A stretch of 64,000 nt of DNA from an uncultured Pseudomonadota bacterium. Its GTDB lineage: Bacteria > Pseudomonadota > Gammaproteobacteria > Burkholderiales > JALYOK01. The first letter of the stretch is position 1. Every line of letters starts with the position of its first letter. This document shows positions 1 through 64,000 of the stretch, piece after piece. The notes below the pieces were generated by a model. That model was not told the origin of the DNA. It saw nothing but the letters and a program-made list of their open reading frames with translations, and did not search any database. Made by a program: the position numbers and the translations under genes. The stretch lies in assembly GCA_963714525.1 (NCBI GenBank), contig CAVQPB010000021.1, forward strand, positions 16,149-80,148. The letters are read 5' to 3'.

Positions 1-441
1 GGCTACATCGGCGGTAAGAAACTCAATCCCACCTATCGCGAAGTGTCCGATGGCAACACCGGCCATACGGAGGCGGTTGAAATTGTTTACGATCCGGCGA
101 AGATTTCCTATGAAAAATTGCTCGACGTGTTCTGGCGCAACATCGATCCCACGGTGAAAGATCAGCAGTTTTGCGACCAAGGATCGCAATATCGCACCGG
201 GATTTTTTATCACGACGAGCAGCAAAAAAAGACCGCTGAAATGGCAAAAGCCGAGTTGATGAAATCTAAACCGTTCAAGGGCGAGATGGTGACGGAAGTC
301 ACCGCGGCGAGCACGTTTTATCCCGCCGAGGATTATCATCAGGATTACTACCGCAAGAACCCGGTCAAGTACAAGTTCTATCGCTTCAATTGCGGCCGCG
401 ATTCCCGGCTCAAAGAGCTTTGGGGCGAGGCGCCGAAATAG
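1..441 (+). CDS. msrA: peptide-methionine (S)-S-oxide reductase MsrA, 5'-truncated by window edge
   Basis: The frame is open from nt 1 (GYIGGKKLNPTYREVSDGNTGHTEAVEIVYDP...FYPAEDYHQDYY), typical of MsrA. Stop TAG is at 439-441. Confidence 0.9.
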   Translation, partial: GYIGGKKLNPTYREVSDGNTGHTEAVEIVYDPAKISYEKLLDVFWRNIDPTVKDQQFCDQGSQYRTGIFYHDEQQKKTAEMAKAELMKSKPFKGEMVTEVTAASTFYPAEDYHQDYYRKNPVKYKFYRFNCGRDSRLKELWGEAPK

Positions 442-444
442 CGA

Positions 445-1530
445 ATGACAAAAAGAATTGTATGGTTCCTGGCATTTGCGAGTATCGCAGCCCTCATGGT
501 CATGGGCGCTTGCGCGAGCAAGAATCCCCATTACCGGGCAAATCGCAGCCACCATACGCTGGAAGGTTTCCGCAATCTTTACGCGGAAAAACATCCCGGT
601 GGCTTCTGGAAATGGAAGCGCGATCAATGGCGTAAAGGACTACCGGAGAAGCCCGAAGGCGGATACCGGTTCCCGTTGGTGCGCCCCGACTTAGCTTACT
701 TAAACAACAATCGAACCGATATGACGCTGACGTGGATCGGTCACGCCACGCTACTGCTGCAGATGAAAGGCGTGAACATTCTCACCGATCCGCATTTTTC
801 CGAGCGCGCATCGCCGGTGGATTTCGCCGGCCCGAAGCGCGTGGTGGCGGCGCCCCTCACCATAGATGAATTACCGCCGATCGATGTCGTGGCCATTTCT
901 CATAACCATTACGATCACCTCGACGCCGCGAGTGTGATCAAACTCAACCAGCGCGGCAAGGGCAAAACCTTGTTCCTGGTTCCGCTGGGACTCAAAGCAT
1001 GGTTCAACGTGCGCAAAATCGAAAACGTGGCCGAAATGGATTGGTGGCAAGAGCGCGACGTGCTCGGATTGAATATCGCGTTCACGCCGATGCAGCACTG
1101 GAGCAAACGCACGTTGACCGACACCAATCAAGCGTTATGGGGCGGCTGGTTGTTTGCGAACGGCGGCTATAAATTCCTGTTTCTCGCGGACACCGGCTAT
1201 TCGAAAGATTTTCAAGACATCTTTGAACGCTACGGCGCCGTCGATCTCGCCGCGATCCCCATCGGCCATTACGAACCCCGCTGGTTCATGAAAATCCAGC
1301 ACGTGAATCCGGAGGAATCGGTACACATCATGCAAGATCTGCGCGCGCGTCAGGCGGTCGGCGTGCATTGGGGCACCTTCGACGATTTGACCGATGAATC
1401 ACTATACGATCCACCGAAAAAGTTAGCGGCGGCTCTCGATGCCGCCAACGTGCCGAAGGATCAATTCTGGGTAATGCAACACGGTGAGACGCGAAAGCTG
1501 AACGCCGATCGAACGGCTATCAAAAATTGA
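445..1530 (+). CDS. MBL-fold metallo-hydrolase (NAPE-PLD-like), probable exported/lipoprotein
   Basis: 361-aa ORF with an HNHYDHLD (HxHxDH) metal motif. The hydrophobic N-terminus ends in MGAC. The ORF starts 3 nt after the msrA stop. Confidence 0.75.
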   Translation: MTKRIVWFLAFASIAALMVMGACASKNPHYRANRSHHTLEGFRNLYAEKHPGGFWKWKRDQWRKGLPEKPEGGYRFPLVRPDLAYLNNNRTDMTLTWIGHATLLLQMKGVNILTDPHFSERASPVDFAGPKRVVAAPLTIDELPPIDVVAISHNHYDHLDAASVIKLNQRGKGKTLFLVPLGLKAWFNVRKIENVAEMDWWQERDVLGLNIAFTPMQHWSKRTLTDTNQALWGGWLFANGGYKFLFLADTGYSKDFQDIFERYGAVDLAAIPIGHYEPRWFMKIQHVNPEESVHIMQDLRARQAVGVHWGTFDDLTDESLYDPPKKLAAALDAANVPKDQFWVMQHGETRKLNADRTAIKN

Positions 1531-1542
1531 CTTGTTGCGCTA

Positions 1543-1644
1543 ATTCCATTTCCAAATCAAAAAGGACGCGAAGGCGAGCCGCAGACAGTGCTGTAGCACG
1601 GCAAGGCGAAGCCGACAAAGTAATTTTTGATTTGGAAGTGGAAT
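1543..1644. repeat. Repeat family A copy 1: 102-bp palindromic (REP/MITE-like) element, 21-bp terminal inverted arms around a 60-nt core
   Basis: Arms are ATTCCATTTCCAAATCAAAAA and TTTTTGATTTGGAAGTGGAAT. The core is near-identical (1 mismatch in about 80 nt) to 18380-18481. It lies between convergent gene ends. Confidence 0.8.
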
Positions 1645-1709
1645 AAATAGTTTGCCGATCGGCCTGGGAGCAAATGCTGGTGCGGCTCTCAGGCCAATGT
1701 CGTAACTAT

Positions 1710-2702
1710 TTAGCCGCGTACGTGCGGGTAAGGCGTAGCGGCGGCGAAGATCATGTCGATCGCTTTTTGGTTGGCGCGCGAGCTTTCGAGCGAAAATTTG
1801 AGCGGCTCGTCGCCACGCATTGCCGCGTGAAAATTCTCGATCATGAGTTGATAGTGATTGGCTTGCGGAAAAATGATTTCTTCGACGGTGCTGCTGCCGG
1901 TCATGCGTGAAGTGACGCTTGCGATGTCGTAAACGCCGGCGTTGAACGGCGCGTCCAATCGCAACCAACCTTTGTCACCGTGGAATGCGACGTGCTGGCG
2001 GTGCGCGGCTTGGGTGCTGCAATAAAACGACAGTTGGAAATCGCCGAAATCGACTAAGCACGTGGCAAACCGGTCGACGCCGAAACGCTCGTCCCATTCG
2101 ATGGCCGCCTGCGCCGACAGCGGTTCGCGGCCGGTGGCGAAACGCGTGGTGACCATCGGATAAACGCCGATGTCGCGCAACGCGCCGCCGCCCAATTCCG
2201 GTCGATTGCGGATGTTGTCGGGATCGATGTTGAAAAACGCAAAGCTGCTCTCGACCATGCGCAAGGCGCCAAGATGGCCGCCGGTCAACAGATTTTTCAC
2301 GTGCTGCCACTGCGGATGATGTACGACCATGAAACCTTCACCGACCACCAGCCCGCTGCGATCCCGCGCAGCGATCAATTGATCGATGTCGTCCGCACGC
2401 AACGCGATCGGCTTATCGCACAACACATGTTTGCCGGCGGCGATCGCCTTGTGGGTCCACTCGACGTGCATGGAGTTGGGCAGCGGAATGTAAACCGCGT
2501 CGATATCCGGCGCGGAAAGCATCGCGTCGTAACTCGGGAATAGATGGGGAATGTTGAAGCGCTGGCACATCGCCGCGCCCTTGGCGGCGTCGCGGCTGGC
2601 GACGGCGGCAACGATGCCGTCAGCCGATAGTTGAATCGCGGGTATGAGATGTTCGCGCGCGATTTTCGCTGCCCCCAATATTCCCCAGCGTAGTTTGTTC
2701 AC
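1710..2702 (-). CDS. Gfo/Idh/MocA family NAD(P)-dependent oxidoreductase
   Basis: 330-aa ORF with N-terminal Rossmann motif WGILGAAKIAREHLIPA and the family-typical EWTHKAIAAGKHVLCDKP. GTG start with GGAG upstream. Confidence 0.8.
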   Translation of the reverse strand: MNKLRWGILGAAKIAREHLIPAIQLSADGIVAAVASRDAAKGAAMCQRFNIPHLFPSYDAMLSAPDIDAVYIPLPNSMHVEWTHKAIAAGKHVLCDKPIALRADDIDQLIAARDRSGLVVGEGFMVVHHPQWQHVKNLLTGGHLGALRMVESSFAFFNIDPDNIRNRPELGGGALRDIGVYPMVTTRFATGREPLSAQAAIEWDERFGVDRFATCLVDFGDFQLSFYCSTQAAHRQHVAFHGDKGWLRLDAPFNAGVYDIASVTSRMTGSSTVEEIIFPQANHYQLMIENFHAAMRGDEPLKFSLESSRANQKAIDMIFAAATPYPHVRG

Positions 2703-2739
2703 GGTGAATTAACTCCCGTTTCACAAGTTCAAATCGGTT

Positions 2740-3228
2740 TTACAGCCAGTCAGACCCAAGCAAAGTCAACTCATAGGCAATGAGCACACAGTAACCGATG
2801 AACGTCAGCAGCAGTACATGGAATGCCCGAAGGCTGCGGAAAAATGCGAAACGTTGATGCATGACCAGCACGACGATGGCCGTGATGGTCAGGGCCATTT
2901 TGATGCCCACGAAAAGATAAAGCCCATTATTGAGCAGATAGGCCATAAACGGGTTGAGTTCCGATCCGCCGAGGGAAATCAGTTGTAGTGTGAAGAACGC
3001 ATCGGCAACACACAATAGAACGATGCCGACCGCCAAAAAGAACAGCGGAACGCTATACCAATCGGTGTAATAAGCGATCGCCTCGTCATCCCGTCGCTGG
3101 TCGCGGCGGCGGGTAGAAAACAAAGCGAAGAACATGCTTTTGGCCCCGGTTCTACGCCGTTCTGAGCGATTGCGACGCTCAGGAGCGCTGGGTTGTTGTC
3201 CGTCTCCCTCCTGAATGTCTGCCTTCAA
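2740..3228 (-). CDS. small membrane protein (DUF5658-like, ELNP motif)
   Basis: ORF with 3-4 hydrophobic helices and ADAFFTLQLISLGGSELNPFM, resembling DUF5658. The start is uncertain; an internal Met at 3135 is possible. Confidence 0.5.
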   Translation of the reverse strand: MKADIQEGDGQQPSAPERRNRSERRRTGAKSMFFALFSTRRRDQRRDDEAIAYYTDWYSVPLFFLAVGIVLLCVADAFFTLQLISLGGSELNPFMAYLLNNGLYLFVGIKMALTITAIVVLVMHQRFAFFRSLRAFHVLLLTFIGYCVLIAYELTLLGSDWL

Positions 3229-3247
3229 AACAAACTACTCCCGAATG

Positions 3248-3724
3248 TTATTTGCCGATTAGTTTTTCGAGTTCTGCGCGCGTTAGCGGACCGATCCTGT
3301 GCAGCACTTTGTTTCCTTTAGGATCGTACAGAAGTGTCGTGGGTAAGACATTGATTTTGCCGAACTGCGACGTGACGTCTTCATCGCCTAAGATAAGAGG
3401 ATAGCTCATCTTTTGCCTTTCGGCGAATTCGAAAACCAGCTTCGGATTGTCAAAATCCACGGCGATACCGAGCACCATCAAGTCCTTGTTTTTGCGTGAT
3501 TGATAGAGTTCGGAGAATTCGGGAATTTCCTCCAGACAGGGTGGACACCAAGTTGCCCAGAAGTTGACCAGCACCCATTTGCCCTGGTATTTGCCGAGGC
3601 TATGGGCTTTACCGCCGGTGTCGGAAATATTAAAGTCGGCCGCGTTGGTCAATACTGCCGACATTGTCAGCGTGAGCACAACGAGGATAAATCTGCCTTG
3701 CAATAACCAGTTGCTAAGTCTCAT
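3248..3724 (-). CDS. TlpA-family periplasmic thiol:disulfide oxidoreductase
   Basis: WCPPC active site in a thioredoxin fold (VLVNFWATWCPPCLEEIPE). A signal peptide follows Met at 3724. The maximal ORF extends to 3787. Confidence 0.8.
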   Translation of the reverse strand: MRLSNWLLQGRFILVVLTLTMSAVLTNAADFNISDTGGKAHSLGKYQGKWVLVNFWATWCPPCLEEIPEFSELYQSRKNKDLMVLGIAVDFDNPKLVFEFAERQKMSYPLILGDEDVTSQFGKINVLPTTLLYDPKGNKVLHRIGPLTRAELEKLIGK

Positions 3725-3881
3725 TTGCACGAAATCGTTCTTTCTCGGTGACATTTCAGTAACCATATGACTGCGTAGATGGAACAAGTTCAGGAGTTTG
3801 CCATCGATTTCTCAATCGAAGTTTCAATAAACCATGACTTTGCTTTAGAATTCTAACAATTAAGCCGCATTAAGGGAGAGC

Positions 3882-5492
3882 ATGTCATTTAAGTTTTCCG
3901 TACCCACTGCGGATCCGAGCGATACCGGCGGCCATATCATGCGTGCGAAGCAGGCAAAGACGTGGCTCGATACCCTAGTCGATCAACCGTTAGTCGAATC
4001 TGCGCGCGGGATCTATACAGCGCTCTACGGCGCCAATCGCGCCCGGCTGGATGACGATGAGCGGTTTAAGTTGTTGGAAGCCTATGGCGAAAAACTTTAC
4101 CCGGTACTCCTCTCGCTGGGCCGCGACTACAGCGAGGTTCGGCTGCCGCTGACGGAAACGGCCCGGGAGGCCGCCAACTTAAGCCGCGATCTCTTGATCG
4201 AGCACGCCTACGGCTACAAAATCATCCTGCTGGAAAAAGCGAATAAGCTGTTGTTGTTCAGCGCCAAACGGCAATTGCCCACGTTGCTTCACCGCGCCAT
4301 GCGCGCGCTGTCGGATTTACTGACCCTTTCCTATAAGACCTATACGCCGACCCCGGCCGGGGTTTGGCACGAGATCCACCAAATTTTCCACTACGCCCAG
4401 TTTCACGCCTTGCAGGATCTCCCGGTCGACGCCGGTCGCGATAACAGCGCGGCTTCGCCCATCAGCGTGGTCTATAAGCAGGCGTTGTTGCTCGCCTTGG
4501 CCGATCCCTACCGCTTAATGCCGGGCGAGGTCGACAAAGTTGCGAGCATTATCGGCCATTTCAGCGGTGGCGCGATCATCATGCCGTACTCATCGGAGCT
4601 AACCGGCGCGGGTTTATTTCTAGTGCAAAGCGATAGCGATCGCGCGCCCAAAGCGTTATCGGCATCCGGCAACGTTACGCCCGCGCCGATCGATAAAGTC
4701 ATCAGCACCGCGAATTTGGCGTTCACCTTGAGCGAACTCATCGCGCAACTCGACGGCGGAATGGCGCTGAAAACGCTGGCGCTTCCGTTTGTCGGTACGT
4801 CCGCCCAGGCCAGCGATCTGCTGCGGCGCCTGTCTCGGGCTTGGAGCTTACCGCCGAAACGCGCGTTCAATCGCCAGCCGGCGGCGGCGATGGCGGAAAT
4901 CTGCGCGGGTATTGCTGCGCTCAACTACTACCTCGGTATGGAAAACGATCCCACACCTAATCCGGAGAAAGCGCGGATCCAATCGGCGACGACGCTGTCT
5001 TTCAAGGCGGTGGCCGATGGCAAGGGTGCGCAAACTCGAGTGGAGTATCAGACCAACCATTGCGAAATATTGAATCAAAGCGCCAGCGGGCTGGCGTTGC
5101 GCAAATCGCCCGAAGCGAGGCCATTGGTGGCGGTCGGCGAAATCATCGGTGTCAAACTGCCGGATAAGGATTCCTGGAATGTCGGCGCGGCGCGGTGGGT
5201 GCAATCTAACGACGCGCAGGAAATCGAATTGGGTATACAGTTGATTTCTCCGACCGGTATTCCGTTAATGATCGAGCCCGCCACAGGACCATTGGTGCGC
5301 AAGCAGGAGGCGCTGCTATTGCCGGGGATGGAAACATTGCGCCAATTGCCGACCATCCTCGCTCCGCGCGATATGTTCAAAGAAGGCATGGAATATAAAC
5401 TCGAGCGTCAGGATCGCATCGACCGCATCAAAGCAACGCGTTTGGTGGAACAGACCACCCACTTCGATTTGTTTCAGTTTATCGCCGCTTAA
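3882..5492 (+). CDS. hypothetical 536-aa protein with PilZ-like C-terminal domain
   Basis: AAGGGAGAG lies upstream of the ATG. The C-terminus HCEILNQSASGLAL...VGEIIGVKL...GAARWV...ELGIQLI fits the PilZ beta-barrel pattern (N-x-S-x-x-G), but no clear RxxxR is present. Confidence 0.6.
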   Translation: MSFKFSVPTADPSDTGGHIMRAKQAKTWLDTLVDQPLVESARGIYTALYGANRARLDDDERFKLLEAYGEKLYPVLLSLGRDYSEVRLPLTETAREAANLSRDLLIEHAYGYKIILLEKANKLLLFSAKRQLPTLLHRAMRALSDLLTLSYKTYTPTPAGVWHEIHQIFHYAQFHALQDLPVDAGRDNSAASPISVVYKQALLLALADPYRLMPGEVDKVASIIGHFSGGAIIMPYSSELTGAGLFLVQSDSDRAPKALSASGNVTPAPIDKVISTANLAFTLSELIAQLDGGMALKTLALPFVGTSAQASDLLRRLSRAWSLPPKRAFNRQPAAAMAEICAGIAALNYYLGMENDPTPNPEKARIQSATTLSFKAVADGKGAQTRVEYQTNHCEILNQSASGLALRKSPEARPLVAVGEIIGVKLPDKDSWNVGAARWVQSNDAQEIELGIQLISPTGIPLMIEPATGPLVRKQEALLLPGMETLRQLPTILAPRDMFKEGMEYKLERQDRIDRIKATRLVEQTTHFDLFQFIAA

Positions 5493-6092
<600 letters not shown>

Positions 6093-6223
6093 GCGCTTCC
6101 TAGTCCAAGCGCTTAACATTGCGATACCCGTCGCAAAATCCGTGCTACCAAAATTCGCGTAGCGGGTGCAAGATTACGAGTTGATGCATTTCGGTAAATT
6201 GCCTTTCTGGGGCGAGTTGAATT

Positions 6224-7216
6224 TTACTTCGGCGCTTCGACTTCTGCCGTCAATGCCTTAGCCGCCGCCGGATCGAGTGCGGTCAGTTTTTCCAATGCCT
6301 CCGCAAACGCCTTCGTGTCGCGGGTATCGCGATAAGCTTGCGCGAGGTAAAACCAACCTTGGCTGTTGCGTGGATCAAGTTCCGCAGCTTTACGTAGTGC
6401 CGGGATGGCGTCGGGATGGCGCTTCAAGTGATAGAGCGATTTCCCCAGCGCGATCCAAGATTCCGGATTAGTCGTTTCTTCCTTGGTCCAGCGCTCCGCT
6501 TGCGCCTTAAGCCCGGTCCAATCCTCTAACGCCTCGCGGGTATCGGCCTGCAAAAAATTCGGCTGGCTGCCGGGTTCGCGTTCCCAGAAAGCAACGGTTT
6601 GATTCGAACCCACGACATCCGTCCCTTCGCTATCGAGTAGTTTTTTGACCCAGGTGGTTGGCAGTGCGAAAAAATGCCGGCCGCGGAAGGCGATAATGCC
6701 GACTAGTTTGCCGTCTTTATCGAACAAACCACCGCCGCTTTCTCCTTCGGTAAAAGTGGCAGAACTTTGTATGACTTGACCGCCGTCGAGGTTGTGCAGC
6801 GCTCTAATCTGACCTTCGGTAATCTCCAATCGACCACCGCTGGGATAACCCGCCGCGGCGACCGTTTGACCGATTTTGACTTCCGCCGTATCGGCAAACT
6901 CCGCTACCTTACCGATCTCGCTGTGGAGTATGAGTAAACAGAGGTCGTGATCAATATCCTTGATTTGTTCTTTGACTTTCCACTTCGAACTCCAGGCGAT
7001 CACATTAATCGCCACCGCATCTCGCGTGACGTGGCAGTTCGACACCACTTTATTCGGCGCGACTACGACTGCCGACCCCGATGCGACGCCAGCTTTAACG
7101 TAAGCCTGAACCCGCACCACACTAGGTAAGATCTTTTGTAACAGTTTGCGGTCGAGTTCCGCCTGCGCGGGCAAACAGACGAGGGCGCTGAGGACCAATA
7201 GCCATTTAATGCTCAT
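6224..7216 (-). CDS. secreted trypsin-like serine protease fused to TPR-like C-terminal domain (paralogue 1)
   Basis: Signal peptide present. Triad contexts are NCHV (His), HDLCLL (Asp) and GESGGGLF (Ser). The C-terminal region runs NPESW...TPR-like helices. 330 aa, the same length as its neighbour. Confidence 0.75.
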   Translation of the reverse strand: MSIKWLLVLSALVCLPAQAELDRKLLQKILPSVVRVQAYVKAGVASGSAVVVAPNKVVSNCHVTRDAVAINVIAWSSKWKVKEQIKDIDHDLCLLILHSEIGKVAEFADTAEVKIGQTVAAAGYPSGGRLEITEGQIRALHNLDGGQVIQSSATFTEGESGGGLFDKDGKLVGIIAFRGRHFFALPTTWVKKLLDSEGTDVVGSNQTVAFWEREPGSQPNFLQADTREALEDWTGLKAQAERWTKEETTNPESWIALGKSLYHLKRHPDAIPALRKAAELDPRNSQGWFYLAQAYRDTRDTKAFAEALEKLTALDPAAAKALTAEVEAPK

Positions 7217-7236
7217 AAAGCCGCTCCAATATTGCG

Positions 7237-7376
7237 GAAGCTCTGATTTATTCCGATTTCGTCGCGGCTCGTTGTTTGGCTCACAAAAAATATCGCCTCA
7301 CGTATAACGATATGCTGCGACGATATTTTTTGTTCGCGCCTTGTCTCGCTTAGAACTCGAAACAAATCAGAACTTC
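7237..7376. repeat. nested inverted repeats in the gap between the two protease paralogues
   Basis: The outer 13-mers GAAGCTCTGATTT (7237-7249) and AAATCAGAACTTC (7364-7376) match 12/13. The inner 13-mers ACAAAAAATATCG (7283-7295) and CGATATTTTTTGT (7321-7333) match 13/13. Confidence 0.5.
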
Positions 7377-7436
7377 CTTGTTTTTAAGGGGCCGGGAACG
7401 GCCAGAAAGAACCTACTACTACGGCTTTAGTCCCGG

Positions 7437-8429
7437 TTAAGGGAGAACTGGTTCCGCAAACGCGAGAAAATCTTCGGTGGATGGGCAGGGATTTTCAAGC
7501 GTGCCGCAGGCTTGGGTGGGTTCCAACGTGTTGAGCCAGTCCCGTCCGAGGCTGTGCTGGCTATCGATCGCGAGTACTTGGCGAAACGCCGATACCGCTT
7601 GGTCTTTCTTATTCAGCGCCACGCAGGCCTTGCCGACCGCCATCCACGATTCTGGGTTGTTGATAGACTGATCACTCCAGCGTTGCGCAACGTTGAGCAG
7701 CGCGGTCCAGTTTCGCGTTTCCTCCAACGCGGCGGCTTGCAGGAAATAAGGTTGTTGCGTCTGGTTACGTTGATAGAAAGCAAGATCGCTTATCGCGGAC
7801 GGATTTGAATCGTCGATGCGGGCGAGCAATGCATCCACCCAAGCGACCGGCATCACGAAATGAAAATCACCTCCTGAGGGGGCGCGAAACGTGAGGATGC
7901 CTAACAATTTTCCATCGTTGTCGAACAAGCCACCGCCGCTTGCGCCGGGCACGAAATTGGCGTTCGTTTGAATGACTTTGGCTGCGTTGTAATCGTGCAG
8001 CGCGCGAACTTTCCCGCAATTCACAGCGAAGTCACGACCGCCCGGATAACCCGCCGCGTGGACTTCTTGCCCCACCTGGACCGGTGCGGTTGTCGTGGTA
8101 AGCGCTGGGGTAAACGGCAAATCTGCCGCCGTGAGAATACATAGATCGTGCTCTTTGTCGGCCGCGACCAGACGCGCGGTCCATTGCTCGCCGCCACGCA
8201 TCAACTGAATATTTTTAGCCCAGGTAAGTACATGGCAATTGGTAACCAGCTTACCCGGCGCCACCAGCACCGCGGACCCGGCTTGCACGGCGCCGGAAGA
8301 GCGCTCTGCAATTACTTTGAAAACGTGAGCTTGGAGGGTTGCGAGGGTTTCGGGAGACGGATCTGCGTGGCTGGCGATTCCACAAGTACTCAAAAAACAA
8401 GCAAAGATGACACGCAGGGGAGAACGCAT
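7437..8429 (-). CDS. secreted trypsin-like serine protease fused to TPR-like C-terminal domain (paralogue 2)
   Basis: Signal peptide present. Motifs NCHV, HDLCIL, GASGGGLF and NPESW match the architecture of 6224-7216. Confidence 0.75.
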   Translation of the reverse strand: MRSPLRVIFACFLSTCGIASHADPSPETLATLQAHVFKVIAERSSGAVQAGSAVLVAPGKLVTNCHVLTWAKNIQLMRGGEQWTARLVAADKEHDLCILTAADLPFTPALTTTTAPVQVGQEVHAAGYPGGRDFAVNCGKVRALHDYNAAKVIQTNANFVPGASGGGLFDNDGKLLGILTFRAPSGGDFHFVMPVAWVDALLARIDDSNPSAISDLAFYQRNQTQQPYFLQAAALEETRNWTALLNVAQRWSDQSINNPESWMAVGKACVALNKKDQAVSAFRQVLAIDSQHSLGRDWLNTLEPTQACGTLENPCPSTEDFLAFAEPVLP

Positions 8430-8882
8430 TTCCTTGCTCCTAACGATTGTTTATTGCTTTTGCGCGGAGGGCCATAAGTTGAAGATTGGCCCAACTCATG
8501 GCGAATGTCAACAATAGGAAAGGGCCTAAAGCGATATGGCAGCCATGCCAGAAGCCGCATCCAGATTGCTTCTCAGGCCGGCATGGCCGGAGTGTCGCAC
8601 CGGTATTGGACTGTGGCGTGGTGTTTTTTTTCTGCCAGCGGCTCCGTCGGCCGACCCGCCATCGCGTGTTTACGCGGGTTTTCCCGCCGGATTTGACGAA
8701 ATTTCCACATCCGTTTGGGAAATATCAGCGCCCATGGAGAAAGTGCTCCAATGATTTGTTGGGTGCGTTAATATAGAAGTTCATGAATGGCTGACGAGTG
8801 GGAACTTGAATTTTTACCTGTCGCCTTGATCTAATGAAGTATTGACGTAAATGTCGCAGCGATGGGTTTTAAGGAGAAGAGC

Positions 8883-9755
8883 GTGTCTAAAGTATTAGCG
8901 GTACTGACGGTTTTGATGTTCACGGCGACGCTGTTGACGCCTATGGATTCCGAAGCGGGACGACGGTTCGGGGGCGGACGCTCGACCGGTATGCAACGCT
9001 CATTACCGCCGCCAGCGCAAAAACAATCGCCCGTGATGCAACCCGACAAACCGGTTCAACAAGCCGGCGCCCCTGCGAGCAGCGGCATGTCACGCTGGCT
9101 TGGGCCATTGGCCGGCTTCGGTTTGGGCGCGTTGCTGATGTCGATGTTCGGCGGCAGTGCGATGGCGGGCTTCCTCGGCAATTTGTTAATGGTCGTCCTC
9201 GCTTTTTTCGTCATCCGTGCTCTGATATCGGCATGGCAGCGACGAAATCAGCCGGACACCCGCGGCATGCAATACGCGCGTACACCGGGTGCGGCGAGTG
9301 ATCGTCGACCCGCGCCCACCGAAGACCTCGGCACGTTTCAATCGGCCGGCGGACAAGTCATAATGCCGCAGCGCTATCCAGCGGACTTCAATGTCGAAGG
9401 TTTCTTGCGCCAAGCCAAAGTATCGTTTCATCGCCTGCAAGCGGCGAACGACGCCGGCGATCTTAATGACATCCGTGACTACACCAGTCCCGAACTGTAT
9501 GCCGAAATCGCCACTCAAATTCAAGAACGCGGCGGCGCCAAACAGCGCGTTGAAGTGATGAAACTGGACGCCGATCTGCTGGAAGTGATCACAGAAGGCG
9601 ATCGAGAAATCGCCAGCGTGCGTTTCAGCGGATTGATTCGCGAAGAGGAAAACGCAGGCGCCGAGCCGTTTGAAGAGGTGTGGCACGTGGTCAAGGACGC
9701 CAAGGATCCGAAAGGCGCTTGGACTATTGCGGGGATTCAGGTCAACGAGGCGTAA
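8883..9755 (+). CDS. Tim44-like domain-containing membrane protein
   Basis: GTG at 8883 lies 6 nt after AAGGAG. A signal peptide, a Gly-rich TM segment and a C-terminal region (FLRQAKVSFHRLQAANDAGDLNDIRDYTSPELY...) resemble bacterial Tim44-like proteins. The maximal ORF starts at 8862. Confidence 0.7.
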   Translation: MSKVLAVLTVLMFTATLLTPMDSEAGRRFGGGRSTGMQRSLPPPAQKQSPVMQPDKPVQQAGAPASSGMSRWLGPLAGFGLGALLMSMFGGSAMAGFLGNLLMVVLAFFVIRALISAWQRRNQPDTRGMQYARTPGAASDRRPAPTEDLGTFQSAGGQVIMPQRYPADFNVEGFLRQAKVSFHRLQAANDAGDLNDIRDYTSPELYAEIATQIQERGGAKQRVEVMKLDADLLEVITEGDREIASVRFSGLIREEENAGAEPFEEVWHVVKDAKDPKGAWTIAGIQVNEA

Positions 9756-9791
9756 TCTTTGCGGACATGGTCGGGCAGGATTGATAGTCTT

Positions 9792-10066
9792 GTCATTGCG
9801 AGGAGCGCTTTTTGCGACGAAGCAATCTCGTTTTTCGCGGCGTTCAAGTACGGGATTGTTTCGTCGCGTTGCTCCTTTCAGTGAACCACAATTTACTTGT
9901 AGGGTGGATCAAGCGAAGCGGATCCACCAGAACAAATATAAGCTTATTTTCCTCTTCCACCGTTTGGTGGATCCATCCCTGCGGGACTTGATCCACCCTA
10001 CAACTTACTCCGGTTCATGGTCCGTGGGCAGTACCGGCAGCGCCGATACAGGCTCCTAGCAATGAC
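9792..10066. repeat. composite cluster of nested REP-like palindromes
   Basis: Outer arms are GTCATTGCGAGGAGC (9792-9806) and GCTCCTAGCAATGAC (10052-10066). An internal hairpin pairs GCGACGAAGCAATC (9814-9827) with GATTGTTTCGTCGC (9854-9867). A further internal element pairs TTGTAGGGTGGATCAAG (9897-9913) with CTTGATCCACCCTACAA (9987-10003). Confidence 0.6.
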
Positions 10067-10092
10067 ATGATTTATCAGTAGTTGGTGTGCTC

Positions 10093-10866
10093 TTAACGCC
10101 CGAGAGAACCGACCGACGCAGTTGTCGCGGGCGCGGCGCGGTTCTGCCGTTCTGGTATTTGCGCTAACCAAACTTCATAAACCCGTTGCGTAATGGCGCG
10201 CATCGCAGCTAATTTAGGCGCGAGTTCAGCGTACATTTGCTCACTGGTCTGAAAGCCGGGGCCGTGTAGATTTTTTAGCATCACGCGATCTTTTTCTGCC
10301 CAAAGACGAATAACTCGCTCGTCCACTTCGATGTGCGGCTGAAAACCGATGTGGGGGCCGAACACGAAGGCTTGATTGGGGCATTTGCTCCCGTGCAACA
10401 CGCGAATCGCGTTTTCCGGAATCGAAAACGATTCGAAGTGCCATTGAAAAGCTGGGAACTCTCTCGTGTCGCCGAACCAGGCGCGCGCCGCCGGGTTATC
10501 TTCAACTTGACAGTCGCCCCAGCCGATTTCCGGTTCGGGGCTTGTGCTAACCGTACCGCCCAGCGCTTTCGACAATAACTGCCCGCCGAGGCAATGGCCG
10601 ATGACGGGGATATCGTTCGCGATGGCCTCGCGCGTTAATGCCAGCACTTGCGGGATCCAAGGCAGATCGTCGTTAACGCTGGGCGAGCCGCCCATGAGAC
10701 ATAGCCCGCTGAAGCGTGCGATGGATGTGGGCACCGCTTCGCCGCGATCGATACGCAAGTGTTCGTAGGGGAATTGCTTATCGCGCAGAAATTCCGCGAA
10801 GTAGGCTGGGCCGTTGTCGAGATCGTACTCGAGGATCGCGATGGGTTTGGTGGGATTAGCTGACAT
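10093..10866 (-). CDS. class-I glutamine amidotransferase-like protein (possible SpuA/PuuD-type gamma-glutamyl hydrolase)
   Basis: 257 aa. Nucleophile elbow IGHCLGGQLL and a C-terminal HIGFQPHIE pattern indicate the GATase1 fold. It is the last gene of the polyamine cluster. Confidence 0.75.
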   Translation of the reverse strand: MSANPTKPIAILEYDLDNGPAYFAEFLRDKQFPYEHLRIDRGEAVPTSIARFSGLCLMGGSPSVNDDLPWIPQVLALTREAIANDIPVIGHCLGGQLLSKALGGTVSTSPEPEIGWGDCQVEDNPAARAWFGDTREFPAFQWHFESFSIPENAIRVLHGSKCPNQAFVFGPHIGFQPHIEVDERVIRLWAEKDRVMLKNLHGPGFQTSEQMYAELAPKLAAMRAITQRVYEVWLAQIPERQNRAAPATTASVGSLGR

Positions 10867-10920
10867 ACAAGCGTGACTTCAGAAACGTAAATTCGTAACC
10901 AAAAAATTTAGATCAACACC

Positions 10921-11072
10921 GTCATTCCCGCGCAGGCGGGAATCCAGGGTCTTCAAACAAACGTCACTGGGTCCCCGCTTGCAGCGCGCGTTCGGACTTG
11001 CAAGTCCGAACCGTTCCGCAGGCGGCTTGTGTCCAAGCCGAATTCCCTGCTACACCCTTCGCGGGAATGACG
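10921..11072. repeat. Repeat family B copy 1 (GTCATTCCCGCG...CGCGGGAATGAC type REP/MITE-like element)
   Basis: Terminal inverted arms are CGTCATTCCCGCGCAGG and CCTTCGCGGGAATGACG. The left end contains ATTCCC-N8-GGGAAT. An internal hairpin reads GTTCGGACTTGCAAGTCCGAAC. The element abuts the porin stop codon. Confidence 0.7.
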
Positions 11073-11073
11073 A

Positions 11074-12513
11074 TCAAAAGAAATAAATTAACTGCAAGCC
11101 TAGCAGATTGTTGGTCTTGGAATAACTGCCGTCTTTTGTGTTCAAGAATGTCCGCAAGCTCGAGCCGTCGAGGCGATACTCGGCGCGCACGGTGACGTTC
11201 TTGTCGAGCAAATAATTAAACGTGGCCGTGAGCGCGTAACGGTTCGCGCCTTTGTTTTCGTCGGTCAGCAATCCCGTGAACGTATCGACTTCGGGGCCAA
11301 AACCGCTGAAGGGATCGTTCAGTACCGTAACCGCTCCGGCCGGATCGTCGAATTCATCGACGATTCCGTCACCATTCGTGTCGACCTGAACGAACGTTTC
11401 GCGGAACACATTACCCGGCATGCCGCCGCCGTTCTTGCTGTTTTTGATGTAATCGGCGCGCAGCACGCCTTCGGTGCGCGGCGAGAACTTGTAGGCCGCC
11501 AACCCTGACACGCCTATCCATTCGGCGTTCTGGCCGTTGGTCGCTGACTTATCCCACTTACCGTAGTCGATCTGGCCGGCGAAACTCCAATCGCCTTTGT
11601 TGTGATAAAAATCCGCTTGCACATTGCTTAGGTTATTGCCGAACAACTTGCCGCGATAGAACGTTCCGCCCACGCCCGCGTAATCGTTCAACGCGTAGTC
11701 CAAGCGGCCGTGCGCGGCGGTCGAGCGGTCGGAATAATTGCGCGCCAAGACGGCCGGATTGCCGATCATGATCTTGCCGCTGAGATTCCCGTCGGGCGTG
11801 AACTCCAAGCCTGCCCCGGTCATGTAGGTGAACTCGGCATAGTCGTAGAGCAAGTTATAGGTGATGTTCTTGCGCAACGTTGCCGCCTGGTATTCGTAGC
11901 CCTGCCAAGAGCCGACCTGCCCGGCGAAGAGCTTGATGCTTGGCTTGATCGGATAAGAGAAAATCGCTTGGTTGATGATGTTATTGTTGGCGTCGTCGTA
12001 GCCCTTTTTCGGCATGATTTCGATAATGCCTTTGGCGCCGCTCTCGAATTCCTTTTCGAAGCGCAAAAAGATGGAACCGAAAAACGAATTATCGTAACCA
12101 TAAACGTTGTCGCCGTTTTCGTCCGACGAGCCGCCGAGATTATTTAGAAACACGAAACTATTGGTGCGCCGGCGCTGGTTATAAATGTATGTCGGGTCTG
12201 CATAACCGGAAATCTTAATGCCGAGGAAACCGCTTTCTTCTTCTGTAGTTTCCATCTGGTCGATTTTAAGCTTGACCTTATTCACCTCGGTGACGGTTTC
12301 GTCCAAGCGTTCGTTGGCAGCCGGCGCCGCAGCCGCATCGGCGGGTTGCGCCGCGACGGGCGCCGCGTTGATTTTGTCTTCCAACGCTTTGACCTTGGCT
12401 TTCAGCTCCTGCAATTCCTTCAGCAGCTCGGCGTTATCGACTTGAGCGAACGTCGCGCAAGGCAAAGCCAGCGCCATCGCAGCGACTAATGTTTTGATTT
12501 TCCATTTCTTCAT
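11074..12513 (-). CDS. outer-membrane beta-barrel porin (DUF3138-like) with N-terminal coiled coil
   Basis: Signal peptide MKKWKIKTLVAAMALALPCATFA, coiled coil ELLKELQELKAKVKALEDKI, alternating beta-strand pattern and C-terminal LIYFF. The maximal ORF extends to 12567. Confidence 0.65.
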   Translation of the reverse strand: MKKWKIKTLVAAMALALPCATFAQVDNAELLKELQELKAKVKALEDKINAAPVAAQPADAAAAPAANERLDETVTEVNKVKLKIDQMETTEEESGFLGIKISGYADPTYIYNQRRRTNSFVFLNNLGGSSDENGDNVYGYDNSFFGSIFLRFEKEFESGAKGIIEIMPKKGYDDANNNIINQAIFSYPIKPSIKLFAGQVGSWQGYEYQAATLRKNITYNLLYDYAEFTYMTGAGLEFTPDGNLSGKIMIGNPAVLARNYSDRSTAAHGRLDYALNDYAGVGGTFYRGKLFGNNLSNVQADFYHNKGDWSFAGQIDYGKWDKSATNGQNAEWIGVSGLAAYKFSPRTEGVLRADYIKNSKNGGGMPGNVFRETFVQVDTNGDGIVDEFDDPAGAVTVLNDPFSGFGPEVDTFTGLLTDENKGANRYALTATFNYLLDKNVTVRAEYRLDGSSLRTFLNTKDGSYSKTNNLLGLQLIYFF

Positions 12514-12638
12514 GATGCCTCTTCCTCTGGTAGATAAATATTCTGCTGCGATTCTTATTCCTAGCAAGCTTCGCCAGCGACCGCGCCCATCTTGCCTGCT
12601 GGCAATGCCATGCCTGACAGTCGCTCTGGTATTGCCTC

Positions 12639-14393
12639 TCAGGCCATCGCTTTGCTCTCGCGATAGGCCTCGGCGATCTCCTTATCCAATTTCCGCTGGC
12701 TGCGAGTCATATAAATACTCGCGGCGACTACGCCTATGCTCACCAAGACGATGATCACCGTCGCGATTGCATTCACTTCCGGATTGAGTCCCAGCCGCGC
12801 GCGGGAGAACACCACCAGCGGCAAGGTGGTCGAGCCGGGGCCCGACAGGAACGCGGAGAGAATCACGTCGTCAAGCGATACGGTAAACGTCAGCAACCAA
12901 GCGGAGACGATGGCTTGGCCGATGAGCGGCAAGGTGATGAGAAAAAATACTTGGCCGGGCCGGCAGCCGAGATTCATCGCCGCTTCTTCCAGGGAACGAT
13001 TGAGTTCCTGCAGCCGCGCGCGGATCGATACGGTGGCGTAGGCCATGCCGACCAGCGTGTGGCCGATCCAAATGGTCATGGCGCCGCGCTCGGGCCAGCC
13101 GATGGCTTTTTGAATCGACACCATGAACAACAATAACGATAAGCCGATGACGATCTCGGGCATGACCAGGGGCGCGGTGATCATGCCGTTAAACAGCGGC
13201 CGCGCAAAAAATTTCTTGTAGCGCACCAACACGAAGGCGGCGAACGTGCCGAGTATCGCCGACGCGGTGGCGGTAAAGAACGCGATCTTCAGCGACAGCC
13301 AAGTCGCGCGCAGAATCTCTTCGTCCTTCAGCAACTCGCCATACCACTTAAAGGAAAAACCGCCCCAAATCGTCACCATCTGCGAGGCGTTGAAGGAAAA
13401 AATCACCAACGTCACGATCGGCAGATAGAGGAACAGATAACCTAATCCCAGGACGCCGCCGGAGAACCAGTTATTGGTCTTCATGCCAACCCGCTCGCGA
13501 CTGCGTTTTTCTTGATAATGATTCAGGATCACGAACGGGACGATCACAATCATAATCAACACCACGGCTACAGACGCCGCCATAGGCCAATCGTTATTGC
13601 TGAACATTTCGTCCCACAGCACGCGGCCGATCATCAGCGAATCGGGACCGCCGAGCAATTCCGGAATGACGAATTCGCCGACCGCCGGAATGAACACCAG
13701 CAACGATCCGGCGAGGGCGCCGCCCAAAGAAAGCGGAAATGTCACCTTCCAAAACGCCGTCCACGGCGTTGCGCCCAGATCCATGGCCGCTTCGATCAAA
13801 CGATGATCCTGCTTCACCAAGTTGTTGTAGAGCGGAAAAATCATGAACGGCAGGTAGGCGTAGACCATGCCCAAGGTCAGCGAGAACGGCGTGTTGATGA
13901 GCGCCAGCGGCTCGCTGATCACACCCATGGACATCAGCGCATTGTTCAGAATGCCGTTGGAAGTAAGAATGCCTTTCCAGGCGTAGATGCGCAGCAGGAA
14001 CGAGGTCCAGAACGGCAGGATCACCAGCATCATCAAGGTCGCGCGATGTTCCGGCTTGGCGCGCGCCATGCTCAGCGCGAAGGGATAGCCGATTAACAAG
14101 CAAAAAAACGTCGTTAGAAATGCGAATTTCAGCGAGCTGATGAAAGTCAGAACATAGAGCGGGTCTTGAGCGAGGAATACGTAGTTGCCCAGTTTTAAGC
14201 TGAGATTCAGCGCGCCGTCGGTGTAGGTAACGATGTCTTTAAATGGAATGCGGCTGATCTGCATTTCCGACATGCTGATCTTGAAAATGATCAGAAACGG
14301 AATCAGCAAAAATAAAATGAGCCAGAGATACGGCACGCCGAGCACCGTGGTGCGGCCCCAGTTGATGTCCCTTATGCGAGCGAGGAAGCGCAT
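12639..14393 (-). CDS. polyamine ABC transporter permease, fused PotH/PotB-like + PotI/PotC-like halves
   Basis: 584 aa with two tandem permease modules (N-half YLWLILFLLIPFLIIFKISM..., C-half LGLGYLFLYLPIVTLVIFSFN...). Its start codon directly abuts the ATPase stop. Confidence 0.85.
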   Translation of the reverse strand: MRFLARIRDINWGRTTVLGVPYLWLILFLLIPFLIIFKISMSEMQISRIPFKDIVTYTDGALNLSLKLGNYVFLAQDPLYVLTFISSLKFAFLTTFFCLLIGYPFALSMARAKPEHRATLMMLVILPFWTSFLLRIYAWKGILTSNGILNNALMSMGVISEPLALINTPFSLTLGMVYAYLPFMIFPLYNNLVKQDHRLIEAAMDLGATPWTAFWKVTFPLSLGGALAGSLLVFIPAVGEFVIPELLGGPDSLMIGRVLWDEMFSNNDWPMAASVAVVLIMIVIVPFVILNHYQEKRSRERVGMKTNNWFSGGVLGLGYLFLYLPIVTLVIFSFNASQMVTIWGGFSFKWYGELLKDEEILRATWLSLKIAFFTATASAILGTFAAFVLVRYKKFFARPLFNGMITAPLVMPEIVIGLSLLLFMVSIQKAIGWPERGAMTIWIGHTLVGMAYATVSIRARLQELNRSLEEAAMNLGCRPGQVFFLITLPLIGQAIVSAWLLTFTVSLDDVILSAFLSGPGSTTLPLVVFSRARLGLNPEVNAIATVIIVLVSIGVVAASIYMTRSQRKLDKEIAEAYRESKAMA

Positions 14394-15512
14394 TTAATTA
14401 ATCAGCACGACCATGGCGGATTCGGCCCAGTGGGCGTACACCTTGTCGCCCCAAGTAGGCGCGCCCTCGTGGTGGCGCTCGACATTCGGCGCGCTCGCCT
14501 TTAGCTTCATGCCGGAATCGAGCTTAAGGTGATAAGTCGTGTAACTGCCGAGGTAGGCAAGATCGACCACTTCCGCGGCGCAAAAATTGAACTCACCCTC
14601 GGGGCGGGTGCGCGACACGGCGATCTTTTCCGGCCGCACCGCGACGCTGACATCCATGCCCAAGGTGCCGGTGATGCCGTGGCCGACGTAGTGTTTACAT
14701 TCGGGCGTTTCCACCACCACGTGATCGGGCTCGTCGATGATGAGCTTGCCGTTGAACATGTTGCAATCGCCGATGAAATCCGCCACGAAGCGGCAGTTGG
14801 GCGTTTCGTAAATGTCCGAAGGCGAGCCGATTTGCAAAAACTTGCCTTCGGACATGACTGCGATGCGGCTGGACATGGTCATGGCTTCTTGCTGATCGTG
14901 GGTGACCATGACGCAGGTCAAACCGACTTGCTCCAAAATGTTGACCACTTCCAACTGAGTTTGCTCGCGCAGTTTTTTGTCCAGCGCGCCGAGGGGCTCG
15001 TCGAGCAACACCAGTTGCGGCCGTTTCGCCATGCAGCGGGCGAGCGCAACGCGCTGCTGCTGGCCGCCTGAGAGCTGGTGCGGCTTGCGTTTAGCGTAAG
15101 GTTTAAGCTGCACCAACTGCAGCATGTTTTCCACCCGACTCTCGATTTGATCCTTGGGCATGCCGTCGCGCCGCAAACCGAAGGCGATGTTCTCCCACAC
15201 GCTCATGTGCGGGAACAGCGCGTAGGATTGGAACATCATGTTGATCGGCCGCTCGTAGGGCGGCACATCGGTGATGTCTTTACCGTCGAGAAAGATCTTG
15301 CCGGATGTCGGCGCTTCGAAGCCGGCGAGCATGCGCAGCAATGTGGATTTACCGCAACCGGAACTGCCGAGTAAAGCGAACAACTCGCCTTTGGCGATAC
15401 TGAGTGAGACGCGATCGACGGCCGTGACCGCGCCGTATTCTTTCACCAAGTTCTCGATGCGCAGAAAAGACGCGTCTGTCTTCGACGATTTTTCGGGCGG
15501 CGTGTTATTCAT
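14394..15512 (-). CDS. polyamine ABC transporter ATP-binding protein (PotA/PotG-like)
   Basis: Walker [10 protein letters not shown], signature [13 protein letters not shown] and Walker B LVLLDEP, plus a C-terminal TOBE-like domain. Confidence 0.9.
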
Positions 15513-15575
15513 CGATCTGCCCCTGGGTTGATCGAGCCTCGGCGCGGATTGGCGCCGAGGTTACTGCAATGCTTG

Positions 15576-16688
15576 TTACAAGCCGGTCTTAAACTGCGTA
15601 AACCCGCGCGTCATGATGCGGCGCATGTCGTTGGTCGTGACGCCCGAAGGCACCATTCGCTTTTTCGCTTCGTCGGTCAAGAAAATCGATTTGTTACCCA
15701 ATATTTCTTTGTTCACGAATTTGACCGATTCCGCATTCATGGTCGCGTAGTTCATCTTGTTGGAGATGCTGGCGGCGACGTCGGGACGCAGAATGTAGTT
15801 GATGAAAATATGGGCATTGTTCGGATGCTCGGCATCGGCGGGGATCGCCATGTTGTCGTAGAACAGCAAGCCGCCGGTGGACGGAACCAAAGTTTCGATC
15901 TTTTGCCCGGTTTTATTTTCTGCGGCACGTTTCGCGGCGATGTTCATGTCGCCGGAATAACCCAGCGCCATGCACAATCCGCCGCTGGCCAAATCGTTGA
16001 TGCCGGAACTGAATATCTTGACGTTCGGGCGAATTGCCTTCATCAGCTTTGCGGCTTCGGCGTAGTCCGCCGGGTTGGTGCTGAACGCGGGCTTGCCTAA
16101 ATAATGCAGCGCGGCGGGGATTACGTCGGTGGCGGAATCCAGCATGCTGATGCCGCAGGACTTAAGCTTGCTGGCGTATTTGGGATCGAATATCAGCGCC
16201 CAAGCGTTGTCGGGCATCGGTGTTGAACCCAGCGCCGCCTTCACTTTGTCGGTGTTAATCCCCAAGGTAACAAAGCCCCACGCCCAGTTGACCAAATACT
16301 GATTGCCGGGATCCACTTGGGCGAGCAGCTTATACATAATGGGATCGCCATTTTTTAAGTTCGGCAACTTCGACTTATCCAGTTTGCGCAACAAACCCGC
16401 TTGAATGTGCAACGCCCCCCAGTTCGCCGATGGTACGACGATGTCGTAGCCCGTGCGCCCGGCGATCAGCTTGGCGTGCACCACTTCGTTGGTGTCGAAG
16501 GTATCGTAGCGAACCTTGATGCCGGTTTCTTTAGTGAAATTTTCCAGCAAACCGTCGGGCAGATAATCCGCCCAGTTATAAACGTTGAGGACCTTGGGTT
16601 CCTCCTGCGCCAGGGCTTGCTGACCCAGACCCAGGCCCGCGAGAGCCGCGAACGCAATGCCGATTGTTTTGATTAAACGACTTTTCAT
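15576..16688 (-). CDS. periplasmic polyamine-binding protein (PotF/SpuD-like)
   Basis: ATG at 16688 is preceded by GGAGG. The signal peptide is MKSRLIKTIGIAFAALAGLGLGQQALA, and LNVYNWADYLP is typical of the PotD/F family. The maximal ORF to 16865 is judged an artefact. Confidence 0.85.
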   Translation of the reverse strand: MKSRLIKTIGIAFAALAGLGLGQQALAQEEPKVLNVYNWADYLPDGLLENFTKETGIKVRYDTFDTNEVVHAKLIAGRTGYDIVVPSANWGALHIQAGLLRKLDKSKLPNLKNGDPIMYKLLAQVDPGNQYLVNWAWGFVTLGINTDKVKAALGSTPMPDNAWALIFDPKYASKLKSCGISMLDSATDVIPAALHYLGKPAFSTNPADYAEAAKLMKAIRPNVKIFSSGINDLASGGLCMALGYSGDMNIAAKRAAENKTGQKIETLVPSTGGLLFYDNMAIPADAEHPNNAHIFINYILRPDVAASISNKMNYATMNAESVKFVNKEILGNKSIFLTDEAKKRMVPSGVTTNDMRRIMTRGFTQFKTGL

Positions 16689-16946
16689 CTTGCATCCTCC
16701 AAACGGATAAAAATAAACGTAACGCGCGGTAAACGCTTTCAGGCTACTTGAAGTTGTTGTAAAGCGCAAAATATACCTGCCTCGGAAGGCAATACTGGTG
16801 CGCATCTCCGGGCAGGCATCGCTGTGAAGCAATATCCATGTGGCTCTTGGCGATGCACCCCACACATTATTCGATAGTAAAAATTACTAAGCTTAGTCGC
16901 GACGCGGTTGATCTATGTTTACGAAAGCTTACCTGACAGTTTATTT

Positions 16947-18365
16947 TCACGCCAGCAGATCGAGTCGTTTCACTTCGTCCCAAGTAAGATCCAGACAGCG
17001 GCGTATCAGAGCGATCATGGTATCGATCTCGGCTTTGCTGATGATGAGCGGCGGCGCGATAATCATGCGGTCGCCGACGGCGCGCATGATCACGCCTTCC
17101 TTGAAACAGTAGCCGCGGCATATCATGCCGACTTCCGCTGCCGGATCGAAACCGATTTTCTTCGCTTTATCCTTCGCCAGCACCAGCCCCGCCATCATGC
17201 CGCAAGTCTCGGTCACGCCGACGATGGGGTGGTCCGCCAAGCTGTGGAATTTCTTTGCTAAGTAAGGCGCCGTTTCTTTGGCGACTTTGTCGATGATCTT
17301 TTCAGCTTTGAACACGCGGATATTCTCAAGCGCGACGGCGCAGGCCACCGGATGACCCGAATAGGTATAGCCGTGATTAAACTCGCCGCCTTTTTCGATC
17401 AACACATCGGCCACTCGGTCGCTGATGATGGCGCCGCCCAGGGGAATATAGCCAGAGGTAACGGCTTTGGCGAAGGTAATGAAGTCCGGTTTAGTGCCGA
17501 AATACTCACAGCCAAACCAGCGGCCCAGGCGGCCGAAGCCGCAGATCACTTCATCGGAAATCAGCAGCAAACCATACTTATCGCAGATGCGTTGAATCTC
17601 CGGCCAGTAAGTCTTAGGCGGAATGATGACGCCGCCGGCGCCCTGTACCGGTTCGCCGATGAAGGCGGCGGCCTTGTCTGCGCCGACCTCGAGGATTTTT
17701 TCTTCCAGCCAGCCGGCGGCCTTAATGCCGAATTCTTCCGCCGATAGATCGCCGCCTAGCCCATAGTAATAAGGTTGCTCGATGTGAACGATGCCGGGAA
17801 TCGGCAACCCGCCCTGGGCGTGCATGCCGGACATGCCGCCGAGCGATGCGCCCGCCATGGTGCTGCCATGGTAGCCGTTGTTACGGCCGATAATCACACT
17901 GCGCTGCGGTTGACCTTGTAGTTCCCAGTAACGCCGCACCATGCGGACGATGGTATCGTTTGCTTCCGAACCCGAATTGGCGAACGACACATGCTTCATG
18001 TGGCGCGGCGCGATGTCGGCCAGGGCCGTAGCCAACTCCGTGGCCGGAATATTGGTCGTCTGAAAAAAGCTGTTGTAGAACGGCAAGGTAGTGAGTTGCT
18101 GGTAGGCGGCGTCGGCCAATTCCTGGCGGCCATAGCCGAGATTCACATTCCACAGCCCCGACATGCCGTCGATGATCTTGTTGCCTTCGGAATCCCAAAC
18201 ATAGATGCCTTCACCCCGCACCATGACGCGCGAGCCCTTCGCCGCCAGGGTTTTGAAATCGGTGAAGGGATGCAGGTAATGGGCGGCGTCCTGCGCCTGT
18301 ATCGCCTTGGTGTCGTAACGTTGCGCGCGCTCCGACGCGCGTCTCATTTCAAATATTGCACTCAT
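16947..18365 (-). CDS. class-III aminotransferase, putrescine--pyruvate (SpuC-like)
   Basis: 472 aa. HYLHPFTDFKTLAAKGSRVMVRGEGIYVWDSEGNKIIDGMSGLWNVNLGYGR closely resembles the SpuC/omega-transaminase N-terminus. Confidence 0.85.
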   Translation of the reverse strand: MSAIFEMRRASERAQRYDTKAIQAQDAAHYLHPFTDFKTLAAKGSRVMVRGEGIYVWDSEGNKIIDGMSGLWNVNLGYGRQELADAAYQQLTTLPFYNSFFQTTNIPATELATALADIAPRHMKHVSFANSGSEANDTIVRMVRRYWELQGQPQRSVIIGRNNGYHGSTMAGASLGGMSGMHAQGGLPIPGIVHIEQPYYYGLGGDLSAEEFGIKAAGWLEEKILEVGADKAAAFIGEPVQGAGGVIIPPKTYWPEIQRICDKYGLLLISDEVICGFGRLGRWFGCEYFGTKPDFITFAKAVTSGYIPLGGAIISDRVADVLIEKGGEFNHGYTYSGHPVACAVALENIRVFKAEKIIDKVAKETAPYLAKKFHSLADHPIVGVTETCGMMAGLVLAKDKAKKIGFDPAAEVGMICRGYCFKEGVIMRAVGDRMIIAPPLIISKAEIDTMIALIRRCLDLTWDEVKRLDLLA

Positions 18366-18379
18366 GATTCCAAATCCTT

Positions 18380-18481
18380 ATTCCGTCTCCAAATCAAAAA
18401 GGACGCGAAGGCGAGCCGCAGACAGTGCTGTAACACGGCAAGGCGAAGCCGACAAAGTAATTTTTGATTTGGAAACGGAAT
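18380..18481. repeat. Repeat family A copy 2
   Basis: Arms are ATTCCGTCTCCAAATCAAAAA and TTTTTGATTTGGAAACGGAAT. The core matches 1543-1644. The element fills the gap between the GS-like gene stop (18481-18483) and the SD (TCCTT, 18375-18379) of the aminotransferase gene. Confidence 0.8.
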
Positions 18482-19848
18482 TAAACATGCAGCAGCAGAT
18501 GTTCCCGCTCCCACGGGGAAATGACTTTCATAAACTCGGCGTATTCCTCTTCCTTCACGGCGGCGTAGAGCGTGACGAAGCGCTTGCCCATTATGTCGTG
18601 CAACGCCGTGGCGTCACGCATTTCCGTCAGCGCTTCATGCAGCCCGCGCGGAAGCTGGAAGTCGGACTCATAGGCGCTGCCTTTATATTCCGGCAGCGGC
18701 TCGATCTTATTGGTCAGGCCTAAATAACCGCAGGCCAAGGTCGCCGCGATCGCGACGTACGGATTGGCGTCGACGCCGACCACGCGGTTTTCCACCCGCC
18801 GCGCTTCCGGTTCGGAATCCGGTACACGGATGCCGACGGTGCGGTTGTCGCGGCCCCACTGGATATTGATTGGCGCCGCGCCGTATTTGACGATGCGCCG
18901 ATAGGAATTGACGTAGGGCGCGAAGAAAATAGTCGCCGCCGGCAGATATTTTTGCAGCCCGCCGATGAAATAGTGAAAACTTTGCGACGGGGTGCCGTCT
19001 TCATTGCTGAATAGATTGCGTTTGGTTTTCGGATCGATAATGCTTTGATGAATGTGCATGGCCGAGCCCGGCTCATCCGCCATGGGCTTGGCCATGAAGG
19101 TTGCGTACATGTCGTGGCGCATCGCTGCCTCGCGCACCGTGCGCTTGAAATAAAACACGCGGTCGGCGAGCTTCAGCGGATCGCCGTGCAAGAAATTGAT
19201 TTCCATCTGACCCGCGCCGACTTCGTGGATCAGCGTATCGACGTCGAGTCCTTGTGCCTCGCAATAATCGTACACGTCTTCGAATAGCGGATCGAATTCG
19301 TTCACCGCGTCGATGCTGTAAGCCTGACGGCTGGTTTCCGCGCGGCCGCTACGGCCAATCGGCGGCTTCAGCGGTATGTCGGGATCGGTATTGCGCGCCG
19401 TCAAATAAAACTCCAGTTCCGGCGCGATGATGGGCGACCAGCCTTTTGCGTGGTACATACCCAGCACGCGGCGCAATACGGAACGCGGTGCGAAATCCAC
19501 CATCTCGCCGTCGAAAAAGAAACAATCGTGTATCACCTGTGCCGTTGGATCCACCGCCCAAGGGACGATGCAAACGGTTTCCGGATCCGGCTTCAGTATC
19601 ATATCGGGATCGTAATCGGTCATGATCGCGTCGACTTCATCCGAATTGGGATAGTTTCCCGTCACGGTCTGCATCATCACCGCCTGCGGCAGACGCAGGC
19701 CCTTATCCTGGCCGAATTTCGCGCGCGGCAGAATCTTGCCGCGGGACACGCCGGTCAAATCCGAGACGAGACATTCGACTTCCGTGACCCTGCGTTCATC
19801 GAGCCAGCGTTCCATGTCGCCGGGAGAAAAATTTTCGCGTTGAATCAT
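18481..19848 (-). CDS. glutamine synthetase family protein (gamma-glutamylpolyamine synthetase, PuuA/SpuB-like)
   Basis: ATG at 19848 with AGGAAG upstream. The GS catalytic-domain pattern is present (FHGDPLKLADR..., MHIHQSI, NRTVGIRVP). The maximal ORF extends to 19881. Confidence 0.85.
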   Translation of the reverse strand: MIQRENFSPGDMERWLDERRVTEVECLVSDLTGVSRGKILPRAKFGQDKGLRLPQAVMMQTVTGNYPNSDEVDAIMTDYDPDMILKPDPETVCIVPWAVDPTAQVIHDCFFFDGEMVDFAPRSVLRRVLGMYHAKGWSPIIAPELEFYLTARNTDPDIPLKPPIGRSGRAETSRQAYSIDAVNEFDPLFEDVYDYCEAQGLDVDTLIHEVGAGQMEINFLHGDPLKLADRVFYFKRTVREAAMRHDMYATFMAKPMADEPGSAMHIHQSIIDPKTKRNLFSNEDGTPSQSFHYFIGGLQKYLPAATIFFAPYVNSYRRIVKYGAAPINIQWGRDNRTVGIRVPDSEPEARRVENRVVGVDANPYVAIAATLACGYLGLTNKIEPLPEYKGSAYESDFQLPRGLHEALTEMRDATALHDIMGKRFVTLYAAVKEEEYAEFMKVISPWEREHLLLHV

Positions 19849-19898
19849 ATTGCTTCCTTTGTTCTGTGCGCTCCCATACATACTAACTTATCTGGATT

Positions 19899-19956
19899 AT
19901 GTAGCCCGGAAGGAGCGCAGCGGATTCCGGGATCCCGGATTTCATCCGGGCTACAT
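19899..19956. repeat. REP-like palindrome (TGTAGCCCGG...CCGGGCTACA type)
   Basis: ATGTAGCCCGG (19899-19909) pairs with CCGGGCTACAT (19946-19956). It lies in the gap between the ald stop and the GS-like gene start. Confidence 0.6.
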
Positions 19957-19962
19957 TATTTT

Positions 19963-21067
19963 TTAGATTTCCTTCGTATAAGGGTAACCCAATGCATGCG
20001 CAACGGCTTCGTATGTCACCGCACCGCGATGAATGTTTAAACCATTGCGCAAGTGCTTATTCTCTTCGACCGCACGCCGATAGCCTTTGTTCGCGAGTTC
20101 GATCACGAACGGCAACGTTGCATTGGTCAACGCCAAAGTCGAGGTGCGCGCGACGCCACCCGGCATATTGGCAACGCAATAGTGGACGATGCCATCGACC
20201 ACAAAAGTCGGATCCTGATGCGTTGTCGGCCGGCTGGTCTCGACGCAACCGCCTTGATCGATGGCGACATCGACGATCACCGATCCTTGCTTCATCAACC
20301 GCAACATGTCGCGCGTGATGAGCTTGGGCGCTGCTGCACCGGGCACCAGCACGCCGCCGATGACGAGGTCCGCTTCCGGTAAGCGCCTGTTCGATCGCGG
20401 TCCGGGAGGAAAAACAGGTCATCAGGCGCGGGCCATAAAGATTGTCGAGTTCCTTCAGCCGAGCGAGCGAGACATCGAACACCGTCACCTGCGCGCCCAT
20501 GCCCAAGGCGATGCGCGCGGCGTTGATGCCGACCACGCCGCCGCCCAATACCACCACATTCGCCGGCGGCACGCCCGGCACGCCCGACAGCAACACGCCT
20601 AGACCGCCTTGCGCTTTCTCCAGCGCGTGAGCGCCGGCTTGAATCGACATGCGCCCCGCCACTTCGCTCATGGGCGCGAGCAACGGCAATCCGCCGCGAT
20701 CGTCCGTTACCGTTTCGTAAGCGATAGCGACGGCATCGGACTCGATCAACAGGCGCGTTTGTTCCGGGTCCGGCGCGAGATGCAAATAGGTAAACAGCAC
20801 TTGGCCGGGGCGAAGTTTTTTGCACTCGCTGGGCTGCGGTTCCTTGACTTTCACTATCATGTCCGCCCTCGCGAACACTTCTTCTGCGCTGGCGGCAATG
20901 ACCGCACCGGCGGCAAGATACCGCTCGTCGCCAAAACCAATGGCGGCGCCCGCGTTGCGTTCGATCAATACGGAATGCTGATGTCGGACCAGTTCTGCCG
21001 CGCCCTGGGGCGTGAGTCCGACGCGATATTCGTGATTTTTGATTTCTTTCGTTACACCGATCTGCAT
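19963..21067 (-). pseudogene. ald: alanine dehydrogenase interrupted by a +1 frameshift (or single-base sequence error)
   Basis: The N-terminal 230 residues (MQIGVTKEIKNHEYRVGLTP...[11 protein letters not shown]) are in one frame. The remainder ([20 protein letters not shown]...[13 protein letters not shown]...) is in another. Removing one C of the CC at 20376-20377 restores a canonical Ald. Confidence 0.8.
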
Positions 21068-21272
21068 GATCGTCGCTTTCTATATTTGCCTGAAGCAATT
21101 TGCCTTAGGCATCTATGTGAGCCTAGCCGAGGAGCCAATAGGGATGCGGCGCTCAAGCCATGCATTGCCAACGACCAGTATCCTCGCGCTTCTGCGGCGT
21201 GTCAACTTAGTAACGTTGTCTCACGCATTCGCCGGCGACGCGTTCGACCGCCGTAAAGAAAACCCAAATGAT

Positions 21273-21337
21273 CGTAGGGTGCGCATTGCGCACGCGGACA
21301 GTTGAGCGTTAACCGCGTGCGCGGTGCGCACCCTACG
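21273..21337. repeat. Repeat family D copy 1 (CGTAGGGTGCGCA...TGCGCACCCTACG palindrome)
   Basis: Arms are CGTAGGGTGCGCATTGCGCAC and GTGCGCGGTGCGCACCCTACG. The element starts 13 nt beyond the stop of the PuuB-like gene. It is related to 62308-62366. Confidence 0.65.
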
Positions 21338-21350
21338 GCTTGCTTCGGAT

Positions 21351-22649
21351 TCAGCCGAGCGCGTCGCGCAAACGATAGTACAAAGTTCCCAGCACCAATC
21401 CCGGCGTGCGCAGCGTACGCCCACCCGGAAACGCGCGGTGCTGGATACGGGTGAACACATCGAAGCGTTCCGCTTGTCCGGCGATGGCTTCGGCGGCGAG
21501 TTTGCCGGCCATGCCGGAAAGGGCGAGGCCGTGACCGCTGAAGCCTTGCAAGTAATAAATATTCGGCGCCAGGCGATTGAAATCCGGCGCGCGATTGAGG
21601 GTGATGTCGATCATGCCGCCCCAGCCGTATTCGACTTTTGTGGCCTTCAATTGCGGATAAAGCCCAACCATTTTCTGGCGCAGCCATTCGACGCCGTCGC
21701 TGCTATCGTGTTTCGAATAGGTCGAGCGTCCGCCCCACAGCACGCGATGGTCCGGTGTAACCCGGTAATAGTCGAGCAGGAAGTTGCTGTCGCATACGGC
21801 GGCGCGATGGCGAACCAAACTGTCGGCCAATTGTGGATCGAGCCGCTCCGTCGCAAATACCGTGCCGCCGACGGGCATGATGCGCTCCTCTAAATTGGGT
21901 GCGAGATCGCCGATGAAGACGTTGGTGGCGAGCACGGCGAAACGGCAAGCGACATTACCCGTAGCAGTTTCAATGCGTGGTCGATCGCCTAGCTGCAGCG
22001 ATTTGACGTGACTGTGTTCGAAGATTTTTACGCCGGCAGCAATGCAGGCTTTTGCTAGACCTAACGCATATTTCAGCGGATGAATGTGGCCGGACAATCG
22101 GTCGTAAACGGCAGCGTGATAATGCGCGCTTGCCGTCCATTGCCCGACTTGTTGGGGTGGGATGTATTCCACGAATTCGCCGTAACCATATTTCGCACGC
22201 AGTTCTTCGTGCCATTCGCGCAAGTGCGCGACATGAGACTTGCGCGCGGCAAGCAGCAACCAGCCGGGCGTGAAGTCACAATCGATTTGCAATCGCGCCA
22301 TACGCTCGTACACGAGCCTCACGCCCTCGACGGAAATATCCCAGGCGCGCTTTGCATCTTGCAGGCCCAAGTGTTTTTCGATGGCGCCGTTATCACAACC
22401 AAACCCGACGATGACTTGGCCGCCGTTACGCCCCGATGCGGCCCAGGCGATTTCGCGGCTTTCCAGCAGCGCGACGGAGAATCCGCGCTGCGCCAATTCC
22501 AGCGCGGCCGATAGGCCGCTCAGCCCACCACCGACTACGCAGACGTCGGCGTCGATGTCGCCATTAAGTGTCGGAAACGATGGGCCACGCGGCGCGGTGG
22601 CGGTGTAGTAGTTGTTGCCGGTAAGTTGGTCGGTTTGGGTGAAGACCAA
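21351..22649 (-). CDS. FAD-dependent oxidoreductase (gamma-glutamylputrescine oxidase PuuB-like)
   Basis: 432 aa. Dinucleotide-binding motif DVCVVGGGLSGLSAALELAQRG. DAO-family pattern (ASGRNGGQ). The apparent start is TTG and is uncertain. Confidence 0.8.
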   Translation of the reverse strand: MVFTQTDQLTGNNYYTATAPRGPSFPTLNGDIDADVCVVGGGLSGLSAALELAQRGFSVALLESREIAWAASGRNGGQVIVGFGCDNGAIEKHLGLQDAKRAWDISVEGVRLVYERMARLQIDCDFTPGWLLLAARKSHVAHLREWHEELRAKYGYGEFVEYIPPQQVGQWTASAHYHAAVYDRLSGHIHPLKYALGLAKACIAAGVKIFEHSHVKSLQLGDRPRIETATGNVACRFAVLATNVFIGDLAPNLEERIMPVGGTVFATERLDPQLADSLVRHRAAVCDSNFLLDYYRVTPDHRVLWGGRSTYSKHDSSDGVEWLRQKMVGLYPQLKATKVEYGWGGMIDITLNRAPDFNRLAPNIYYLQGFSGHGLALSGMAGKLAAEAIAGQAERFDVFTRIQHRAFPGGRTLRTPGLVLGTLYYRLRDALG

Positions 22650-22673
22650 GGTAACGAAAACCTATTACTAGTT

Positions 22674-22751
22674 GTCGTTCCCGCGAAGGCGGGAATCCAG
22701 TTGAGCCTTTACGAACGTCAACACTGGATTCCCGCCTGCGCGGGAATGACG
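22674..22751. repeat. Repeat family B copy 2
   Basis: GTCGTTCCCGCGAAGGCGGGAATCCAG (22674-22700) is mirrored by CTGGATTCCCGCCTGCGCGGGAATGACG (22724-22751). Confidence 0.7.
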
Positions 22752-22772
22752 AATTTGATACTCTCTTGCTTA

Positions 22773-23705
22773 TCATTTTTTGTGTCGAGCGATTCGCCCG
22801 CACAAATACGTCCAAACAAAAAACGCGGCCGCATTGCTCGTCAACTCCGCATGATCATAAGGCGGCGCGACTTCCACGCAATCCATGCCGACAAACGGCA
22901 AATCGCTTAGCTCTTCTAGAAATGTCGCGACCTGCGCGGTACTCATTCCCGCCGGTTCCGGCGTCCCCGTTCCGGGTGCGAAGGCGGGGTCGAGGCAATC
23001 GATATCCAAGGTCAAATAAGTCGGCGGCGAACCTGCCGCGCGGATTCGCGCGCGTATATCATCGAGCTGTGAGGCAAGCTGGGTGCGGTTCTCCAGGCCA
23101 CGCAATTGGTGAGCGGTATAGATTCTGCCGCCCCGGGTGGTAACGTATTCGCGCGCCGCTTTGTCGCCGGAAGAGCGGATCCCGATTTGTATCGTCGCCT
23201 CCGGTATCACCAGGCCCTCTTGCAGCGCTTCGTAAGTCCAGGTGCCGTGGCCCGACGGCTCGCCGAAATGATTGGTCCACGTGTCGCAATGGGCGTCGAA
23301 ATGTATCAACGCCAAAGGTCGGCCATAGTGCTCGCGATACGCGCGCAATAGCGGCAAAGTAATGGAGTGATCGCCGCCCAGCCAGCACATGTGATGTTTG
23401 GCGATGAGTTCGAGCGCGAGGGGTTGTAACGTTTCCCGCATGGCCGATAAATTAGTATTCGGCAACAGCAGATCGCCGTAGTCCGTCAGCGACTCCTTCG
23501 GCGAACAATCGAACACCGGATGCACGCCGTCACACAGCATGTGGCTGGCACGGCGTATGGCGTGGGGGCCGAAGCGCGCACCGGGCCGATTGGTCACCGC
23601 TCCATCGTAAGCGATTCCCGCGACCGCATAGGCGCGGCTCGAATCGCGTTCGGCGACGTCGAGAAAACTTTGTTTGGTCAGAAAGGCAAAATCGTGTTGG
23701 CTCAT
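22773..23705 (-). CDS. ureohydrolase family enzyme (agmatinase / guanidinobutyrase-like)
   Basis: 310 aa. Mn-binding motifs HFDAHCDT, GGDHSIT and DIDCLDP are present. N-terminal ARFGPHAIR matches the family. Confidence 0.85.
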   Translation of the reverse strand: MSQHDFAFLTKQSFLDVAERDSSRAYAVAGIAYDGAVTNRPGARFGPHAIRRASHMLCDGVHPVFDCSPKESLTDYGDLLLPNTNLSAMRETLQPLALELIAKHHMCWLGGDHSITLPLLRAYREHYGRPLALIHFDAHCDTWTNHFGEPSGHGTWTYEALQEGLVIPEATIQIGIRSSGDKAAREYVTTRGGRIYTAHQLRGLENRTQLASQLDDIRARIRAAGSPPTYLTLDIDCLDPAFAPGTGTPEPAGMSTAQVATFLEELSDLPFVGMDCVEVAPPYDHAELTSNAAAFFVWTYLCGRIARHKK

Positions 23706-23787
23706 GGAGCCATAGTAAGGGGCTGTTCCAAAAACGTCAAAACATAGTCGCGAGTGATTTGTGTGCCGACCCGGTTAAAATGAGCGT

Positions 23788-24429
23788 ATGAATATTCCGA
23801 TCGACGACGTCATTCATCTATTGCACTCGGTGAGCCATGGCGCGTTGGCGACCCTTTCGGAGCGAGTCGAAGGTTATCCATACGCGACCGTCTTGCCGTT
23901 CGTACTGGATGAGCAGCATAGTCCGGTTTTTCTGATCAGCTCATTGGCGGAGCATACAAAAAATTTGCTGAGCAACCCGCGTGCGAGTCTGGTGGTATCA
24001 GAGGAATCTCAGGCAAACGTGCTGGCGGGCGCGCGGGTCAGCCTGACGGGCGATGTGACCCAGTGGAACGCGGACCAACGATTTGTGGCGAGATATTTGC
24101 GCTATCAACCCGATGGGGAACGTTACCTAGCCTTGGGCGATTTCGCATTTTTCCGTATGACCGTAAAGCACGTGCGCGCCATCGCGGGTTTCGGCGCCAT
24201 GGGTTGGATCGAGCCGGAACGCTGGTCGCAAATCGCCACGTTGTCCTCGGCCGCCGAAGCCGAAACTATCAAGGGCATGCAAATATTGTTTTCCGATAAT
24301 TTTCACTTGCTCGGAATCGATCCCTATGGCGCAGACTGTGTGCGTGCCGGGGTTCGCGAGCGCCACCGTTTTGAAAACACACCGCTGAGTGGTGAGACGC
24401 TGAAGCACGCGTTGCGTGCATTAGGTTGA
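23788..24429 (+). CDS. pyridoxamine-5'-phosphate-oxidase-like split-barrel protein (HugZ/DUF2470-like)
   Basis: 213 aa. HGALATLSERVEGYPYATVLPFVLDEQHSPVFLISSLAEHTKN is typical of PNPOx-like FMN/haem-binding proteins. Confidence 0.6.
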   Translation: MNIPIDDVIHLLHSVSHGALATLSERVEGYPYATVLPFVLDEQHSPVFLISSLAEHTKNLLSNPRASLVVSEESQANVLAGARVSLTGDVTQWNADQRFVARYLRYQPDGERYLALGDFAFFRMTVKHVRAIAGFGAMGWIEPERWSQIATLSSAAEAETIKGMQILFSDNFHLLGIDPYGADCVRAGVRERHRFENTPLSGETLKHALRALG

Positions 24430-24460
24430 GATTTCCCGGAATTGCCCCCACAATTATTAA

Positions 24461-25243
24461 ATGACAAATCCCACACGCTTACCCGTCGTGTTTTTCGGAC
24501 ACGGCAGCCCGATGAATACGTTGGAACGCAATGACTACACCGAAACTTGGCGTGCGTTCGGCGCGTCGATCGCCAAACCGCGCGCAGTGTTGATGATATC
24601 CGCCCACTGGTACACCCGTGGCACCCACGTCACCGCCATGGACACACCGGAAACGATACACGACTTCGGCGGATTCCCTCAGGCCCTGTTCGATTTTCAG
24701 TATCCTGCGCCGGGCGCGCCGGAGCTTGCTCAGCGAGTCGCGGACTTACTCGCGCCGCTGCCGGTGGGGCTCGATCGCGAGTGGGGGCTCGATCACGGCG
24801 CGTGGTCGGTGCTCGCCCACGTTTATCCCGATGCCGATGTGCCGGTAGTGCAGTTAAGCATCGATCGCACGCAGCCGGCGCAGTTTCATTACGATCTCGG
24901 CAAACGTCTGGCGCCATTGCGCGATGAGGGCGTGTTAATCGTCGGCAGCGGCAACGTGGTGCACAACCTGGGCATCATGAATTGGCGCGAGCAAACCGTG
25001 GCTTACGATTGGGCGGTGCGGTTCAACGATTTGGTTAAGCGCTCACTTGCGTCAGGGGATCACGCCCCGCTCATCGGCTACGACCGGCTCGGCAACGACG
25101 CAGAGCTTTCGATTAATTCGGCGGAACACTATTTGCCGTTGCTTTACATCGTTGGGTTGCAAAACGCCGACGATAAATTGACTATGCTTACCGATGGTAT
25201 ATTCGGTGGCTCGATTAGTATGTTGTCGATTTCGATTGGTTAA
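24461..25243 (+). CDS. ygiD: 4,5-DOPA dioxygenase extradiol (class III extradiol dioxygenase, YgiD-like)
   Basis: 260 aa. LPVVFFGHGSPMN...ISAHW...DHGAWSVL...GSGNVVHNL matches YgiD/LigB-type dioxygenases. Confidence 0.85.
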   Translation: MTNPTRLPVVFFGHGSPMNTLERNDYTETWRAFGASIAKPRAVLMISAHWYTRGTHVTAMDTPETIHDFGGFPQALFDFQYPAPGAPELAQRVADLLAPLPVGLDREWGLDHGAWSVLAHVYPDADVPVVQLSIDRTQPAQFHYDLGKRLAPLRDEGVLIVGSGNVVHNLGIMNWREQTVAYDWAVRFNDLVKRSLASGDHAPLIGYDRLGNDAELSINSAEHYLPLLYIVGLQNADDKLTMLTDGIFGGSISMLSISIG

Positions 25244-25267
25244 GCTAGGCCCTTCAACGTCCATAAG

Positions 25268-25298
25268 GCACCCAGCTTAGCGGGTAGGTGCTTTTTTT
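25268..25298 (+). terminator. putative Rho-independent terminator after ygiD
   Basis: GCACC...GGTGC stem (alternative inner pairing is possible) followed by a T7 run at 25292-25298. Confidence 0.45.
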
Positions 25299-25362
25299 GG
25301 TTTGTCAATCGTTACCGAAAGACCCTGCCGCCTCTCGGTATATAGCAAATATTGCGGGTCGG

Positions 25363-25719
25363 CTACGCAGCCGCACGCAGCGGTGCGCGAATGATAATTT
25401 CGTCATAAGGGGCCATGAGCTTATTCGCATCGTCACGCGTGATCAACCCACGTTCTTCGAGCTCGGCAACGTCCGTATGTACTCGTTTGTAGTCGCGTTC
25501 TAGTGCGAGCGCTAAGCTTCGAATCGACAAACCCGGGTGTTCGGCCACAAAGCGCAATAGCTCGATGCGCTTCTCCGAGAGCAAGGAAGCGAGCTCGGCC
25601 ATCGAATCGAAACCGAGAATTGGTTCGATCGCTCCGCCGCGCGCTGCGGTATTGGCAATCTTTTTGAACTTGCGCAAAGCCTTCGCGGGAGAAAAAACTT
25701 CGGCGGTGATTCTTTTCAT
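25363..25719 (-). CDS. winged-HTH DNA-binding protein, putative antitoxin (TumA-like)
   Basis: ATG at 25719. LLSEKRIELLRFVAEHPGLSIRSLALALERDYKRVHTDVAELEERGLI is a MarR/ArsR-type wHTH. It sits 35 nt downstream of the putative toxin gene. Confidence 0.6.
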   Translation of the reverse strand: MKRITAEVFSPAKALRKFKKIANTAARGGAIEPILGFDSMAELASLLSEKRIELLRFVAEHPGLSIRSLALALERDYKRVHTDVAELEERGLITRDDANKLMAPYDEIIIRAPLRAAA

Positions 25720-25754
25720 GAAATTAGCCTTTCCGTGTAGTTCGCTCGGTCCGA

Positions 25755-26060
25755 CTATTTGCCCCAATCCCATCCACGTCGAGCGCACTCTTGTTGAAAC
25801 TCATCGAGCAGCGCATCAACCGTCGTGAACTCGTAGGGCTCTTCGACATTTTCGAGATGGCGATGCGCGGCCTTTCCGGTATGCGTGTCATAGAGAACCA
25901 GACACTCGTCCGCTCGGCCGAAATACAATCGGAAATGAAGGCCGTGTGGTCGATGATTGTCCGGGCGTGGTATTCGATAAATCTGCATCTCCACGATCAA
26001 GGCGCCCTGGCGCGCTTTATAGGAAAAGAGCTGCTCGGCCTTCGACATATGGCGTATCAT
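25755..26060 (-). CDS. DUF6516/TumE-like putative toxin
   Basis: About 100 aa. IYRIPRPDNHRPHGLHFRLYFGRADECLVLYDTHTGKAAHRHLENVEEPYEF resembles the TumE-family pattern. This is from memory and was not searched. Confidence 0.5.
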   Translation of the reverse strand: MIRHMSKAEQLFSYKARQGALIVEMQIYRIPRPDNHRPHGLHFRLYFGRADECLVLYDTHTGKAAHRHLENVEEPYEFTTVDALLDEFQQECARRGWDWGK

Positions 26061-26250
26061 GCCATAGTTGGGCTAGTACATCAAGCCTACCTGGACGGTC
26101 AATGATAATTGCGCCGATCCCTCACATTTATCGGCTCAAACTCCCAACCGGCAATGCTGTGAGGGTTACTGTTGCGCTATTGAATTATTTTGACGTTCCG
26201 CTAAGAACCGCGCCCCACTTGCCTCGTGGCGAAGCAAGCCCTGTGAAGTT

Positions 26251-26585
26251 GTCAATACCGGGCTGATTCTGCAAGAACTGCTGCAAGGGTTTTTCGGTCC
26301 TCGGGCACGCAAGGAGATCATCAAGCGATATAGTGCTCTGCCTGTCTTGCCCCTGATCGGAAGGACTACATTGATTCTGTGGAGCTTCGCAACCAATGTT
26401 GTCGTGCCCGCGTACAGATCGCGACCACCGACGCATTAATTTTACGACTCTGCATAAGCCATAAACTGGTGCTGCTGACGACCGCTCAAGACTTTGCGCA
26501 TGTGGCGCCGAATTGCCGTTGCAAATGTGCAACGATTAACCTAAGCGAACGTACGATCGCACTTACGATAGCCGAATTCATATGA
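26251..26585 (+). pseudogene. decayed PIN-domain (VapC-like) toxin gene, N-terminally truncated and frameshifted
   Basis: One frame reads LILQELLQGFFGPRARKEIIKRYSALPVLPL. A second frame continues ...VQIATTDALILRLCISHKLVLLTTAQDFAHVA, which is the PIN C-terminal motif D-x-x-I-A...L-x-T-x-x-x-D-F. No intact ORF spans both. Confidence 0.4.
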
Positions 26586-26607
26586 CTTGCGGAATCGGCC
26601 ACCAGTT

Positions 26608-26629
26608 GACATCGCATTGTGCGGCGCAA
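26608..26629 (+). repeat. 22-nt direct repeat, left copy (GACATCGCATTGTGCGGCGCAA)
   Basis: 20/22 identical and in the same orientation as 33519-33540. Together they bracket the CHASE2/CHAT segment. Confidence 0.5.
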
Positions 26630-27440
26630 GAGAGCAGTTTCGGGGTGGAGCCGCTATTGACAACGAAACGAATAATTTTCTCGAGTGGTCTCGGCTCAGC
26701 AAGCAAAAATCGGGGCACCGCCATTTGCGAAGAGTCGCTACCGGGCAACGCATTTTGCTGAGCTTCAGCCATCAACGAAATCGCACGCGACGCTTATGGG
26801 CAATTTGACAACATGTGTAGTTGGCGACAGATTGCCTCGCAGTTCCCTCGAAAACGCGTGCGAGCATCTGATCTCGCCTTGACATAGTTTTCCAGTTTGA
26901 GGAACTCGTGAATTCGAACTCGCGTTCCTCGTTGATCGTTGATACGGCGAATTTAACTATGTATTCCATGGATGGTCCCCGCGATAGAACCGGGAACTGT
27001 GTATTCGACGTATCACGCCCGAACGCGCCGCGTGCCGCGAAAGTGGGTCTGGTTTACCGGTAAAGCGTGAAGCAGCTGATGCCAATCGGATGGCGAACCT
27101 GGATGAATTCACCCGCTAGCGGTCATGGTAACGCCTCGTCACGCAGCTAGAGCAATGACACCAATTTAGTGGGCCTTGCTCCCAAGAACCACTCGGTGTT
27201 CTTTTGTGTCAAAATTAACAAAACCCTTCTTGTCAATTTGCGATGCATGGGGAGCTACAGATCCTGGAGGAGAGGTAGGCGTTGTTTGAAGAAGATGACG
27301 TTATGTGTAGAAAGCCCACTGTGCAAGCGACGGTGCACCTGACATCACCGTCGTCAGGCTGCCGGACGTACAGATCGTCTCGCATGCAAAGCGTTCGAGT
27401 TTCGCGGCGGGATTGAAGCGCGCGTCACACAGGATAATGC

Positions 27441-29057
27441 GTGCGGACTAAGACTCGAACTGAATCACCACAGTCGTGGTTGAAGAATGCACTGTCGTCT
27501 TGGATCACGGGGCTAGTGTTTGGTTTGATTGTCGCCGTGGTTTTAGTTTTCGTGACGGTCACGAATCTCTCTCGTATAGAAGACCGCGGAACTGATCTGG
27601 GAAATGTACTATTGGTGAAATTGAGGGAAGCTGCGTTTAAAGTCACTCTGGACTCTGAGCTTCCAAGAAAAGCAGAGATGGAGATCGGCGCAAAAAAGCA
27701 GAGCGAGGCCGATCTAGTTCAGGGCTATGTCTTTATAGACATTGATCCCGGCGGTATTCGCTCGGCACAGCATCTGGTCAAGACGGACATCGACATAGCC
27801 TCCACAACGGCAGGGGCAAGTGCAAGTGAGGACGCTTGCGCCGCCTTGGTATCTGCACTTGGTACCAAATACCGCTTACCACCCGCAAGATCGGATGGCC
27901 AAAGCGGCAACGTTGAACTGAACTGCAGTCAGCATCGTTCACCTAATCGTTACTTGCTTGCTGAGATTGTTTCTGAGCTCACGCAACGTAAGCCAAGGCT
28001 CATAGTCCTGGATTTCGTTCTATACGATGACCCAGGGATTTTCTCAGAGCAAGAAAACAAGGCGCTTAGAGGTGCGCTTGAGCAATCCAAAGTTCCTGTA
28101 TTTTTTGTTGCGCCGTATTTGTATCAGCGGAGCGAAGGCGATATTCATTGGTTGACTCGCGATTCCGTCGGCCTTTTTCTGCCTCATAAGCGCTCGGCCC
28201 ACGTGCATGCGCTCCCGCATTTCCCCGTGCCTGGTGAGCCAGTGCGCGCTTTCCCAGAGTGCTATCGAGTAACACCGGGACCAGGCGAAGGCGGGACGAA
28301 GGCGATTTCAAGCCTACCTCATGCCGTAGCTACAACAGTGCGAACTGGCGAAGTGGCTCTCGGGAGTGTCTGCCCAGACTTCCCTCAACGAACACGTGGC
28401 AACGCGAAGATCGTCACGAACGAGAGAATTATCTATACATTGCCCGGTAGCATCGAACATGTCGACGGCAAATCTGAGACTGATTTCGCGCTAGCGGCCA
28501 AATACAATCGCCTCTACGTGCGCTGCCTCGCGGAGAATCTCTGGAAATCAGAAGCGCTTTGCTCCCAAGAGCAAACGTTTCACGGGAAAGTCGTCGTGCT
28601 CGGAGTCTCGAATCCGACGCGAAAGGATATTCTCCAGACGCCGTTAGGACAAATGCCGGGGGCTTTGGTAACGCTAAATGCGATTAGAAGCTACGTTCTG
28701 TACCCAAACCTTGAGGAGAGAAGCATAGCGCTAAAGTTAGTTGAGAAGACGTCAGTTACTCTTGCTTGTTCGCTCGTATGGCTAGGGTACTGGCTTCTCT
28801 ACTACCGCCGCGTTGCGATGAGCAAGAGTCGCGGAATAGCAGCCTGGTGCACGACAATGATCAGTTTCACGGTTTGCGGCGTAGCCGTTTGCATGCTGGC
28901 GGTTTGGCTTAGCTTACAGCTGCATTCGCCGCCCAAATTGGACATACTGCTTCCCATTCTCGCCATCGGGCTTGAAGTCTACGGGGAGGGCGCAAGATGG
29001 GTAATAAATCACACCCATGAGTTCGTGGACGGGATCCTTCGAAAGGTGTTCAAATGA
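27441..29057 (+). CDS. CHASE2 domain-containing membrane protein without output domain
   Basis: GTG start 6 nt after AGGA. There is one N-terminal TM helix and a hydrophilic region of about 395 aa. That region carries CHASE2-like motifs (YVFIDIDPGG, PRLIVLDFVLYDD, GKVVVLGVSNPTRKDILQTPLGQMPGALVTLNAI). Three C-terminal TM helices follow, with only 24 residues after them. Confidence 0.8.
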   Translation: MRTKTRTESPQSWLKNALSSWITGLVFGLIVAVVLVFVTVTNLSRIEDRGTDLGNVLLVKLREAAFKVTLDSELPRKAEMEIGAKKQSEADLVQGYVFIDIDPGGIRSAQHLVKTDIDIASTTAGASASEDACAALVSALGTKYRLPPARSDGQSGNVELNCSQHRSPNRYLLAEIVSELTQRKPRLIVLDFVLYDDPGIFSEQENKALRGALEQSKVPVFFVAPYLYQRSEGDIHWLTRDSVGLFLPHKRSAHVHALPHFPVPGEPVRAFPECYRVTPGPGEGGTKAISSLPHAVATTVRTGEVALGSVCPDFPQRTRGNAKIVTNERIIYTLPGSIEHVDGKSETDFALAAKYNRLYVRCLAENLWKSEALCSQEQTFHGKVVVLGVSNPTRKDILQTPLGQMPGALVTLNAIRSYVLYPNLEERSIALKLVEKTSVTLACSLVWLGYWLLYYRRVAMSKSRGIAAWCTTMISFTVCGVAVCMLAVWLSLQLHSPPKLDILLPILAIGLEVYGEGARWVINHTHEFVDGILRKVFK

Positions 29058-30019
29058 TCCGCAGCATACTTAGCTTTCTGCACTTGGTATGTGTTTTAAC
29101 AGTTATGTCGCTGACTACACCGAGTCGCGCAGACACCGATTCACCCCAATGCGAGAGAAATCCCTTGAGCGTTCGATACTCGATCGAGCGAATTCTTCCG
29201 CCAAAGGGCAAAGTTATTATTCGTGCGATCAAAGGAGGCAATGAACGGATCACCGGCATAGGTGGGTGCATCGGCCCTGGCGAAACATTGATTTTGCCGG
29301 ACGATGTGGCATTGGTGGATGTTTTCGATGGCAGCAACGTCCTGCAGTGCAGTCGCGGCAATTGCCGGCTGGAGGCCAAGGATAGCTTCGGTGAAGCTGT
29401 CGCCGGTGCATTACGGTTTATAGCTCGCACGTACGCAGCATTGAGTCGTCCACCTACCCAGGATTTGCCCAAGGTTCCAGCCATTCGGGGCGAGGAGGAG
29501 GCAGTCGAGGCCAACGTACTAAGGCCTGTTGTCGCCCTTTCAGTGCCGGTCGCCCAAAAGATATCGCTTGCCACCGAGAATCTCGTCGTTGGGTGGCGGG
29601 ACGGCAAAGGGCCCGTTTGGGAATGTCGCGCTACCCGTATATCATCGATGCGGCGTTCAGCAGGATCCACTGCGTTGGGCACTGTAACAAGCGACTCGGA
29701 TCAATGGTGCGTGCTGAAGCTTGTCGGTATTGATGCGGGCGATACTATAGAACTCGAACTCTCCGATGGGTCGGGATCGACCGTGGTGTGGAAAATCACT
29801 GTCGTATCCTCGTCTGATGTACCTCTGCCGCCGTGGGCGGAGACCGGCCCCGTACTCCAGGGTCCGCCAGACGAAACAGCATGGGCGCTATGGTTGCTGC
29901 AGTCAAAACCCGAGTGGCGGCTTTACGTTTTGGCGGAGCTCTATCGATTGCAGCAACATCAGTGGCTTGCTGGCCACGTGCTACGGCGCATCCTGAGCGA
30001 GAGCGAATTAGCGCGATAA
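29054..30019 (+). CDS. secreted hypothetical protein (321 aa), translationally coupled to the CHASE2 gene
   Basis: The ATG overlaps the upstream stop (ATGA at 29054-29057). The signal peptide is MIRSILSFLHLVCVLTVMSLTTPSRA/DT. The mature part has six Cys. The N-terminal segment KGKVIIRAIKGG...PGETLILPDDVALVDVFDGSNVL is weakly FecR-like. No confident family was recognised. Confidence 0.7.
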   Translation: MIRSILSFLHLVCVLTVMSLTTPSRADTDSPQCERNPLSVRYSIERILPPKGKVIIRAIKGGNERITGIGGCIGPGETLILPDDVALVDVFDGSNVLQCSRGNCRLEAKDSFGEAVAGALRFIARTYAALSRPPTQDLPKVPAIRGEEEAVEANVLRPVVALSVPVAQKISLATENLVVGWRDGKGPVWECRATRISSMRRSAGSTALGTVTSDSDQWCVLKLVGIDAGDTIELELSDGSGSTVVWKITVVSSSDVPLPPWAETGPVLQGPPDETAWALWLLQSKPEWRLYVLAELYRLQQHQWLAGHVLRRILSESELAR

Positions 30020-30053
30020 CCGCGCACCAGTTATCCATTGCGAAATCTCTCAT

Positions 30054-33000
30054 TTACCGCCCATATAGAACGAACGGTGCCCAGAAGTAAGGGTGCCGAT
30101 CCACCGGATCTGATGAGTCCAAGAATTCTCTCTTGGTTTCAGCAAGAGCCTGAGCTACCGCGTGGCGTGGATTTGTTCTTTCAAGCTCTGGCAGCCGTGC
30201 GAGAAAAACTGTAACAAAGCGCGCAGACCGCTTGTCGTCCACTGGCCAGAGTGTCGCTACCGTGTTGGCATTGCCCGCTACGTAGAGCGCATAAGCAAGT
30301 CCGATCAATCCTTCTCCGCCAACGGTGCGACCGCGAGCTGTATCGCAGGCCGAGAGAATTGTCAGGTAGCTTCTAAGGGTCAAGTTCGCCCACTCGCCGG
30401 TCGTCACATAACCGTCCCTTGCTGGAGTGTCATCTTCAAATCTCAATACAAGCCCTGACCTTGAGGGCGCACACGGATCGAAATAGCCGTGAGCAGAGAA
30501 CAGCACGTGACGGTAGTTGGCGAGGTCACCATTACTCGAGATCGTCCGCAGCTTTGTTTCGGTAGCGTCATTTTGTGTTATCGCCTCGTGGTCTTGCAGT
30601 TTGAACAACGCCTTAGCGTCCGAAATCTCTTTGGCCGAATAATTCAGATTCTTCCATGGCTCTTTGGTCTTCGCGCATTCATTCGTGCGATACGTGGGAG
30701 GAGTACCTTTGTAGTTAGGATCCCCGAAGGCCAATAGGGGCCGCAGCGCTTGGGCTGATTCGCCCTCAGCTTGCTGATTCTGGATGCGCTGTTGTACGAG
30801 TTTTAGGACTGAGAACGAGTGAATCAGACTTAGATCGAAGCTGGCTATGAGCGGCTGGCCCTCGACCTTTAGAACATCAAACGCCAGCAACCCAAGCGGG
30901 CCGTCAGGCGAGATGATGATTCGCCTCTTGCCGACGAGCTTGGCTTTCAGTGGTTCGATTAACTTGTTGCTCAGAAAGACTATAAGCGGGTCGCCCGCAT
31001 TCTTACCTTCGGGGGTACTCGATTCAAGAATCCGAGCCCCTGGGGGCACGCAATCCCCTCCGACTGGACTGCCACCCGCATCGCTGAACGAACCGATACT
31101 CTTCATGGGCCTCAGGTTGCCCCACGTGTCATTTGTTCGAACCCGCGAAAGAGCGCGTTGTGGCTTAAGGTCCTCTTGGGGACAAGGCTTTCGTTCGGGA
31201 ACCGAGCGCCAGCGGCGTACGCCGTTCTCCTCCCAGGAGGCCAACGGTGAAGCTTTCCCTGCTGGTTGGCCAATCCACTTGCGCAGAGCTTCAACGGAGT
31301 CGCCCAGTCCTGGTATCGAACCCAGATCGAACCAGCCCACGTTGCTCTCGTTATCTAGAGTCAACGCAAAGACTCGTTGCCCGTCAACGACCATGTAGCT
31401 AACGAAGAGTTCGTCGGGCGAAAGCAGTTGAGGGGCATCGGGAACCGCCGCAAATTCAATCTCAGTTACTTTGGCGAAACGCGGATGCTCTTTCTTCAGT
31501 TTCGCACGCAAATCGCTTTCCTCCCGATCGAGACGCTTGAGGATATTGCGCGCTTCTTGATCTTCGGACTTCGCAAGGCGAACCTCTATCGCGGTGATTT
31601 GGTCGTTGAGATCCTGGAGACGTTTGGCGTCCGTATCGGGTATGATTCCAGAACGTAGAGTTTCGGATTCGGCCATTTGCTCTAAAAGAGTGCGTGCCTT
31701 TGTCATCTCTAAGATCTCGAAGGCCTCATTAGGTTGACCAGCCTGGTTGAGCGCAAAGGCAAAGGATTGGTATTGGGACATGTAGCGCTCAAATTGTTGT
31801 CGCTGCATGCTGCGGGATTCGGATCCAGCATGGACTCGAACCTGCTCAACGACATCAACGAACCGCGCCCACATTTTTAAAGCGTCAGAGTGTTTTCCAG
31901 ATAAGTACATTGTCTCTGCAAGTGCAGCTAGATGTTTCGCCGAGTTTGGATGGCGCCCGGGAAAATGCTGAGAGTGCACCTTCAATATGTCTTCAAACAA
32001 CGGAAGCGCCTCAGAGATCATGTTCTGTTCGCGCAGCGCGATTGCGTAGCTAAACGCTACGCTTAGGTGGTGCTTATATAACTCTGGGCGACTCGGGCCA
32101 TAAACCTCGTATGCTCTCCTAAAAGATGCCAATGCCTCTTTATCCTTGCCTTCGATTCGATAGAATTCTCCCAGAATGGAATCTAGCGAGGATTGGTTTA
32201 TTGCATTCAACTCTTGTTCTACTGCCGCATTGGGTGCAGACGCTGCCGCATCCTTCTCCAAAGCTTTCCACGCAACAATAAGCCTATCCACAATGGGCCG
32301 TGCCTTGTCTATTTGCTCCGTAGCGAGGAGTATGGCCAGATAGTAAAGCAACGCCGTAGGATCCTCTCTAGCAGACTGAATTTCATTGATAGCCCCTTCC
32401 TCACCAACGTTATTTCCTTCCCCAGATTCAGGATTCGGCACGACTAGCGCTTCGTCGGGAACCGGCCAATGTTCTTGCATGAACCGTCTTGCATCCTCTA
32501 TCTGCTTAAACTGCAGCAAGGCGTTCAGGTACAGGATGCGGGCCGTATACTGCAACATTGCGAAGTTCTGATCCATCTTTGACGTCGACCAAAATTCTTC
32601 GAACAGCCGTAGGCCCTTGGTCGATCCCCCGACCGTTACTAATTCATTGGCGTAAAGCAATAGCGCCTGCATCGTATTGACATGATCGGGCCCGCAGCTT
32701 TTCTTAACCTCACCGTAGTAACCCGCCACCTTATCCAGATAAGCCGACAACTCGCCATTTGACCGCAGCTTTTCCAACTCTTTTTGAACTTCGAGTGCTG
32801 CGGTACTTGCAGCGCGGAGTTCTTGGGCCTGTTTCTTTAGCTGTTCCGATCGCTGTTCGAGTTGTCGGAGAAGTTCGGCCGAGTCGCCCGGGGTCGTCTG
32901 AGGTATGGGTGCTTGGCGCACGTGCGGTTCTTGCAGGCCCGAAGCGCATGTCAGAGGCACGGGCAGGCTCTGGGATCGAGCGAGCACGGAACACGTTAGG

Positions 33001-33110
33001 ATCAGTCCGCAGCAAAACAGATAGGTTAGTTGCCGAGTCGGCTGGCAGCGCCACAGTCTAAGACTATGGCGGAAAGCCTTAATCACCGCAGTCCAAGAAT
33101 TACGCCCCAT
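30054..33110 (-). CDS. TPR repeat- and CHAT domain-containing caspase-like protease with N-terminal signal/anchor (1018 aa)
   Basis: ATG at 33110 is preceded by AAGGAGG. The N-terminus is ...RLWRCQPTRQLTYLFCCGLILTCSVLA/RS, followed by a coiled coil and TPR-like repeats. The C-terminal CHAT domain has His (FSAHGYF, codon 30489-30491) and Cys (LSACDTA, codon 30345-30347). Confidence 0.9.
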   Translation of the reverse strand: MGRNSWTAVIKAFRHSLRLWRCQPTRQLTYLFCCGLILTCSVLARSQSLPVPLTCASGLQEPHVRQAPIPQTTPGDSAELLRQLEQRSEQLKKQAQELRAASTAALEVQKELEKLRSNGELSAYLDKVAGYYGEVKKSCGPDHVNTMQALLLYANELVTVGGSTKGLRLFEEFWSTSKMDQNFAMLQYTARILYLNALLQFKQIEDARRFMQEHWPVPDEALVVPNPESGEGNNVGEEGAINEIQSAREDPTALLYYLAILLATEQIDKARPIVDRLIVAWKALEKDAAASAPNAAVEQELNAINQSSLDSILGEFYRIEGKDKEALASFRRAYEVYGPSRPELYKHHLSVAFSYAIALREQNMISEALPLFEDILKVHSQHFPGRHPNSAKHLAALAETMYLSGKHSDALKMWARFVDVVEQVRVHAGSESRSMQRQQFERYMSQYQSFAFALNQAGQPNEAFEILEMTKARTLLEQMAESETLRSGIIPDTDAKRLQDLNDQITAIEVRLAKSEDQEARNILKRLDREESDLRAKLKKEHPRFAKVTEIEFAAVPDAPQLLSPDELFVSYMVVDGQRVFALTLDNESNVGWFDLGSIPGLGDSVEALRKWIGQPAGKASPLASWEENGVRRWRSVPERKPCPQEDLKPQRALSRVRTNDTWGNLRPMKSIGSFSDAGGSPVGGDCVPPGARILESSTPEGKNAGDPLIVFLSNKLIEPLKAKLVGKRRIIISPDGPLGLLAFDVLKVEGQPLIASFDLSLIHSFSVLKLVQQRIQNQQAEGESAQALRPLLAFGDPNYKGTPPTYRTNECAKTKEPWKNLNYSAKEISDAKALFKLQDHEAITQNDATETKLRTISSNGDLANYRHVLFSAHGYFDPCAPSRSGLVLRFEDDTPARDGYVTTGEWANLTLRSYLTILSACDTARGRTVGGEGLIGLAYALYVAGNANTVATLWPVDDKRSARFVTVFLARLPELERTNPRHAVAQALAETKREFLDSSDPVDRHPYFWAPFVLYGR

Positions 33111-33180
33111 TTCGAGACCTCCTTTGCACCAAAGAAGGGGGTACGACTTAAATAGTGCCCCGAGTGCGATCATCGTACGC

Positions 33181-33199
33181 CGACACCCCGGGAGTGTCG
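33181..33199. promoter_or_regulatory. 19-bp near-perfect palindrome upstream of the CHAT gene (possible operator)
   Basis: In CGACACCCCGGGAGTGTCG, 8 of 9 symmetric pairs are complementary. It lies 71-89 nt upstream of the ATG at 33110. Confidence 0.25.
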
Positions 33200-33518
33200 A
33201 GCCTGCCTTGCCTTGAGGGCCACTTGCCACATACCAGGGTCTGCGAACAACAGTTGGTCATGAACAGTCTAGCGGGAGGGAGCCGATCTTTGCGCTTCAT
33301 AATGCCAGGTCTGTGTTAGTCGGTGTTTTTGGCCATACTTTCTCGCTGCACGACGGCTTTCAGCGGTGCAGTGTTTGAAAGCCACTCGTACGGACAGGGT
33401 CGAAAATCGGGCAGCATGTTTTTTTACACTAGTTCGCGTTTCAGGAAGACGTGAAGTGTGCGCTTTGCGATTGTGAGCCGAAGCGCCGCGACCTTACGTC
33501 AGCTATGTGAATGGTGCC

Positions 33519-33540
33519 GACATCGTGTTGTGCGGCGCAA
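33519..33540 (+). repeat. 22-nt direct repeat, right copy (GACATCGTGTTGTGCGGCGCAA)
   Basis: Matches 26608-26629 at 20/22 positions. It lies about 50 nt from the mau-operon terminator. Confidence 0.5.
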
Positions 33541-33587
33541 TGGTGCACTAAGGGTCGCTCCCTTCCATTGATGCTGTGAATACTCAT

Positions 33588-33611
33588 AAAAAACGGTGCT
33601 CATCAAGCACC
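33588..33611 (-). terminator. Rho-independent terminator of the amine dehydrogenase operon
   Basis: The minus strand reads GGTGCT-TGATG-AGCACC followed by GTTTTTT, 9 nt after the cytochrome c stop. Confidence 0.7.
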
Positions 33612-33619
33612 AAAGTACG

Positions 33620-34081
33620 CTAGCGAATGCTAAACCCTAGATCGCGCAGTTCGGCGGCGAGAAGTTTTCGTTTGCTGGGAATATCGGCAGGGCGAGATTT
33701 GCGGTAGCGCTTTGCTTCTTCTGCGCTGTAGGGAACAAAATTCTCTGGCAACGATGCGCCGGCAAACCGGGTAAGGATATAGTTGGTCACGTCGGCCGCG
33801 CGGGTATCGGGCATGCCGGCGCTGAGCAGGCCGGGAATCTGCATGAGATACGCGCGGCCCGCTTCGGTGCGCAGAAAATAGCCGACCTGATCTTTTAGCG
33901 CTGGGATGCCTTTATGTTCGAGGCCGCGTCCATCTTGCGCGTGGCATCCGGAGCAATGCAGTATGTAGTCGATGCGGCCTTGATTGGAATACGGTTGGTC
34001 GCCGGCGATAGCAATACTGCTTACGCAAACGAGAATTGCCGAGAACTTCATGCAGAATCCCCGGCGGCTTAATTTTTTCAT
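33620..34081 (-). CDS. monohaem c-type cytochrome (probable electron acceptor of the amine dehydrogenase)
   Basis: Single CSGCH haem-binding motif, signal peptide and distal Met context YLMQIPG. The start may be the internal Met at 34051. Confidence 0.8.
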   Translation of the reverse strand: MKKLSRRGFCMKFSAILVCVSSIAIAGDQPYSNQGRIDYILHCSGCHAQDGRGLEHKGIPALKDQVGYFLRTEAGRAYLMQIPGLLSAGMPDTRAADVTNYILTRFAGASLPENFVPYSAEEAKRYRKSRPADIPSKRKLLAAELRDLGFSIR

Positions 34082-34138
34082 GGGTTGGTGTTGCTTCAGG
34101 TAGATTCCGCGCGCATGCGGAATCTACCTACCACCGAC

Positions 34139-34663
34139 TTAGCCCGCAGCAGTGCCGACGATGGCCGACACGGTGCAGTGATACATGGTTTGAGTATTGG
34201 CCATGCACCAGTTGATATCGTTGTGCACACCCATGCGGTAGCCGGGGCGCTCCCGTTCGTTGAAGTTACAAAGGCAGCGTCCGCACGCGACCTTGCCGCA
34301 GCAATCGTTGTAGCTCACCAGATAGGCTTTGCCGTCCTTGGGATTTTGGCAGGTGCCGACCCAGGTGACTTTCGAAACTTCCGAGCCCGGCGGACATTGA
34401 CTGGTTGTACCGCCGCAGCAGTTACAAATAAAACCATCCAGCGCGCAGTTACGCCAATAATCGCAGGCCGCGGGATCGTCGCTGGTCGTCATCGCCGCCT
34501 GGGCTGTGCCGCCGGAACGGTCGAATGGCAGCATGGGCAACGCGGCGCCGGCGACCATCCATTTGCCGATGCGGGCGAGTGCGCTGCGCCGGCTGGTGAG
34601 TTGCGCCGTTTCGCGCACCCGGCGTTCGGCGAATTTGTCCATCCAGTCCTGAAGGTATTTCAT
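34139..34663 (-). CDS. mauA: TTQ-dependent amine dehydrogenase light (small) subunit
   Basis: Long Tat-like leader (SRRSALARIGKW). The Cys-rich core CDYWRNCALDGFICNCCGG...VTWVGTC...NDCCGK...INWCMA...YHCT aligns by eye to the methylamine dehydrogenase beta subunit, including both TTQ Trp contexts. Confidence 0.9.
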   Translation of the reverse strand: MKYLQDWMDKFAERRVRETAQLTSRRSALARIGKWMVAGAALPMLPFDRSGGTAQAAMTTSDDPAACDYWRNCALDGFICNCCGGTTSQCPPGSEVSKVTWVGTCQNPKDGKAYLVSYNDCCGKVACGRCLCNFNERERPGYRMGVHNDINWCMANTQTMYHCTVSAIVGTAAG

Positions 34664-34689
34664 GGTATTCCTCCGTCCCTCGATTTCGA

Positions 34690-35301
34690 TTAAGCGGCTT
34701 TACTCGAATAACTTGAATTACTGCCGGTCAAAAAATCCTGTACCGAACCTACGCCGAGTTCCTTGGCGTTAAACAAACTTTCCAACTGCTCGCGATTGTT
34801 GATCATGCCCTTGGCGCGGATCGCGCCCGTCTCGTCGATCAGCACGGCGTAGGGCAAACGGCTGACGCGGTAGGTCATGCCCAGATCCGACGATAACACA
34901 TAGGGAAACTCCATCAGCTTGGCGTCGCGATAAAAGGCCAGATGTTGCGTCGCCTCACCGTCGCTGGCCAGGATCACTTGCAGCCATTCGCGTTCGGCTT
35001 GAGAAGCGGATTTCAGAATGGGCAATAGTTTTTTACACACGGGACACGTGGGCGAGAGGAAGAACAACAACTGACTCGACGCACGCTGTCCGCCGATGGC
35101 GATGACCGTGCCGTTCAGCGCTGGCAATTCAAACTTCGGCGCAGCCTCGCCGAGCTTGGGGCCGGCGTCCGTGATGAGCGCCCCCATGGGTGCGACCCTC
35201 TCGTACAGGATGCCTACCTGCCGCGCCAGCGCCCATAACGCAACGATGACGCCGAGCAGCAACACCCATAAGATCGCGTTCGAAATCATTAGGCTGGTCA
35301 C
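34690..35301 (-). CDS. mauD: methylamine dehydrogenase accessory protein MauD (thioredoxin-like)
   Basis: N-terminal TM helix and a thioredoxin fold with a CPVC motif (LSPTCPVCKKLLP). It overlaps mauE by 4 nt. Confidence 0.85.
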   Translation of the reverse strand: MTSLMISNAILWVLLLGVIVALWALARQVGILYERVAPMGALITDAGPKLGEAAPKFELPALNGTVIAIGGQRASSQLLFFLSPTCPVCKKLLPILKSASQAEREWLQVILASDGEATQHLAFYRDAKLMEFPYVLSSDLGMTYRVSRLPYAVLIDETGAIRAKGMINNREQLESLFNAKELGVGSVQDFLTGSNSSYSSKAA

Positions 35302-35864
35302 GACGCAACTCCCGAGGGTTTGCCCTTAAGTTGAGCGATGCGGCCGAACTGGCGCAGCAACTCGTCAAACGTTAAATAGCTTCCGTAGAGCGCGAGCACG
35401 CCGACAATCAACGTAACGGCATCTAGCCATTCATAGGAACGGCCTACGCTGGGTGCGGACATGGCTAGGGCAATACACGCTAACAAGCCATTGCGCACTA
35501 CCAAGCCCCAAGACAACAAATGCACGTCTCCGCCGCAACCGCAATCGATTTGATGCCGACCGCGCACTAGGTTGATGGCGATAGCGATGCCGTAGACGGT
35601 CATTAATGCAGCAAAAACAACTAATCCTAGGGGACGCGTTATCGGGACAAGAACGCCGACCCCGATTGCTGCTTCAACATAGGGCAAGCTCCGCGCGATC
35701 GGCATTACGCCGGCACTTGGCAAAAGTTGGTAGGCATCGAGTGCGCCGGCGAACACGTCTGGCTCGGAGAATTTGTGCCAAGCAGCGGAAAACAAAATCA
35801 ACGCGACGCATCCCGCGACGGCGCTAGCGGCGACAGGGTCCGTCAGGAACGGATACCACTGCAT
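35298..35864 (-). CDS. mauE: methylamine utilisation membrane protein MauE
   Basis: 188-aa polytopic membrane protein in the canonical position between the heavy-chain gene and mauD. Its ATG overlaps the mauB stop by 1 nt. Confidence 0.8.
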   Translation of the reverse strand: MQWYPFLTDPVAASAVAGCVALILFSAAWHKFSEPDVFAGALDAYQLLPSAGVMPIARSLPYVEAAIGVGVLVPITRPLGLVVFAALMTVYGIAIAINLVRGRHQIDCGCGGDVHLLSWGLVVRNGLLACIALAMSAPSVGRSYEWLDAVTLIVGVLALYGSYLTFDELLRQFGRIAQLKGKPSGVAS

Positions 35865-36997
35865 TATTCCGCCTCAAGCTGACCGGGAAACTCGCCAACT
35901 TGGGTCAAGCGGACTTTGGCTTTTGGTGAAATCTTATCCCAAACGACTACGGATGCTTTCATCGGGTCGATCGCGTACAGCCGTTTGCCGTCGGCGGATG
36001 GCTCCAACGCAATCGCCGAATTGCCGGGCAGGCGAGCGACCCGTTTCTTCGTTTGAGTGTCGAACGCCCAAATCTCGTTCGCAGGATTTTTATGACTACC
36101 TTCCACGCCGCCTGTATGCATCGTGACGTAAAGCCGATTGGTGCCCGGATGCACGGCGAGAGGCTGGTAGCCGCCCGGCCGCCAGGCTTTCTTCTGGTCG
36201 GCTTTCGATAGTAGCGGCCAAGTCCCTTCCAAGACCGCCGTGTCGCCGCCAACATTGACAGTCGCGATATTGCCTTTGAAGCTGACAAAGTGATAACGAT
36301 CGCCGTCTTGTTCGCCTTGCATAAACCAGGCATCTTCATCGGGATCGAAAAACTTACCGCTCGACGTGCGCGATGCTTCCTTGCCGCTGTCGTCTATCGT
36401 CACAGTGCTGACGTTGCCTTCGCCGCACAGGGAAGCAAAACGTTTTGAGTTGGACTGGGCAGGATAGATTGCCCAACAACCCGGCATGGAAATATCGCCG
36501 ACGTCTTTCTTCGCCTGCATATCGACCACCGTGACCGATGTTGCGGGAGTGGAGTTCTGTATGAACAGCCAGCGGCCGTCGGCGGATAAACGGATCAAGC
36601 CTTCGTAATTCAGCGCCATGGCGCGCTTGTCCGAAATAGGAATCTCGTACTTAAACGACAAATTATCCGCATCCCAGACTTCGACCACATCGACGCGATC
36701 GCCGCGCTGCCCGCGGGACAAATAGCCGGTAGCGACTATGATTTCGCGCTTGTTATTGCTCAGGATGAATTGGCCCGTGAAACCGGTGCCTATCATCCCA
36801 AGGTAATTGCCGCTTTCGGCGTCGACGACGTGAAGTTTGCCGTCGGATATATGATTAATCGCTATGTCGGAAATATAAATCCGATGCTTAGCGGTGATGG
36901 CGGGAAGCGTGCCGACCGTATCGTTGGGAAGGTCCGCCCAGACCGCCGTGGAGAGGGCTAACAAGCTGGTTACGACGATACCGCAATTGACATTCAT
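35864..36997 (-). CDS. mauB: TTQ-dependent amine dehydrogenase heavy (large) subunit, beta-propeller
   Basis: 377 aa with a signal peptide. RIYISD..., GDRVDVVEVWDADNL, AWRPGGYQPLAVH and RLYVTMH resemble the MADH/AADH alpha subunit. Confidence 0.9.
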   Translation of the reverse strand: MNVNCGIVVTSLLALSTAVWADLPNDTVGTLPAITAKHRIYISDIAINHISDGKLHVVDAESGNYLGMIGTGFTGQFILSNNKREIIVATGYLSRGQRGDRVDVVEVWDADNLSFKYEIPISDKRAMALNYEGLIRLSADGRWLFIQNSTPATSVTVVDMQAKKDVGDISMPGCWAIYPAQSNSKRFASLCGEGNVSTVTIDDSGKEASRTSSGKFFDPDEDAWFMQGEQDGDRYHFVSFKGNIATVNVGGDTAVLEGTWPLLSKADQKKAWRPGGYQPLAVHPGTNRLYVTMHTGGVEGSHKNPANEIWAFDTQTKKRVARLPGNSAIALEPSADGKRLYAIDPMKASVVVWDKISPKAKVRLTQVGEFPGQLEAE

Positions 36998-37145
36998 AGC
37001 GTTTCCTCCAATTTTTCTGCGTAACGCTTTAGAACACGGTTTGTTGATATTTCACTCTACTATAGAACGCTGAAGTTGGGAATAGCAGTAGACCCGCTCC
37101 GTAAATCGATTGCGCAGGCCGATCTACCCTCTATAGAATGATGCA

Positions 37146-38045
37146 ATGCAACGAAAACAATCACCGGTGCGGCGACCCAAATTCTTCCAGAATACTATCG
37201 CGATGGTCTATGACTTCGACGGCACCCTGTCGCCGCAGCCGATGCAGGAATACACGGTGCTGCCGAAGATCGGCATCGACAGTAAAACTTTTTGGGATCG
37301 CGTGAATAAAGAAGCTCACGAGACCGGCTCCGATTCCATGCTGGTCTATATGCGTTTGATGTTGCGCGAAGCGAATAAGCGCGAAGTCTCGATCAAGCGC
37401 GAAGATTTCGCCAAACTCGCGCATTCGATAGAGTATTTTCCCGGTGTCGAGACTTGGTTCGGCCGCGTGAATGCTTACGTAAAGCGGCGTGCGGCGGGCA
37501 GGGTCAAGGTGCAGCATTACATCATCTCCGCCGGCCAGAAGGAAATACTGGACGGCGTGTCGATTCGCAAACACTTTAAACAAATTTACGCGTCGGAATA
37601 TCATTTCGATCATAACGGCGTCGCTGATTTTCCGAAAGTGTTGATCAACGACACCACAAAAACCCAGTTCTTATTCCGCGTTAACAAAGGCCGCGAAGTG
37701 TTGAACGAATCCATCAACGAACACATGCCGGAAAACCTGCGGCCGATTCCGTTCAGCAACATGATCTACATCGGCGACGGCATGAGCGATGTGCCGTCGA
37801 TGGCGTTGACAAAAAAAAATGGCGGCCACACGATCGCCGTGCACGATCCGAAAAAGAAAAGCGGCCTTGAGCAATGCGTCAGCCTGATGCGCGCCAACCG
37901 GGTTGATCTGATCGCACCGGCGGACTATCGCAAGGGCGGCAAATTAGCGTTGCAAGTGGAACTGCTGCTCGACGCGGTCATCGCCAACATCGCCTACGAC
38001 GAGGAAATATTCGGCTGCAAGATCGACCACGGTCTATATGCTTAA
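37146..38045 (+). CDS. HAD-superfamily hydrolase
   Basis: Motif I VYDFDGTL and motif IV IYIGDGMSDVP. 299 aa. Confidence 0.7.
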   Translation: MQRKQSPVRRPKFFQNTIAMVYDFDGTLSPQPMQEYTVLPKIGIDSKTFWDRVNKEAHETGSDSMLVYMRLMLREANKREVSIKREDFAKLAHSIEYFPGVETWFGRVNAYVKRRAAGRVKVQHYIISAGQKEILDGVSIRKHFKQIYASEYHFDHNGVADFPKVLINDTTKTQFLFRVNKGREVLNESINEHMPENLRPIPFSNMIYIGDGMSDVPSMALTKKNGGHTIAVHDPKKKSGLEQCVSLMRANRVDLIAPADYRKGGKLALQVELLLDAVIANIAYDEEIFGCKIDHGLYA

Positions 38046-39018
38046 CAGCCATTCGTTCGGGGTGCTAAAGTGCCTATCGGAGGTGGAGTTCCGCTCGGGT
38101 ACGCAGATTGCCACTAAGCTCGGCGTGTCGCGCGCGACCCTGTCTAATTCTCTCAAAGATGTCGATCAACTCGGTGTTCAGGTCTACAAAGTCCACGGCC
38201 GTGGCTACCGGCTGGCAGTGCCGCTGGATTGGTTGGACTACGCCCAGGTCGTTCGCGCGCTCGGCCCCGCCGCCAAGTACTTCAATCTCGAAGTAGTGGA
38301 TGTTTCGGCCTCGACCAATACGGCGTTGATGGAACGAGCCGCCTCGGGAATTCCGAGCGGGACGGTGCTTGCCGCGGAGTATCAAAGCGAAGGTCGCGGC
38401 CGCCGTGGCCGGCGCTGGTTCGCGCCTTTGTGCGGCGGATTAACGTTTTCCTTGCTGTGGCGCTTTAACCAGGGTGCTGCGCAGTTGTCGTGCCTTAGCT
38501 TGGCGGTCGGGCTTGCCATCGCGCGCGCGTTACGCGAGCTAGGCGTGCGCGATGCGCAGCTCAAGTGGCCCAACGATATCCTGCATCATTACCGTAAGCT
38601 GGGCGGAATATTAATCGAGCTATCGGGAGATGTGCTGGGACCGACGTTGGCGGTGATCGGTGTTGGCGTCAACGTGCGGATCGATGAAACGACGTTGACT
38701 AAAATCGACCAAGCGACGACGGATTTGGCGAGTGTGCTGGAAGTAATACCGGCCCGCAGCGAGTTATTGGGTCAATTTTTGATACACCTTAGCAATATCT
38801 TGCCCCAGTTCGAAGCCGAAGGCTTTGCGCCGTTCCGCGACGAGTGGCTGGCTTGCCACGCCTATCAGAATCGATCGGTGCGCATGCTGTTGCCGCGCAA
38901 TACGGTGGAAGAGGGGGTGGTGACGGGCATAGCCGAAGACGGTAGCTTGTTGATCGATCGCCACGGGGGGACCAAGCGCTACACCGTCGGTGAAATTAGC
39001 TTGACCGCAGTACCATGA
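38038..39018 (+). CDS. birA: bifunctional biotin--[acetyl-CoA-carboxylase] ligase / biotin operon repressor
   Basis: N-terminal wHTH (GTQIATKLGVSRATLSNSLK) and the ligase motif QSEGRGRRGRRW. Confidence 0.9.
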   Translation: MLNSHSFGVLKCLSEVEFRSGTQIATKLGVSRATLSNSLKDVDQLGVQVYKVHGRGYRLAVPLDWLDYAQVVRALGPAAKYFNLEVVDVSASTNTALMERAASGIPSGTVLAAEYQSEGRGRRGRRWFAPLCGGLTFSLLWRFNQGAAQLSCLSLAVGLAIARALRELGVRDAQLKWPNDILHHYRKLGGILIELSGDVLGPTLAVIGVGVNVRIDETTLTKIDQATTDLASVLEVIPARSELLGQFLIHLSNILPQFEAEGFAPFRDEWLACHAYQNRSVRMLLPRNTVEEGVVTGIAEDGSLLIDRHGGTKRYTVGEISLTAVP

Positions 39019-39743
39019 TCCTCGCGATCGACGTGGGTAATAGCCGCATAAAGTGGGGCGGCTATCGAGACGGAGACTGGGTTTTTACAGGCGCCGTTGC
39101 AAACGATGAATTGCCGGCGCTTGCAAGTGCGTTGGCTGTGATTCCGAAGCCGGACAAGATTGCGATATCTAACGTGGCGGGCGAACGCCTACGTGTCGGC
39201 TTGGCCGAAACTTTGGCTCGATTCTCGGTAACAACGCATTGGATTGTCGCAGAGCGGGAACGATGCGGCGTAAAAAATAGCTACGCGGATCCGGCTAAGC
39301 TCGGCAGCGATCGCTGGGCGGCTTTGATCGCCGCGCGCCGCCTGCAGCGCGGCCCGGTGGTGGTCGTGAACGCCGGGACGGCGCTCACGGTCAATGCATT
39401 GTCGGCGTCCGGAGAATTCCTCGGCGGGTTGATTGTTCCCGGGATTAAACTCATGCTGCAGTCATTGACGACGGGCACCGCCCACGCCCATGCTCGGCAT
39501 GGTGAATTCGTCGCGTTTCCCACCAACACCCTGGATGCAGTTTATTCCGGCGCGATGAACGCCGCTTTAGGTAGCGTTGAACGCGTTGTTGCGGCATTGA
39601 GTGCGCGCGAAAGTTCATCGGTAAGTTGTATTGTCAGTGGGGGCGCTGCGCCGACGCTCATGCCTCATCTCGGAGCCAATGCGGTCGAGGTCCCGAATCT
39701 AGTTCTGCAGGGGCTCGTTATTCTTACGGAGTCGTCGGCGTGA
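39015..39743 (+). CDS. coaX: type III pantothenate kinase
   Basis: MILAIDVGNSRIKWG..., GSDRWAALIAA and VVNAGTALTV are typical of CoaX. It overlaps birA by 4 nt. Confidence 0.9.
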   Translation: MILAIDVGNSRIKWGGYRDGDWVFTGAVANDELPALASALAVIPKPDKIAISNVAGERLRVGLAETLARFSVTTHWIVAERERCGVKNSYADPAKLGSDRWAALIAARRLQRGPVVVVNAGTALTVNALSASGEFLGGLIVPGIKLMLQSLTTGTAHAHARHGEFVAFPTNTLDAVYSGAMNAALGSVERVVAALSARESSSVSCIVSGGAAPTLMPHLGANAVEVPNLVLQGLVILTESSA

Positions 39744-39883
39744 GGGTGTTATTTTTCGTTTTGCTGATTGCGAATTTGGCGCTGTTCGCCATTGCGCAAT
39801 GGAGCTCGCCCGATTCGCCGGTGCAAACCCGGGAAGAGTTGTATCCCGAAAAACTGCGACTTCTTACGCCCGACGAAAAGTAA
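39740..39883 (+). CDS. possible small membrane protein (47 aa)
   Basis: The GTG overlaps the coaX stop (GTGA). It encodes one TM helix, VRVLFFVLLIANLALFAIAQW. No family was recognised. Confidence 0.3.
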   Translation: MRVLFFVLLIANLALFAIAQWSSPDSPVQTREELYPEKLRLLTPDEK

Positions 39884-39920
39884 CCCTCAGCGCCGAGCGT
39901 GCCGAGTAGCGGACGGCGGC

Positions 39921-40817
39921 CTAATTCGACAGGATTACAGGCATTAACTCGGTGATTCGCTCAATGCGGCCGGACCTTTCCTTTGCCGTCGTCAAGGAAG
40001 GATAAGGCCCACTGCGAACCCGGTATAAACCGTCTGAGAACGAGATCTGGAGCGTTTCTCCGAGCGACTTCAATTCCGTCTGCAACTTGCGGAAAAAACT
40101 ATCGGCGCTGCCACGGCCCGCGAACGCGCCGAGTTGCAGATAAAATTTTGTCTTCGGCATCGCTTGGTTCAGGGTCTGCGGGTTGCTCCCAGATACGGGA
40201 GAGGTGGTAATGGTTTCCACTTCGACAGTAACGCTTCCCTGTTCAACGTAACCCAATCTGTACGCGGCCGCGTAAGATAAGTCGATGACTCGTTCGTGGC
40301 GGAACGGGCCGCGGTCGTTGATTCGCACCGTCACGGTTTTGTTATTTTGTAAATTCGTCACGCGAACGTAGCTTGGAATCGGCAAAGTAGGATGCGCCCC
40401 GGTCATTTGATACATATCGTAAGCTTCACCCGATGCCGTCGGTTTACCGTGGTAGCGACGGCCGTACCACGAAGCAACGCCCCGGGCCTTGTAACCGCGC
40501 GCGTCTTTAGTCGGCACGTACCGGAGTCCGAACGCCATGTAGGGCTGATTGGCGTAGGGGTGCGGTTTCTCAAACCTCGGCACCGCATCCGGAATTTTGT
40601 CTAAGTTTGCGGGCGGGTTATCGCCTGGGCCATCATCTAAGTAATAACCGCCTTCTTTGCTTGTGGCTGGGAGCGGCTTCTTTTCAGTCTCCGCTTGAAC
40701 TACCGGTGAAGGTGGTTTGATGAATGGCGGGACCGAACTAACCTGTCGTGGCGCAGACGCACAACCGAATAGGGCAGCCAAGATTGTCAATGAAGTAACG
40801 AGTTTAAGTTTGATCAT
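39921..40817 (-). CDS. rlpA: septal ring lytic transglycosylase RlpA family lipoprotein with C-terminal SPOR domain
   Basis: Lipobox LAALFGCAS. The DPBB region reads ASWYGRRYHGKPTASGEAYDMYQMTGAHPTLPIPSYVRVTNLQN...VRINDRGPF. The SPOR-like end reads FYLQLGAF. The ATG overlaps the rodA stop (ATGA). Confidence 0.85.
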   Translation of the reverse strand: MIKLKLVTSLTILAALFGCASAPRQVSSVPPFIKPPSPVVQAETEKKPLPATSKEGGYYLDDGPGDNPPANLDKIPDAVPRFEKPHPYANQPYMAFGLRYVPTKDARGYKARGVASWYGRRYHGKPTASGEAYDMYQMTGAHPTLPIPSYVRVTNLQNNKTVTVRINDRGPFRHERVIDLSYAAAYRLGYVEQGSVTVEVETITTSPVSGSNPQTLNQAMPKTKFYLQLGAFAGRGSADSFFRKLQTELKSLGETLQISFSDGLYRVRSGPYPSLTTAKERSGRIERITELMPVILSN

Positions 40818-41908
40818 GTTTGCACCAATTTTTTTTGGCTTTGAATACTCATGAGTATACCTAGGCTTGTGAGTATAGTGACGAGAGCCGTTCCGCCGTA
40901 GCTTACCAACGGGAGGGGTATGCCGACCACGGGAAGTATGCCGCTTACCATACCCATATTGACGAAAGCATAAGTGAATAAGGTCAAGGTCACCGCGCCG
41001 GCCACCAGCCGACCAAAGAGATTGCCGGCGCCATAGGCGATCATCATGCCTCGGACAACGAGGGCGAAGTAGAGGATCAGTAAAACCAGATTGCCGATGA
41101 GGCCGAACTCCTCGCCATAGACGGCAAAGATGAAATCCGTGGTTCTCTCCGGTAAGAAATCCAAGTGAGCCTGAGTGCCGTTCATCCAGCCCTTGCCGCT
41201 GATTCCACCGGACCCCAACGCGATAGTCGATTGAATGGTGTGGTACCCCGCACCGAGGGGATCTTGGGCGGGATCGAGTAAAGTCAACACCCGCTGGCGC
41301 TGGTAGTCGTGCATCAGCGGCCAGGCTACGGGAATGCTGGCGGCGGCGAGCACCCCTAATCCGACCAGCACTTTCCAACTCAGGCCGGCAAGAAACAACA
41401 CATAGAATCCGGACGCGGCAACCAGTAACGCGGTGCCAAGATCGGGTTGCTTAATGATGAGGAGAACGGGTATGCCTAAGAGGATGGCCGCAATCATGAA
41501 ATCGAACAGCCGTAAGTTGGCTTCGCGCTTGTGAAAATACCATGCCAACATCAATGGCATGGCTATTTTCATAAGTTCGGACGGCTGAATTCGGGTGACG
41601 CCGATATGCAGCCAGCGCCGGGCGCCCATGCTGATTTCTCCAAATAGCGCGACGCCCACGAGGAGGACAATGCCGACGGCATAAATCGGCGCCGCGGCCT
41701 GCAACAAATACTGTGCGGGTATCAAAGCCACGATCCACATCATGCTTACGGCAATCGCGAGATTACGCAACTGATCGATCACTCGCGCGCTATCTTCGCC
41801 GGCCGCACTGTATAGGACCATCAATCCGCAACCAATCAACAATAACATCGGCGTCAACAAACCCGCATCCAGCGGTGCGAATAGGCGCACCAGTAATTGC
41901 CTAATCAT
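40814..41908 (-). CDS. rodA: SEDS-family peptidoglycan polymerase RodA
   Basis: A 10-TM protein with YSAAGE..., IQPSELMKIAMPL and PLPLVSYGGTA, typical of RodA/FtsW. The start is ATG 41908 or GTG 41926. Confidence 0.9.
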   Translation of the reverse strand: MIRQLLVRLFAPLDAGLLTPMLLLIGCGLMVLYSAAGEDSARVIDQLRNLAIAVSMMWIVALIPAQYLLQAAAPIYAVGIVLLVGVALFGEISMGARRWLHIGVTRIQPSELMKIAMPLMLAWYFHKREANLRLFDFMIAAILLGIPVLLIIKQPDLGTALLVAASGFYVLFLAGLSWKVLVGLGVLAAASIPVAWPLMHDYQRQRVLTLLDPAQDPLGAGYHTIQSTIALGSGGISGKGWMNGTQAHLDFLPERTTDFIFAVYGEEFGLIGNLVLLILYFALVVRGMMIAYGAGNLFGRLVAGAVTLTLFTYAFVNMGMVSGILPVVGIPLPLVSYGGTALVTILTSLGILMSIQSQKKLVQT

Positions 41909-43797
41909 GTTCCTCGACGTCCTCACTCGGCACGACTGGCGCGGCGGGCATTTTCCCGAGCAAGTAATAGTCCAACACCTGTCGCGCGATCGGCGCGGCA
42001 GTAGAGCCGCCGTGGCCGCCGTTCTCGACGATCATTCCGAGCGCGATACGTGGATCATGGGCCGGAGCGTAGGCAATGAATAGGGCGTGATCGCGGTAGC
42101 GCTCTTCGACGGTTTTTTCATCGTAGCGCTCGCCTTGCTTTATGCTCTTTACTTGTGCTGTGCCGGTTTTGCCGCCGAAACTATACTCCGCACCCGCGGC
42201 TGCGCGAGCGGCCGTTCCACCCGGCTGAGTCACGGCTACCATGGCGTCTAGCACCAGACGCTAAATCTTCGTTTTTAAAATTGAAGGGGGTACGCTCCGG
42301 GTAGACGACAGGTTTAGTTTCACCGGTTCGGCTATCTTGTATCGCTTTTACGAAATGGGGAGGGATATCCACGCCTTTGTTTGCAATCATCGCCGTGGCG
42401 TGGGCGAGTTGGAGCGGTGTGACTAAGGTGTAGCCCTGGCCGATGCCTGCAATAACAGTTTCACCCGGATACCACACTTGCTTAAAACGCTTTTGCTTCC
42501 AGGCGCGCGACGGCAGGTTACCGCCTACTTCATCCTTGACGTCGATGCCGGTTTTTTGACCAAATCCAAACTTACTCAGAAAATCATGCATTTTATCGAT
42601 ACCCAGTTCGTGAGCCAGGCCGTAGTAATAGGTATCGCAGGAAATGACGACGGACTTTTTTAGATCCACGGAACCGTGCCCGCCCGAGCGCCAGCAACGG
42701 TAGCGATGGCTTGAGCCCGACAAGCTGAAATAACCCGGGTCAAAAATCGTCGTGCTCGGCGAGCGGACGCCGTAGTGTAATCCTGCCAGCGCCATGAACG
42801 GTTTGATTGTCGAGCCGGGCGGATACACGCCCCGAATCGCGCGGTTATTTAGCGGCTTTTCCGGAGAATTGTTGTACTCGTCCCAACTTACTTGATCGAT
42901 ACCGTCGACAAATAGATTGGGATCGAAACCCGGTTGACTAACGAAAGCTAAAATTTCGCCATTTTTTGGATCGATCGCAACCAGAGAACCGCGATACTTG
43001 CCAAAGGCTTTTTCGGTGATCTGCTGTAGCTTTAGATCAAGGCTTAGGATCAAGTTGTTGCCGGCAATCGGTTCTTCGCGGTTGAGGGAACGTACTGCTC
43101 GACCGCCGGCATCGATCTCCACCTGTTCGAATCCGGTTTGGCCGTGGAGTTCGTCTTCGTAGCTTTCTTCGATACCGATTTTTCCGAGGTGATCGGAGCC
43201 GCGATAGTTGGAAAGTTTTTCTTTTGCTTCCAAGGCTTCGAGGTCTTTATCGTTGATGCGGCCAATGTAGCCGATCGCATGGGAAGCCGAGACTCCTTGC
43301 GGGTAGTTGCGAAATAGCCGGGCATTAATATCGACGCCGGGAAAGCGGAATCGATTCGCTGCGAACCGTGCGACTTCCTCTTCGGAAAGGCGATTCTTGA
43401 TGGGTAGGCTTTCGAACCGATGACTTTCTTCGCGTAATTTATTGAATCGCTTTCGATCCCTGGGGGTAATGTTAACCAAACCGGCCAACTCATCAATGGT
43501 AGCGTTAAGGTCGGCGACTTTGCTCGGCGTGATTTCCAAGGTATACGCCGAGAAGTTATTCGCCAGCACTAGCCCGGAGCGATCCAGGATCAAACCGCGA
43601 TTGGGCACCACCGGCAGGATGGACATACGGTTGTTTTCTGCGAGGGTGTGGTAGTGATCATGCTGGACGACTTGCAAAATATAAAAACGCGCCGCTAAAA
43701 TCCCCAGCGAAGCCAGCACGACCACGCCGCAAAACCAAAGGCGCAACCGAAAATAGTTGAGTTGAACTTGTTGCTCGGAAAATGCGGTACTGGCCAT
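41901..43797 (-). pseudogene. mrdA: penicillin-binding protein 2 (MrdA) interrupted by a 1-nt frameshift (or sequence error)
   Basis: The 538-aa ORF (43797-42181) carries the N-terminal and transpeptidase SxxK region, then runs into nonsense after ...FNFKNEDLA. The frame carrying LVLDAMVAVTQPGGTA...GGKTGTAQV...IAYAP (KTG box) opens at 42260. Deleting the base at about 42258 joins them. Confidence 0.85.
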
Positions 43798-44318
43798 CAG
43801 TCGTTATAGGCCCGCCTGGCGAGCAATTGCGGGTACTCGAGTGCGAAAACGATCACCGGCCACAGTAATGCGCCGACAAAGCTGGCCAAGAAGTAACTCC
43901 AGCCGGGAAAACTAGAGGGAAGAAACACGTGGGTGAGCGCAACTAAAAATTGATGGACTAATAGGATGGCGAGTATGTGCAGCGCTTGTTGCCAAAGCTT
44001 GAACTTAAGGATGCGTAAACGCAATACGAGCGTTAAAAAAATTGCCACCGTATAGGAAAGCGCGTGTTGGCCCAGTACGTTTCCATCCGCCACGTCCACT
44101 AACAGGCCGAGGACAAAACCGATTGCAAATCCACCGTGCCTGGGTTGATGGATACTCCAATAAAGCAATACGATAAGCGGTAATTCCACACGAAGGTAGG
44201 CGAGTATGCCATCCGCGGGTAGGAGATAAACCAAATAAGCCACAATAAAAGTGATGAATACAAACCGACCGGAGGGCGGCTCGCGCATGACGTCTTTCGG
44301 ATCGGCGATTAAGCTCAT
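43797..44318 (-). CDS. mreD: rod shape-determining protein MreD
   Basis: 173-aa polytopic membrane protein in the canonical position between mreC and mrdA. Confidence 0.85.
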   Translation of the reverse strand: MSLIADPKDVMREPPSGRFVFITFIVAYLVYLLPADGILAYLRVELPLIVLLYWSIHQPRHGGFAIGFVLGLLVDVADGNVLGQHALSYTVAIFLTLVLRLRILKFKLWQQALHILAILLVHQFLVALTHVFLPSSFPGWSYFLASFVGALLWPVIVFALEYPQLLARRAYND

Positions 44319-45247
44319 TGCGGCTTACGGCCCGAATTTGTCATGGTGCGATTCGGTTTGCCCGATGTTGATTTACTTGGGCTGGGCTCCGGTTCCGGTT
44401 GCGGTTTCGTTGTGGCGATCAAATTACTTAAGACCAGCACGTGGCGGTCCTGGTCTATCCCGGCGCTCGGCTTGCATGTTATTTTAGCGAAGGGGTTAGC
44501 TGCGTTACGTTCGATATTGATTACTTTGGCTACTAACAGACCGGCGGGGTAGGTACCGTCAATTCCCGACGTCACCAATTGATCGCCGTTCTGCACGTCG
44601 GCGTTGAGCGGAATAAACGGAAGATCGAGCGTACCCTCGCGGCCATTGCCGAACACCACGGCACGTAATCCGTTACGGCTTAGCATGACAGGGACCGCTT
44701 GATTTTTGTCGGTCAGAAGCGTCACCTCACTGGTGAACGGGAATACCGCCGTAACTTGGCCCAATACCCCTTCGGCGCTGATTACGGCTTCACCGGGTTC
44801 GATGCTGTCATTTACTCCTTTGTCGACGATGACTTTCCGCCGGAACGGATTGCGGCCGCTGTGGAGGATTTCCGCCAGCGTGCTGTGTTCTTGTATGGAC
44901 TCGCGAGCACCGAGCAATTTGCGCAAGCTGGTCAGTTCGCTTTGCATCAGCCCCATGCGCTGCATGTCTTCAGACTTTTGCAGCAGGGCTTGTTTCAGTT
45001 CGATGTTTTCTTGTTGCAGTTTATTTTGAGTGACGAAGAAATCGCTGATACGCCCGAGCACTTGGCCGGGTGCGAGCGCTGCTTGTTGCAACGGATAGGT
45101 GATCGTCGCGATTCCAGCGCGGGCGAGTTCTAAAGTGTGGAAACGAGCATCCGCCACCATGAAGGCCAACGCCAACACGGAACAGAACAACAGACGAACA
45201 AATGGAGAAGGGCCGCGGTAAAAAAATTCAGGCTGCTGGGTGACCAT
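44315..45247 (-). CDS. mreC: rod shape-determining protein MreC
   Basis: N-terminal TM helix, coiled coil (NKLQQENIELKQALLQ), and beta-domains GDQLVTSGIDGTYPAGLLVAKV. Confidence 0.9.
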   Translation of the reverse strand: MVTQQPEFFYRGPSPFVRLLFCSVLALAFMVADARFHTLELARAGIATITYPLQQAALAPGQVLGRISDFFVTQNKLQQENIELKQALLQKSEDMQRMGLMQSELTSLRKLLGARESIQEHSTLAEILHSGRNPFRRKVIVDKGVNDSIEPGEAVISAEGVLGQVTAVFPFTSEVTLLTDKNQAVPVMLSRNGLRAVVFGNGREGTLDLPFIPLNADVQNGDQLVTSGIDGTYPAGLLVAKVINIERNAANPFAKITCKPSAGIDQDRHVLVLSNLIATTKPQPEPEPSPSKSTSGKPNRTMTNSGRKPQ

Positions 45248-45314
45248 ATACTACGATGCGATCCCCAATCATGTTGCCGCCGGCGCGACTGCGAGAAATT
45301 TAATCAGAAGTGCT

Positions 45315-46379
<1,065 letters not shown>

Positions 46380-46459
46380 TTAAGTTGTCGTTGGCCGTTA
46401 TGATACTCTAATGTCTTCAATGAATTAAAGCGCTAGCGCACTATTTTTGAGCATTTTCT

Positions 46460-46747
46460 ATGGAATTGACCGTAACAGACATCAAACGCATTGCCCGGTT
46501 GGCCCGAATCGCCGTAACCGACCGGGAAACCGCAACTATACCTAACGAGTTGAGTAATATTTTTCAGTTGATCGAAACCATGCAGGCGATCGATACGACC
46601 GATGTCGCCCCCATGTCGCATTTTCAGGACATGCCGCAGCGGCTGCGGGAAGACCGGGTAACGGAAACCGATCAGCGGGAACTACTGCAAAGCGTTGCGC
46701 CGCAGGTGGAAGCAGGTCTTTATCTAGTTCCCAGGGTTATTGAATAG
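46460..46747 (+). CDS. gatC: Asp-tRNA(Asn)/Glu-tRNA(Gln) amidotransferase subunit C
   Basis: 95 aa, with VTDIKRIARLARIAVTDRE...PMSH. It is followed by gatA and gatB. Confidence 0.9.
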   Translation: MELTVTDIKRIARLARIAVTDRETATIPNELSNIFQLIETMQAIDTTDVAPMSHFQDMPQRLREDRVTETDQRELLQSVAPQVEAGLYLVPRVIE

Positions 46748-46810
46748 CTTTGATTCCCACCGGCGGCGTCGAGTGTGGATGCCGCACCCTTCGTTCAAAC
46801 ATCGCAGACC

Positions 46811-48277
46811 ATGCTCGATTCAAGTCTTAAACAACTGTCCGCCGCACTGACGACACGGCGGATTTCCAGCGTTGAATTGACCAATCTTTTCTCGCGTCAA
46901 GCCGCAGCGCTTAATCCTAAGCTCAACGCTTTTATCACCCTAGACGCGGAAGCTAGCTTGGCCCAAGCGCGTCGGGCGGATGAGCGCCTAATCGCTGGTC
47001 AAGGCGGGGCGCTGACCGGTGTTCCCGTGGCCCACAAGGACATCTTTTGCACCAAGGGTTGGCTTACTACCTGCGGGTCAAAAATGCTTTACAACTTCGT
47101 CTCGCCATACGACGCCCACGTCATCGACCAATTTAACCAGGCGGGTGCGGTAATCCTCGGCAAGACGAATATGGACGAGTTTGCCATGGGATCGTCAAAC
47201 GAAACGTCGTACTTCGGCCCCGTGAAAAACCCGTGGGACGTCAAAGCCGTGCCCGGCGGTAGTTCCGGTGGCTCGGCAGCCGCCGTCGCATCGCGCATGG
47301 CGCCGGTGGCAACCGGCACCGACACGGGAGGTTCCATCCGCCAGCCCGCCGCCCTTTGCGGTGTGACGGGTCTCAAACCGAGCTACGGATTGTGTTCTCG
47401 CTTCGGCATGATCGCGTTTGCCTCCAGCCTAGACCAAGCCGGGCCGATTGCGCGCAGCGCCGAAGACTGCGCGATTCTGCTTAACACGATGGTCGGTTTC
47501 GACCCCCGCGACGCAACTAGTGTGGATCGTGAGAAAGAAGACTACACCCGCGATCTGCAGCGGCCGATCGCAGGCTTGAGGATAGGCTTACCCAAGGAGT
47601 ATTTTTCGTCAGGGTTGAATCCCGAGGTCGGTCGGGCGGTTGAGTTGGCGCTGGCCGAATATCGCAAGCTCGGTGCGGTGACGGTCGATATTTCCTTGCC
47701 GAAAACAGAACTCTCGGTGCCGGTTTACTATGTGCTCGCTCCAGCGGAGGCGTCGAGTAACCTAGCGCGTTTCGATGGCGTGCGTTATGGTTATCGAGCG
47801 CCGGAATACGAAGGCTTAACCGACATGTATGAGAAGACCCGGGCACAAGGTTTCGGCGCCGAGGTCAAACGTCGCATCATGATCGGCACCTACGTTTTAT
47901 CCCACGGCTACTACGACGCATATTACCTCCAGGCGCAGAAGATACGCCGCATCATCGCTAACGACTTTAGCGATGCATTTAAGCAATGCGATGTGATCAT
48001 TGGGCCTACTTCGCCCTCGGTCGCCTTCGATTTCGGCGCCAAGAGCGGCGATCCGGTTCAGATGTACCTAAACGATATCTATACGATCGCGGTCAACCTT
48101 GCCGGTTTGCCTGGGATGTCCATTCCATGCGGGTTTTCGGGTAATGGCCGGCCGGTGGGATTACAAATCGTCGGCAACTATTTCTGCGAGGCGAAAATGC
48201 TCAACGTCGCCCATCAATACCAACTGGCGACGGACTGGCATCAACGCGTGCCGGAATTGGCGAAAGGAGCCGTATGA
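46811..48277 (+). CDS. gatA: Asp-tRNA(Asn)/Glu-tRNA(Gln) amidotransferase subunit A
   Basis: Amidase signature [12 protein letters not shown]...[15 protein letters not shown] 46811 gives the typical N-terminus. The maximal ORF starts at GTG 46775. Confidence 0.9.
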
Positions 48278-49710
48278 TGCAATGGGAAATCGTTGTCGGG
48301 CTTGAAACCCATGCCCAACTTACGACGGAGTCGAAAATGTTTTCCGGCGCATCCACGGCTTTTGGCGCTGCGCCGAACACCCAGGCCTGCGTGGTCGATA
48401 TCGCGCTTCCCGGTGTGTTACCGGTGGCGAATCGGGGCGCGGTTGAGCGCGCGATTCGATTTGGCCTCGCGGTGGGTGGAAAAATCGCGCCACGATCGGT
48501 GTTTGCGCGCAAGAATTACTTTTATCCCGATTTACCGAAGGCCTATCAAATCAGCCAGTACGAATTGCCCGTGGTCTCCGGCGGAACCGTGACGTTTGCG
48601 ATGGAACAGGGCGCGAAAACTATTCATTTGACCCGCGCGCACTTGGAAGAAGACGCCGGCAAGTCGCTACATGAAGACTTCCACGGACTGTCGGGAATCG
48701 ATTTGAATCGGGCAGGAACGCCATTGTTGGAAATTGTCTCCGAGCCCGAACTAAGGGGTTCGCAAGAAGCAGTTGCCTACGCCAAGGCGCTTCATACTTT
48801 GGTGCGTTGGCTGGATATCTGCGACGGCAATATGCAAGAGGGATCCTTTCGCTGCGATGCGAACGTTTCCGTGCGCCGTGTGGGCGACAACGAACTCGGC
48901 ACGCGTTGCGAAATTAAGAACCTTAATTCGTTTCGATTCATGGAACGGGCGATCGAGTACGAAGCAAAACGGCAGATCGAACTAATCCAAGACGGCGGTA
49001 AGATTACCCAGGAAACCCGGTTGTACGATCCCGACAAGGATGAGACTCGCTCGATGCGTTCGAAGGAAGATGCTCAGGACTATCGCTATTTTCCAGATCC
49101 GGATCTGTTGCCGTTGGAAGTAAGCTCTGCTTGGATAGAACAGGTTCGCTCGCAGATGCCGGAAACGCCGCACGAGATGCAGGCGCGTTTCGTGTCGGCT
49201 TATGACTTGTCGCAATACGATGCCGCGGCCTTAACCGTATCTCGGGAAATGGCGCAGTATTTTGAGGCCTTAACCCAGGCAGCGGGCGGCGAGCCAAAAC
49301 TCTGCGCCAATTGGATGATGGGAGACCTCGCCAGCGCGCTAAACGAAGCGGATCTAGATATACCCGCGAGTAAAATTTCTAGTCAACGGTTGGCGGGTTT
49401 GATTCGCCTTATTGCCAACGGCACCGTTTCCGGCAAGATCGCCAAGGACGTGTTCAGTGCGATGTGGAACGAGGGAGGTGACGCGGATGCCATTGTCGAA
49501 GCGCGCGGCCTCAAACAGATTTCGGACAGCAGCGCTTTGGAAAAAGTCCTGGACGAAATCCTGGCGAAAAATCCCGGGCAAGTCGACGAATATCGCAGCG
49601 GCAAGGAAAAAGTGTTTGGTTTTTTTGTCGGGCTAGCTATGAAAGCCACGCAGGGAAAAGCCAATCCTCAGCAACTCAACGAATTGCTAAAACGCAAATT
49701 GTCGCGCTAG
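48274..49710 (+). CDS. gatB: Asp-tRNA(Asn)/Glu-tRNA(Gln) amidotransferase subunit B
   Basis: [13 protein letters not shown]..., [17 protein letters not shown]. The ATG overlaps the gatA stop. Confidence 0.95.
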
Positions 49711-49711
49711 C

Positions 49712-50662
49712 CTAATAGTCTTTGCCGCGCTCGTACCGCGTCCGCTTAACTCTTATTCCTTCGATGTCGAAGGTGCCATCGGACTTAAGCGGACAGCTCG
49801 CTTTGATGTTAACGAATTCGCCGGTGGATTTCCTCACCCGCGTTTCAAGCAGAAGTTCTGCGGTTTGCGCATCGCGTTTGATTTCCGCGAACACCGCATA
49901 GGCTCTTCCCCCCAAGCTGTCTTGCCAATTTGCGAGACAATCGCGCGCGAGCGGACTTCTCACCTCAACCCAAGTCGGAATATTGTCGCGATCGTCAGCG
50001 ACGCCAACCCGCATCCCTGCGCCCCCGGCCGCCGTGACCTCACGGAAACGGCGCTTATCGTCCGCGAATTTTGCGACGATCCGGGTTTTGTCGATCTCGA
50101 GCTCCTTGATGGAGTTTTCCAACGTGGACATTTCTTTTTTGGTGGCCGCGATTTCTTTCGTCAGTCGCGCGGGCGGAGTTTTCTTCTTGCCGCTGGCAGT
50201 TGTCCCGGCATAGAACGCCAACTGCTTGTTTTGATCGATGAGTTGTTGTTGCAGCAATTTGATGCGCTCGCGCGCCAAATAGATTTTGCCGTCATAGGGC
50301 TCGAGCGATCGATCGCGCACTAAATCGATTTCGCTTTCGGCGGCGTAGGTGGCGAGCATAATTTCGTCCAAACGTTTTTGCTCTTTGGCTTTGGTGTCTT
50401 CTTCTTTGAGGCGTTGGATTTCCTGCTGCTTAGCTTTGACTTCGGCATCGGTTAGTGCGCGGTCGGTTTTCTTTTTGACAATACCGCGCTTATCGATCTG
50501 GGTATTCGCATTCTTGGAATAGTCCGGCGGAAGCGTATCGCTGTAGTGGGTGATGCCTTTTTCATCGACCCATTTGTAAGTTTCGGCCACGCTGTTGCCC
50601 AGCAGCACGAGCGAGCCGAAACAAAGTCCTAGGCGCCACACGACGTATTTACAGGACGCCAT
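49712..50662 (-). CDS. DUF4124 domain-containing protein with coiled coil
   Basis: Signal peptide followed by [17 protein letters not shown] (DUF4124 signature) and Lys/Glu-rich coiled-coil segments. Confidence 0.7.
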
Positions 50663-51296
50663 ATTGCCGGCGGTAAGACAGCACCGCCGCCAAATTCGTT
50701 TGGTATTGCGAATGATCCGTTAGGAATTGCACCAGATCGTCGAGACGCGCGACGCTGATAACCGGGATCCCAAACTCACGCTCGACTTCTTGAACCGCCG
50801 AAAGCTCGGAGTTTAAACCGCGCTCCATGCGATCCAAGGCAATCACCACGCCGGCGGGTTTGGCGCCCTCGAAGCGGATGAGATCCACTGACTCTCGTAT
50901 CGAAGTACCGGCGGAAATCACATCGTCGATAATCAAAACCTGTCCCTTTAACGGCGCGCCGATGATGGTTCCGCCTTCGCCGTGATCCTTCGTTTCTTTG
51001 CGATTGTAGGCAAAGGGCACGTTACGATTGAATTTCTCTGCCAAGGCCATTGCGGTGCCTGCGGCGAGGGCGATGCCCTTGTACGCAGGCCCGTATAGCA
51101 TATCGAATGGGATATTAGCGCCGTTGATCGCCTGGGCGTAATAATTTGACAGCGCGGATAGCGACGACCCATCGTTAAACAATCCTGCGTTAAAAAAATA
51201 GGGCGACATCCGACCGGCCTTAGTCTTGAACTCCCCAAAGCGAATTACACCTTGCTTTACCGCGAACGCGATAAACTCCTCATGGAAGTCGGTCAT
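50649..51296 (-). CDS. pyrE: orotate phosphoribosyltransferase
   Basis: ATG at 51296. [17 protein letters not shown] and the PRPP motif [13 protein letters not shown] are present. The maximal ORF to 51344 was rejected. Confidence 0.9.
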
Positions 51297-51405
51297 TATT
51301 AAACGGCAACGTGAACTGTGGCTAGCAAAAATAACATGTAACAATCGAGAATTATATAAATTTTACAATAGTTTGCAATTAATATTTCAACAATAAGGAA
51401 GGTAA

Positions 51406-52179
51406 GTGCGAGTTATTTCCCTGAATTTAAACGGAATACGCTCTGCGGCGACCAAAGGCCTCTTTCCGTGGATTGCCAAACAGGGCGCCGATATCATTTG
51501 TCTACAGGAACTAAAGGCGCAGGCGGTGGACCTCACTTCGGACATGCAGTCGCCGCCGGGTTACTACAGCGCGTTCCACCACGCGGACAAGAAAGGCTAT
51601 AGCGGAGTAGGGCTATATACCCGCATTCCCCCTAACAAATTGGTGACAGGCTTAGGCATCGCAGCGATCGACGCGGAAGGACGCTACTTGCGTGCGGACT
51701 TCGACGCGTTTTCCGTGATTTCGCTGTACCTTCCCTCCGGATCCAGCGGGCCCGATCGGCAAGCGGCCAAGTTTGCCTTTATGGAAGCATTTTTGCCGAA
51801 GCTAAAAGCGTTGAAAAAGGAAAAGCGCGAGATGATCATCTGCGGTGATTGGAATATCGCGCACCGGGAAATCGATCTTAAGAACTGGCGATCGAACCAA
51901 AAGAATTCTGGATTTCTGCCGGAAGAACGCGCTTGGCTAACGCAAGTGTTCGACGAATTGGGTTGGATCGACGTGTTTCGCACCATCAATCAGGAGCCGG
52001 ATCAATATACCTGGTGGTCCAATCGCGGCCAGGCTTGGGCTAAGAATGTCGGCTGGCGCATCGATTATCAAATTGCGACACCGGGCATTGCCGCGACAGC
52101 GAAAGCTGTCTCCATATACAAGGATGCGCGCTTCTCCGACCACGCGCCGTTAATCGTCGACTACGACGCGCTTAAATAA
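51406..52179 (+). CDS. xthA: exodeoxyribonuclease III
   Basis: RVISLNLNGIRSA...DIICLQE...GDWNIAH...SDHAP are the hallmarks of the EEP-family Xth. GTG start. Confidence 0.9.
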   Translation: MRVISLNLNGIRSAATKGLFPWIAKQGADIICLQELKAQAVDLTSDMQSPPGYYSAFHHADKKGYSGVGLYTRIPPNKLVTGLGIAAIDAEGRYLRADFDAFSVISLYLPSGSSGPDRQAAKFAFMEAFLPKLKALKKEKREMIICGDWNIAHREIDLKNWRSNQKNSGFLPEERAWLTQVFDELGWIDVFRTINQEPDQYTWWSNRGQAWAKNVGWRIDYQIATPGIAATAKAVSIYKDARFSDHAPLIVDYDALK

Positions 52180-52331
52180 GCAGCACGGCGCCGACGGGTG
52201 TGGTAGATTTCGGTGTCTATTCGCGAGCAAGTCTGGCGGTAGATTCCGGCGCAGATGGGCACCGCGTTTTTCTGCGGATCTCTGAAGCTGTCGCGCCGTT
52301 AACCATTCTAATTGTGAAGGAGGAGCGAATC

Positions 52332-53486
52332 ATGGAACGCATACAGCAACATCAGTTTATCGATCTGGCAACACCTCTCAATTCTGAGCAATATCAACCG
52401 CCGCAAAATGTCGGCCGCCGTCAATTCCTGCGCACGGCGACGGCAATGGCGGCAATTACCGGATTGTCCGCGGAAGCCTTTGCCCAGAACTTCGATCGCT
52501 ACAGCGACGGCGCCGCGCCGGTGCGCTACCCTGAGCCGGATGTGATCGTGCTCGACAAGCGCTTTAAATACAAACTCGGCAACACGCCGATCGTACGCCT
52601 CTATCGCGGCACCATGTGGGCCGAGGGGCCGGCCTGGAGCGGTGTCGGCCGGTATCTGGTGTGGAGCGATATTCCCAACAACGAGATCCTGCGCTGGAAT
52701 GAAGACGACGGCCACGTGTCGCGCCAACATCGCTTTCCGTCGGGCAACGCCAACGGCAACACCTTCGACTTCCAGGGCCGTCAGATTTCGTTCTGCCACG
52801 GCACACGCAAAGTGATTCGTTATGAATGGAATGGCGGCGTCACCGTGCTCGCCGAAAAGGCGCCGAATGGTCAGGAATTCAACGCACCCAACGATGGCGC
52901 CGTCACGCCCGACGGATCGCTGTTCTTCACCGATCCCGGTTACGGCAGTTTGATGGAATACGAAGGTAATCGCCTGCCGTCGAGCGCCAAGAGTGCGCAG
53001 CCGATTCAGAAGGAAGCGATTTATCGCGTCGATGAACCGGGCAAGGTTGAGAAAGTCGCCGACGAACCGTTCAAGCCCAACGGTTTATGTTTTTCGCCGG
53101 ACTACAAAAAATGCTATGTCGCGGACACCGGCATGTCTCATTACAAAGACGCCAAGAGCGTCATCTGGGTATACGATGTGGACGGCAAGAAACTCAAGAA
53201 CGCGAAAGTGTTTGCGAGCATGGAAATGGATGGCAAAACCGGGTTCGCCGACGGCATCCGCTGCGACGAAGACGGCAATGTGTGGGCGGGCATGGGCTGG
53301 GTCGGCGACAACTACGACGGTGTTCACGTGTTTGCTCCGGACGGCGCGCGCATCGGCCGCATCCGCATGCCGGAAATCATCTCTAACGTTTGTTTCGGCG
53401 GCAGCAAACGCAACCGCTTGTTCATGACCGGCTCGCAATCTTTATATGCGGTCTATGTTGAAACGCGCGGTGGCACGATCACCTAA
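52332..53486 (+). CDS. SMP-30/gluconolactonase/LRE-family protein with Tat signal
   Basis: ATG at 52332 lies after AAGGAGG. The Tat motif is GRRQFLRTATAMAAITGL. The beta-propeller pattern includes EGPAW, NDGAVTPDGSLFFTDP, PNGLCFSPD and ADGIRCDEDGNVW. Confidence 0.8.
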   Translation: MERIQQHQFIDLATPLNSEQYQPPQNVGRRQFLRTATAMAAITGLSAEAFAQNFDRYSDGAAPVRYPEPDVIVLDKRFKYKLGNTPIVRLYRGTMWAEGPAWSGVGRYLVWSDIPNNEILRWNEDDGHVSRQHRFPSGNANGNTFDFQGRQISFCHGTRKVIRYEWNGGVTVLAEKAPNGQEFNAPNDGAVTPDGSLFFTDPGYGSLMEYEGNRLPSSAKSAQPIQKEAIYRVDEPGKVEKVADEPFKPNGLCFSPDYKKCYVADTGMSHYKDAKSVIWVYDVDGKKLKNAKVFASMEMDGKTGFADGIRCDEDGNVWAGMGWVGDNYDGVHVFAPDGARIGRIRMPEIISNVCFGGSKRNRLFMTGSQSLYAVYVETRGGTIT

Positions 53487-53513
53487 CAGAAAACTCAACA
53501 TTTCTTTATCAGG

Positions 53514-53546
53514 AAAAACGGCGGCTCGAGGCCGCCGTTTTCTTTT
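53514..53546. terminator. bidirectional Rho-independent terminator
   Basis: AAAAACGGCGGC-TCGAG-GCCGCCGTTTTCTTTT has an 8-bp GC stem flanked by an A-tract and a T-tract. It lies between convergent genes. Confidence 0.75.
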
Positions 53547-53577
53547 AAAACCGTATAAAGAACGCTACGCTTAGGTG

Positions 53578-54204
53578 CTAAGATTTTGAGTTGCCTACGC
53601 GAGTTTCTCGCCCTGAAAGCAAGCGCGCGATGTTTTTCTTGTGGCGCCAAATTACCAGCAACGCGAGTAGAAGGATCATGCCCGTTCGCAGATCGCCGCC
53701 GCGAAAATAATAGGCGACGATCGGCGTCGCGGCGGTCGCACTGAGGGCAGCCAACGATGACGTGCGCGTCAGCGCAAACAGCAGCAACCACAGCATCGCT
53801 GCCGCGCTACCCACGCGCCAATCCAACGCGAGCAATACGCCCAACGCCGTCGCCACACCTTTGCCGCCTTTGAATTGATAGAACACCGGAAACAAGTGGC
53901 CGAGAAACACAAACAATCCCGCGAGCGCGATATGCACCTCGCCAAGACCCAATACCGGTGCGGCATTCGCGGTTATTGCCACGGCGAGCCAGCCTTTGAG
54001 CGCGTCTCCAAGCAGGGTTAACGCAGCGGCAAGTTTGTTGCCGGTGCGCAGCACATTCGTTGCGCCGGGATTGTTTGATCCATAGCTGCGTGGATCGGGT
54101 AATCCGAACACGCGGCTGACGATGACAGCGAAGGAGATCGAACCTAACAGATAAGAACCGACAGCGACCAGCAACTCGTTCATGAGAAATAGTATATCAG
54201 CCAC
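53578..54204 (-). CDS. plsY: glycerol-3-phosphate acyltransferase PlsY
   Basis: GSISFAVIVSRVFGLPDPRSYGSNNPGATNVLRTG...FKGGKGVAT is typical of PlsY. Confidence 0.9.
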   Translation of the reverse strand: MADILFLMNELLVAVGSYLLGSISFAVIVSRVFGLPDPRSYGSNNPGATNVLRTGNKLAAALTLLGDALKGWLAVAITANAAPVLGLGEVHIALAGLFVFLGHLFPVFYQFKGGKGVATALGVLLALDWRVGSAAAMLWLLLFALTRTSSLAALSATAATPIVAYYFRGGDLRTGMILLLALLVIWRHKKNIARLLSGRETRVGNSKS

Positions 54205-54291
54205 TCAATGCGTTCATGGCTCGCTCGGCGCAAAGCGTTGGCATGAGAGGGCAGATTCAGAATTTAGGACGTGGGAACCTACTAGACGCGA

Positions 54292-54897
54292 CTAATCGCC
54301 AGACGGCCACTCGACCTTATCGTAGACGTCCGCCAATGCCAGGGTACAGTCGATGGATGGAATCGAAATACTTTCACTCAAGGTATTCGCCGCCGACATC
54401 AACCAACGTTGTTGCGGCTGACGACTGTAGAGTTCGATTTTTGCCGCGTGTTGATTGACAAGCAGATATTCGTTGAGCGTGGTTAGGGTGCGATAGTGTT
54501 CGAACTTTCTACCGCGGTCGTAAAGGTCACTTGAATCCGAGAGAACTTCGATAATCACGGTGGGATTGAGCAGTGTATCGCCCGGTTGCTCCAGTTTGGG
54601 TTTATCATAAACAACGATTGCGTCGGGGTAGGTATAGAGCCCCGTTTGACTGATTTTAACGCGCAGGTCGCTGGGGAAGACCAGGCAAGGTTTTTTTCTG
54701 AGTTGTAAGCTCAGTTCACGAATAATATTCGACAGAATAAGATTATGAATCGCGCTCGCCCCGCCCATCGCAAACACTTCACCATCGAAGTATTCATGCT
54801 TCTCCGGCCTACTAGCTTCGAGCGCCAGATAGTCTGCGACAGTGATCTTATTTTGCGGTTTAACGGCCACGCCGATGCCCTTGAATGACGCCAACAA
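54292..54897 (-). CDS. Uma2-family (DUF820) endonuclease
   Basis: ITVADYLALEASRPEKHEYFDGEVFAMGGAS..HNLI...PSDLRV...YTYPDAIVV shows the PD-(D/E)xK pattern of the Uma2 family. Confidence 0.75.
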   Translation of the reverse strand: MLASFKGIGVAVKPQNKITVADYLALEASRPEKHEYFDGEVFAMGGASAIHNLILSNIIRELSLQLRKKPCLVFPSDLRVKISQTGLYTYPDAIVVYDKPKLEQPGDTLLNPTVIIEVLSDSSDLYDRGRKFEHYRTLTTLNEYLLVNQHAAKIELYSRQPQQRWLMSAANTLSESISIPSIDCTLALADVYDKVEWPSGD

Positions 54898-54937
54898 ACA
54901 ACGGTTATGTTAACGCCCTTGTTAAGCGCTGTCGAAT

Positions 54938-55837
54938 CTATCCACGCGGGTGATGCTTGGCATGCAGTTGTTTCAACCGCTCCCGCGCCACGTGGGTATA
55001 AATCTGGGTAGTGGTGATATCCGAATGGCCGAGCAGCAACTGCACCACGCGCAGATCCGCGCCGTGGTTTATGAGATGGGTGGCGAAGGCGTGGCGCAAG
55101 GTGTGGGGCGAGATCGGTATCGCGATCCCGGCGACGAGCGCGTAGCGTTTGATCAAATACCAAAATGCCTGCCGCGACATGGCGCTGGCGCGCGCCGTGA
55201 CGAACAGCGCGTCGCTCGATTTGCCGGAAAGCAAAACGGGGCGGGCTTCTTTAAGGTACCGGGTGAGCCACGCGATCGCTTCCTCGCCGATCGGCACTAA
55301 GCGTTCTTTCGAGCCTTTGCCTAGCGTTTTTACGACTGCCATATCTAGGCTCACCTGCACGACTTTAAGCCCTACAAGTTCCGATACCCGCAGGCCGCTG
55401 GCGTAGAGCATTTCCAACATCGCCCGATCGCGCAGGCCGAGCGGGGTGTCGAGTCGCGGTGCAGCCAACAGCGACTCGACATCGGTTTCGCTCAGGCTAT
55501 TGGGCAGCGAGCGCGGTAATTTCGGTGCAGCGATGCGCAAGGTCGGATCGCCGGCGATCTTGCCCTCCCGCACGCCGTACTGATAAAAACGTTTTAGGCT
55601 CGATAGCAAACGCGCAGTGGAACGCGGTTTAGCGTGATCGCGCCCGATGCGTTGCGCAAGATAGGATTGAATGTCGGCGGAGTTTCCTTGCGCCAAGGTC
55701 TTGTTGCCGTGCTTAACTAGCCAAACGGAAAATTGCATCAGATCGCTGCGATAACTCGCCAGCGTGTTGCGTGCTAGCCCCTGTTCCAGCCACAGGGCAT
55801 CGCAAAACGTGTCGAGCAGCGCTTCATCTTTGCTCAT
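54938..55837 (-). CDS. xerD: site-specific tyrosine recombinase XerD
   Basis: The start at 55837 gives a 299-aa protein. LLDTFCDALWLEQGLARNTLASYRSDL and the C-terminal HTLRHAFATHL...LLGHSDITTTQIYTHV are present. The upstream ORF extension overlaps ogt. Confidence 0.9.
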   Translation of the reverse strand: MSKDEALLDTFCDALWLEQGLARNTLASYRSDLMQFSVWLVKHGNKTLAQGNSADIQSYLAQRIGRDHAKPRSTARLLSSLKRFYQYGVREGKIAGDPTLRIAAPKLPRSLPNSLSETDVESLLAAPRLDTPLGLRDRAMLEMLYASGLRVSELVGLKVVQVSLDMAVVKTLGKGSKERLVPIGEEAIAWLTRYLKEARPVLLSGKSSDALFVTARASAMSRQAFWYLIKRYALVAGIAIPISPHTLRHAFATHLINHGADLRVVQLLLGHSDITTTQIYTHVARERLKQLHAKHHPRG

Positions 55838-56324
55838 GGGCGAGCAGCCATTGCTTGATTTTGATTGGGTTGCCGGTTTGCGCGCCCATGAATCCGCCCA
55901 TGCCGGTGCTGCTGACGATGCGATGGCAGGGGATGATGATCGGAACCGGGTTTTTGCCGCATGCCTGGCCGACGGCGCGCGGCGCGGATTTAATCGACCG
56001 CGCCAGTTCGCCATAGGTTCGCGTTTCACCGCGGGGAATACATTGCATCGCGCGCCATACGGCCATTTGGTGCAAAGTGCCTTCGACGCTGAGAACCACC
56101 GTGAAGCGGTAATTGGGATCCTTAACATACGCATCGAGCTGTTCGCAGGCGAGCGCCGCTGCCGGGGTTAACGGTTCGAGCGGAGGATGGTTACGCGGCA
56201 AGAATTCGATGTGAGTCAAGTAGTCGCCGTCGGTGCGCACGCCCAATACGGCGAACGGTGTTTTCAAACAGGCTTGAAAGCGGTTTATCTCCGCCACCGG
56301 TTTTTTCCGGCTTTGCGTCTTCAT
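55824..56324 (-). CDS. ogt: methylated-DNA--protein-cysteine methyltransferase
   Basis: Active site IIIPCHRIV preceded by GETRTYGELA. ATG at 56324. Confidence 0.85.
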   Translation of the reverse strand: MKTQSRKKPVAEINRFQACLKTPFAVLGVRTDGDYLTHIEFLPRNHPPLEPLTPAAALACEQLDAYVKDPNYRFTVVLSVEGTLHQMAVWRAMQCIPRGETRTYGELARSIKSAPRAVGQACGKNPVPIIIPCHRIVSSTGMGGFMGAQTGNPIKIKQWLLAHEQR

Positions 56325-56490
56325 GAATTTCAAATTCCGATTGCGAACGAGCAAGGCTTTATTCTCGCAGATTACGCATGGGAAAAAAATATGCCCTCGC
56401 GAGCGCGCCCGCACTCAATGTTTAACGACTGGCCTGAGAGCCAATACTGATGCGGGTCTCAGGGCAACGTTCCCCTATTGAGAAATGGAA

Positions 56491-58020
56491 TTATTCTTCG
56501 AGTAGTAGGTCGCGCTTGTGATAGTTCTCGAATTCGAGCCGCAGATTCACGCTCTTCCAAATTTTCACTTCCGCTTCCACCGTTGCCGCCGTGAGGGGAT
56601 TGCGTTCCAGCCACGCGGCGTCGATACCGAGGATGAATTCCTTTCCGGTGTAATCCAAGCGAACTTCCCCCAGCCGCGTCGCCATGCGGCCGCGGTGCAG
56701 CAACACCGCGAGGCGCAATGCCAGCACCGGCAGCCAATCCTCGGGGTTTTCAATTAGCGGCGCGAGCTTGGTGAGCGAGCCACGGCTGCCCAATACCCAA
56801 CGCGCGAGCGTAGCCTGCTCCATTTTCGAAAAGCCGGGCATGTCGGCATTGCCTAAAATATAGGCAGAGTGCTTGTGAAAGCTCGGGTAGGCGATCGACA
56901 GTCCGACCTCGTGCAACCGCGCCGCCCAGGCGAGATCCTGGAATACGTGTTCCGGGTTTGGGTGACGGGCGGCGAGTTGACTGAACAAGGCAGCGCTTAA
57001 TTTTTCCACCCGCGCCGCTTGTGGGTGATCGATTTGGTAGCGGCGCATGAATTGCTTCGCCGTGGTGTCGCGCACATCGCGCTGCTGAATGCGGCCGAGC
57101 ATGTCCCACAGCACGCCGTCGCGCAGGCCGCAATCGGTGGTATGCATCGCCGCGATGTGCAACTGGCGAAACACGGCGGACATAATCGCGAAGCCGCCGG
57201 CGAACACCGGTCGTCGATCTTCGCGCAGGCCGAGCAAATCCAGCTTGCGCACATCGCCCGCGCTCAACAGCTTGTCCTTGATCCAGGCCATGCCTTTGGG
57301 CGTGATGCCATTGGCGCCCATGTTTGCGGCTTCCAAGACTTCGGCGATGGCGCGCGCCGTGCCGCTCGAGCCGATGGCGTCTTTCCATTCGTTGGGCGTA
57401 AAGTCGTGGACGATGGTCTCAAGCTCGGTTGCCGCGGCGATTTCCGCTTCTTTAAAGGCTTTTGTGGACAGCTTCCCGTCAGCGAAATAGCGGCTGCTGA
57501 AACCGACGCAGCCCATGTACAAACTTTCCACCCGCACCGGCTGGAAACCGCGACCGATAATGCATTCCGTCGAGCCGCCGCCGATGTCGACCACCAAGCG
57601 GCGATCGCGGCGCAGCGGCAAGCCGTGGGCAACGCCGAGGTAGATCAAACGCGCCTCCTCATGGCCGGCGACGACTTCGATGGGAAAGCCCAAGGCTTTT
57701 TGCGCTTTGCGTAAAAACGCGTCGGAGTTTTTCGCGACTCGAAGGGTATTGGTGCCCACCGCCCGCACCGAATCCGCCGGCATGCCGCGCAGCCGTTCGC
57801 CGAAACGCTTCAGCGATGTCAGCGCGCGCTCTTGAGCATCCTCGCTTAAGGACTTATCATCATTAAGGCCCGCCGCTAAACGCACGGTTTCTTTGAGCGA
57901 GTCGAGCGGATAGATATGATCCTCTTCGACGCGCGCAACTTGCAGGCGAAAACTGTTGGAACCTAGGTCAACCGCGGCGATGATAGACAATTCATTCATA
58001 GAGTCAATGGCGACGCGCAC
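56491..58020 (-). CDS. ppx: exopolyphosphatase (Ppx/GppA family)
   Basis: AAVDLGSNSFRLQVARV..., VVDIGGGSTE and a C-terminal HD-like region. The start is GTG 58020 or ATG 57999. Confidence 0.9.
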   Translation of the reverse strand: MRVAIDSMNELSIIAAVDLGSNSFRLQVARVEEDHIYPLDSLKETVRLAAGLNDDKSLSEDAQERALTSLKRFGERLRGMPADSVRAVGTNTLRVAKNSDAFLRKAQKALGFPIEVVAGHEEARLIYLGVAHGLPLRRDRRLVVDIGGGSTECIIGRGFQPVRVESLYMGCVGFSSRYFADGKLSTKAFKEAEIAAATELETIVHDFTPNEWKDAIGSSGTARAIAEVLEAANMGANGITPKGMAWIKDKLLSAGDVRKLDLLGLREDRRPVFAGGFAIMSAVFRQLHIAAMHTTDCGLRDGVLWDMLGRIQQRDVRDTTAKQFMRRYQIDHPQAARVEKLSAALFSQLAARHPNPEHVFQDLAWAARLHEVGLSIAYPSFHKHSAYILGNADMPGFSKMEQATLARWVLGSRGSLTKLAPLIENPEDWLPVLALRLAVLLHRGRMATRLGEVRLDYTGKEFILGIDAAWLERNPLTAATVEAEVKIWKSVNLRLEFENYHKRDLLLEE

Positions 58021-58121
58021 AGAGCAGCGGGCGCAATGGGTGCGCTATTGTGCCATGCAATAATGGCTGCAACAGGTTTATTTCGGCTGTCACACAAACG
58101 TAATAATGGACTGCTAACCTT

Positions 58122-60215
58122 GTGAGCAATAAGTCTACCAAGTCTCTCCCTACCATGACACACGACTCCCAATTTCTCAACCGGGAGCTGGGCTATCTCG
58201 CCTTTAACCAACGGGTTCTGGATTTGGTGGAGGACGAAGATGTGCCTTTGCTGGAACGATTACGCTACCTGTCGATCGCCGATTCCAATCTGGACGAATT
58301 CTTCGAAATTCGCGTCGCCGGTTTAAAGGAGCAGATGCACTATCGCGCGCCGACCTTGAATCCCGACGGCCTCACGCCGCAGGAAACTTTTCGTTTGGTC
58401 GCGCCGCTTGCCCAATCCCTGGTCGAGCGCATGTACCGCATGTTCAACGACGTGATTCTTCCCGCCCTTAAGCAGGAAAACATCCACGTTCTGTATCGCG
58501 CCGAATGGACCGAAGAGCAGCGCGCCTGGATCAAAGCCTACTTTTTGCGTGAAGTGATGCCGGTATTGACGCCCATCGGCCTCGACCCGGCGCATCCTTT
58601 TCCCAAGCTGCTCAATAAGAGCCTCAACTTCGCCGTCGCGCTGACCGGCAAAGATGCATTCGGCCGCAATTCCGGCACGGCCGTATTGCAAGCGCCGCGC
58701 GCGTTGCCGCGACTGGTGCGGCTCCCCGATAACATCGCGGGAGCGGAATACAGCTTTGTGTTTTTGTCGTCGATCCTGCACGAGCACGTAAACGATCTGT
58801 TTACGGGCATGAACGCGACCGGGTGGTTTCAATTTCAAGTCACGCGCAATAGCGAACTCGATCTGGAAGAAGAAGACATCAAGAACCTGCGCTTGGCGTT
58901 GCAAGGGGAATTGACGCAGCGCCAATTCGGCGACGCGGTTCGGCTCGAGGTTGCCGACAACTGCTCGCCGGAAATGACGGAATTTCTGCTGCAACAGTTC
59001 GGCCTGGAACAAGAAGACTTGTACCGCGTGAACGGTCCGGTGAATCTCGGTCGCCTGGTGCAAATTCCCGATTCGGTGGACCGGCCGGAACTCAAGTTTC
59101 CCGTGTTTGTCCAAGGGTTGCCTTCGGAAATAACCAAGGCGAACGATATCTTCGCTTCGATTCGCAAAGGCGATATTCTTTTGCACCATCCGTTCCAGTC
59201 CTTTGCGCCGGTGGTGGAATTCATCCAACAGGCGGCGTCCGATCCCCATGTCGTCGCCATCAAACAAACGGTGTACCGCGCCGGGCGCGCATCGGATCTG
59301 ATCGAAGCGCTGATCGCCGCATCGGCGCGTGGCAAGGAAGTGACAGTGGTGGTGGAGTTACTGGCGCGATTTGACGAGGAGGCGAACATCAACTGGGCGG
59401 CGCGCCTGGAGGAGGTCGGCGCCCATGTGGTCTACGGCGTGTTCGGCTATAAAACCCATGCCAAAATGGCGATGGTGGTGCGGCGCGAGGAAGGGTTGCT
59501 GAAACGCTATGTCCATTTGGGCACCGGCAATTATCATGCACGCACCTCGAAGCTCTATACGGATTTTGGCTTACTCACCTGCAACGACGAGATGTGCGCG
59601 GACGTGAATGAAGTGTTCATGCAACTCACCGGTCTCGGCAAGGCGAGCAAACTGCATCACCTATGGCAAGCACCGTTTAATTTGCATACCCGCGTCATCA
59701 AAGCCATCGAGCAGGAAGCCAGGCACGCCGCCGAAGGCAAACCGGCGAAGATCATTGCCAAGCTCAATCAACTGACGGAGCCTAAGGTTATCAAGGCGTT
59801 ATACGCAGCGTCGCAAGCCGGTGTGAAAATCGACCTCATCGTTCGCGGCGTCTGTACGCTGCGGCCCGGTGTACCTGGACTGTCTGAGAATATTCGCGTG
59901 CGCTCGATCCTGGGCCGATTTCTCGAGCACACGCGCATTTATTATTTCCACAACAACAAGCTAGCCGACGTCTACGTCTCCAGTGCCGATTGGATGGAGC
60001 GTAACTTTTTTCGCCGTATCGAAGTCGCTATCCCGATCTTGGATGCGGCAGTGAAACGGCGCGTGATCAACGAAGGACTGAGTCCCTACCTCAAGGATAA
60101 CCGCAACACTTGGGAAATGTCGGCGGATGGCGATTACCGCCGCAAAGTCACGCGCCGCGGTAAGCTTTATGCAGCGCAGGACTCCTTGATCGCCGACCTC
60201 GCAAAACGGCGTTGA
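58122..60215 (+). CDS. ppk: polyphosphate kinase 1
   Basis: FLNRELGYLAFNQRVL..., YKTHAKMAMVVRRE and GTGNYH are PPK1 hallmarks. It is divergent from ppx. Confidence 0.95.
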   Translation: MSNKSTKSLPTMTHDSQFLNRELGYLAFNQRVLDLVEDEDVPLLERLRYLSIADSNLDEFFEIRVAGLKEQMHYRAPTLNPDGLTPQETFRLVAPLAQSLVERMYRMFNDVILPALKQENIHVLYRAEWTEEQRAWIKAYFLREVMPVLTPIGLDPAHPFPKLLNKSLNFAVALTGKDAFGRNSGTAVLQAPRALPRLVRLPDNIAGAEYSFVFLSSILHEHVNDLFTGMNATGWFQFQVTRNSELDLEEEDIKNLRLALQGELTQRQFGDAVRLEVADNCSPEMTEFLLQQFGLEQEDLYRVNGPVNLGRLVQIPDSVDRPELKFPVFVQGLPSEITKANDIFASIRKGDILLHHPFQSFAPVVEFIQQAASDPHVVAIKQTVYRAGRASDLIEALIAASARGKEVTVVVELLARFDEEANINWAARLEEVGAHVVYGVFGYKTHAKMAMVVRREEGLLKRYVHLGTGNYHARTSKLYTDFGLLTCNDEMCADVNEVFMQLTGLGKASKLHHLWQAPFNLHTRVIKAIEQEARHAAEGKPAKIIAKLNQLTEPKVIKALYAASQAGVKIDLIVRGVCTLRPGVPGLSENIRVRSILGRFLEHTRIYYFHNNKLADVYVSSADWMERNFFRRIEVAIPILDAAVKRRVINEGLSPYLKDNRNTWEMSADGDYRRKVTRRGKLYAAQDSLIADLAKRR

Positions 60216-60222
60216 TACCGCG

Positions 60223-61737
60223 ATGAACAACGAAGTCGAATTCAAGCTGCAGATCGCCGAATCGGATGTGTGGCGGCTGTTGCGCTTGCCGATGATAAAC
60301 GCGGTAACGCTGAAGAAATTTCCCGGCCGACGGCTACAAAATACCTATTACGACACCGCGGATTATCGGTTGCGCGAACGCGGTATCGCCGTGCGCCTGC
60401 GCCAAATCGGCGGCAAATGGTTGCAAACCATCAAGACCGAAGGCCGCGTCATCGCCGGGCTGCACGAGCGCCCGGAGTGGGAAAGCGAAACAACGGCGAA
60501 TACGCTCGACTTTAGCCGTCTAGAAGATGCCGAGCTTAAATCTTTGCTGCAGAAAACCCTAGCCGACGCGACTTTGCAGCCAGTGTTCAACACCGATTTC
60601 AATCGGCTCAGCCGTGTGTTGCAGTTTAGCGATGGCACCCAATGCGAGTTTGCCGTCGATCGCGGCAAGATTATCGCCGGTAGCCATGAAGCGACGATCG
60701 CTGAATTGGAACTTGAGATGATCGCCGGCAACGCTGCCGCGCTATTCGATTTCGTTCGCTCGCTGCTGGAACATGTGCCGCTGAAGCTAGCGCGAGACAG
60801 CAAGGCCGCACGTGGCTTCGCACTCGCGCTCGGCACGGTAACCAAGCCCTCGAAGGCGCCTCAGGCCGCGCTCGATAAGCACATGACCGCACAACAAGGT
60901 TTTGTCGCAATCGCGACCGCGTGCATGGATCACTTGATGGCCAACGAAGCGGGGTGCGTTGCCGCGGAGGATAGCGAATATCTGCATCAAATGCGTGTCG
61001 CTATCCGCCGCCTGCGTACCGCGATCCGTTTATTTGCCGACCATCTCGACGCCGAGCGAATGAATGCGATTATCGATGAATTGCGTTGGTTGGGCACGCA
61101 ACTAGGCACGACCCGGGACTTCGATGTTTTCCTGGAAGAAACCCTGCCACCGGTGATAGCTGCGTGGCCACAGCATCCAGGTCTTACACAGGTTCGCGAC
61201 GATATCGTTGCGCGACGAGATGTCGCGTCGGCAGCAAGTCGCGCAGCCGTGCAATCGGTGCGCTACCAACGCTTGCTGCTCGACATCGGTGCTTGGCTAA
61301 TCGCCCTATCTCATCCGGTGAGCGATACGGCTAACGGTGGCAGCGTTAAGTTAGCCGAGTTTGCCAATAACGCGCTGAAACGCCATCGCAAACAACTCAT
61401 CCGGCGCGCTCACCATCTGATGGAACTCAGCGCCGAAGAACGGCATCGGGTACGCATCAGCGGCAAGCGCTTGCGCTATGCGGCAGAATTTTTCTCGCCC
61501 CTGTTTCCGGCGAAGCGCAGCAAGCCCTACATTCAAGAACTGGCGAATCTGCAGACCATACTCGGTGTGCTGAACGACGCTGCGACGACGAAGAGTATTT
61601 TGTCTCTGCTAGCAAATGAAAAAGGCAAAGATGCCCAGGCGATCGTACAGACCTGGGTATCAGGCGTGACCCATGGTCATCTGGCTCATTTGCCGCAAGC
61701 CCATGCCCGATTTCTTGAACAGCAAAAGTTTTGGTGA
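60223..61737 (+). CDS. CYTH and CHAD domain-containing protein (triphosphatase-like, polyP-associated)
   Basis: N-terminal EVEFKLQI (ExExK of CYTH) and a C-terminal CHAD helical region (LHQMRVAIRRLRTAIRLF, RVRISGKRLRYAAEFF). Confidence 0.85.
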   Translation: MNNEVEFKLQIAESDVWRLLRLPMINAVTLKKFPGRRLQNTYYDTADYRLRERGIAVRLRQIGGKWLQTIKTEGRVIAGLHERPEWESETTANTLDFSRLEDAELKSLLQKTLADATLQPVFNTDFNRLSRVLQFSDGTQCEFAVDRGKIIAGSHEATIAELELEMIAGNAAALFDFVRSLLEHVPLKLARDSKAARGFALALGTVTKPSKAPQAALDKHMTAQQGFVAIATACMDHLMANEAGCVAAEDSEYLHQMRVAIRRLRTAIRLFADHLDAERMNAIIDELRWLGTQLGTTRDFDVFLEETLPPVIAAWPQHPGLTQVRDDIVARRDVASAASRAAVQSVRYQRLLLDIGAWLIALSHPVSDTANGGSVKLAEFANNALKRHRKQLIRRAHHLMELSAEERHRVRISGKRLRYAAEFFSPLFPAKRSKPYIQELANLQTILGVLNDAATTKSILSLLANEKGKDAQAIVQTWVSGVTHGHLAHLPQAHARFLEQQKFW

Positions 61738-61754
61738 ATTAGGGGTTCCTTAGT

Positions 61755-62207
61755 ATGGATATGATTTTATGGCGCCACGCCGAAGCGGAAAACACCGCGC
61801 CCGACGATGCTCGCGTTCTTACCGCTCGCGGCAGGCGGCAGGCGCGCGCGATGGCAAAGTGGTTGCGCGAGCACGTGAAAGGGCGCGTGCGCGTGGTCGC
61901 GAGCACGGCGCTGCGCGCACAGCAAACCGCTCAAGCTTTGGTGAACGAATTCGAAATCTCGCCCGATATCGCCGTCGGCGCAACCCCTCTCGATGTGATC
62001 AATATCGCGGGATGGCCGGAGGGCGAAGGCACCACTATTATCGTCGCCCATCAACCCACGCTCGGTCGTATCGCATCGTTACTCTTGACGGGAAAAGAGG
62101 CGGATGGGCAGATCAAAAAAGGCGCGATATGGTGGTTTCGCACTCGCGGCGAAGGAATGGAAATGGAGACGTTGTTACACGCGGTGATTTCACCGGAATT
62201 GCTCTAA
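61755..62207 (+). CDS. sixA: phosphohistidine phosphatase SixA-like (histidine phosphatase superfamily)
   Basis: 150 aa. ILWRHAEAE...LTARGRRQA...ASTALRAQQTA...VAHQP shows the RHG-type motifs. Confidence 0.75.
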   Translation: MDMILWRHAEAENTAPDDARVLTARGRRQARAMAKWLREHVKGRVRVVASTALRAQQTAQALVNEFEISPDIAVGATPLDVINIAGWPEGEGTTIIVAHQPTLGRIASLLLTGKEADGQIKKGAIWWFRTRGEGMEMETLLHAVISPELL

Positions 62208-62307
62208 TAGTTTTGAAGTCGATGGCCTGGGATGCGCATGGATAGTGCTTATCAAGACATGCCATGCCACGAGGCAAGCTGGAAGCGGCTTGTGGCGATG
62301 CTGTAGT

Positions 62308-62366
62308 CGTAAGGTGCGCAACGCGCACGCAGATTTGTTTGATCGGTGCGCGTTGCGCACTCTACG
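62308..62366. repeat. Repeat family D copy 2
   Basis: Arms are CGTAAGGTGCGCAACGCGCAC and GTGCGCGTTGCGCACTCTACG. The element lies 14 nt beyond the greB stop. Confidence 0.65.
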
Positions 62367-62380
62367 TTTGATAATTTTTT

Positions 62381-62938
62381 CTAAACCGTTGCGTATCGCA
62401 CGTCCAAAATCTGCAGTTCCCGCCGACCGGCCGGCGTCATGAGAACGACACTATCGCCTTCGCGCGCTTTTAACAGCGAGCGGGCCATCGGCGATATCCA
62501 CGAAATATGGTTTTTACCGGGGTCGGCTTCATCGATGCCGACGATGGTGTAGGTTGCTTCGGCGTTTTGATCGTCGACAACCGTCACGGTCGCGCCAAAA
62601 AAAATCTGATCCGTATCTTCACGCAGCGCGGGATCGACGACTTCGGCGTTCTCCAACCGCTTGCCCAAGTAACGCAGCCGCCGATCGATTTCGCGCAGCC
62701 GGCGTTTGCCGTAGATGTAATCGCCGTTCTCCGAGCGGTCGCCATTCGAGGCGGCCCAGTGTATCGTCTCCACCAGCTTCGGCCGCTCGCTTTTCCAAAG
62801 TCGATCGAATTCGGCGCGCATGCTCGTGTGCCCGGAAGGCGTCATGTAGTTCTTGCTGCCTATAGGCAATGCGGCAATGCCTTCGTCTTCGTCGTCTTCC
62901 GGCGCGTCGTCGTTTTCTTTAGTGAATGCTTTGCTCAT
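62381..62938 (-). CDS. greB: transcription elongation factor GreB (with acidic N-terminal extension)
   Basis: NYMTPSGHTSMRAEFDRLWKSERPKLVETIHWAASNGDRSENGDYIYGKRRLREIDRRLRYL is typical of GreB. Confidence 0.85.
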   Translation of the reverse strand: MSKAFTKENDDAPEDDEDEGIAALPIGSKNYMTPSGHTSMRAEFDRLWKSERPKLVETIHWAASNGDRSENGDYIYGKRRLREIDRRLRYLGKRLENAEVVDPALREDTDQIFFGATVTVVDDQNAEATYTIVGIDEADPGKNHISWISPMARSLLKAREGDSVVLMTPAGRRELQILDVRYATV

Positions 62939-62953
62939 AACGATGTCACCGCT

Positions 62954-64000
62954 TCAATAGGAGCGCGGTAATTCGAGCACGCGCTCCGCGATATAGTTCA
63001 GAATCATATGCGGGCTGACGGGCGCGATGCGGCAGATCATCACTTCGCGCAAATATCGCTCGACGTGATACTCCTTAGCGTAGCCATAGCCGCCGAGGGT
63101 CATCACCGCGGTTTGGCAGGCGTTGAATCCCGCTTCGGCGCCGAGGTATTTCGCCGCGTTGGATTCGGCGCCGCAGAGTAGCCCCGCGTCGTAGAGTGAT
63201 GCGGCTTTTAGCACCATCAGATTCGCCGCTTCGAGTTCCATCCAACATTCGGCGAGCGGATGTTGGATGCTTTGGTTTTGGCCTATGGGCCGGCCGAACA
63301 CGATGCGTTCCTTGGCATAACTCGCCGCCCGTTGCAGTGCCGCGCGGCCGATGCCGACCGCTTCCGCGCCGACTAAAGTTCGCTCGGGGTTGAGGCCGTG
63401 CAACAGATATTCGAAGCCGCGGCCTTCTTCGCCGATGCGATCGGCCATAGGCACAGGCAGCGCATCAATAAACAGTTGATTGGAGTCCACTGCGTGGCGC
63501 CCCATTTTGGGAATTTCACGAACCTCAACATAGCGGCGATCAAGATCGGTATAAAACAAGCTCAAGCCGAGGCTGGGCTTTGCGACGTTTTCAATCGGCG
63601 TTGTGCGCGCGAGGATCAACATTTTTTGTGCGACCTGTGCAGTCGAAATCCACACTTTCGCGCCGGAAAGCAAATAGCGATCGCCATTTAGAATGGCCTT
63701 GGTTTGCAAATGGGTTGTGTCGAGTCCGGTGTTGGGTTCGGTCACGGCGAAGCACGCTTTTTCGCGACCCGCGATCAGCGGCGGCAGCCAACGCTGTTTC
63801 TGTTCTTCGCTGCCGAACACCACCACCGGATTCAGCCCGAAAATATTCATGTGGATCGCCGATGCGCCGCTCATGGCTGCGCCGGATGCGGCGACGGTTT
63901 GCATCATCAGTGCGGCTTCGACAATGCCCAGCCCTGCGCCGCCGTAACGTTCCGGCATGGCGATGCCGAGCCAGCCGCCATCGGCGAATGCACGATGAAA
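62954..64000 (-). CDS. acyl-CoA dehydrogenase, 5' end beyond window
   Basis: The frame stays open to nt 64000 (FHRAFADGGWLGIAMPERYGGAGLG...). The C-terminal ...YLREVMICRIAPVSPHMILNYIAE is the ACAD fold. Confidence 0.85.
   Translation of the reverse strand, partial: FHRAFADGGWLGIAMPERYGGAGLGIVEAALMMQTVAASGAAMSGASAIHMNIFGLNPVVVFGSEEQKQRWLPPLIAGREKACFAVTEPNTGLDTTHLQTKAILNGDRYLLSGAKVWISTAQVAQKMLILARTTPIENVAKPSLGLSLFYTDLDRRYVEVREIPKMGRHAVDSNQLFIDALPVPMADRIGEEGRGFEYLLHGLNPERTLVGAEAVGIGRAALQRAASYAKERIVFGRPIGQNQSIQHPLAECWMELEAANLMVLKAASLYDAGLLCGAESNAAKYLGAEAGFNACQTAVMTLGGYGYAKEYHVERYLREVMICRIAPVSPHMILNYIAERVLELPRSY

Follow-up and report, generated by a model that had tools for sequence, protein, structure and literature searches.

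A stand-alone CHASE2 membrane protein in a conserved gene triad with a secreted protein and a caspase-fold protease

The CHASE2 domain was described in 2003, and canonical CHASE2 receptors join it to an adenylate or guanylate cyclase, a histidine kinase, GGDEF/EAL domains or a Ser/Thr kinase. Within the 64,000-nucleotide stretch of DNA analyzed here (the window), one gene encodes a CHASE2 protein that stops shortly behind its last membrane helix. Such a locus raises two questions: is the gene the remnant of a longer receptor, or is it complete as it stands, and if so, by what route could a signal leave a sensor that has no enzyme attached to it?

A CHASE2 protein with a natural C-terminus

The CHASE2 gene (positions 27441–29057, + strand) is a GTG-started open reading frame, with a Shine-Dalgarno-like AGGA (27431–27434, + strand) 6 nt upstream of the start codon, and encodes a protein of 538 amino acids with the C-terminus ...LEVYGEGARWVINHTHEFVDGILRKVFK, as read from the nucleotide sequence. 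The sole domain found in a Pfam scan is CHASE2 (PF05226), which matches residues 167–435 with E=3.3e-11 and 43.7 bits and thereby passes the curated gathering cutoff of 26.3 for membership in this family. Open reading frame, Pfam scan, protein family and AlphaFold2 model alike describe a stand-alone membrane protein without a cytoplasmic output domain.

Hydropathy and a confident AlphaFold2 model (pLDDT 86, pTM 0.88; helices 12–41, 429–460, 466–494 and 503–537) reveal one transmembrane helix at the N-terminus and three at the C-terminus, with a large extracytoplasmic domain between them. The first helix comprises residues ~20–42 (27498–27566, + strand; Kyte-Doolittle peak 2.89) and follows a cytoplasmic N-terminus rich in K/R. 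It is followed by the periplasmic CHASE2 domain (residues ~43–428; 27567–28724, + strand), as delimited by Pfam, an alignment of 30 sequences (A1) and the model. The three C-terminal helices (residues ~429–523; 28725–29009, + strand) are supported by hydropathy, the alignments and the model, and lead into a short cytoplasmic tail (residues ~524–538), which together with the TGA stop codon occupies 29010–29057 (+ strand) and represents the natural end of the family in alignment A1. Depending on where the last helix is taken to end, this tail measures ~15–24 residues. Besides the N-terminus, the loop between the second and third transmembrane helix and the tail are rich in K/R. Of the cysteines in the central domain, four are invariant and two nearly so in alignment A1. 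The positions of the K/R-rich segments and of the cysteines fit a topology with the N-terminus inside, the CHASE2 domain outside and the C-terminus inside. This protein therefore has the arrangement predicted for CHASE2 proteins, as judged by hydropathy, model, charges and cysteines.

Sequence conservation is found in both parts of the protein. Invariant within the CHASE2 domain are C133, C162, C362, C374, D100, D191, R394, D396, T400, G403, G407 and N413 (alignment A1). The C-terminal core of this domain carries the motif G-x-S...R-x-D-x-H-x-T-P-x-G...G...N-A, which we take to be a family-wide CHASE2 signature; full or almost full conservation in two alignments (A1 and A6) applies to its positions G388, S390, R394, D396, H398, T400, P401, G403, G407, N413 and A414. 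The last transmembrane helix contains Y514, which is invariant among the nine sequences of a further alignment (A2), and the nearly invariant E516. A Foldseek comparison of the model with the PDB gave no match below E=0.1, and a search of the PDB sequences with a CHASE2 profile returned nothing significant.

An exhaustive HMMER search of 1.84 billion representative sequences placed the protein in a family of 181 cluster representatives at E≤1e-3. The nearest relatives are ~480–560 amino acids long and can be aligned with it from end to end. The family becomes visible solely by this exhaustive search: word-index homology searches retrieved one protein with the CHASE2 protein, five with a profile of the downstream gene product (ORF2, see below) and one with a CHASE2 profile built from 70 sequences.

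The general expectation that a CHASE2 domain is followed by an output domain would favor reading the gene as a truncated pseudogene, that is, as a canonical CHASE2 kinase or cyclase stripped of its output domain by a frameshift or a premature stop at 29055–29057. However, the best 150 relatives are mostly of similar size (450–600 amino acids in 118 cases), and none of them has a known output domain. All 30 members of alignment A1 terminate between a few and ~25 residues past the C-terminus of our protein, and CHASE2 is the only domain matched by Pfam in each of 70 scanned members. This family-wide conservation of the end position also supports the stop codon at 29055–29057. Moreover, the DNA 3′ of position 29057 encodes a separate conserved gene of a different family with its own ribosome-binding site and signal peptide, and the other two forward frames hold neither a remnant of an output domain nor a Pfam match to any signaling domain. 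Two more public contigs and a 415-kb contig from NCBI carry a gene for the identical 538-amino acid protein, although all of them may derive from the same sample; a tblastn search of plasmids gave no match. As far as sequence analysis can go, these observations refute the pseudogene reading, which we consider extremely unlikely, and indicate that the CHASE2 gene is intact, complete and presumably functional and that its C-terminus is natural.

The first-pass annotation of this DNA had already described the protein as a CHASE2 sensor without output domain that is not part of a frameshifted longer protein. Both claims are borne out by the domain content of the family, the conserved ends and the gene downstream, and the domain assignment and topology withstood the profile search and the structural prediction. 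That the C-terminus is a natural end was confirmed by alignment with a CHASE2-only family of its own. Genes of this kind should not be flagged as "truncated" in annotations.

Conserved neighbors: a secreted protein and a caspase-fold protease

Directly downstream, a second gene (ORF2; 29054–30019, + strand) encodes a secreted protein of 321 amino acids that belongs to an uncharacterized family. Its ATG (29054–29056) overlaps with the TGA stop codon of the CHASE2 gene (29055–29057) in an ATGA (29054–29057), and its ribosome-binding site AAGGTG (29043–29048, + strand; read from the sequence) lies inside the 3′ end of the CHASE2 gene. This overlap suggests that the two genes are translationally coupled. 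Overlapping gene-call coordinates were also noted at five further loci (L006, L011, L015, L017 and L018). In all 13 lineages for which we collected the genomic context locus by locus, with mutual identities of at most 52%, a homologue of ORF2 is located immediately 3′ of the CHASE2 gene.

As the first-pass annotation had noted, ORF2 begins with its own signal peptide-like sequence (MIRSILSFLHLVCVLTVMSLTTPSRA/D), which according to hydropathy comprises residues ~1–26. The remainder consists of a β-rich N-terminal domain, a proline-rich linker, a second β domain and a tryptophan-rich helical domain at the C-terminus; this secondary structure was taken from a low-confidence AlphaFold2 model (five sequences, pLDDT 45) that is unfit for a fold search. 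Within the linker, R145-G146 (nt 29486–29491) is conserved: the arginine is kept in 15 of 16 ORF2 sequences, while the surrounding linker is variable. ORF2 matched no Pfam, NCBIfam or PADLOC model and nothing significant among the PDB sequences, and 11 members of its family remained without a Pfam match at E≤10. We also considered ORF2 as a divergent FecR-domain (PF04773) protein and rejected this assignment at the level of both sequence and profile; a comparison of the ORF2 profile with E. coli FecR by hhalign returned a probability of 0.08. The ORF2 family, whose members are conserved, ~300 amino acids long and predicted to be secreted, merits a family model of its own.

In two cases, the CHASE2 and ORF2 genes appear to be fused. 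An apparent in-frame fusion (P0057, locus L014) retains a hydrophobic linker, which would carry the ORF2 part back to the periplasm. The second one, from a Pseudomonas metagenome-assembled genome (L003), shows a deletion of 74 bp relative to two close relatives, by which half of the signal peptide is lost. We regard it as a probable assembly artefact or recent lesion and did not count it as a Rosetta-stone fusion.

The next gene is convergent with the CHASE2 gene and encodes a TPR-CHAT protease of the caspase fold (30054–33110, − strand; 1018 amino acids as called in public assemblies, with the reading frame open up to a GTG at 33230). The first-pass annotation had missed that this gene belongs to the CHASE2 module. 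Its product matches the Pfam family CHAT (PF12770) with E=1e-50 and 173 bits at a cutoff of 24, in addition to TPR families. Together with the catalytic dyad, which is intact in the CHAT protease domain (30057–30974, − strand) with His874 in SAHG and Cys922 in LSACDT (numbering of the 1018-amino acid protein), this score establishes membership in the CHAT family. The TPR repeats (TPR_12, TPR_14, TPR_19 and TPR_NPHP3 in Pfam) are encoded at 31821–32225 (− strand). Hydropathy further revealed an N-terminal hydrophobic segment, LTYLFCCGLILTCSVLARS (32973–33029, − strand), which follows a K/R-rich stretch and would thus act as either a signal peptide or a signal anchor.

A gene for a C14 or CHAT protease adjoins in all 12 lineages that offer enough flanking DNA, with varying orientation. 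In the window, it is convergent with the CHASE2 gene, and the two are therefore not transcribed together. The arrangement of CHASE2, ORF2 and TPR-CHAT recurs at two other loci (L006 and L017); in other lineages, the partner is usually a Peptidase_C14 protein with pentapeptide or TPR repeats. This exchange of C14 for CHAT between lineages argues that a caspase-fold protease is functionally needed. The dyad motifs His-Gly and (D/S)AC are intact in 15 out of 15 partner proteases, and every partner with a complete N-terminus has a signal peptide-like start. These signal peptides were called from hydropathy and charge and not by a trained predictor, and some could be signal anchors; even then, the catalytic domain of the protease would face outwards. 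Thus, the window shows the complete pattern, with ORF2 directly 3′ of the CHASE2 gene and an adjacent protease that has an intact dyad and, by the same heuristic, an export signal.

Other flanking genes are not conserved among the 13 lineages and include toxin–antitoxin modules, an Mrr-like gene and metabolic genes. Neither a kinase nor a cyclase, GGDEF protein or transporter is a conserved neighbor in these lineages, and linkage to a response regulator or second-messenger enzyme was likewise absent. Genome and metagenome collections scanned with sequence patterns yielded three and two loci, respectively. Scans for promoters, terminators and tRNAs and an Rfam search of the 20–38 kb region added nothing. 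The survey of CHASE2-only homologues and their neighbors thus brought up two recurrent companions, an ORF2 homologue and a caspase-fold protease. The earlier proposal that any signal must be passed on within the membrane or periplasm finds contextual support here: both conserved neighbors have signal peptide-like N-termini, and such a route appears plausible as a prediction.

Comparison with known systems

Canonical CHASE2 receptors, such as CyaD1, CyaD2 and CyaK of S. meliloti or the BiofilmReg histidine kinase of Burkholderia, share the PF05226 domain and the membrane topology with our protein (PMC5192318). They are also reported to act together with proteins of the cell envelope and in this respect resemble the CHASE2 protein with its putative envelope partners: the Burkholderia receptor has a LysM/FecR periplasmic protein (PMC5192318), whereas NsrA, a protein of the outer membrane, serves S. 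meliloti (PMC13001267). In contrast to them, the protein encoded in the window, like its entire family, ends ~20 residues after the fourth transmembrane helix and lacks an output domain, and its adjacent partner differs from that in Burkholderia in not being a FecR-domain protein.

A combination of caspase and CHASE2 within single proteins is known already (PMC3501461, PMC2853523, PMC8195603). The earlier statement that CHASE2 is the N-terminal module of kinases or cyclases was therefore too narrow. Both the metacaspase-CHASE2 protein of Trichodesmium erythraeum and the EACC2-caspase proteins, whose CHASE2 domain is C-terminal, combine a four-helix CHASE2 module with a caspase fold and have no kinase or cyclase, as is the case here. 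In these fusions, however, the caspase precedes the first transmembrane helix, and its predicted location is the cytoplasm (PMC3501461), whereas the protease described here is encoded by a separate gene, has its own signal peptide-like N-terminus and is predicted to reside across the membrane, in the periplasm like the CHASE2 domain. The analogy is therefore imperfect. In addition, the triad has ORF2 as a third obligate component, and its protease can be of the CHAT or the C14 type.

The LapD-LapG system of Pseudomonas fluorescens, in which a receptor of the inner membrane keeps a periplasmic cysteine protease under its control, offers a parallel that is limited to the proposed logic: a periplasmic domain would gate a periplasmic cysteine protease, with proteolysis in the envelope as the output. 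The two systems do not share a homologous component, and LapG is transglutaminase-like rather than caspase-fold. LapD takes its input, c-di-GMP, from the cytoplasm through degenerate GGDEF-EAL domains, whereas the CHASE2 protein has no cytoplasmic domain, so that any input must come from outside.

For the protease itself, the closest comparison is Craspase, the TPR-CHAT protease of type III-E CRISPR systems. Like this enzyme and other cytoplasmic CHAT/caspase conflict effectors (PMC8195603), the protein encoded in the window has TPRs followed by a CHAT domain with a His/Cys dyad. It differs by its signal peptide-like N-terminus and its putative periplasmic sensor partner, and its gene is associated with neither CRISPR nor a nucleotide sensor.

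Proposed mechanism and alternatives

Based on these observations, we propose a self-contained three-gene module outside the cytoplasm, in which a periplasmic protease encoded in trans would serve as the "output" of the sensor, and we regard this as the probable explanation of the locus. The CHASE2 gene would be the first gene of the conserved module, followed by ORF2 as the second, apparently translationally coupled one and the protease as the third. For each of the three proteins, the functional domain is predicted to face the periplasm, which would make regulated proteolysis in the cell envelope the most likely mechanism. We infer from this arrangement how the three proteins may interact, in which direction control would run, which substrate would be cut and what physiological role could follow. 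The membrane-anchored CHASE2 domain and ORF2 may bind and gate the periplasmic protease, or they may present a substrate to it. The protease itself carries protein-binding repeats, TPRs in the window and pentapeptide repeats or TPRs elsewhere. A cytoplasmic kinase or cyclase would have no part in such a pathway. The convergent orientation of the protease gene in the window and the predicted cytoplasmic caspase of the known CHASE2 fusions speak against this reading. As a sub-hypothesis, the protease could cut ORF2 in its proline-rich and presumably disordered linker at the conserved Arg145-Gly146.

The same genes allow for other readings. The CHASE2 protein could be an accessory co-sensor that passes its signal laterally, via the three C-terminal transmembrane helices with Y514 and E516, to a partner encoded at another locus, be it a histidine kinase, a cyclase or a transporter, while ORF2 and the protease would process a ligand or be unrelated. 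The conserved C-terminal helix bundle and the conserved polar residues in its last helix are in line with this idea, as is the short tail, which cannot be an enzyme. But such a bundle is general to CHASE2 proteins, and its conservation need not imply a separate partner; moreover, the lack of any kinase, cyclase, GGDEF protein or transporter as a conserved neighbor and the constant presence of the ORF2 and protease genes argue against it, and we consider an accessory co-sensor unlikely. Even less is to be said for the CHASE2 protein being the substrate or the membrane anchor of the protease rather than a sensor, its periplasmic domain being clipped as in regulated intramembrane proteolysis and ORF2 acting as adaptor or inhibitor. 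The gene linkage agrees with this reading as it does with the three-gene module, and two variable insertions of low model confidence (residues 71–90 and 111–120, mean pLDDT ~52–58) are possibly exposed to a protease. However, these insertions are not conserved, so that the CHASE2 protein lacks an evident conserved cleavage site; the conserved linker arginine is found in ORF2 instead, and cleavage could not set free a cytoplasmic domain, because none exists. A substrate or anchor role is thus very unlikely.

The module could also act in envelope suicide, defense or competition, with the CHASE2 protein and ORF2 detecting an insult by a phage, a toxin or a neighboring cell and releasing the protease for programmed cell death or kin discrimination. 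Proteases with a caspase fold are typical effectors in bacterial conflicts (PMC8195603), and some of the variable contexts include toxin–antitoxin pairs (TumE/HVO_A0114 in the window, BrnT/CopG in L007) or an Mrr-like nuclease near the module (L006). Furthermore, the G+C content of the window is slightly lower at 26–34 kb (0.52–0.55) than further out (~0.56–0.60), and weak PADLOC matches connect the CHAT protein with BovA (4.4e-8) and a C14 protein with 'caspase' (1.4e-7). Yet these protease matches are at the domain level only, PADLOC matches neither the CHASE2 protein nor ORF2, and known defense caspases and CHAT proteases are cytoplasmic. The adjacency of toxin–antitoxin genes is anecdotal (two to three loci), while ordinary metabolic genes flank the module at other loci. 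A search for known anti-phage defense systems (PADLOC-DB v2) gave no match at the system level. Taken together, we doubt that defense or competition is the purpose of these genes.

Returning to the three-gene module with the periplasmic protease as its output, a bolder version would be a signaling or suicide device that operates entirely outside the cytoplasm: the CHASE2 protein and its partner would sense a proteinaceous or envelope cue and switch on the periplasmic C14/CHAT protease, which would then cleave envelope proteins, ORF2 at Arg145 first. We give this version a small chance of being correct. If true, it would amount to a bacterial 'extracellular caspase cascade', and the general role of CHASE2 could then be the binding of protein partners instead of a small-molecule ligand.

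Both the ligand and the signaling mechanism of CHASE2 have been stated to be unknown (PMC5192318). The triad is a minimal module in this regard, in which CHASE2 occurs without a cytoplasmic enzyme and in strict linkage with two secreted proteins, and it provides a simple genetic and biochemical system for studying what CHASE2 binds and how it transfers information. Tractable bacteria with this module include Pseudomonas putida 31303 (L004) and Pseudomonas sp. X10. Work on bacterial caspase homologues has centered on cytoplasmic roles in cell death and defense. The present module extends this picture to the periplasm, where it would place proteases that are predicted to be catalytically intact beside a sensor. 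If the CHASE2 protein and ORF2 gate the protease, this would be a second case of receptor-controlled periplasmic proteolysis, unrelated to LapD-LapG.

A full-length CHASE2 protein ending at its membrane anchor

The CHASE2 gene (window 27441-29057, + strand) begins with a GTG start codon, with AGGA located 6 nt upstream, and encodes 538 residues with the C-terminus ...LEVYGEGARWVINHTHEFVDGILRKVFK. Residues 167-435 match the CHASE2 domain of Pfam (PF05226, E=3.3e-11, 43.7 bits versus a curated cutoff of 26.3), and an NCBIfam search gave no significant match. A Kyte-Doolittle analysis revealed a strong N-terminal transmembrane (TM) segment (residues ~20-42) and further hydrophobic stretches at about 436-455, 464-493, and 497-515. 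The AlphaFold2 model, based on a family alignment of 70 sequences, is confident (mean pLDDT 86, pTM 0.88) and consists of an alpha/beta domain with long helices at 12-41, 429-460, 466-494, and 503-537. Lys/Arg-rich stretches mark the N-terminus, the loop between TM2 and TM3 (YYRRVAMSKSRG), and the tail. In an alignment of 30 sequences, four cysteines of the central domain are invariant and two more nearly so. These segments and cysteines fit the predicted topology, in which both termini are cytoplasmic and the CHASE2 domain is periplasmic. Depending on the choice of helix end, the protein stops about 15-24 residues past the last TM helix. ORF, hydropathy, and modeled helices therefore bear out the first-pass annotation, which had described a CHASE2 sensor stopping shortly after its membrane anchor. 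The TGA stop codon (29055-29057) shares bases with the ATG of the next gene, ORF2 (ATGA), which has its own ribosome-binding site (AAGGTG) and a signal-peptide-like N-terminus.

Polar and acidic residues are retained within the last TM helix (LEVYGE, window 28971-28988, residues ~511-516). Y514 is invariant in an alignment of nine sequences and E516 nearly so throughout the family; both may contribute to packing of the TM bundle or to intramembrane signaling.

A word-indexed homology search with the CHASE2 protein returned nothing beyond the query itself. Running phmmer exhaustively against 1.84 billion cluster representatives, we identified 181 relatives at E<=1e-3, 52 of them at E<=1e-30. 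Among the best 150 of these 181, 118 are 450-600 amino acids long, 28 are shorter and presumably represent metagenomic fragments, and four are longer: a CHASE2-ORF2 fusion, a tandem double CHASE2 protein, a repeat artefact, and one protein with an extra TM insertion. No kinase or cyclase domain was seen on sequence inspection of these four. The top matches cover residues ~10 to ~530 of the query, all 30 aligned members end a few to ~25 residues past its C-terminus, and CHASE2 is the sole Pfam domain in each of the 70 members scanned. Downstream of position 29057, the open frame is ORF2, a conserved gene of a different family, and the two other forward frames contain no recognizable domain remnants. 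Taken together, these results refute the interpretation as a truncated pseudogene and agree with the first-pass annotation, which had judged that the next ORF does not continue this protein in a shifted frame. The identical 538-residue protein is present on two more public contigs and on one 415-kb NCBI contig, and NCBI labels family members merely as “CHASE2 domain-containing protein” (e.g., in Pseudomonas sp. X10). We are practically certain that the protein is full length; its gene is intact and an ordinary representative of a stand-alone CHASE2 family that is itself rare. P0103, a family member of 1024 amino acids, consists of two full CHASE2 modules in tandem, both equipped with TM helices of their own. 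By its sequence, in which no cytoplasmic output domain is evident, it is another CHASE2 architecture of this kind.

Linkage to ORF2 and a caspase-fold protease

ORF2 (29054-30019, + strand, 321 amino acids) is followed by a convergent gene for a TPR-CHAT protease (30054-33110, – strand; 1018 amino acids as called in public assemblies; CHAT E=1e-50). Its catalytic dyad is intact (SAHG, LSACDT), and a hydrophobic segment follows basic residues at the N-terminus. By pattern scans and exact look-up of family representatives, we gathered 18 related loci from 13 lineages, between which the CHASE2 proteins share at most 52% identity. According to a profile of ORF2 homologues, an ORF2-family gene lies directly downstream of the CHASE2-only gene in all 13 lineages, often with overlapping coding regions. 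A caspase-fold protease gene adjoins in 12 of the 12 lineages with enough contig; the contig of the thirteenth, L010, ends inside ORF2. Other neighbors vary between loci and include toxin-antitoxin (TA) modules, an Mrr-like nuclease, MFS transporters, and fatty-acid enzymes. Caspase-fold protease genes are rare. Chance cannot explain why one lies beside this gene pair in each of the 12 independent lineages, and the occurrence of two caspase-fold families, C14 and CHAT, in one position points to a functional need for such an enzyme. We consider it highly probable that the CHASE2, ORF2, and protease genes together constitute a functional module. The evidence supports the interpretation of the first-pass annotation and extends it to a putative three-gene extracytoplasmic module.

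The proteases differ in architecture. CHAT enzymes with or without TPR are encoded in the window, L006, and L017; Peptidase_C14 is combined with pentapeptide repeats in L003/L004/L012, L009, and L013 and with TPR repeats in L005. In L007/L008, L011, L014, L015, and L018, no repeat domain was detected beside Peptidase_C14 in the available sequence, which is cut by the contig end in all but L015. The His-Gly and (D/S)AC motifs are present in all 15 proteases, about 50-58 residues apart. Wherever the N-terminus is complete, the protease opens with a basic and then a hydrophobic stretch, in most cases with an Ala-X-Ala-like site. Gene orientation differs between loci (same strand, convergent, or divergent). 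In L009, a C14-pentapeptide and a CHAT protease (2811-8279, – strand), both predicted to be secreted, lie beside the CHASE2/ORF2 pair, which suggests that proteases can be duplicated or swapped within the module.

A TA-like pair with overlapping coding regions (25363-26060, – strand) precedes the CHASE2 gene by about 1.4 kb and encodes a toxin of the TumE family (25755-26060, Pfam E=1.1e-6) and an HVO_A0114/MarR-like wHTH protein (25363-25788, E=5e-23). TA or nuclease genes also border the module in L007 (BrnT/CopG) and L006 (Mrr-like). The ~1.3 kb preceding the CHASE2 gene (26100-27440) contain no convincing ORF, only short unconserved ones of up to 115 amino acids. The G+C content reaches its minimum of 0.52 at 26-28 kb, Rfam gave no match between 20 and 38 kb, and a tRNA scan found none in the window; this region may mark the junction of an island or consist of decayed sequence. 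Just beyond the CHAT gene lies a methylamine dehydrogenase (mau) cluster (33620-36997, – strand), encoding the heavy chain (35864-36997), MauE (35298-35864), a MauD-like thioredoxin-fold protein (34690-35301), the light chain (34139-34663), and a c-type cytochrome (33620-34081). Based on this cluster, the host is probably a methylamine-utilizing proteobacterium.

ORF2 and its fusion to CHASE2

Searches with ORF2 found no match in NCBIfam, PADLOC, or Pfam, the last even at E<=10, and no significant one among PDB sequences. According to a low-confidence model, an N-terminal domain rich in beta structure is joined by a variable, Pro-rich linker to a second beta domain, and the C-terminus is helical and rich in Trp. 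Unlike the rest of the linker, Arg145 is conserved: it is kept in 15 of 16 homologues, and Arg-Gly in 13 of 16 (R145-G146, window 29486-29491). Since metacaspase-type C14 enzymes and separase-like proteases favor a basic P1 residue, Arg145 is a plausible processing site; speculatively, we regard it as a candidate for protease processing or docking.

In L014, the 822-residue protein P0057 (2237-4705, found on one contig only) combines CHASE2-only and ORF2-family parts in one frame, retains the hydrophobic linker GTFLLVLVVPARAQA, and is followed by a gene for a predicted secreted Peptidase_C14. It is an apparent natural fusion. If the linker formed a fifth TM helix, it could return the ORF2 part to the periplasm, consistent with CHASE2 and ORF2 acting together. 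A similar 827-residue ORF in L003 (Pseudomonas MAG JAVXRI010000081.1) was discounted as a second fusion: compared with its close relatives L004 and L012, a 74-bp deletion (at 11460-11475) has taken out the spacer between the two genes together with the stop codon of CHASE2 and half of the signal peptide of ORF2. It probably reflects either an artefact of the assembly or a recent lesion.

Envelope proteolysis as a proposed output

The CHASE2 protein lacks a cytoplasmic domain and is strictly linked to genes for an ORF2 protein with a signal-peptide-like N-terminus and for a predicted secreted, dyad-intact caspase-fold protease, a partner that also carries a protein-binding repeat domain. We propose that the three proteins make up one extracytoplasmic module, in which the membrane-anchored CHASE2 domain and ORF2 would bind and control the protease or hand substrate to it. 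The output would be envelope proteolysis, without phosphorylation or second-messenger synthesis. This specific gating and cleavage mechanism is tentative, and we would sooner expect it to be wrong than right in its details. LapD-LapG, a receptor-gated periplasmic cysteine protease system, is its closest functional analogue but not homologous.

Because Y514 and E516 are conserved in the last helix, it is possible that the TM bundle signals laterally to an unlinked kinase or cyclase, for which the gene context gives no support. The TA modules near the triad in the window and L007, together with the Mrr-like gene in L006, hint at an envelope-acting suicide or defence system; however, PADLOC found no system-level match, and the neighbors at other loci are metabolic. 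The CHASE2 protein could also be a substrate of the protease, but we found no conserved exposed site in it.

Cyclases, kinases, and c-di-GMP enzymes have been described as carrying CHASE2, whose ligands are unknown, as an extracytoplasmic module, and in Burkholderia a CHASE2 kinase gene adjoins one for a periplasmic LysM/FecR protein (PMC5192318). CHASE2 cyclases of S. meliloti answer a protein signal via the outer-membrane protein NsrA (PMC13001267). Unlike the Burkholderia partner, ORF2 has no detectable FecR domain. Fusions that pair CHASE2 with a caspase, the latter predicted to lie in the cytoplasm, are known from Trichodesmium and among EACC2-caspase proteins (PMC3501461, PMC2853523, PMC8195603). 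The proposed module shares this pairing with a caspase-fold protease, but its components are encoded by separate genes, CHAT may stand in for C14, and the uncharacterized ORF2 is an obligatory third partner. Moreover, its protease bears a predicted export signal, which would put both it and the CHASE2 domain on one side of the membrane. A full-text search combining CHASE2 with CHAT, caspase, FecR, or output domain, with incomplete coverage of the literature, yielded no description of such a split triad. The apparent novelty lies in how strictly a CHASE2-only gene is tied into a proposed three-gene extracytoplasmic module that includes a predicted secreted caspase-fold protease.

Follow-up and report, generated by a model that had tools for sequence, protein, structure and literature searches.

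The sensor domain CHASE2 is widespread among bacteria, and no ligand or mechanism is known for it. Bacterial caspase homologues have mostly been discussed as cytoplasmic effectors of death or defence, and in the type III-E CRISPR Craspase (Csx29/Csx30) a TPR-CHAT protease is encoded next to its own small partner protein, which is cut at one defined position. CHASE2 and caspase domains have been found joined by gene fusion (PMC3501461; PMC8195603), as in the metacaspase-CHASE2 protein of Trichodesmium erythraeum (PMC3501461, PMC2853523) and the EACC2-caspase-CHASE2 proteins (PMC8195603). In these fusions the caspase lies on the same polypeptide as CHASE2; that of Trichodesmium is predicted to be cytoplasmic, with CHASE2 signalling to it across the membrane. 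A different association is seen in the Burkholderia 'BiofilmReg' operon, which encodes a LysM-FecR periplasmic protein together with a CHASE2 histidine kinase (PMC5192318), while in Nostoc punctiforme genes for DUF928, CHASE2 and WD40 proteins are clustered (PMC5587647).

The window (the whole stretch of 64,000 nucleotides analysed here) encodes a stand-alone CHASE2 protein, a secreted protein that we call X, and a caspase-fold protease. This module would be a new variant among the CHASE2-caspase systems, and the function of X in it is inferred. As in the fusions, an extracytoplasmic CHASE2 is tied to a caspase-fold protease, and protease partners elsewhere carry pentapeptide, WD40 or TPR repeats too. 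It differs from them in that the CHASE2 protein lacks an output domain, the protease is a separate, secreted protein that shares the membrane side of CHASE2, and a third protein, X, which is absent from PMC3501461, PMC2853523 and PMC8195603, is interposed. With 'BiofilmReg' the module shares a signal-peptide-bearing periplasmic protein co-transcribed with a CHASE2 membrane protein; in that operon, however, the two genes stand in the opposite order, CHASE2 carries PAS and kinase outputs and is accompanied by a response regulator, and there is no protease. X itself has no detectable FecR or LysM similarity. The Craspase locus resembles the module in that a TPR-CHAT protease gene adjoins the gene of a small dedicated partner, but Craspase is cytoplasmic and RNA-guided, whereas the parts of the X module are predicted to be exported and lie outside any CRISPR context, and any cleavage of X is hypothetical. 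A module combining CHASE2, CHAT or C14 and a third gene is not described in the literature searched. On the predicted topologies, the three proteins of this rare module (an output-less CHASE2, the unnamed X and a caspase-fold protease that is itself secreted) would all lie on one side of the membrane.

Organization of the locus

The start codon of X overlaps the stop codon of the CHASE2 gene as ATGA (29054-29057, read from the sequence), because the upstream open reading frame (27441..29057, +) ends with TGA at 29055-29057. The original prediction gave the coordinates of X, its length of 321 residues and this overlap exactly (Table 1). Protein-level conservation identifies the frame as a genuine gene and not a chance ORF, because an unrelated contig carries a homologue (P0002; 38% identity, E 2.7e-62) within the same arrangement of three genes, and the recovered family has 64 representative proteins. 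A scan around the module found no RNA elements, and promoter and terminator scans there were at or below the shuffle background.

Table 1. Positions of the module genes and of the predicted parts of X in the window
Feature	Position	Strand	Description and basis
Stand-alone CHASE2 membrane protein	27441..29057	+	538 aa; Pfam CHASE2 E 3.3e-11, above curated cut-off
Shine-Dalgarno-like AAGGTG	29043..29048	+	5 nt before the ATG of X, within the end of the CHASE2 gene; read from sequence
Gene X	29054..30019	+	ATG start, 321 aa; secreted protein of unnamed family
Predicted signal peptide, Sec-type	29054..29131	+	aa 1-26; predicted cleavage SRA/DT; sequence
Small N-terminal beta domain	29177..29353	+	aa 42-100; AF2 pLDDT >90
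Linker motif	29468..29491	+	P139-x-x-x-x-x-R145-G146; family consensus P-x-P-T-x-x-R-G; column conservation
Predicted Ig-like beta-sandwich	29555..29806	+	aa 168-251; invariant W181, conserved C191 and C219; AF2 model
Predicted Trp-rich C-terminal helical bundle	29831..29998	+	aa 260-315; alignment and AF2 model
TPR + CHAT caspase-fold protease	30054..33110	-	1018 aa from called start; Pfam CHAT E 1e-50, and TPR; gene call in L002/L003

X belongs to a previously unnamed protein family

Using exhaustive HMM searches we recovered relatives of X, 300-330 aa long, in about 60 clusters, and a family of 64 representative proteins; the nearest non-trivial members are matched at E 3e-29 or better, and the source names encountered were all 'hypothetical protein' or 'Uncharacterized protein'. 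Word-indexed protein searches, whose two profile searches considered at most 8000 candidates, gave few relatives. The window protein has the full-length similarity (~300 aa), the residues W181, W277 and W280 and the VP(R)PxW, AWAxWL and (P)EWRL motifs by which we delimit the family, together with a predicted signal peptide, the four conserved cysteines and a gene position directly 3' of a stand-alone CHASE2 gene, with a secreted caspase-fold protease encoded on the other side. The family has no match in Pfam or NCBIfam: hmmscan of the window protein and P0002 returned no Pfam family at E<=10, and only 10 Pfam families, FecR and DUF928 not among them, are matched by any of 43 members at E<=1. 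Relatives of solved structure were likewise not found by sequence. The earlier description of X as an orphan holds for the domain databases but not for proteins as such, given that a family of relatives exists. By these sequence comparisons X represents a previously unnamed family with a new domain combination that lacks named relatives.

The X family is rare in sequenced isolates: a first scan of species-representative genomes gave no loci and a second gave only two. The X relatives that can be named by source are proteobacterial, and Variovorax ureilyticus KACC 18899 is a cultured host of the module, whose genes there are WKW77_29300 and those next to it.

Predicted export and domain architecture of X

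The N-terminus of X (MIRSILSFLHLVCVLTVMSLTTPSRA/DTD) is divided into n, h and c regions like a Sec signal peptide, and a signal peptide is predicted in 40 of 43 family members by a crude heuristic that looks for an h-region followed by an AxA-like site. Seven cysteines are present in the window protein, six of them in the mature part (C33, C72, C98, C103, C191 and C219); C98 and C103 are extra to it and absent from P0002. Exactly four mature-part cysteines at conserved positions are found in 38/43 members, which is consistent with two disulfides. The family-wide pattern of export signals and cysteines supports the original proposal of a periplasmic disulfide-bonded protein.

An AF2 model built from the 43-sequence alignment reached a pLDDT of 85, as against 41 for a two-sequence input. 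In this model a small beta domain is joined by a flexible linker to an Ig-like sandwich, after which comes a Trp-rich helical bundle. The conserved columns of the N-terminal part are a C-x-G-E motif (C72..G76-E77) and C33. In the linker the arginine equivalent to R145 is present in 39 of the 43 members and absent in the other four; the glycine at G146 is kept in 34/43, a threonine at -3 in 32/43 and a proline at -6 in 30/43. The surrounding region (aa 131-160) has a pLDDT of about 60, and the linker is presumably exposed in the modelled protein. In the bundle region W277 and W280 are invariant and P257, P259, W288 and R289 near-invariant, and the C-terminal part is further characterized by the motifs VP(R)PxW and TAWAxWL..PEWRL.

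Foldseek searches of the model against PDB and BFVD found no structural analogue of the whole protein, and all matches were generic Ig-like, FN3-like or PKD-like domains. The likeness to bacterial surface domains of this kind (Big, PKD, RbmA) is confined to the central domain (aa 168-251), which is predicted to be an Ig-like sandwich. These matches have a TM-score of about 0.2 of the query and an identity of at most 22%, mostly about 10-15%, and the rest of X (N-terminal domain, linker and Trp-rich bundle) is covered by none of them. A bacterial cadherin/Big_9 repeat protein matches aa 233-279 of X ten times.

Relationship to FecR and DUF928

Two remote resemblances had been suggested for X, and neither is supported. 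The first was a FecR-like N-terminus: Pfam FecR is not matched by the window protein or P0002 at E<=10 or, when E<=1 is allowed, by any family member among the 43 scanned, and hhalign of the 43-sequence profile against Escherichia coli FecR gave a probability of 0.14%. By hmmscan and hhalign this candidate is rejected. There is no FecR or PupR chain among the best 50 Foldseek matches of the whole model, which are generic Ig-like ones only. FecR-type proteins typically have an N-terminal anti-sigma domain with a TM helix, or a LysM fusion, and adjoin a sigma factor or TonB receptor gene; X has only a predicted cleavable signal peptide, and no genes for sigma factors or TonB-dependent receptors occur among the X neighbours examined.

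The second was a DUF928-like tail. Pfam DUF928 is matched by none of the 43 members (E<=1) and none of 10 remote members (E<=0.1), i.e. by 0/53, and this candidate too is rejected as far as Pfam profiles go. The accompanying statement that DUF928 genes lie beside CHASE2 genes in cyanobacteria was correct as a matter of position (PMC5587647). DUF928 may thus be a positional analogue of X, because its genes adjoin those of CHASE2 in cyanobacteria. In both settings a small protein of unknown function lies beside a CHASE2 sensor and WD40 proteins, as X does in the locus L018; the DUF928 genes of that cluster, however, are cyanobacterial, whereas the named relatives of X come from proteobacteria and X has no Pfam DUF928 match. 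A DUF928 gene is absent from three cyanobacterial plasmid regions around CHAT genes.

The CHASE2 partner is constant

The original picture of the locus was incomplete in that it overlooked that the CHASE2 partner has no output domain. From hydropathy and sequence, the CHASE2 protein of the window has a first TM helix at about aa 22-40, followed by the CHASE2 domain in the periplasm; three more TM helices lie towards the C-terminus and leave a cytoplasmic tail of about 24 aa. The CHASE2 partners whose genes are complete are 493-552 aa long and carry no domain past the last TM helix. A stand-alone CHASE2 gene of this four-TM type is directly upstream of X in 14/14 independent loci with upstream DNA (the window, L001, L004, L005, L007, L008, L010, L011, L012, L015, L016, L018, L019 and L020). 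The translational coupling proposed for the window recurs as tight spacing: across 12 aligned loci the two genes overlap by 4 nt in four and are separated by gaps of 3-7 nt in three more.

In the closest relative the three module genes have diverged alike (38%, 41% and 40% identity). The identity matrices of CHASE2 and X are strongly correlated (Mantel r = 0.90, p = 2e-4), a correlation that linkage alone could produce. One protein of 822 aa (P0015) is a CHASE2-X fusion, in which the signal-peptide-like segment of X would be positioned as a fifth TM helix, and therefore the X part would sit in the periplasm. P0015 comes from a single metagenomic contig and could reflect a sequencing frameshift at the overlapping stop and start codons.

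The protease partner is variable and predicted to be secreted

A caspase-fold protease, either Peptidase_C14 or TPR-CHAT, adjoins X in every locus with enough downstream DNA. Together with the CHASE2 gene found in 14 of 14 loci, this clearly contradicts the refuting outcome originally named, an ORF not conserved beside CHASE2/CHAT genes in relatives. Most relatives of X are paired with Peptidase_C14 and not with CHAT, a preference that had been missed along with the predicted secretion of the protease itself. The C14 gene follows on the same strand in 11 loci (L005, L007-L012, L015, L016, L019 and L020), overlapping X by 4 nt in L010; a convergent C14 gene is found in L004 and convergent CHAT genes in the window, L001 and L018. 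The gene order in L018 is a secreted WD40-caspase, then CHASE2, then X. All protease partners next to X have a predicted N-terminal signal peptide and an intact catalytic His/Cys dyad, and they carry TPR, pentapeptide or WD40 repeats. In the remote member locus L025 CHASE2 is kept and the neighbour is a TPR protein without a detectable protease domain. Across loci, protease type, orientation and copy number vary; the CHASE2-X order is constant.

The open frame of the window protease, which is convergent to X, extends to 33230 (-), beyond the called start at 33110. Its N-terminus has a segment resembling a signal peptide or signal anchor (LTYLFCCGLILTCSVLA), and alignment with two other CHAT partners locates SAHG and SACD as its catalytic motifs. 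The protease gene of the window lineage is convergent to CHASE2-X and not co-transcribed with it.

A possible periplasmic partner of CHASE2, and alternatives

We lean towards the view that X is a dedicated periplasmic partner of the output-less CHASE2 protein, linked to the secreted protease in a three-component envelope system. CHASE2 and X would form its constant core and the secreted caspase-fold cysteine protease its variable third component, which appears to be swappable between C14 and CHAT. In the proposed scheme X would bind the periplasmic CHASE2 domain, its two beta domains and Trp-rich bundle serving as interaction surfaces, and would make the protease respond to the state of CHASE2; the protease would dock via its TPR, pentapeptide or WD40 repeats. 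We infer the binding of X to CHASE2 or the protease from gene order, co-divergence and one fusion only. The presumably exposed P-x-P-T-x-x-R|G linker would be a candidate site of protease recognition or cleavage, between Arg145 and Gly146, making X a cleavable switch or bait and not a passive ligand-binding protein, and the output of the module would be periplasmic proteolysis instead of a cytoplasmic signal. Known CHAT proteases are not uniformly Arg-specific. The linker is possibly a cleavage site in view of its conservation and the low model confidence of the region; such a site would suit orthocaspases, which favour a basic residue at P1 and are reported to cut after positively charged residues (PMC6426788).

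More tentatively, and with considerable doubt, the triad could be a self-contained sensing and execution system lying wholly in the periplasm, an 'extracytoplasmic caspase cascade' with CHASE2 as the membrane-anchored periplasmic platform and X as the cleavable switch that arms or disarms the protease. In this scheme CHASE2 would pass no signal through the membrane. Such a cascade might serve to defend the envelope or to bring about programmed lysis, and X, if it operates in this way, would be the first experimentally tractable partner of CHASE2. Should X couple CHASE2 and the protease, CHASE2 would gain a defined protein partner and bacterial orthocaspase/CHAT enzymes a possible natural substrate that has a putative cleavage site, with V. 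ureilyticus as the cultured host for tests.

That X is instead a periplasmic inhibitor or immunity protein, silencing the secreted protease in the envelope of the producer until release or a signal, strikes us as unlikely. Ig-like or beta-barrel inhibitors are encoded beside secreted cysteine or metallo-protease genes (chagasin, staphostatin, AprI), and the Ig-like domain indicated by AF2 and Foldseek, the same-strand protease gene directly after X in 11 loci with its 4-nt overlap in L010, and the predicted secretion of both proteins would all suit such a role. However, the invariant linkage of X is to CHASE2, whereas the type, orientation and copy number of the protease vary, and the sole fusion of X is likewise to CHASE2. 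Moreover, L025 retains CHASE2 beside a TPR protein with no detectable protease domain, and a single family would have to inhibit C14 and CHAT enzymes alike.

The constancy, coupling and single fusion of the CHASE2-X pair would also accommodate X as a subunit of the CHASE2 receptor that solely binds ligand or assists, making no direct contact with a protease that is regulated otherwise; the secreted LysM-FecR protein whose gene is co-transcribed with that of a CHASE2 histidine kinase provides a precedent (PMC5192318). We give this little credence: with no output domain on the CHASE2 protein, a ligand-binding accessory could signal only to the periplasmic protease; X also lacks FecR similarity, and the strict co-occurrence of a secreted protease would be left unexplained. 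If X were merely accessory, it would still be a new protein family with a gene context pointing to its function.

It is also conceivable, if quite improbable, that information flows in the reverse direction, the repeat-bearing protease being the sensor and X its specific substrate, which once cleaved would alter a four-TM CHASE2 effector, e.g. by membrane perturbation. TPR, pentapeptide or WD40 repeats are typical of sensor arms, the R-G linker of X is conserved, the CHASE2 protein has no enzymatic output, and some neighbours are defence-like (Mrr_cat in L001; TIR and patatin in L004). The arrangement would resemble an envelope version of the Craspase-Csx30 or CalpL-CalpT logic. Against this, every other architecture known uses CHASE2 for input (PMC3501461, PMC8195603), neighbouring genes are otherwise unrelated between loci, and X, CHASE2 and the triad correspond to no PADLOC system: in PADLOC-DB 2.0 X and CHASE2 have 0 matches and the proteases weakly match only the generic 'caspase' and BovA models.

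Finally, the reading of X as a spurious ORF or as a C-terminal fragment of the CHASE2 gene cut off by a frameshift, an idea that a moderately high GC content, an antisense ORF of 210 aa overlapping X and the one relative fused to CHASE2 might encourage, is refuted by the family conservation at the protein level with P0002 and the 64 relatives, the retention of a separate gene with its own signal peptide in 14 loci and the confident AF2 model from the family alignment.

Occurrence of the proteases outside the module

In tblastn searches against plasmids the CHASE2 protein had no match and the CHAT domain did have matches. The closest plasmid-borne CHAT homologue is from Variovorax paradoxus VAI-C (40% identity) and has neither CHASE2 nor X beside it; hence, this type of CHAT protease also occurs outside the module.

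Conserved gene context of X

Gene X is genetically inseparable from the genes for an output-less CHASE2 protein and a secreted, catalytically intact caspase-fold protease. The open reading frame of X was recovered from the sequence exactly as first called in coordinates, strand and length, and the anticipated ATGA, common to the CHASE2 stop codon (TGA, 29055-29057) and the X start, is present, with a Shine-Dalgarno-like AAGGTG 5 nt upstream of the X ATG. Conserved synteny supports the general idea that X is a secreted partner of the CHASE2 and CHAT proteins; besides the window, another 15 independent loci were compared. A CHASE2 homologue, detected by tblastn and Pfam, lies directly upstream of X and on the same strand in all 14 loci with upstream DNA, the window included; among 12 aligned pairs the two genes overlap by 4 nt in four and are separated by 3-7 nt in three.

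A caspase-fold protease adjoins X in every core-family locus with enough downstream DNA. It is a convergent TPR-CHAT or CHAT protein in the window and in loci L001 and L018, a convergent Peptidase_C14 (C14) protein in the Variovorax locus L004, and a C14 protein encoded on the same strand as X in L005, L007-L012, L015, L016, L019 and L020. Some C14 partners are extended by pentapeptide or TPR repeats and others have no recognisable extension; in L020 (2217-6225) two tandem C14 genes follow X, encoding 473 aa and 837 aa, the latter with pentapeptide repeats. L018 (3024-11132) holds an expanded module, namely a secreted WD40-C14 protein (1125 aa) whose gene shares 4 nt with the start of CHASE2, then CHASE2, X and a convergent secreted CHAT protein; hence, one CHASE2-X pair is here accompanied by caspase-fold proteases of two kinds. 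Over 12 loci the CHASE2 and X identity matrices are closely correlated (Mantel r = 0.90, p = 2e-4), and between L001 and the window all three proteins are equally diverged (identities of 41% for CHASE2, 38% for X and 40% for the protease). The remaining neighbours vary between loci, indicating that the module is self-contained.

Features of the module region in the window and of protein X
Feature	Location	Strand	Remarks
Winged-helix protein, 141 aa	25363-25788	-	HVO_A0114/MarR_2; overlaps TumE-family gene
TumE-family toxin, 101 aa	25755-26060	-	Pfam TumE, E 1e-6
CHASE2 ORF	27441..29057	+	Pfam CHASE2, E 3.3e-11, above curated cut-off
Antisense ORF, 210 aa	29050-29682	-	almost wholly inside X; final bases enter the CHASE2 gene end
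X ORF	29054..30019	+	ATG start, 321 codons
TPR + CHAT ORF	30054..33230	convergent to X	Pfam CHAT, E 1e-50; start called at 33110 in identical metagenome contigs
Methylamine dehydrogenase (MADH)-type cluster	33620-36997	-	c-type cytochrome-like (CxxCH), MADH light chain, thioredoxin-like MauD-type, MauE, MADH heavy chain
MADH light chain	34139-34663	-	
X signal peptide	aa 1-26		
X six-stranded beta domain	aa 42-100		AlphaFold2
X helix	aa 117-130		AlphaFold2
X linker	aa ~131-165		AlphaFold2, low confidence
X seven-stranded Ig-like sandwich	aa 168-251		AlphaFold2
X helical bundle bearing the invariant Trp	aa 260-315		AlphaFold2

X founds a new protein family

A word-indexed search with X retrieved only itself and one relative, P0002 (38% identity, E 2.7e-62). 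A HMMER profile of these two sequences, run exhaustively over 1.84 billion representative proteins, recovered 64 proteins at E<=1e-3, 42 of them at E<=1e-10; nearly all are 300-330 aa long and align end to end. Thus, the description of X as an orphan holds insofar as it matches nothing in Pfam (E<=10) or NCBIfam (E<=1), but not with respect to relatives. Those whose source names were seen are all 'hypothetical protein' or 'Uncharacterized protein', and their clusters are tiny and for the most part metagenomic. The only species-representative genomes with a family member are that of Variovorax ureilyticus KACC 18899 and a single Pseudomonadota MAG.

In an alignment of 43 family members (A2), W181, W277 and W280 are invariant, as is a Cys shortly before G76 (43/43); C33, C191 and C219 are each kept in 41 of the 43, and G76, R145, Q168, P257, P259, W288 and R289 are near-invariant. 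The signature motifs are VP(R)PxW and TAWAxWLW..GPEWRLQAL. As predicted, the N-terminus of X itself is a typical Sec signal peptide (MIRSILSFLHLVCVLTVMSLTTPSRA/DT), and six Cys remain in the mature part; a crude test finds a signal peptide in 40/43 members, and 38/43 have exactly four mature Cys. X is a real, exported and probably disulfide-bonded protein that founds a new, unnamed and rare family. The suggested FecR-type N-terminus and DUF928-like tail both failed to find support: Pfam scans of the 43 members and 10 remote ones matched neither family nor any other plausible one, yielding in the family just 10 scattered matches, each in a single member (best E 0.012).

Searches by sequence found no relative of X among solved structures. 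An AlphaFold2 model based on the 43-sequence alignment (mean pLDDT 85, pTM 0.82) predicts two beta domains and a C-terminal helical bundle (table). Foldseek against PDB and BFVD returned no whole-chain match, only generic Ig-like, FN3-like and PKD-like domains with TM-scores of about 0.2 of the query. The most striking non-structural conservation of the family lies in the linker, as P-x-P-T-x-x-R-G (R145 in 39/43, G146 in 34/43) followed by a Gly/Ser/acidic-rich spacer of variable length.

A remote X-like protein, P0063 (284 aa; L025, 1444-6254), lacks Cys and conserves only the C-terminal Trp-rich region. The adjoining CHASE2 gene is divergently transcribed, and the gene after that of P0063, overlapping it by 4 nt, encodes a secreted protein of 513 aa with TPR repeats only, in which no CHAT domain was detected. 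L025 may carry a degenerate form of the module, or a different one. The next gene there is convergent, cut by the contig end, and encodes a C-terminal GGSHLC motif.

An extracytoplasmic layout

CHASE2 is usually described as an input domain signalling to a cytoplasmic output. The complete CHASE2 partners of X (493-552 aa) have a single TM helix ahead of the CHASE2 domain and three behind it, and the cytoplasmic tail of the window protein, at only ~24 aa, leaves no room for an output domain. All protease partners start with a clear signal peptide, for example those of L018 (CHAT, MNRLLRISLLFVMCCANVFG/QA), L016 (C14, ...LLVLALFACASTWA/QR) and L004 (C14, MRTFAMLFLLTTHVVFAGA/QP); in the CHAT protein of the window the n-region is longer and leads into LTYLFCCGLILTCSVLA, which is a signal peptide or else a signal anchor. 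Both catalytic residues, His and Cys, are kept in all protease partners (AGHG/DACR in C14, SAHG/SACD in CHAT). With X and the proteases exported, CHASE2 appears here with periplasmic partners only.

The 822-aa family member P0015, from a Logan metagenome contig, joins CHASE2 and X in one chain. It keeps the signal-peptide-like segment of X as a fifth hydrophobic segment after the last CHASE2 TM helix and tail, an order that would place the X portion in the periplasm. P0015 represents a Rosetta-stone fusion or else an artefact of a frameshift where stop and start overlap; coming from a single contig, it is given little weight.

Proposed role of X and comparison with known systems

The constancy of the CHASE2-X pair against a variable protease, their translational coupling and co-divergence, and the fusion together suggest that X binds the periplasmic domain of CHASE2 and links it to the protease. 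Orthocaspases cleave after basic residues (PMC6426788), which makes the exposed Arg-Gly linker a candidate for protease recognition or cleavage; X could then be a switch operated by cutting there. That X is instead the inhibitor of the protease, or an immunity protein against it, seems improbable, and we would give similarly low odds to X serving purely as an accessory or ligand-binding subunit of CHASE2. A reversed flow, with the protease as sensor, X as substrate and the four-TM CHASE2 protein as effector, is less likely still. These alternatives aside, X as the link between CHASE2 and protease remains our preferred reading.

Caspase-CHASE2 fusions are on record (PMC3501461, PMC2853523, PMC8195603); all hold both domains on one polypeptide, whereas the window module consists of separate proteins, and the caspase domain of the Trichodesmium fusion is predicted to be cytoplasmic, unlike the secreted proteases described here. 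In Burkholderia a LysM-FecR periplasmic protein is co-transcribed with a CHASE2 kinase (PMC5192318), but FecR similarity was not detected in X. In Nostoc punctiforme a DUF928 + CHASE2 + WD40 cluster is reported (PMC5587647), so that DUF928 is a counterpart of X by position; the scans of the 43 members and 10 remote ones detected no DUF928 similarity. PADLOC models matched neither X nor CHASE2, and no description of the triad was found in the papers searched. The triad adds a new form to the known CHASE2-caspase systems, set apart by its wholly extracytoplasmic layout, with a function of X proposed from gene context.

Genomic surroundings

Around L004 (Variovorax ureilyticus KACC 18899 contig00018, 98-18672) lie a patatin-like protein of 1397 aa with about eight hydrophobic segments by a crude hydropathy scan, a protein with a transglutaminase core, and one that combines TIR (CAP12-PCTIR) and methyltransferase parts; L001 has an Mrr_cat nuclease-like neighbour. 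These defence-like associations are suggestive, yet unconserved between loci. The L018 neighbours (BACON, PEGA, CarboxypepD_reg, DUF3738) do not look clearly proteobacterial. In the plasmid collection, the nearest CHAT-domain homologue (40% identity to the CHAT domain of the window; L021, Variovorax paradoxus VAI-C, 2.48-Mb replicon, 5940-8981) has no CHASE2 or X neighbour; integrase and helix-turn-helix genes are nearby.

In the window, the antisense frame within X is probably a spurious one of the kind common at such GC content. The module region (25000-33500) has a GC content of ~50-56%, against ~55-61% for most flanks within 4-5 kb on either side, and may be a horizontally acquired islet. 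Between 26060 and 27441 (~1.4 kb) its ORFs are all short and unconserved, and Rfam gave no match there. Just upstream of the module lies a toxin-antitoxin-like pair (25363-26060, -), the winged-helix protein presumably being a TumA-like antitoxin, and the methylamine-dehydrogenase-type cluster begins directly past the CHAT gene.

Follow-up and report, generated by a model that had tools for sequence, protein, structure and literature searches.

In the window (the whole 64-kb stretch of DNA analysed here), five ORFs lie on the minus strand within positions 33620–36997. In reading order they encode an aauB-like heavy (alpha) subunit of 377 aa (35864–36997; PF06433, 1.2e–39, the match spanning profile positions 3–336 of 343), a MauE/AauE-like membrane accessory protein of 188 aa (35298–35864; PF07291, 3.5e–27; phmmer match to Paracoccus denitrificans MauE, 5e–22), a MauD/AauD-like accessory protein of 203 aa with thioredoxin fold and CPVC motif (34690–35301), an aauA-like light (beta) subunit of 174 aa for tryptophan tryptophylquinone (TTQ; 34139–34663; PF02975, 2e–52) and a monohaem c-type cytochrome of 153 aa resembling Thermus c552 (33620–34081; CSGCH at residues 43–47). 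MauD passes its equivalog model TIGR02661 (205.7 bits, cut-off 188.6), and the mauE and mauD genes sit between the two subunit genes, as is usual for TTQ-dependent amine dehydrogenases. The heavy-chain stop and mauE start overlap by 1 nt (TGATG), mauE and mauD overlap by 4 nt (GTGA), and a ribosome-binding site (GGAGGA, 37004–37009, minus strand) precedes the heavy-chain gene. An earlier note on this DNA had described just such a tightly coupled BEDA set followed by a single-CxxCH cytochrome, and both the ORFs and the overlaps were found as described.

Six related MAGs carry the operon in synteny, and dN/dS falls between 0.02 and 0.10 for all five genes (heavy chain 0.03, mauE 0.09, mauD 0.02, cytochrome 0.09). 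The five genes are intact and coupled in translation, and purifying selection on them is strong. Decayed copies do occur elsewhere: a Sphaerotilus plasmid has two cytochrome genes behind a mere fragment of the light chain, and in L006 the heavy chain is split into two ORFs. A decaying, non-functional remnant is nonetheless hardly credible for the window, where every ORF is intact and coupled behind a good upstream ribosome-binding site and no catalytic residue is missing; intact reading frames together with purifying selection refute it.

As judged by alignment with aromatic amine dehydrogenase (AADH) and methylamine dehydrogenase (MADH), the light chain holds every residue that TTQ chemistry needs: both tryptophans, in contexts invariant across TTQ light chains (W101 in VTWVGTC and W152 in INWCMA, which the earlier note had already picked out), the invariant Asp120 (catalytic base) and Asp76, and Thr164. 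Its leader is long and bears a twin-arginine motif (TSRRSAL), as does that of the MADH light chain, while the heavy chain begins with a Sec-type signal peptide (…STAVWA/DLP).

AADH and MADH are, to our knowledge, the only characterised enzymes of the TTQ dehydrogenase family, which amounts to at least 837 clusters at 50% identity. The MADH cluster of P. denitrificans (mauRFBEDACJGMN; EC 1.4.9.1) has in common with the window operon the BEDA core, the TTQ tryptophans, the catalytic Asp and a MauD of the same equivalog, and JGI labels close homologues of the window proteins 'methylamine dehydrogenase heavy/light chain'. This label and the MauD match would suit a diverged MADH with its mauF/G/L/M/N and amicyanin genes at another place in the genome. 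Both subunits, however, score below the MADH equivalog cut-offs (heavy chain, TIGR02658, 136.9 bits vs. 454.45; light chain, TIGR02659, 162.1 bits vs. 196.85). Against solved structures, the A. faecalis AADH entries were the best matches of the heavy chain (285 bits, vs. 107 for MADH), and the light chain likewise scored higher with AADH (185 bits) than with MADH (129–146 bits). By BLASTP, the heavy chain has 37% identity with A. faecalis AADH and 27% with P. denitrificans MauB; for the light chain the figures are 62% with mature AADH and 46% with MauA. More than 150 representative clusters are nearer to the query than MADH, which in our tree stands outside an 83%-supported group containing the query and AADH. 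The light chain moreover has the 14-Cys pattern of AADH, in contrast to the 12 Cys of MADH, and lacks the 2-residue insertion that MADH carries after the second Trp.

Mutagenesis in the Davidson laboratory reportedly identified alphaPhe55 and betaIle107 as the residues that restrict MADH to small amines. Both are in the non-MADH state here: at alphaPhe55 the query clade and AADH alike carry a His together with an insertion of one residue, and at betaIle107, just before the second TTQ Trp, both have Asn. The slot after the light-chain gene that mauC (amicyanin) fills in the MADH cluster is taken by the cytochrome c gene, and the 64 kb contain no Mau accessory homologue beyond the BEDA core. A diverged MADH is thereby largely refuted, by cut-offs, identity, gate residues and missing accessory genes, and we consider it very improbable. 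The family cut-offs, the comparison with solved structures, the tree, the light-chain Cys and indel characters, the gate residues, the AADH-clade genomes and the P. denitrificans mau cluster all point to an aau-like rather than mau-like cluster, as the earlier note had proposed, and the subunits do not cluster firmly inside MADH. The 'methylamine dehydrogenase' label of the close homologues is thus likely a database mislabel, one that would wrongly suggest methylotrophy in abundant uncultured soil Burkholderiales.

Resemblance to A. faecalis AADH (EC 1.4.9.2; PDB 2AGL, 2H3X) goes further. Its cluster, aauBEDA-orf2, has the same order of heavy chain, MauE, MauD, light chain and monohaem cytochrome c, and is likewise without mauF/G/L/M/N and without a cupredoxin gene. 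For neither subunit is any characterised enzyme nearer than AADH, which shares with them the 14-Cys pattern, the indel state and the gate residues. A true orthologue, whose substrates would be phenylethylamine, tyramine and tryptamine and whose electrons would go to azurin and on to the cytochrome, is accordingly an alternative to be weighed, although on balance we think it unlikely. The heavy-chain identity is low for an orthologue, several uncharacterised 50%-identity clusters are nearer to the query heavy chain (44–47%) than AADH is, and that chain falls in its own clade (100% bootstrap) of uncultured soil Burkholderiales, apart from the Alcaligenaceae AADH clade, a sister relation between the two having support of only 3–20%. 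The light chain differs from that of AADH in having Tyr for Phe169 and Ile for Val158. Genes downstream of the AADH-clade clusters were read from Pollutimonas (L008) and Achromobacter (L015), the A. faecalis contig having ended too early; in both, an aldehyde dehydrogenase, a Phenol_MetA_deg outer-membrane channel (porin) and an AraC regulator are linked to the cluster. None of these surrounds the window operon or the L013 locus, and L014 has only the AraC-type gene. No azurin was found in the window either.

All 12 of the non-MADH loci that we sampled show the BEDA-plus-cytochrome c layout without MauG. It is the rule among non-MADH TTQ clusters, and public records already contain it under the names aauB/aauA. 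Chistoserdov, in 2001, reportedly described the same layout for AADH. Since it is both general and long reported, the layout is not unusual. Pseudomonas aeruginosa RW109 plasmid 1, for example, carries aauB-mauE-mauD-aauA-cycA-cycA, and the Cupriavidus pinatubonensis p1 cluster also has BEDA followed by cytochrome c, to which an aldehyde dehydrogenase and a LysR regulator are added; both are without MauG, and their heavy chains are 35–39% identical to that of the window. The operon by itself is thus an expected, ordinary catabolic module, one unexceptional member of a family that is widespread and for the most part unstudied, and its one unusual part is the partner cytochrome. Its interest for the TTQ family lies in adding a distinct, environmentally widespread clade.

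The cytochrome's best sequence match is T. thermophilus c552 (phmmer, 1.3e–9), and its AF2 model (pLDDT 84) has 1qyz, 1dt1 and 1c52 as top PDB folds in Foldseek (TM 0.65). Match and model agree on a class I cytochrome c fold with CxxCH and the C-terminal helical extension (F-x-P-[FY]-[ST]-A-E-E…R) that it has in common with c552 (1C52, 1DT1). The loop that bears the axial Met in c552, before the 'GVMSSF' segment, is deleted from the window protein: in the subfamily alignment some 17 residues (c552 residues ~50–66) are missing and Leu is aligned with the axial Met69. We term this type group b. RW109 and Cupriavidus each encode two cytochromes, a canonical Met-loop form (group a) ahead of a group b orthologue of the window protein (30–31% identity), whereas the window has one. 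In the AADH clade (Pollutimonas, Achromobacter), group b is the sole cytochrome remaining, and the ORF after aauA in Pollutimonas is 30% identical to that of the window (E 2e–26). Every one of the 12 non-MADH loci examined has a homologous cytochrome gene behind its light-chain gene, and 11 of 12 sampled cluster types have kept group b, even beside a canonical group a; at L017, no group b gene lay within the sequence stretch examined. Divergence of the cytochrome tracks that of the heavy chain (80–82%, 48–52% and 30–35% vs. 89%, 62–68% and 38–40%).

Apart from the CxxCH His, the subfamily alignment contains no Met, His or Lys conserved across clades that might replace the lost ligand. Loss of the axial-Met loop with no universal substitute is, on alignment grounds, unusual for a plain electron carrier, and raises the idea that group b is not, or not only, a carrier, but has a five-coordinate or otherwise unusual haem that serves MauG-independent TTQ maturation or reacts with peroxide or O2. 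Its retention beside group a, its standing as sole cytochrome in the AADH clade, where azurin accepts electrons, and the lack of MauG in the flanks of the non-MADH loci examined all favour this idea. Within the query clade, though, 29 of 35 sequences have Met80, a possible ligand; MauG chemistry requires two haems; and L017 has no group b gene in the stretch examined. Hothi et al., in 2005, reportedly obtained TTQ-containing AADH in P. denitrificans from aauBEDA without orf-2, which also speaks against a maturation role, although that host makes MauG. We regard a non-carrier role as improbable. An extended version, equally a long shot, is that the non-MADH TTQ branch has no dedicated MauG, that group b would supply or relay oxidising equivalents, and that group a or azurin would take the catalytic electrons.

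The missing genes bear on how TTQ is completed here. When P. denitrificans Mau proteins were searched with phmmer against the six-frame translation of the 64-kb window, only MauB, MauE, MauD and MauA matched; MauR, MauF, amicyanin, MauJ, MauG, MauM and MauN, and also azurin, gave nothing at E<=10. The cytochrome's CxxCH is the only one in any ORF of at least 80 aa in the window. The earlier note was therefore right that no MauG-like dihaem protein, mauF, mauM/N, amicyanin/azurin or mauR gene is to be found there. Burkholderiales have MauG-like bis-Fe(IV) dihaem enzymes that are unlinked to mau operons (PMC6405878). The old question of TTQ completion without a linked MauG is here put more broadly, with the Met-loop-less cytochrome as a concrete candidate.

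Our preferred reading, to which we assign a probability of roughly 65%, is that of a functional operon in an uncultured soil Burkholderiales bacterium, encoding a periplasmic TTQ dehydrogenase for primary amines that belongs to the AADH-like (non-methylamine) branch, with the following commitments on substrate, cytochrome and maturation. By analogy with MADH and AADH biochemistry, the heavy chain would be exported via Sec and the light chain through its long twin-arginine leader, aided by MauE and MauD; these two, a membrane protein and a CPVC thiol-disulfide oxidoreductase, would set up the light chain's probably seven disulfides. Oxygenation would turn Trp101 into the quinone, with a cross-link to Trp152, and we assume that the final six-electron maturation of TTQ would fall to an oxidant enzyme not linked to the operon, a MauG-like dihaem peroxidase whose gene lies outside the window. 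Catalysis would proceed as RCH2NH2 + H2O -> RCHO + NH3 via an iminoquinone, with Asp120 as the proton-abstracting base, and the two electrons would pass singly to a small periplasmic carrier. The enzyme's redox partner would be the co-transcribed c552-like cytochrome, reached directly or by way of a cupredoxin encoded at another locus. In A. faecalis, AADH physiologically passes its electrons to azurin, not to a cytochrome (we take 2H3X, 2H47 and 2IAA to be the AADH–azurin complexes), so that the cytochrome here may sit one step lower in the chain or have some other role.

The substrate would be a primary amine bulkier than methylamine, perhaps an arylethylamine or a longer-chain aliphatic amine, as suggested by two gate residues and overall similarity, the whole basis of this assignment. 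The suggestion of the earlier note that an aromatic or other amine, rather than methylamine, is oxidised thus stands in part: the substrate is probably not methylamine, but 'aromatic' is not established, since the enzyme, at 37% heavy-chain identity, falls in a clade of its own and not among the Alcaligenaceae AADHs. The heavy chain, for its part, builds much of the substrate channel and yet has just that 37% identity to AADH, which counts against the substrate assignment. So does the want, in the query clade, of the aldehyde dehydrogenase, Phenol_MetA_deg porin and AraC genes found beside true AADH-clade operons.

Beyond the cytochrome gene, 8 nt past its stop, lies an intrinsic-terminator-like hairpin followed by T6 (33594–33612, minus strand; 8 pairs, 4 of them GC), with a folding energy of –12.3 kcal/mol (z = –1.8); it had been called a strong terminator, and moderate is the better word. 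The nearby polyamine catabolic region, also remarked upon earlier, is indeed close, but its proximity is not conserved in relatives; because close relatives lack the linkage to this region and to the 'island', we give it no functional weight.

On the other side, the intergenic region of 36998–37145 separates aauB from a divergent HAD-birA-coaX operon and contains, besides the ribosome-binding site, two TTCTATAG boxes (37060–37067 and 37131–37138), where the earlier note had placed its two promoter-region motifs; a consensus scan of this region found no full sigma-70 promoter. The whole window has three copies of TTCTATAG, against 0.57 expected. Within the box next to the HAD start lies the palindrome TCTATAGA, of which L001, L003, L004, L005 and L006 each keep one copy in the same place, and the other intergenic box is conserved only as TGTAGTAGAGT.

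The TTQ cluster is a five-gene minus-strand operon (33620–36997) in which the heavy chain (377 aa, 35864–36997, Pfam PF06433) is followed by a MauE-like protein (188 aa, 35298–35864, PF07291), a MauD-like protein (203 aa, 34690–35301) that passes the NCBIfam MauD equivalog model, the TTQ light chain (174 aa, 34139–34663, PF02975) and a cytochrome c with its CxxCH motif (153 aa, 33620–34081). The junctions are, in order, overlaps of 1 and 4 nt and then gaps of 26 and 57 nt, matching the coordinates and overlaps described in the earlier note on this DNA, and the heavy-chain ATG has a ribosome-binding site, GGAGGA, 6 nt upstream. That note had also placed a strong terminator 3' of the cytochrome gene, which overstates the hairpin found there with its T6 tract, only moderate at 8 pairs and –12.3 kcal/mol (z = –1.8). 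The light chain carries the two TTQ tryptophans, W101 (VTWVGTC) and W152 (INWCMA), together with Asp76, Thr164 and the catalytic Asp120, and its long leader contains the twin-arginine motif TSRRSAL; all of these are conserved in alignment with the Alcaligenes faecalis aromatic amine dehydrogenase (AADH, aau) and with methylamine dehydrogenase (MADH, mau).

By sequence comparison the window enzyme is closer to AADH than to MADH, which bears out its earlier reading as an aau-like TTQ dehydrogenase. On the curated MADH equivalog models both subunits stay well short of the cut-offs (heavy chain, 136.9 bits vs. 454; light chain, 162 bits vs. 197), and against all solved structures A. faecalis AADH is the top match for the heavy chain (285 bits, MADH 107 bits) as for the light chain (185 bits, MADH 129–146 bits). 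Light-chain identity is 62% to mature AADH but 46% to P. denitrificans MauA; with AADH the chain shares a count of 14 cysteines, 12 being the number in MADH, and the lack of the 2-residue insertion that follows the second TTQ Trp in MADH. MADH mutants from the Davidson laboratory reportedly identified αPhe55 and βIle107 as confining the active site to small amines. At the first of these positions the query clade (the window heavy chain and its relatives from uncultured soil Burkholderiales) and AADH both have His plus a 1-residue insertion, and at the second both have Asn; these non-MADH states support a substrate other than methylamine and suggest a more open pocket. The light-chain side of the pocket is mixed, with Tyr at AADH Phe169 (the MADH state) and Ile at AADH Val158. 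Phylogeny points the same way: in a bootstrapped neighbor-joining tree of 68 heavy chains, MADH falls outside an 83%-supported group that takes in the query and AADH clades.

Within that group, the query is joined with its environmental relatives at 100% support in a clade apart from the Alcaligenaceae AADH clade, the branching order having support of just 3–20%. Heavy-chain BLASTP identity is 37% to A. faecalis AADH (a value of ~50%, based on multiple sequence alignment, was rejected on this account), 38–40% to the Pollutimonas and Achromobacter proteins and 27% to MauB, and several uncharacterised 50%-identity clusters are nearer to the query than AADH is, at 44–47%. The family is large, with 837 representative clusters at E ≤ 0.001 in an exhaustive search, and all 150 clusters among the matches listed outscore MADH against the query heavy chain. 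In the AADH clade, where Pollutimonas and Achromobacter give the reference layout (the A. faecalis AauB contig is 1.7 kb long), the operon has an aldehyde dehydrogenase and a Phenol_MetA_deg outer-membrane channel upstream and an AraC regulator downstream. None of these three flanks the window operon, and the neighbours at two more distant query-clade loci (L013 and L014) are other than the AADH-clade set, and variable. Because of the 37% identity, the separate clade and the absence of the AADH-clade neighbours, we do not take the substrate as established. We judge from these comparisons that the operon is not AADH sensu stricto; its clade is uncharacterised, and by comparison with AADH and MADH its substrate would be a primary amine.

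The earlier note had found no mauF, mauG, amicyanin, azurin or mauR in the window, and this stood up to a search of all its six-frame fragments with the P. denitrificans PD1222 plasmid mau proteins (mauR, F, B, E, D, A, amicyanin, J, G, M and N) plus azurin. MauB, E, D and A alone of the mau set matched; for mauF/G/J/M/N, amicyanin, azurin and mauR there was no match in the 64-kb window even at E ≤ 10. The sole CxxCH among window ORFs of at least 80 aa is that of the operon cytochrome. Such gene content is the rule rather than the exception. The order heavy chain, MauE, MauD and light chain (BEDA), continued by a single cytochrome c gene or a pair of them and with CCP_MauG absent from the flanks, was found in six close MAG relatives, and the BEDA-cytochrome layout without flanking CCP_MauG also in two distant query-clade members, two AADH-clade genomes, two plasmids (one already annotated aauB-mauE-mauD-aauA-cycA-cycA) and three distant tree branches. 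The feature was, moreover, already known: the A. faecalis aau cluster is said to have been described in 2001 (by Chistoserdov) as having no mauFGLMN and an orf-2 monohaem cytochrome, in agreement with the layout given in the earlier note. The window operon is thus an ordinary member of a widespread known kind, the AADH-like TTQ operons without linked MauG.

A decayed TTQ cluster was seen on a Sphaerotilus sulfidivorans plasmid (NZ_CP035710.1; L019, 6001–7022), where a piece of a light chain, matching query residues 67–156 at 69% identity, precedes two intact cytochrome c genes and the vicinity is devoid of heavy chain, MauE and MauD. A natural light chain–cytochrome fusion was rejected for this locus, the decayed fragment lying beside separate cytochrome genes; the locus provides no Rosetta-stone evidence.

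The cytochrome, which lacks an axial-Met loop, is the only mildly surprising element of the operon. Pfam has no match for it nor for any of its 112 homologues in a large protein collection, most of them annotated at source as 'hypothetical'. The window protein has sequence similarity to Thermus thermophilus c552 (1.3e–9), and its AF2 model (pLDDT 84) resembles the c552 fold (TM 0.65). Alignment of the cytochromes that follow light-chain genes gave two subfamilies: group a retains, like c552, a loop with the G-x-M-P axial methionine, whereas group b is without this loop of ~17 residues, and Leu, Ala, Asn or Ser takes the place of c552 Met69. The window cytochrome and every query-clade and AADH-clade copy belong to group b, which occurs in 11 of the 12 cluster types examined and is the sole cytochrome in the two clades nearest the characterised enzyme. 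No Met, His or Lys beyond the CxxCH His is conserved across clades in group b; Met80 occurs in 29 of 35 query-clade cytochromes. The electron acceptor of AADH is azurin. We take the group b cytochrome to be the dedicated redox partner of the window enzyme; given its unusual ligation, there is a slight possibility of a different function, a part in cofactor maturation among them. In a distant TTQ cluster (L017), with no group b copy in the stretch covered, the group a cytochrome is followed by a Tat-signal protein (11454–12071) whose HxH motifs (HYHGLH, YHPH) resemble those of multicopper oxidases; this protein might serve as another redox partner or in maturation.

Upon the gene content, coupling, catalytic residues and purifying selection observed here, a mechanism can be overlaid by analogy with established MADH and AADH biochemistry. 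The enzyme subunits would be exported to the periplasm, the light chain would fold with the aid of MauE and MauD, forming about seven disulfides, and the Trp101 quinone would be cross-linked to Trp152; a primary amine would then be oxidatively deaminated, Asp120 serving as the base, to give aldehyde and ammonia, and electrons would pass one at a time to a periplasmic carrier. TTQ is assumed to be completed by an unlinked MauG-like dihaem enzyme. Burkholderiales do contain MauG-like dihaem enzymes that are not part of mau operons (PMC6405878).

The region around the operon is housekeeping (gatAB, mreBCD, pbp2, rodA, rlpA, coaX, birA, plsY, ppx, ppk), and the divergent arrangement of the operon with HAD-birA-coaX is shared by six related soil MAGs (carrying the label Burkholderiales or Pseudomonadota), at 72–78% DNA and 75–94% protein identity. 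All five operon genes are under purifying selection, with dN/dS of 0.02–0.10 in a set that excludes the heavy chain of one related locus, L005 (out-of-frame coordinates), from which we infer a functional operon that this lineage has inherited vertically. In the long-read MAG locus L006 the heavy-chain gene (9860–11135) is split into ORFs of 159 and 152 aa, with a tblastn match weaker than at other loci, probably a frameshift or assembly error and not a real pseudogene.

Adjoining the operon, the ~8.4-kb segment 25228–33635 is missing from L006, where the operon abuts a LigB-like gene, and on this comparison we read it as a variable insertion. It holds an ORF-poor stretch (25.25–27.4 kb), a CHASE2-domain protein (27441–29057), an unknown 321-aa ORF (29054–30019) and a 1058-aa TPR-CHAT protein (30054–33230), and is marked by no tRNA or Rfam element. 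At its edge two small overlapping minus-strand ORFs (25363–26060; 141 and 101 aa) resemble a two-gene module, possibly of toxin-antitoxin type. The polyamine catabolic neighbourhood remarked on in the earlier note is real, being a gamma-glutamylation-type (Puu/Spu-like) amine catabolic region (10093–23705) with a class-I GATase/Peptidase_C26, a DUF3138/BBP2 porin, an ABC importer (fused permease, TOBE_2 ATPase, binding protein), a class-III aminotransferase, a glutamine-synthetase-like enzyme, an AlaDH/PNT-like protein, a DAO-family FAD oxidoreductase and an arginase-family enzyme. Its linkage to the TTQ operon, however, is not kept in L006, L013 or L014, so that it gives no hint of the substrate.

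Two of the window's three copies of TTCTATAG (0.57 expected) lie in the 148-bp divergent intergenic region, as had been noticed from the sequence alone. The copy beside the HAD start holds a perfect palindrome, TCTATAGA, 8 nt upstream of the annotated start (window 37128–37145), found once in the corresponding place of each of five related MAG loci (L001 9868–9875, L003 4340–4347, L004 1025–1032, L005 9866–9873 and L006 9869–9876); the second intergenic copy is conserved as TGTAGTAGAGT only. The palindrome overlaps a –10-like TAGAAT, which could indicate a leaderless or very short-leader transcript, or else a true start further in, at Met20, directly ahead of the DFDGT motif. A consensus scan of the aauB-HAD intergenic region found no full sigma-70 promoter, and no regulator gene adjoins it. 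The genes for the HAD-like hydrolase, BirA (with the N-terminal HTH of the repressor type) and type III pantothenate kinase (37146–39743) overlap by 8 and 4 nt and thus probably form a single operon, divergent from that of the amine dehydrogenase.

Elsewhere in the window, two adjacent paralogous genes for 330-aa trypsin-like (Trypsin_2) peptidases occupy 6224–8429, one product having C-terminal TPR repeats. At 54292–56134 a 398-aa tyrosine recombinase (Phage_integrase, with SAM-like N-terminal domains) adjoins a Uma2-family putative endonuclease; sitting among the housekeeping genes plsY, ppx and ppk, the recombinase could be of the XerC/D type or mark the end of a further mobile element.
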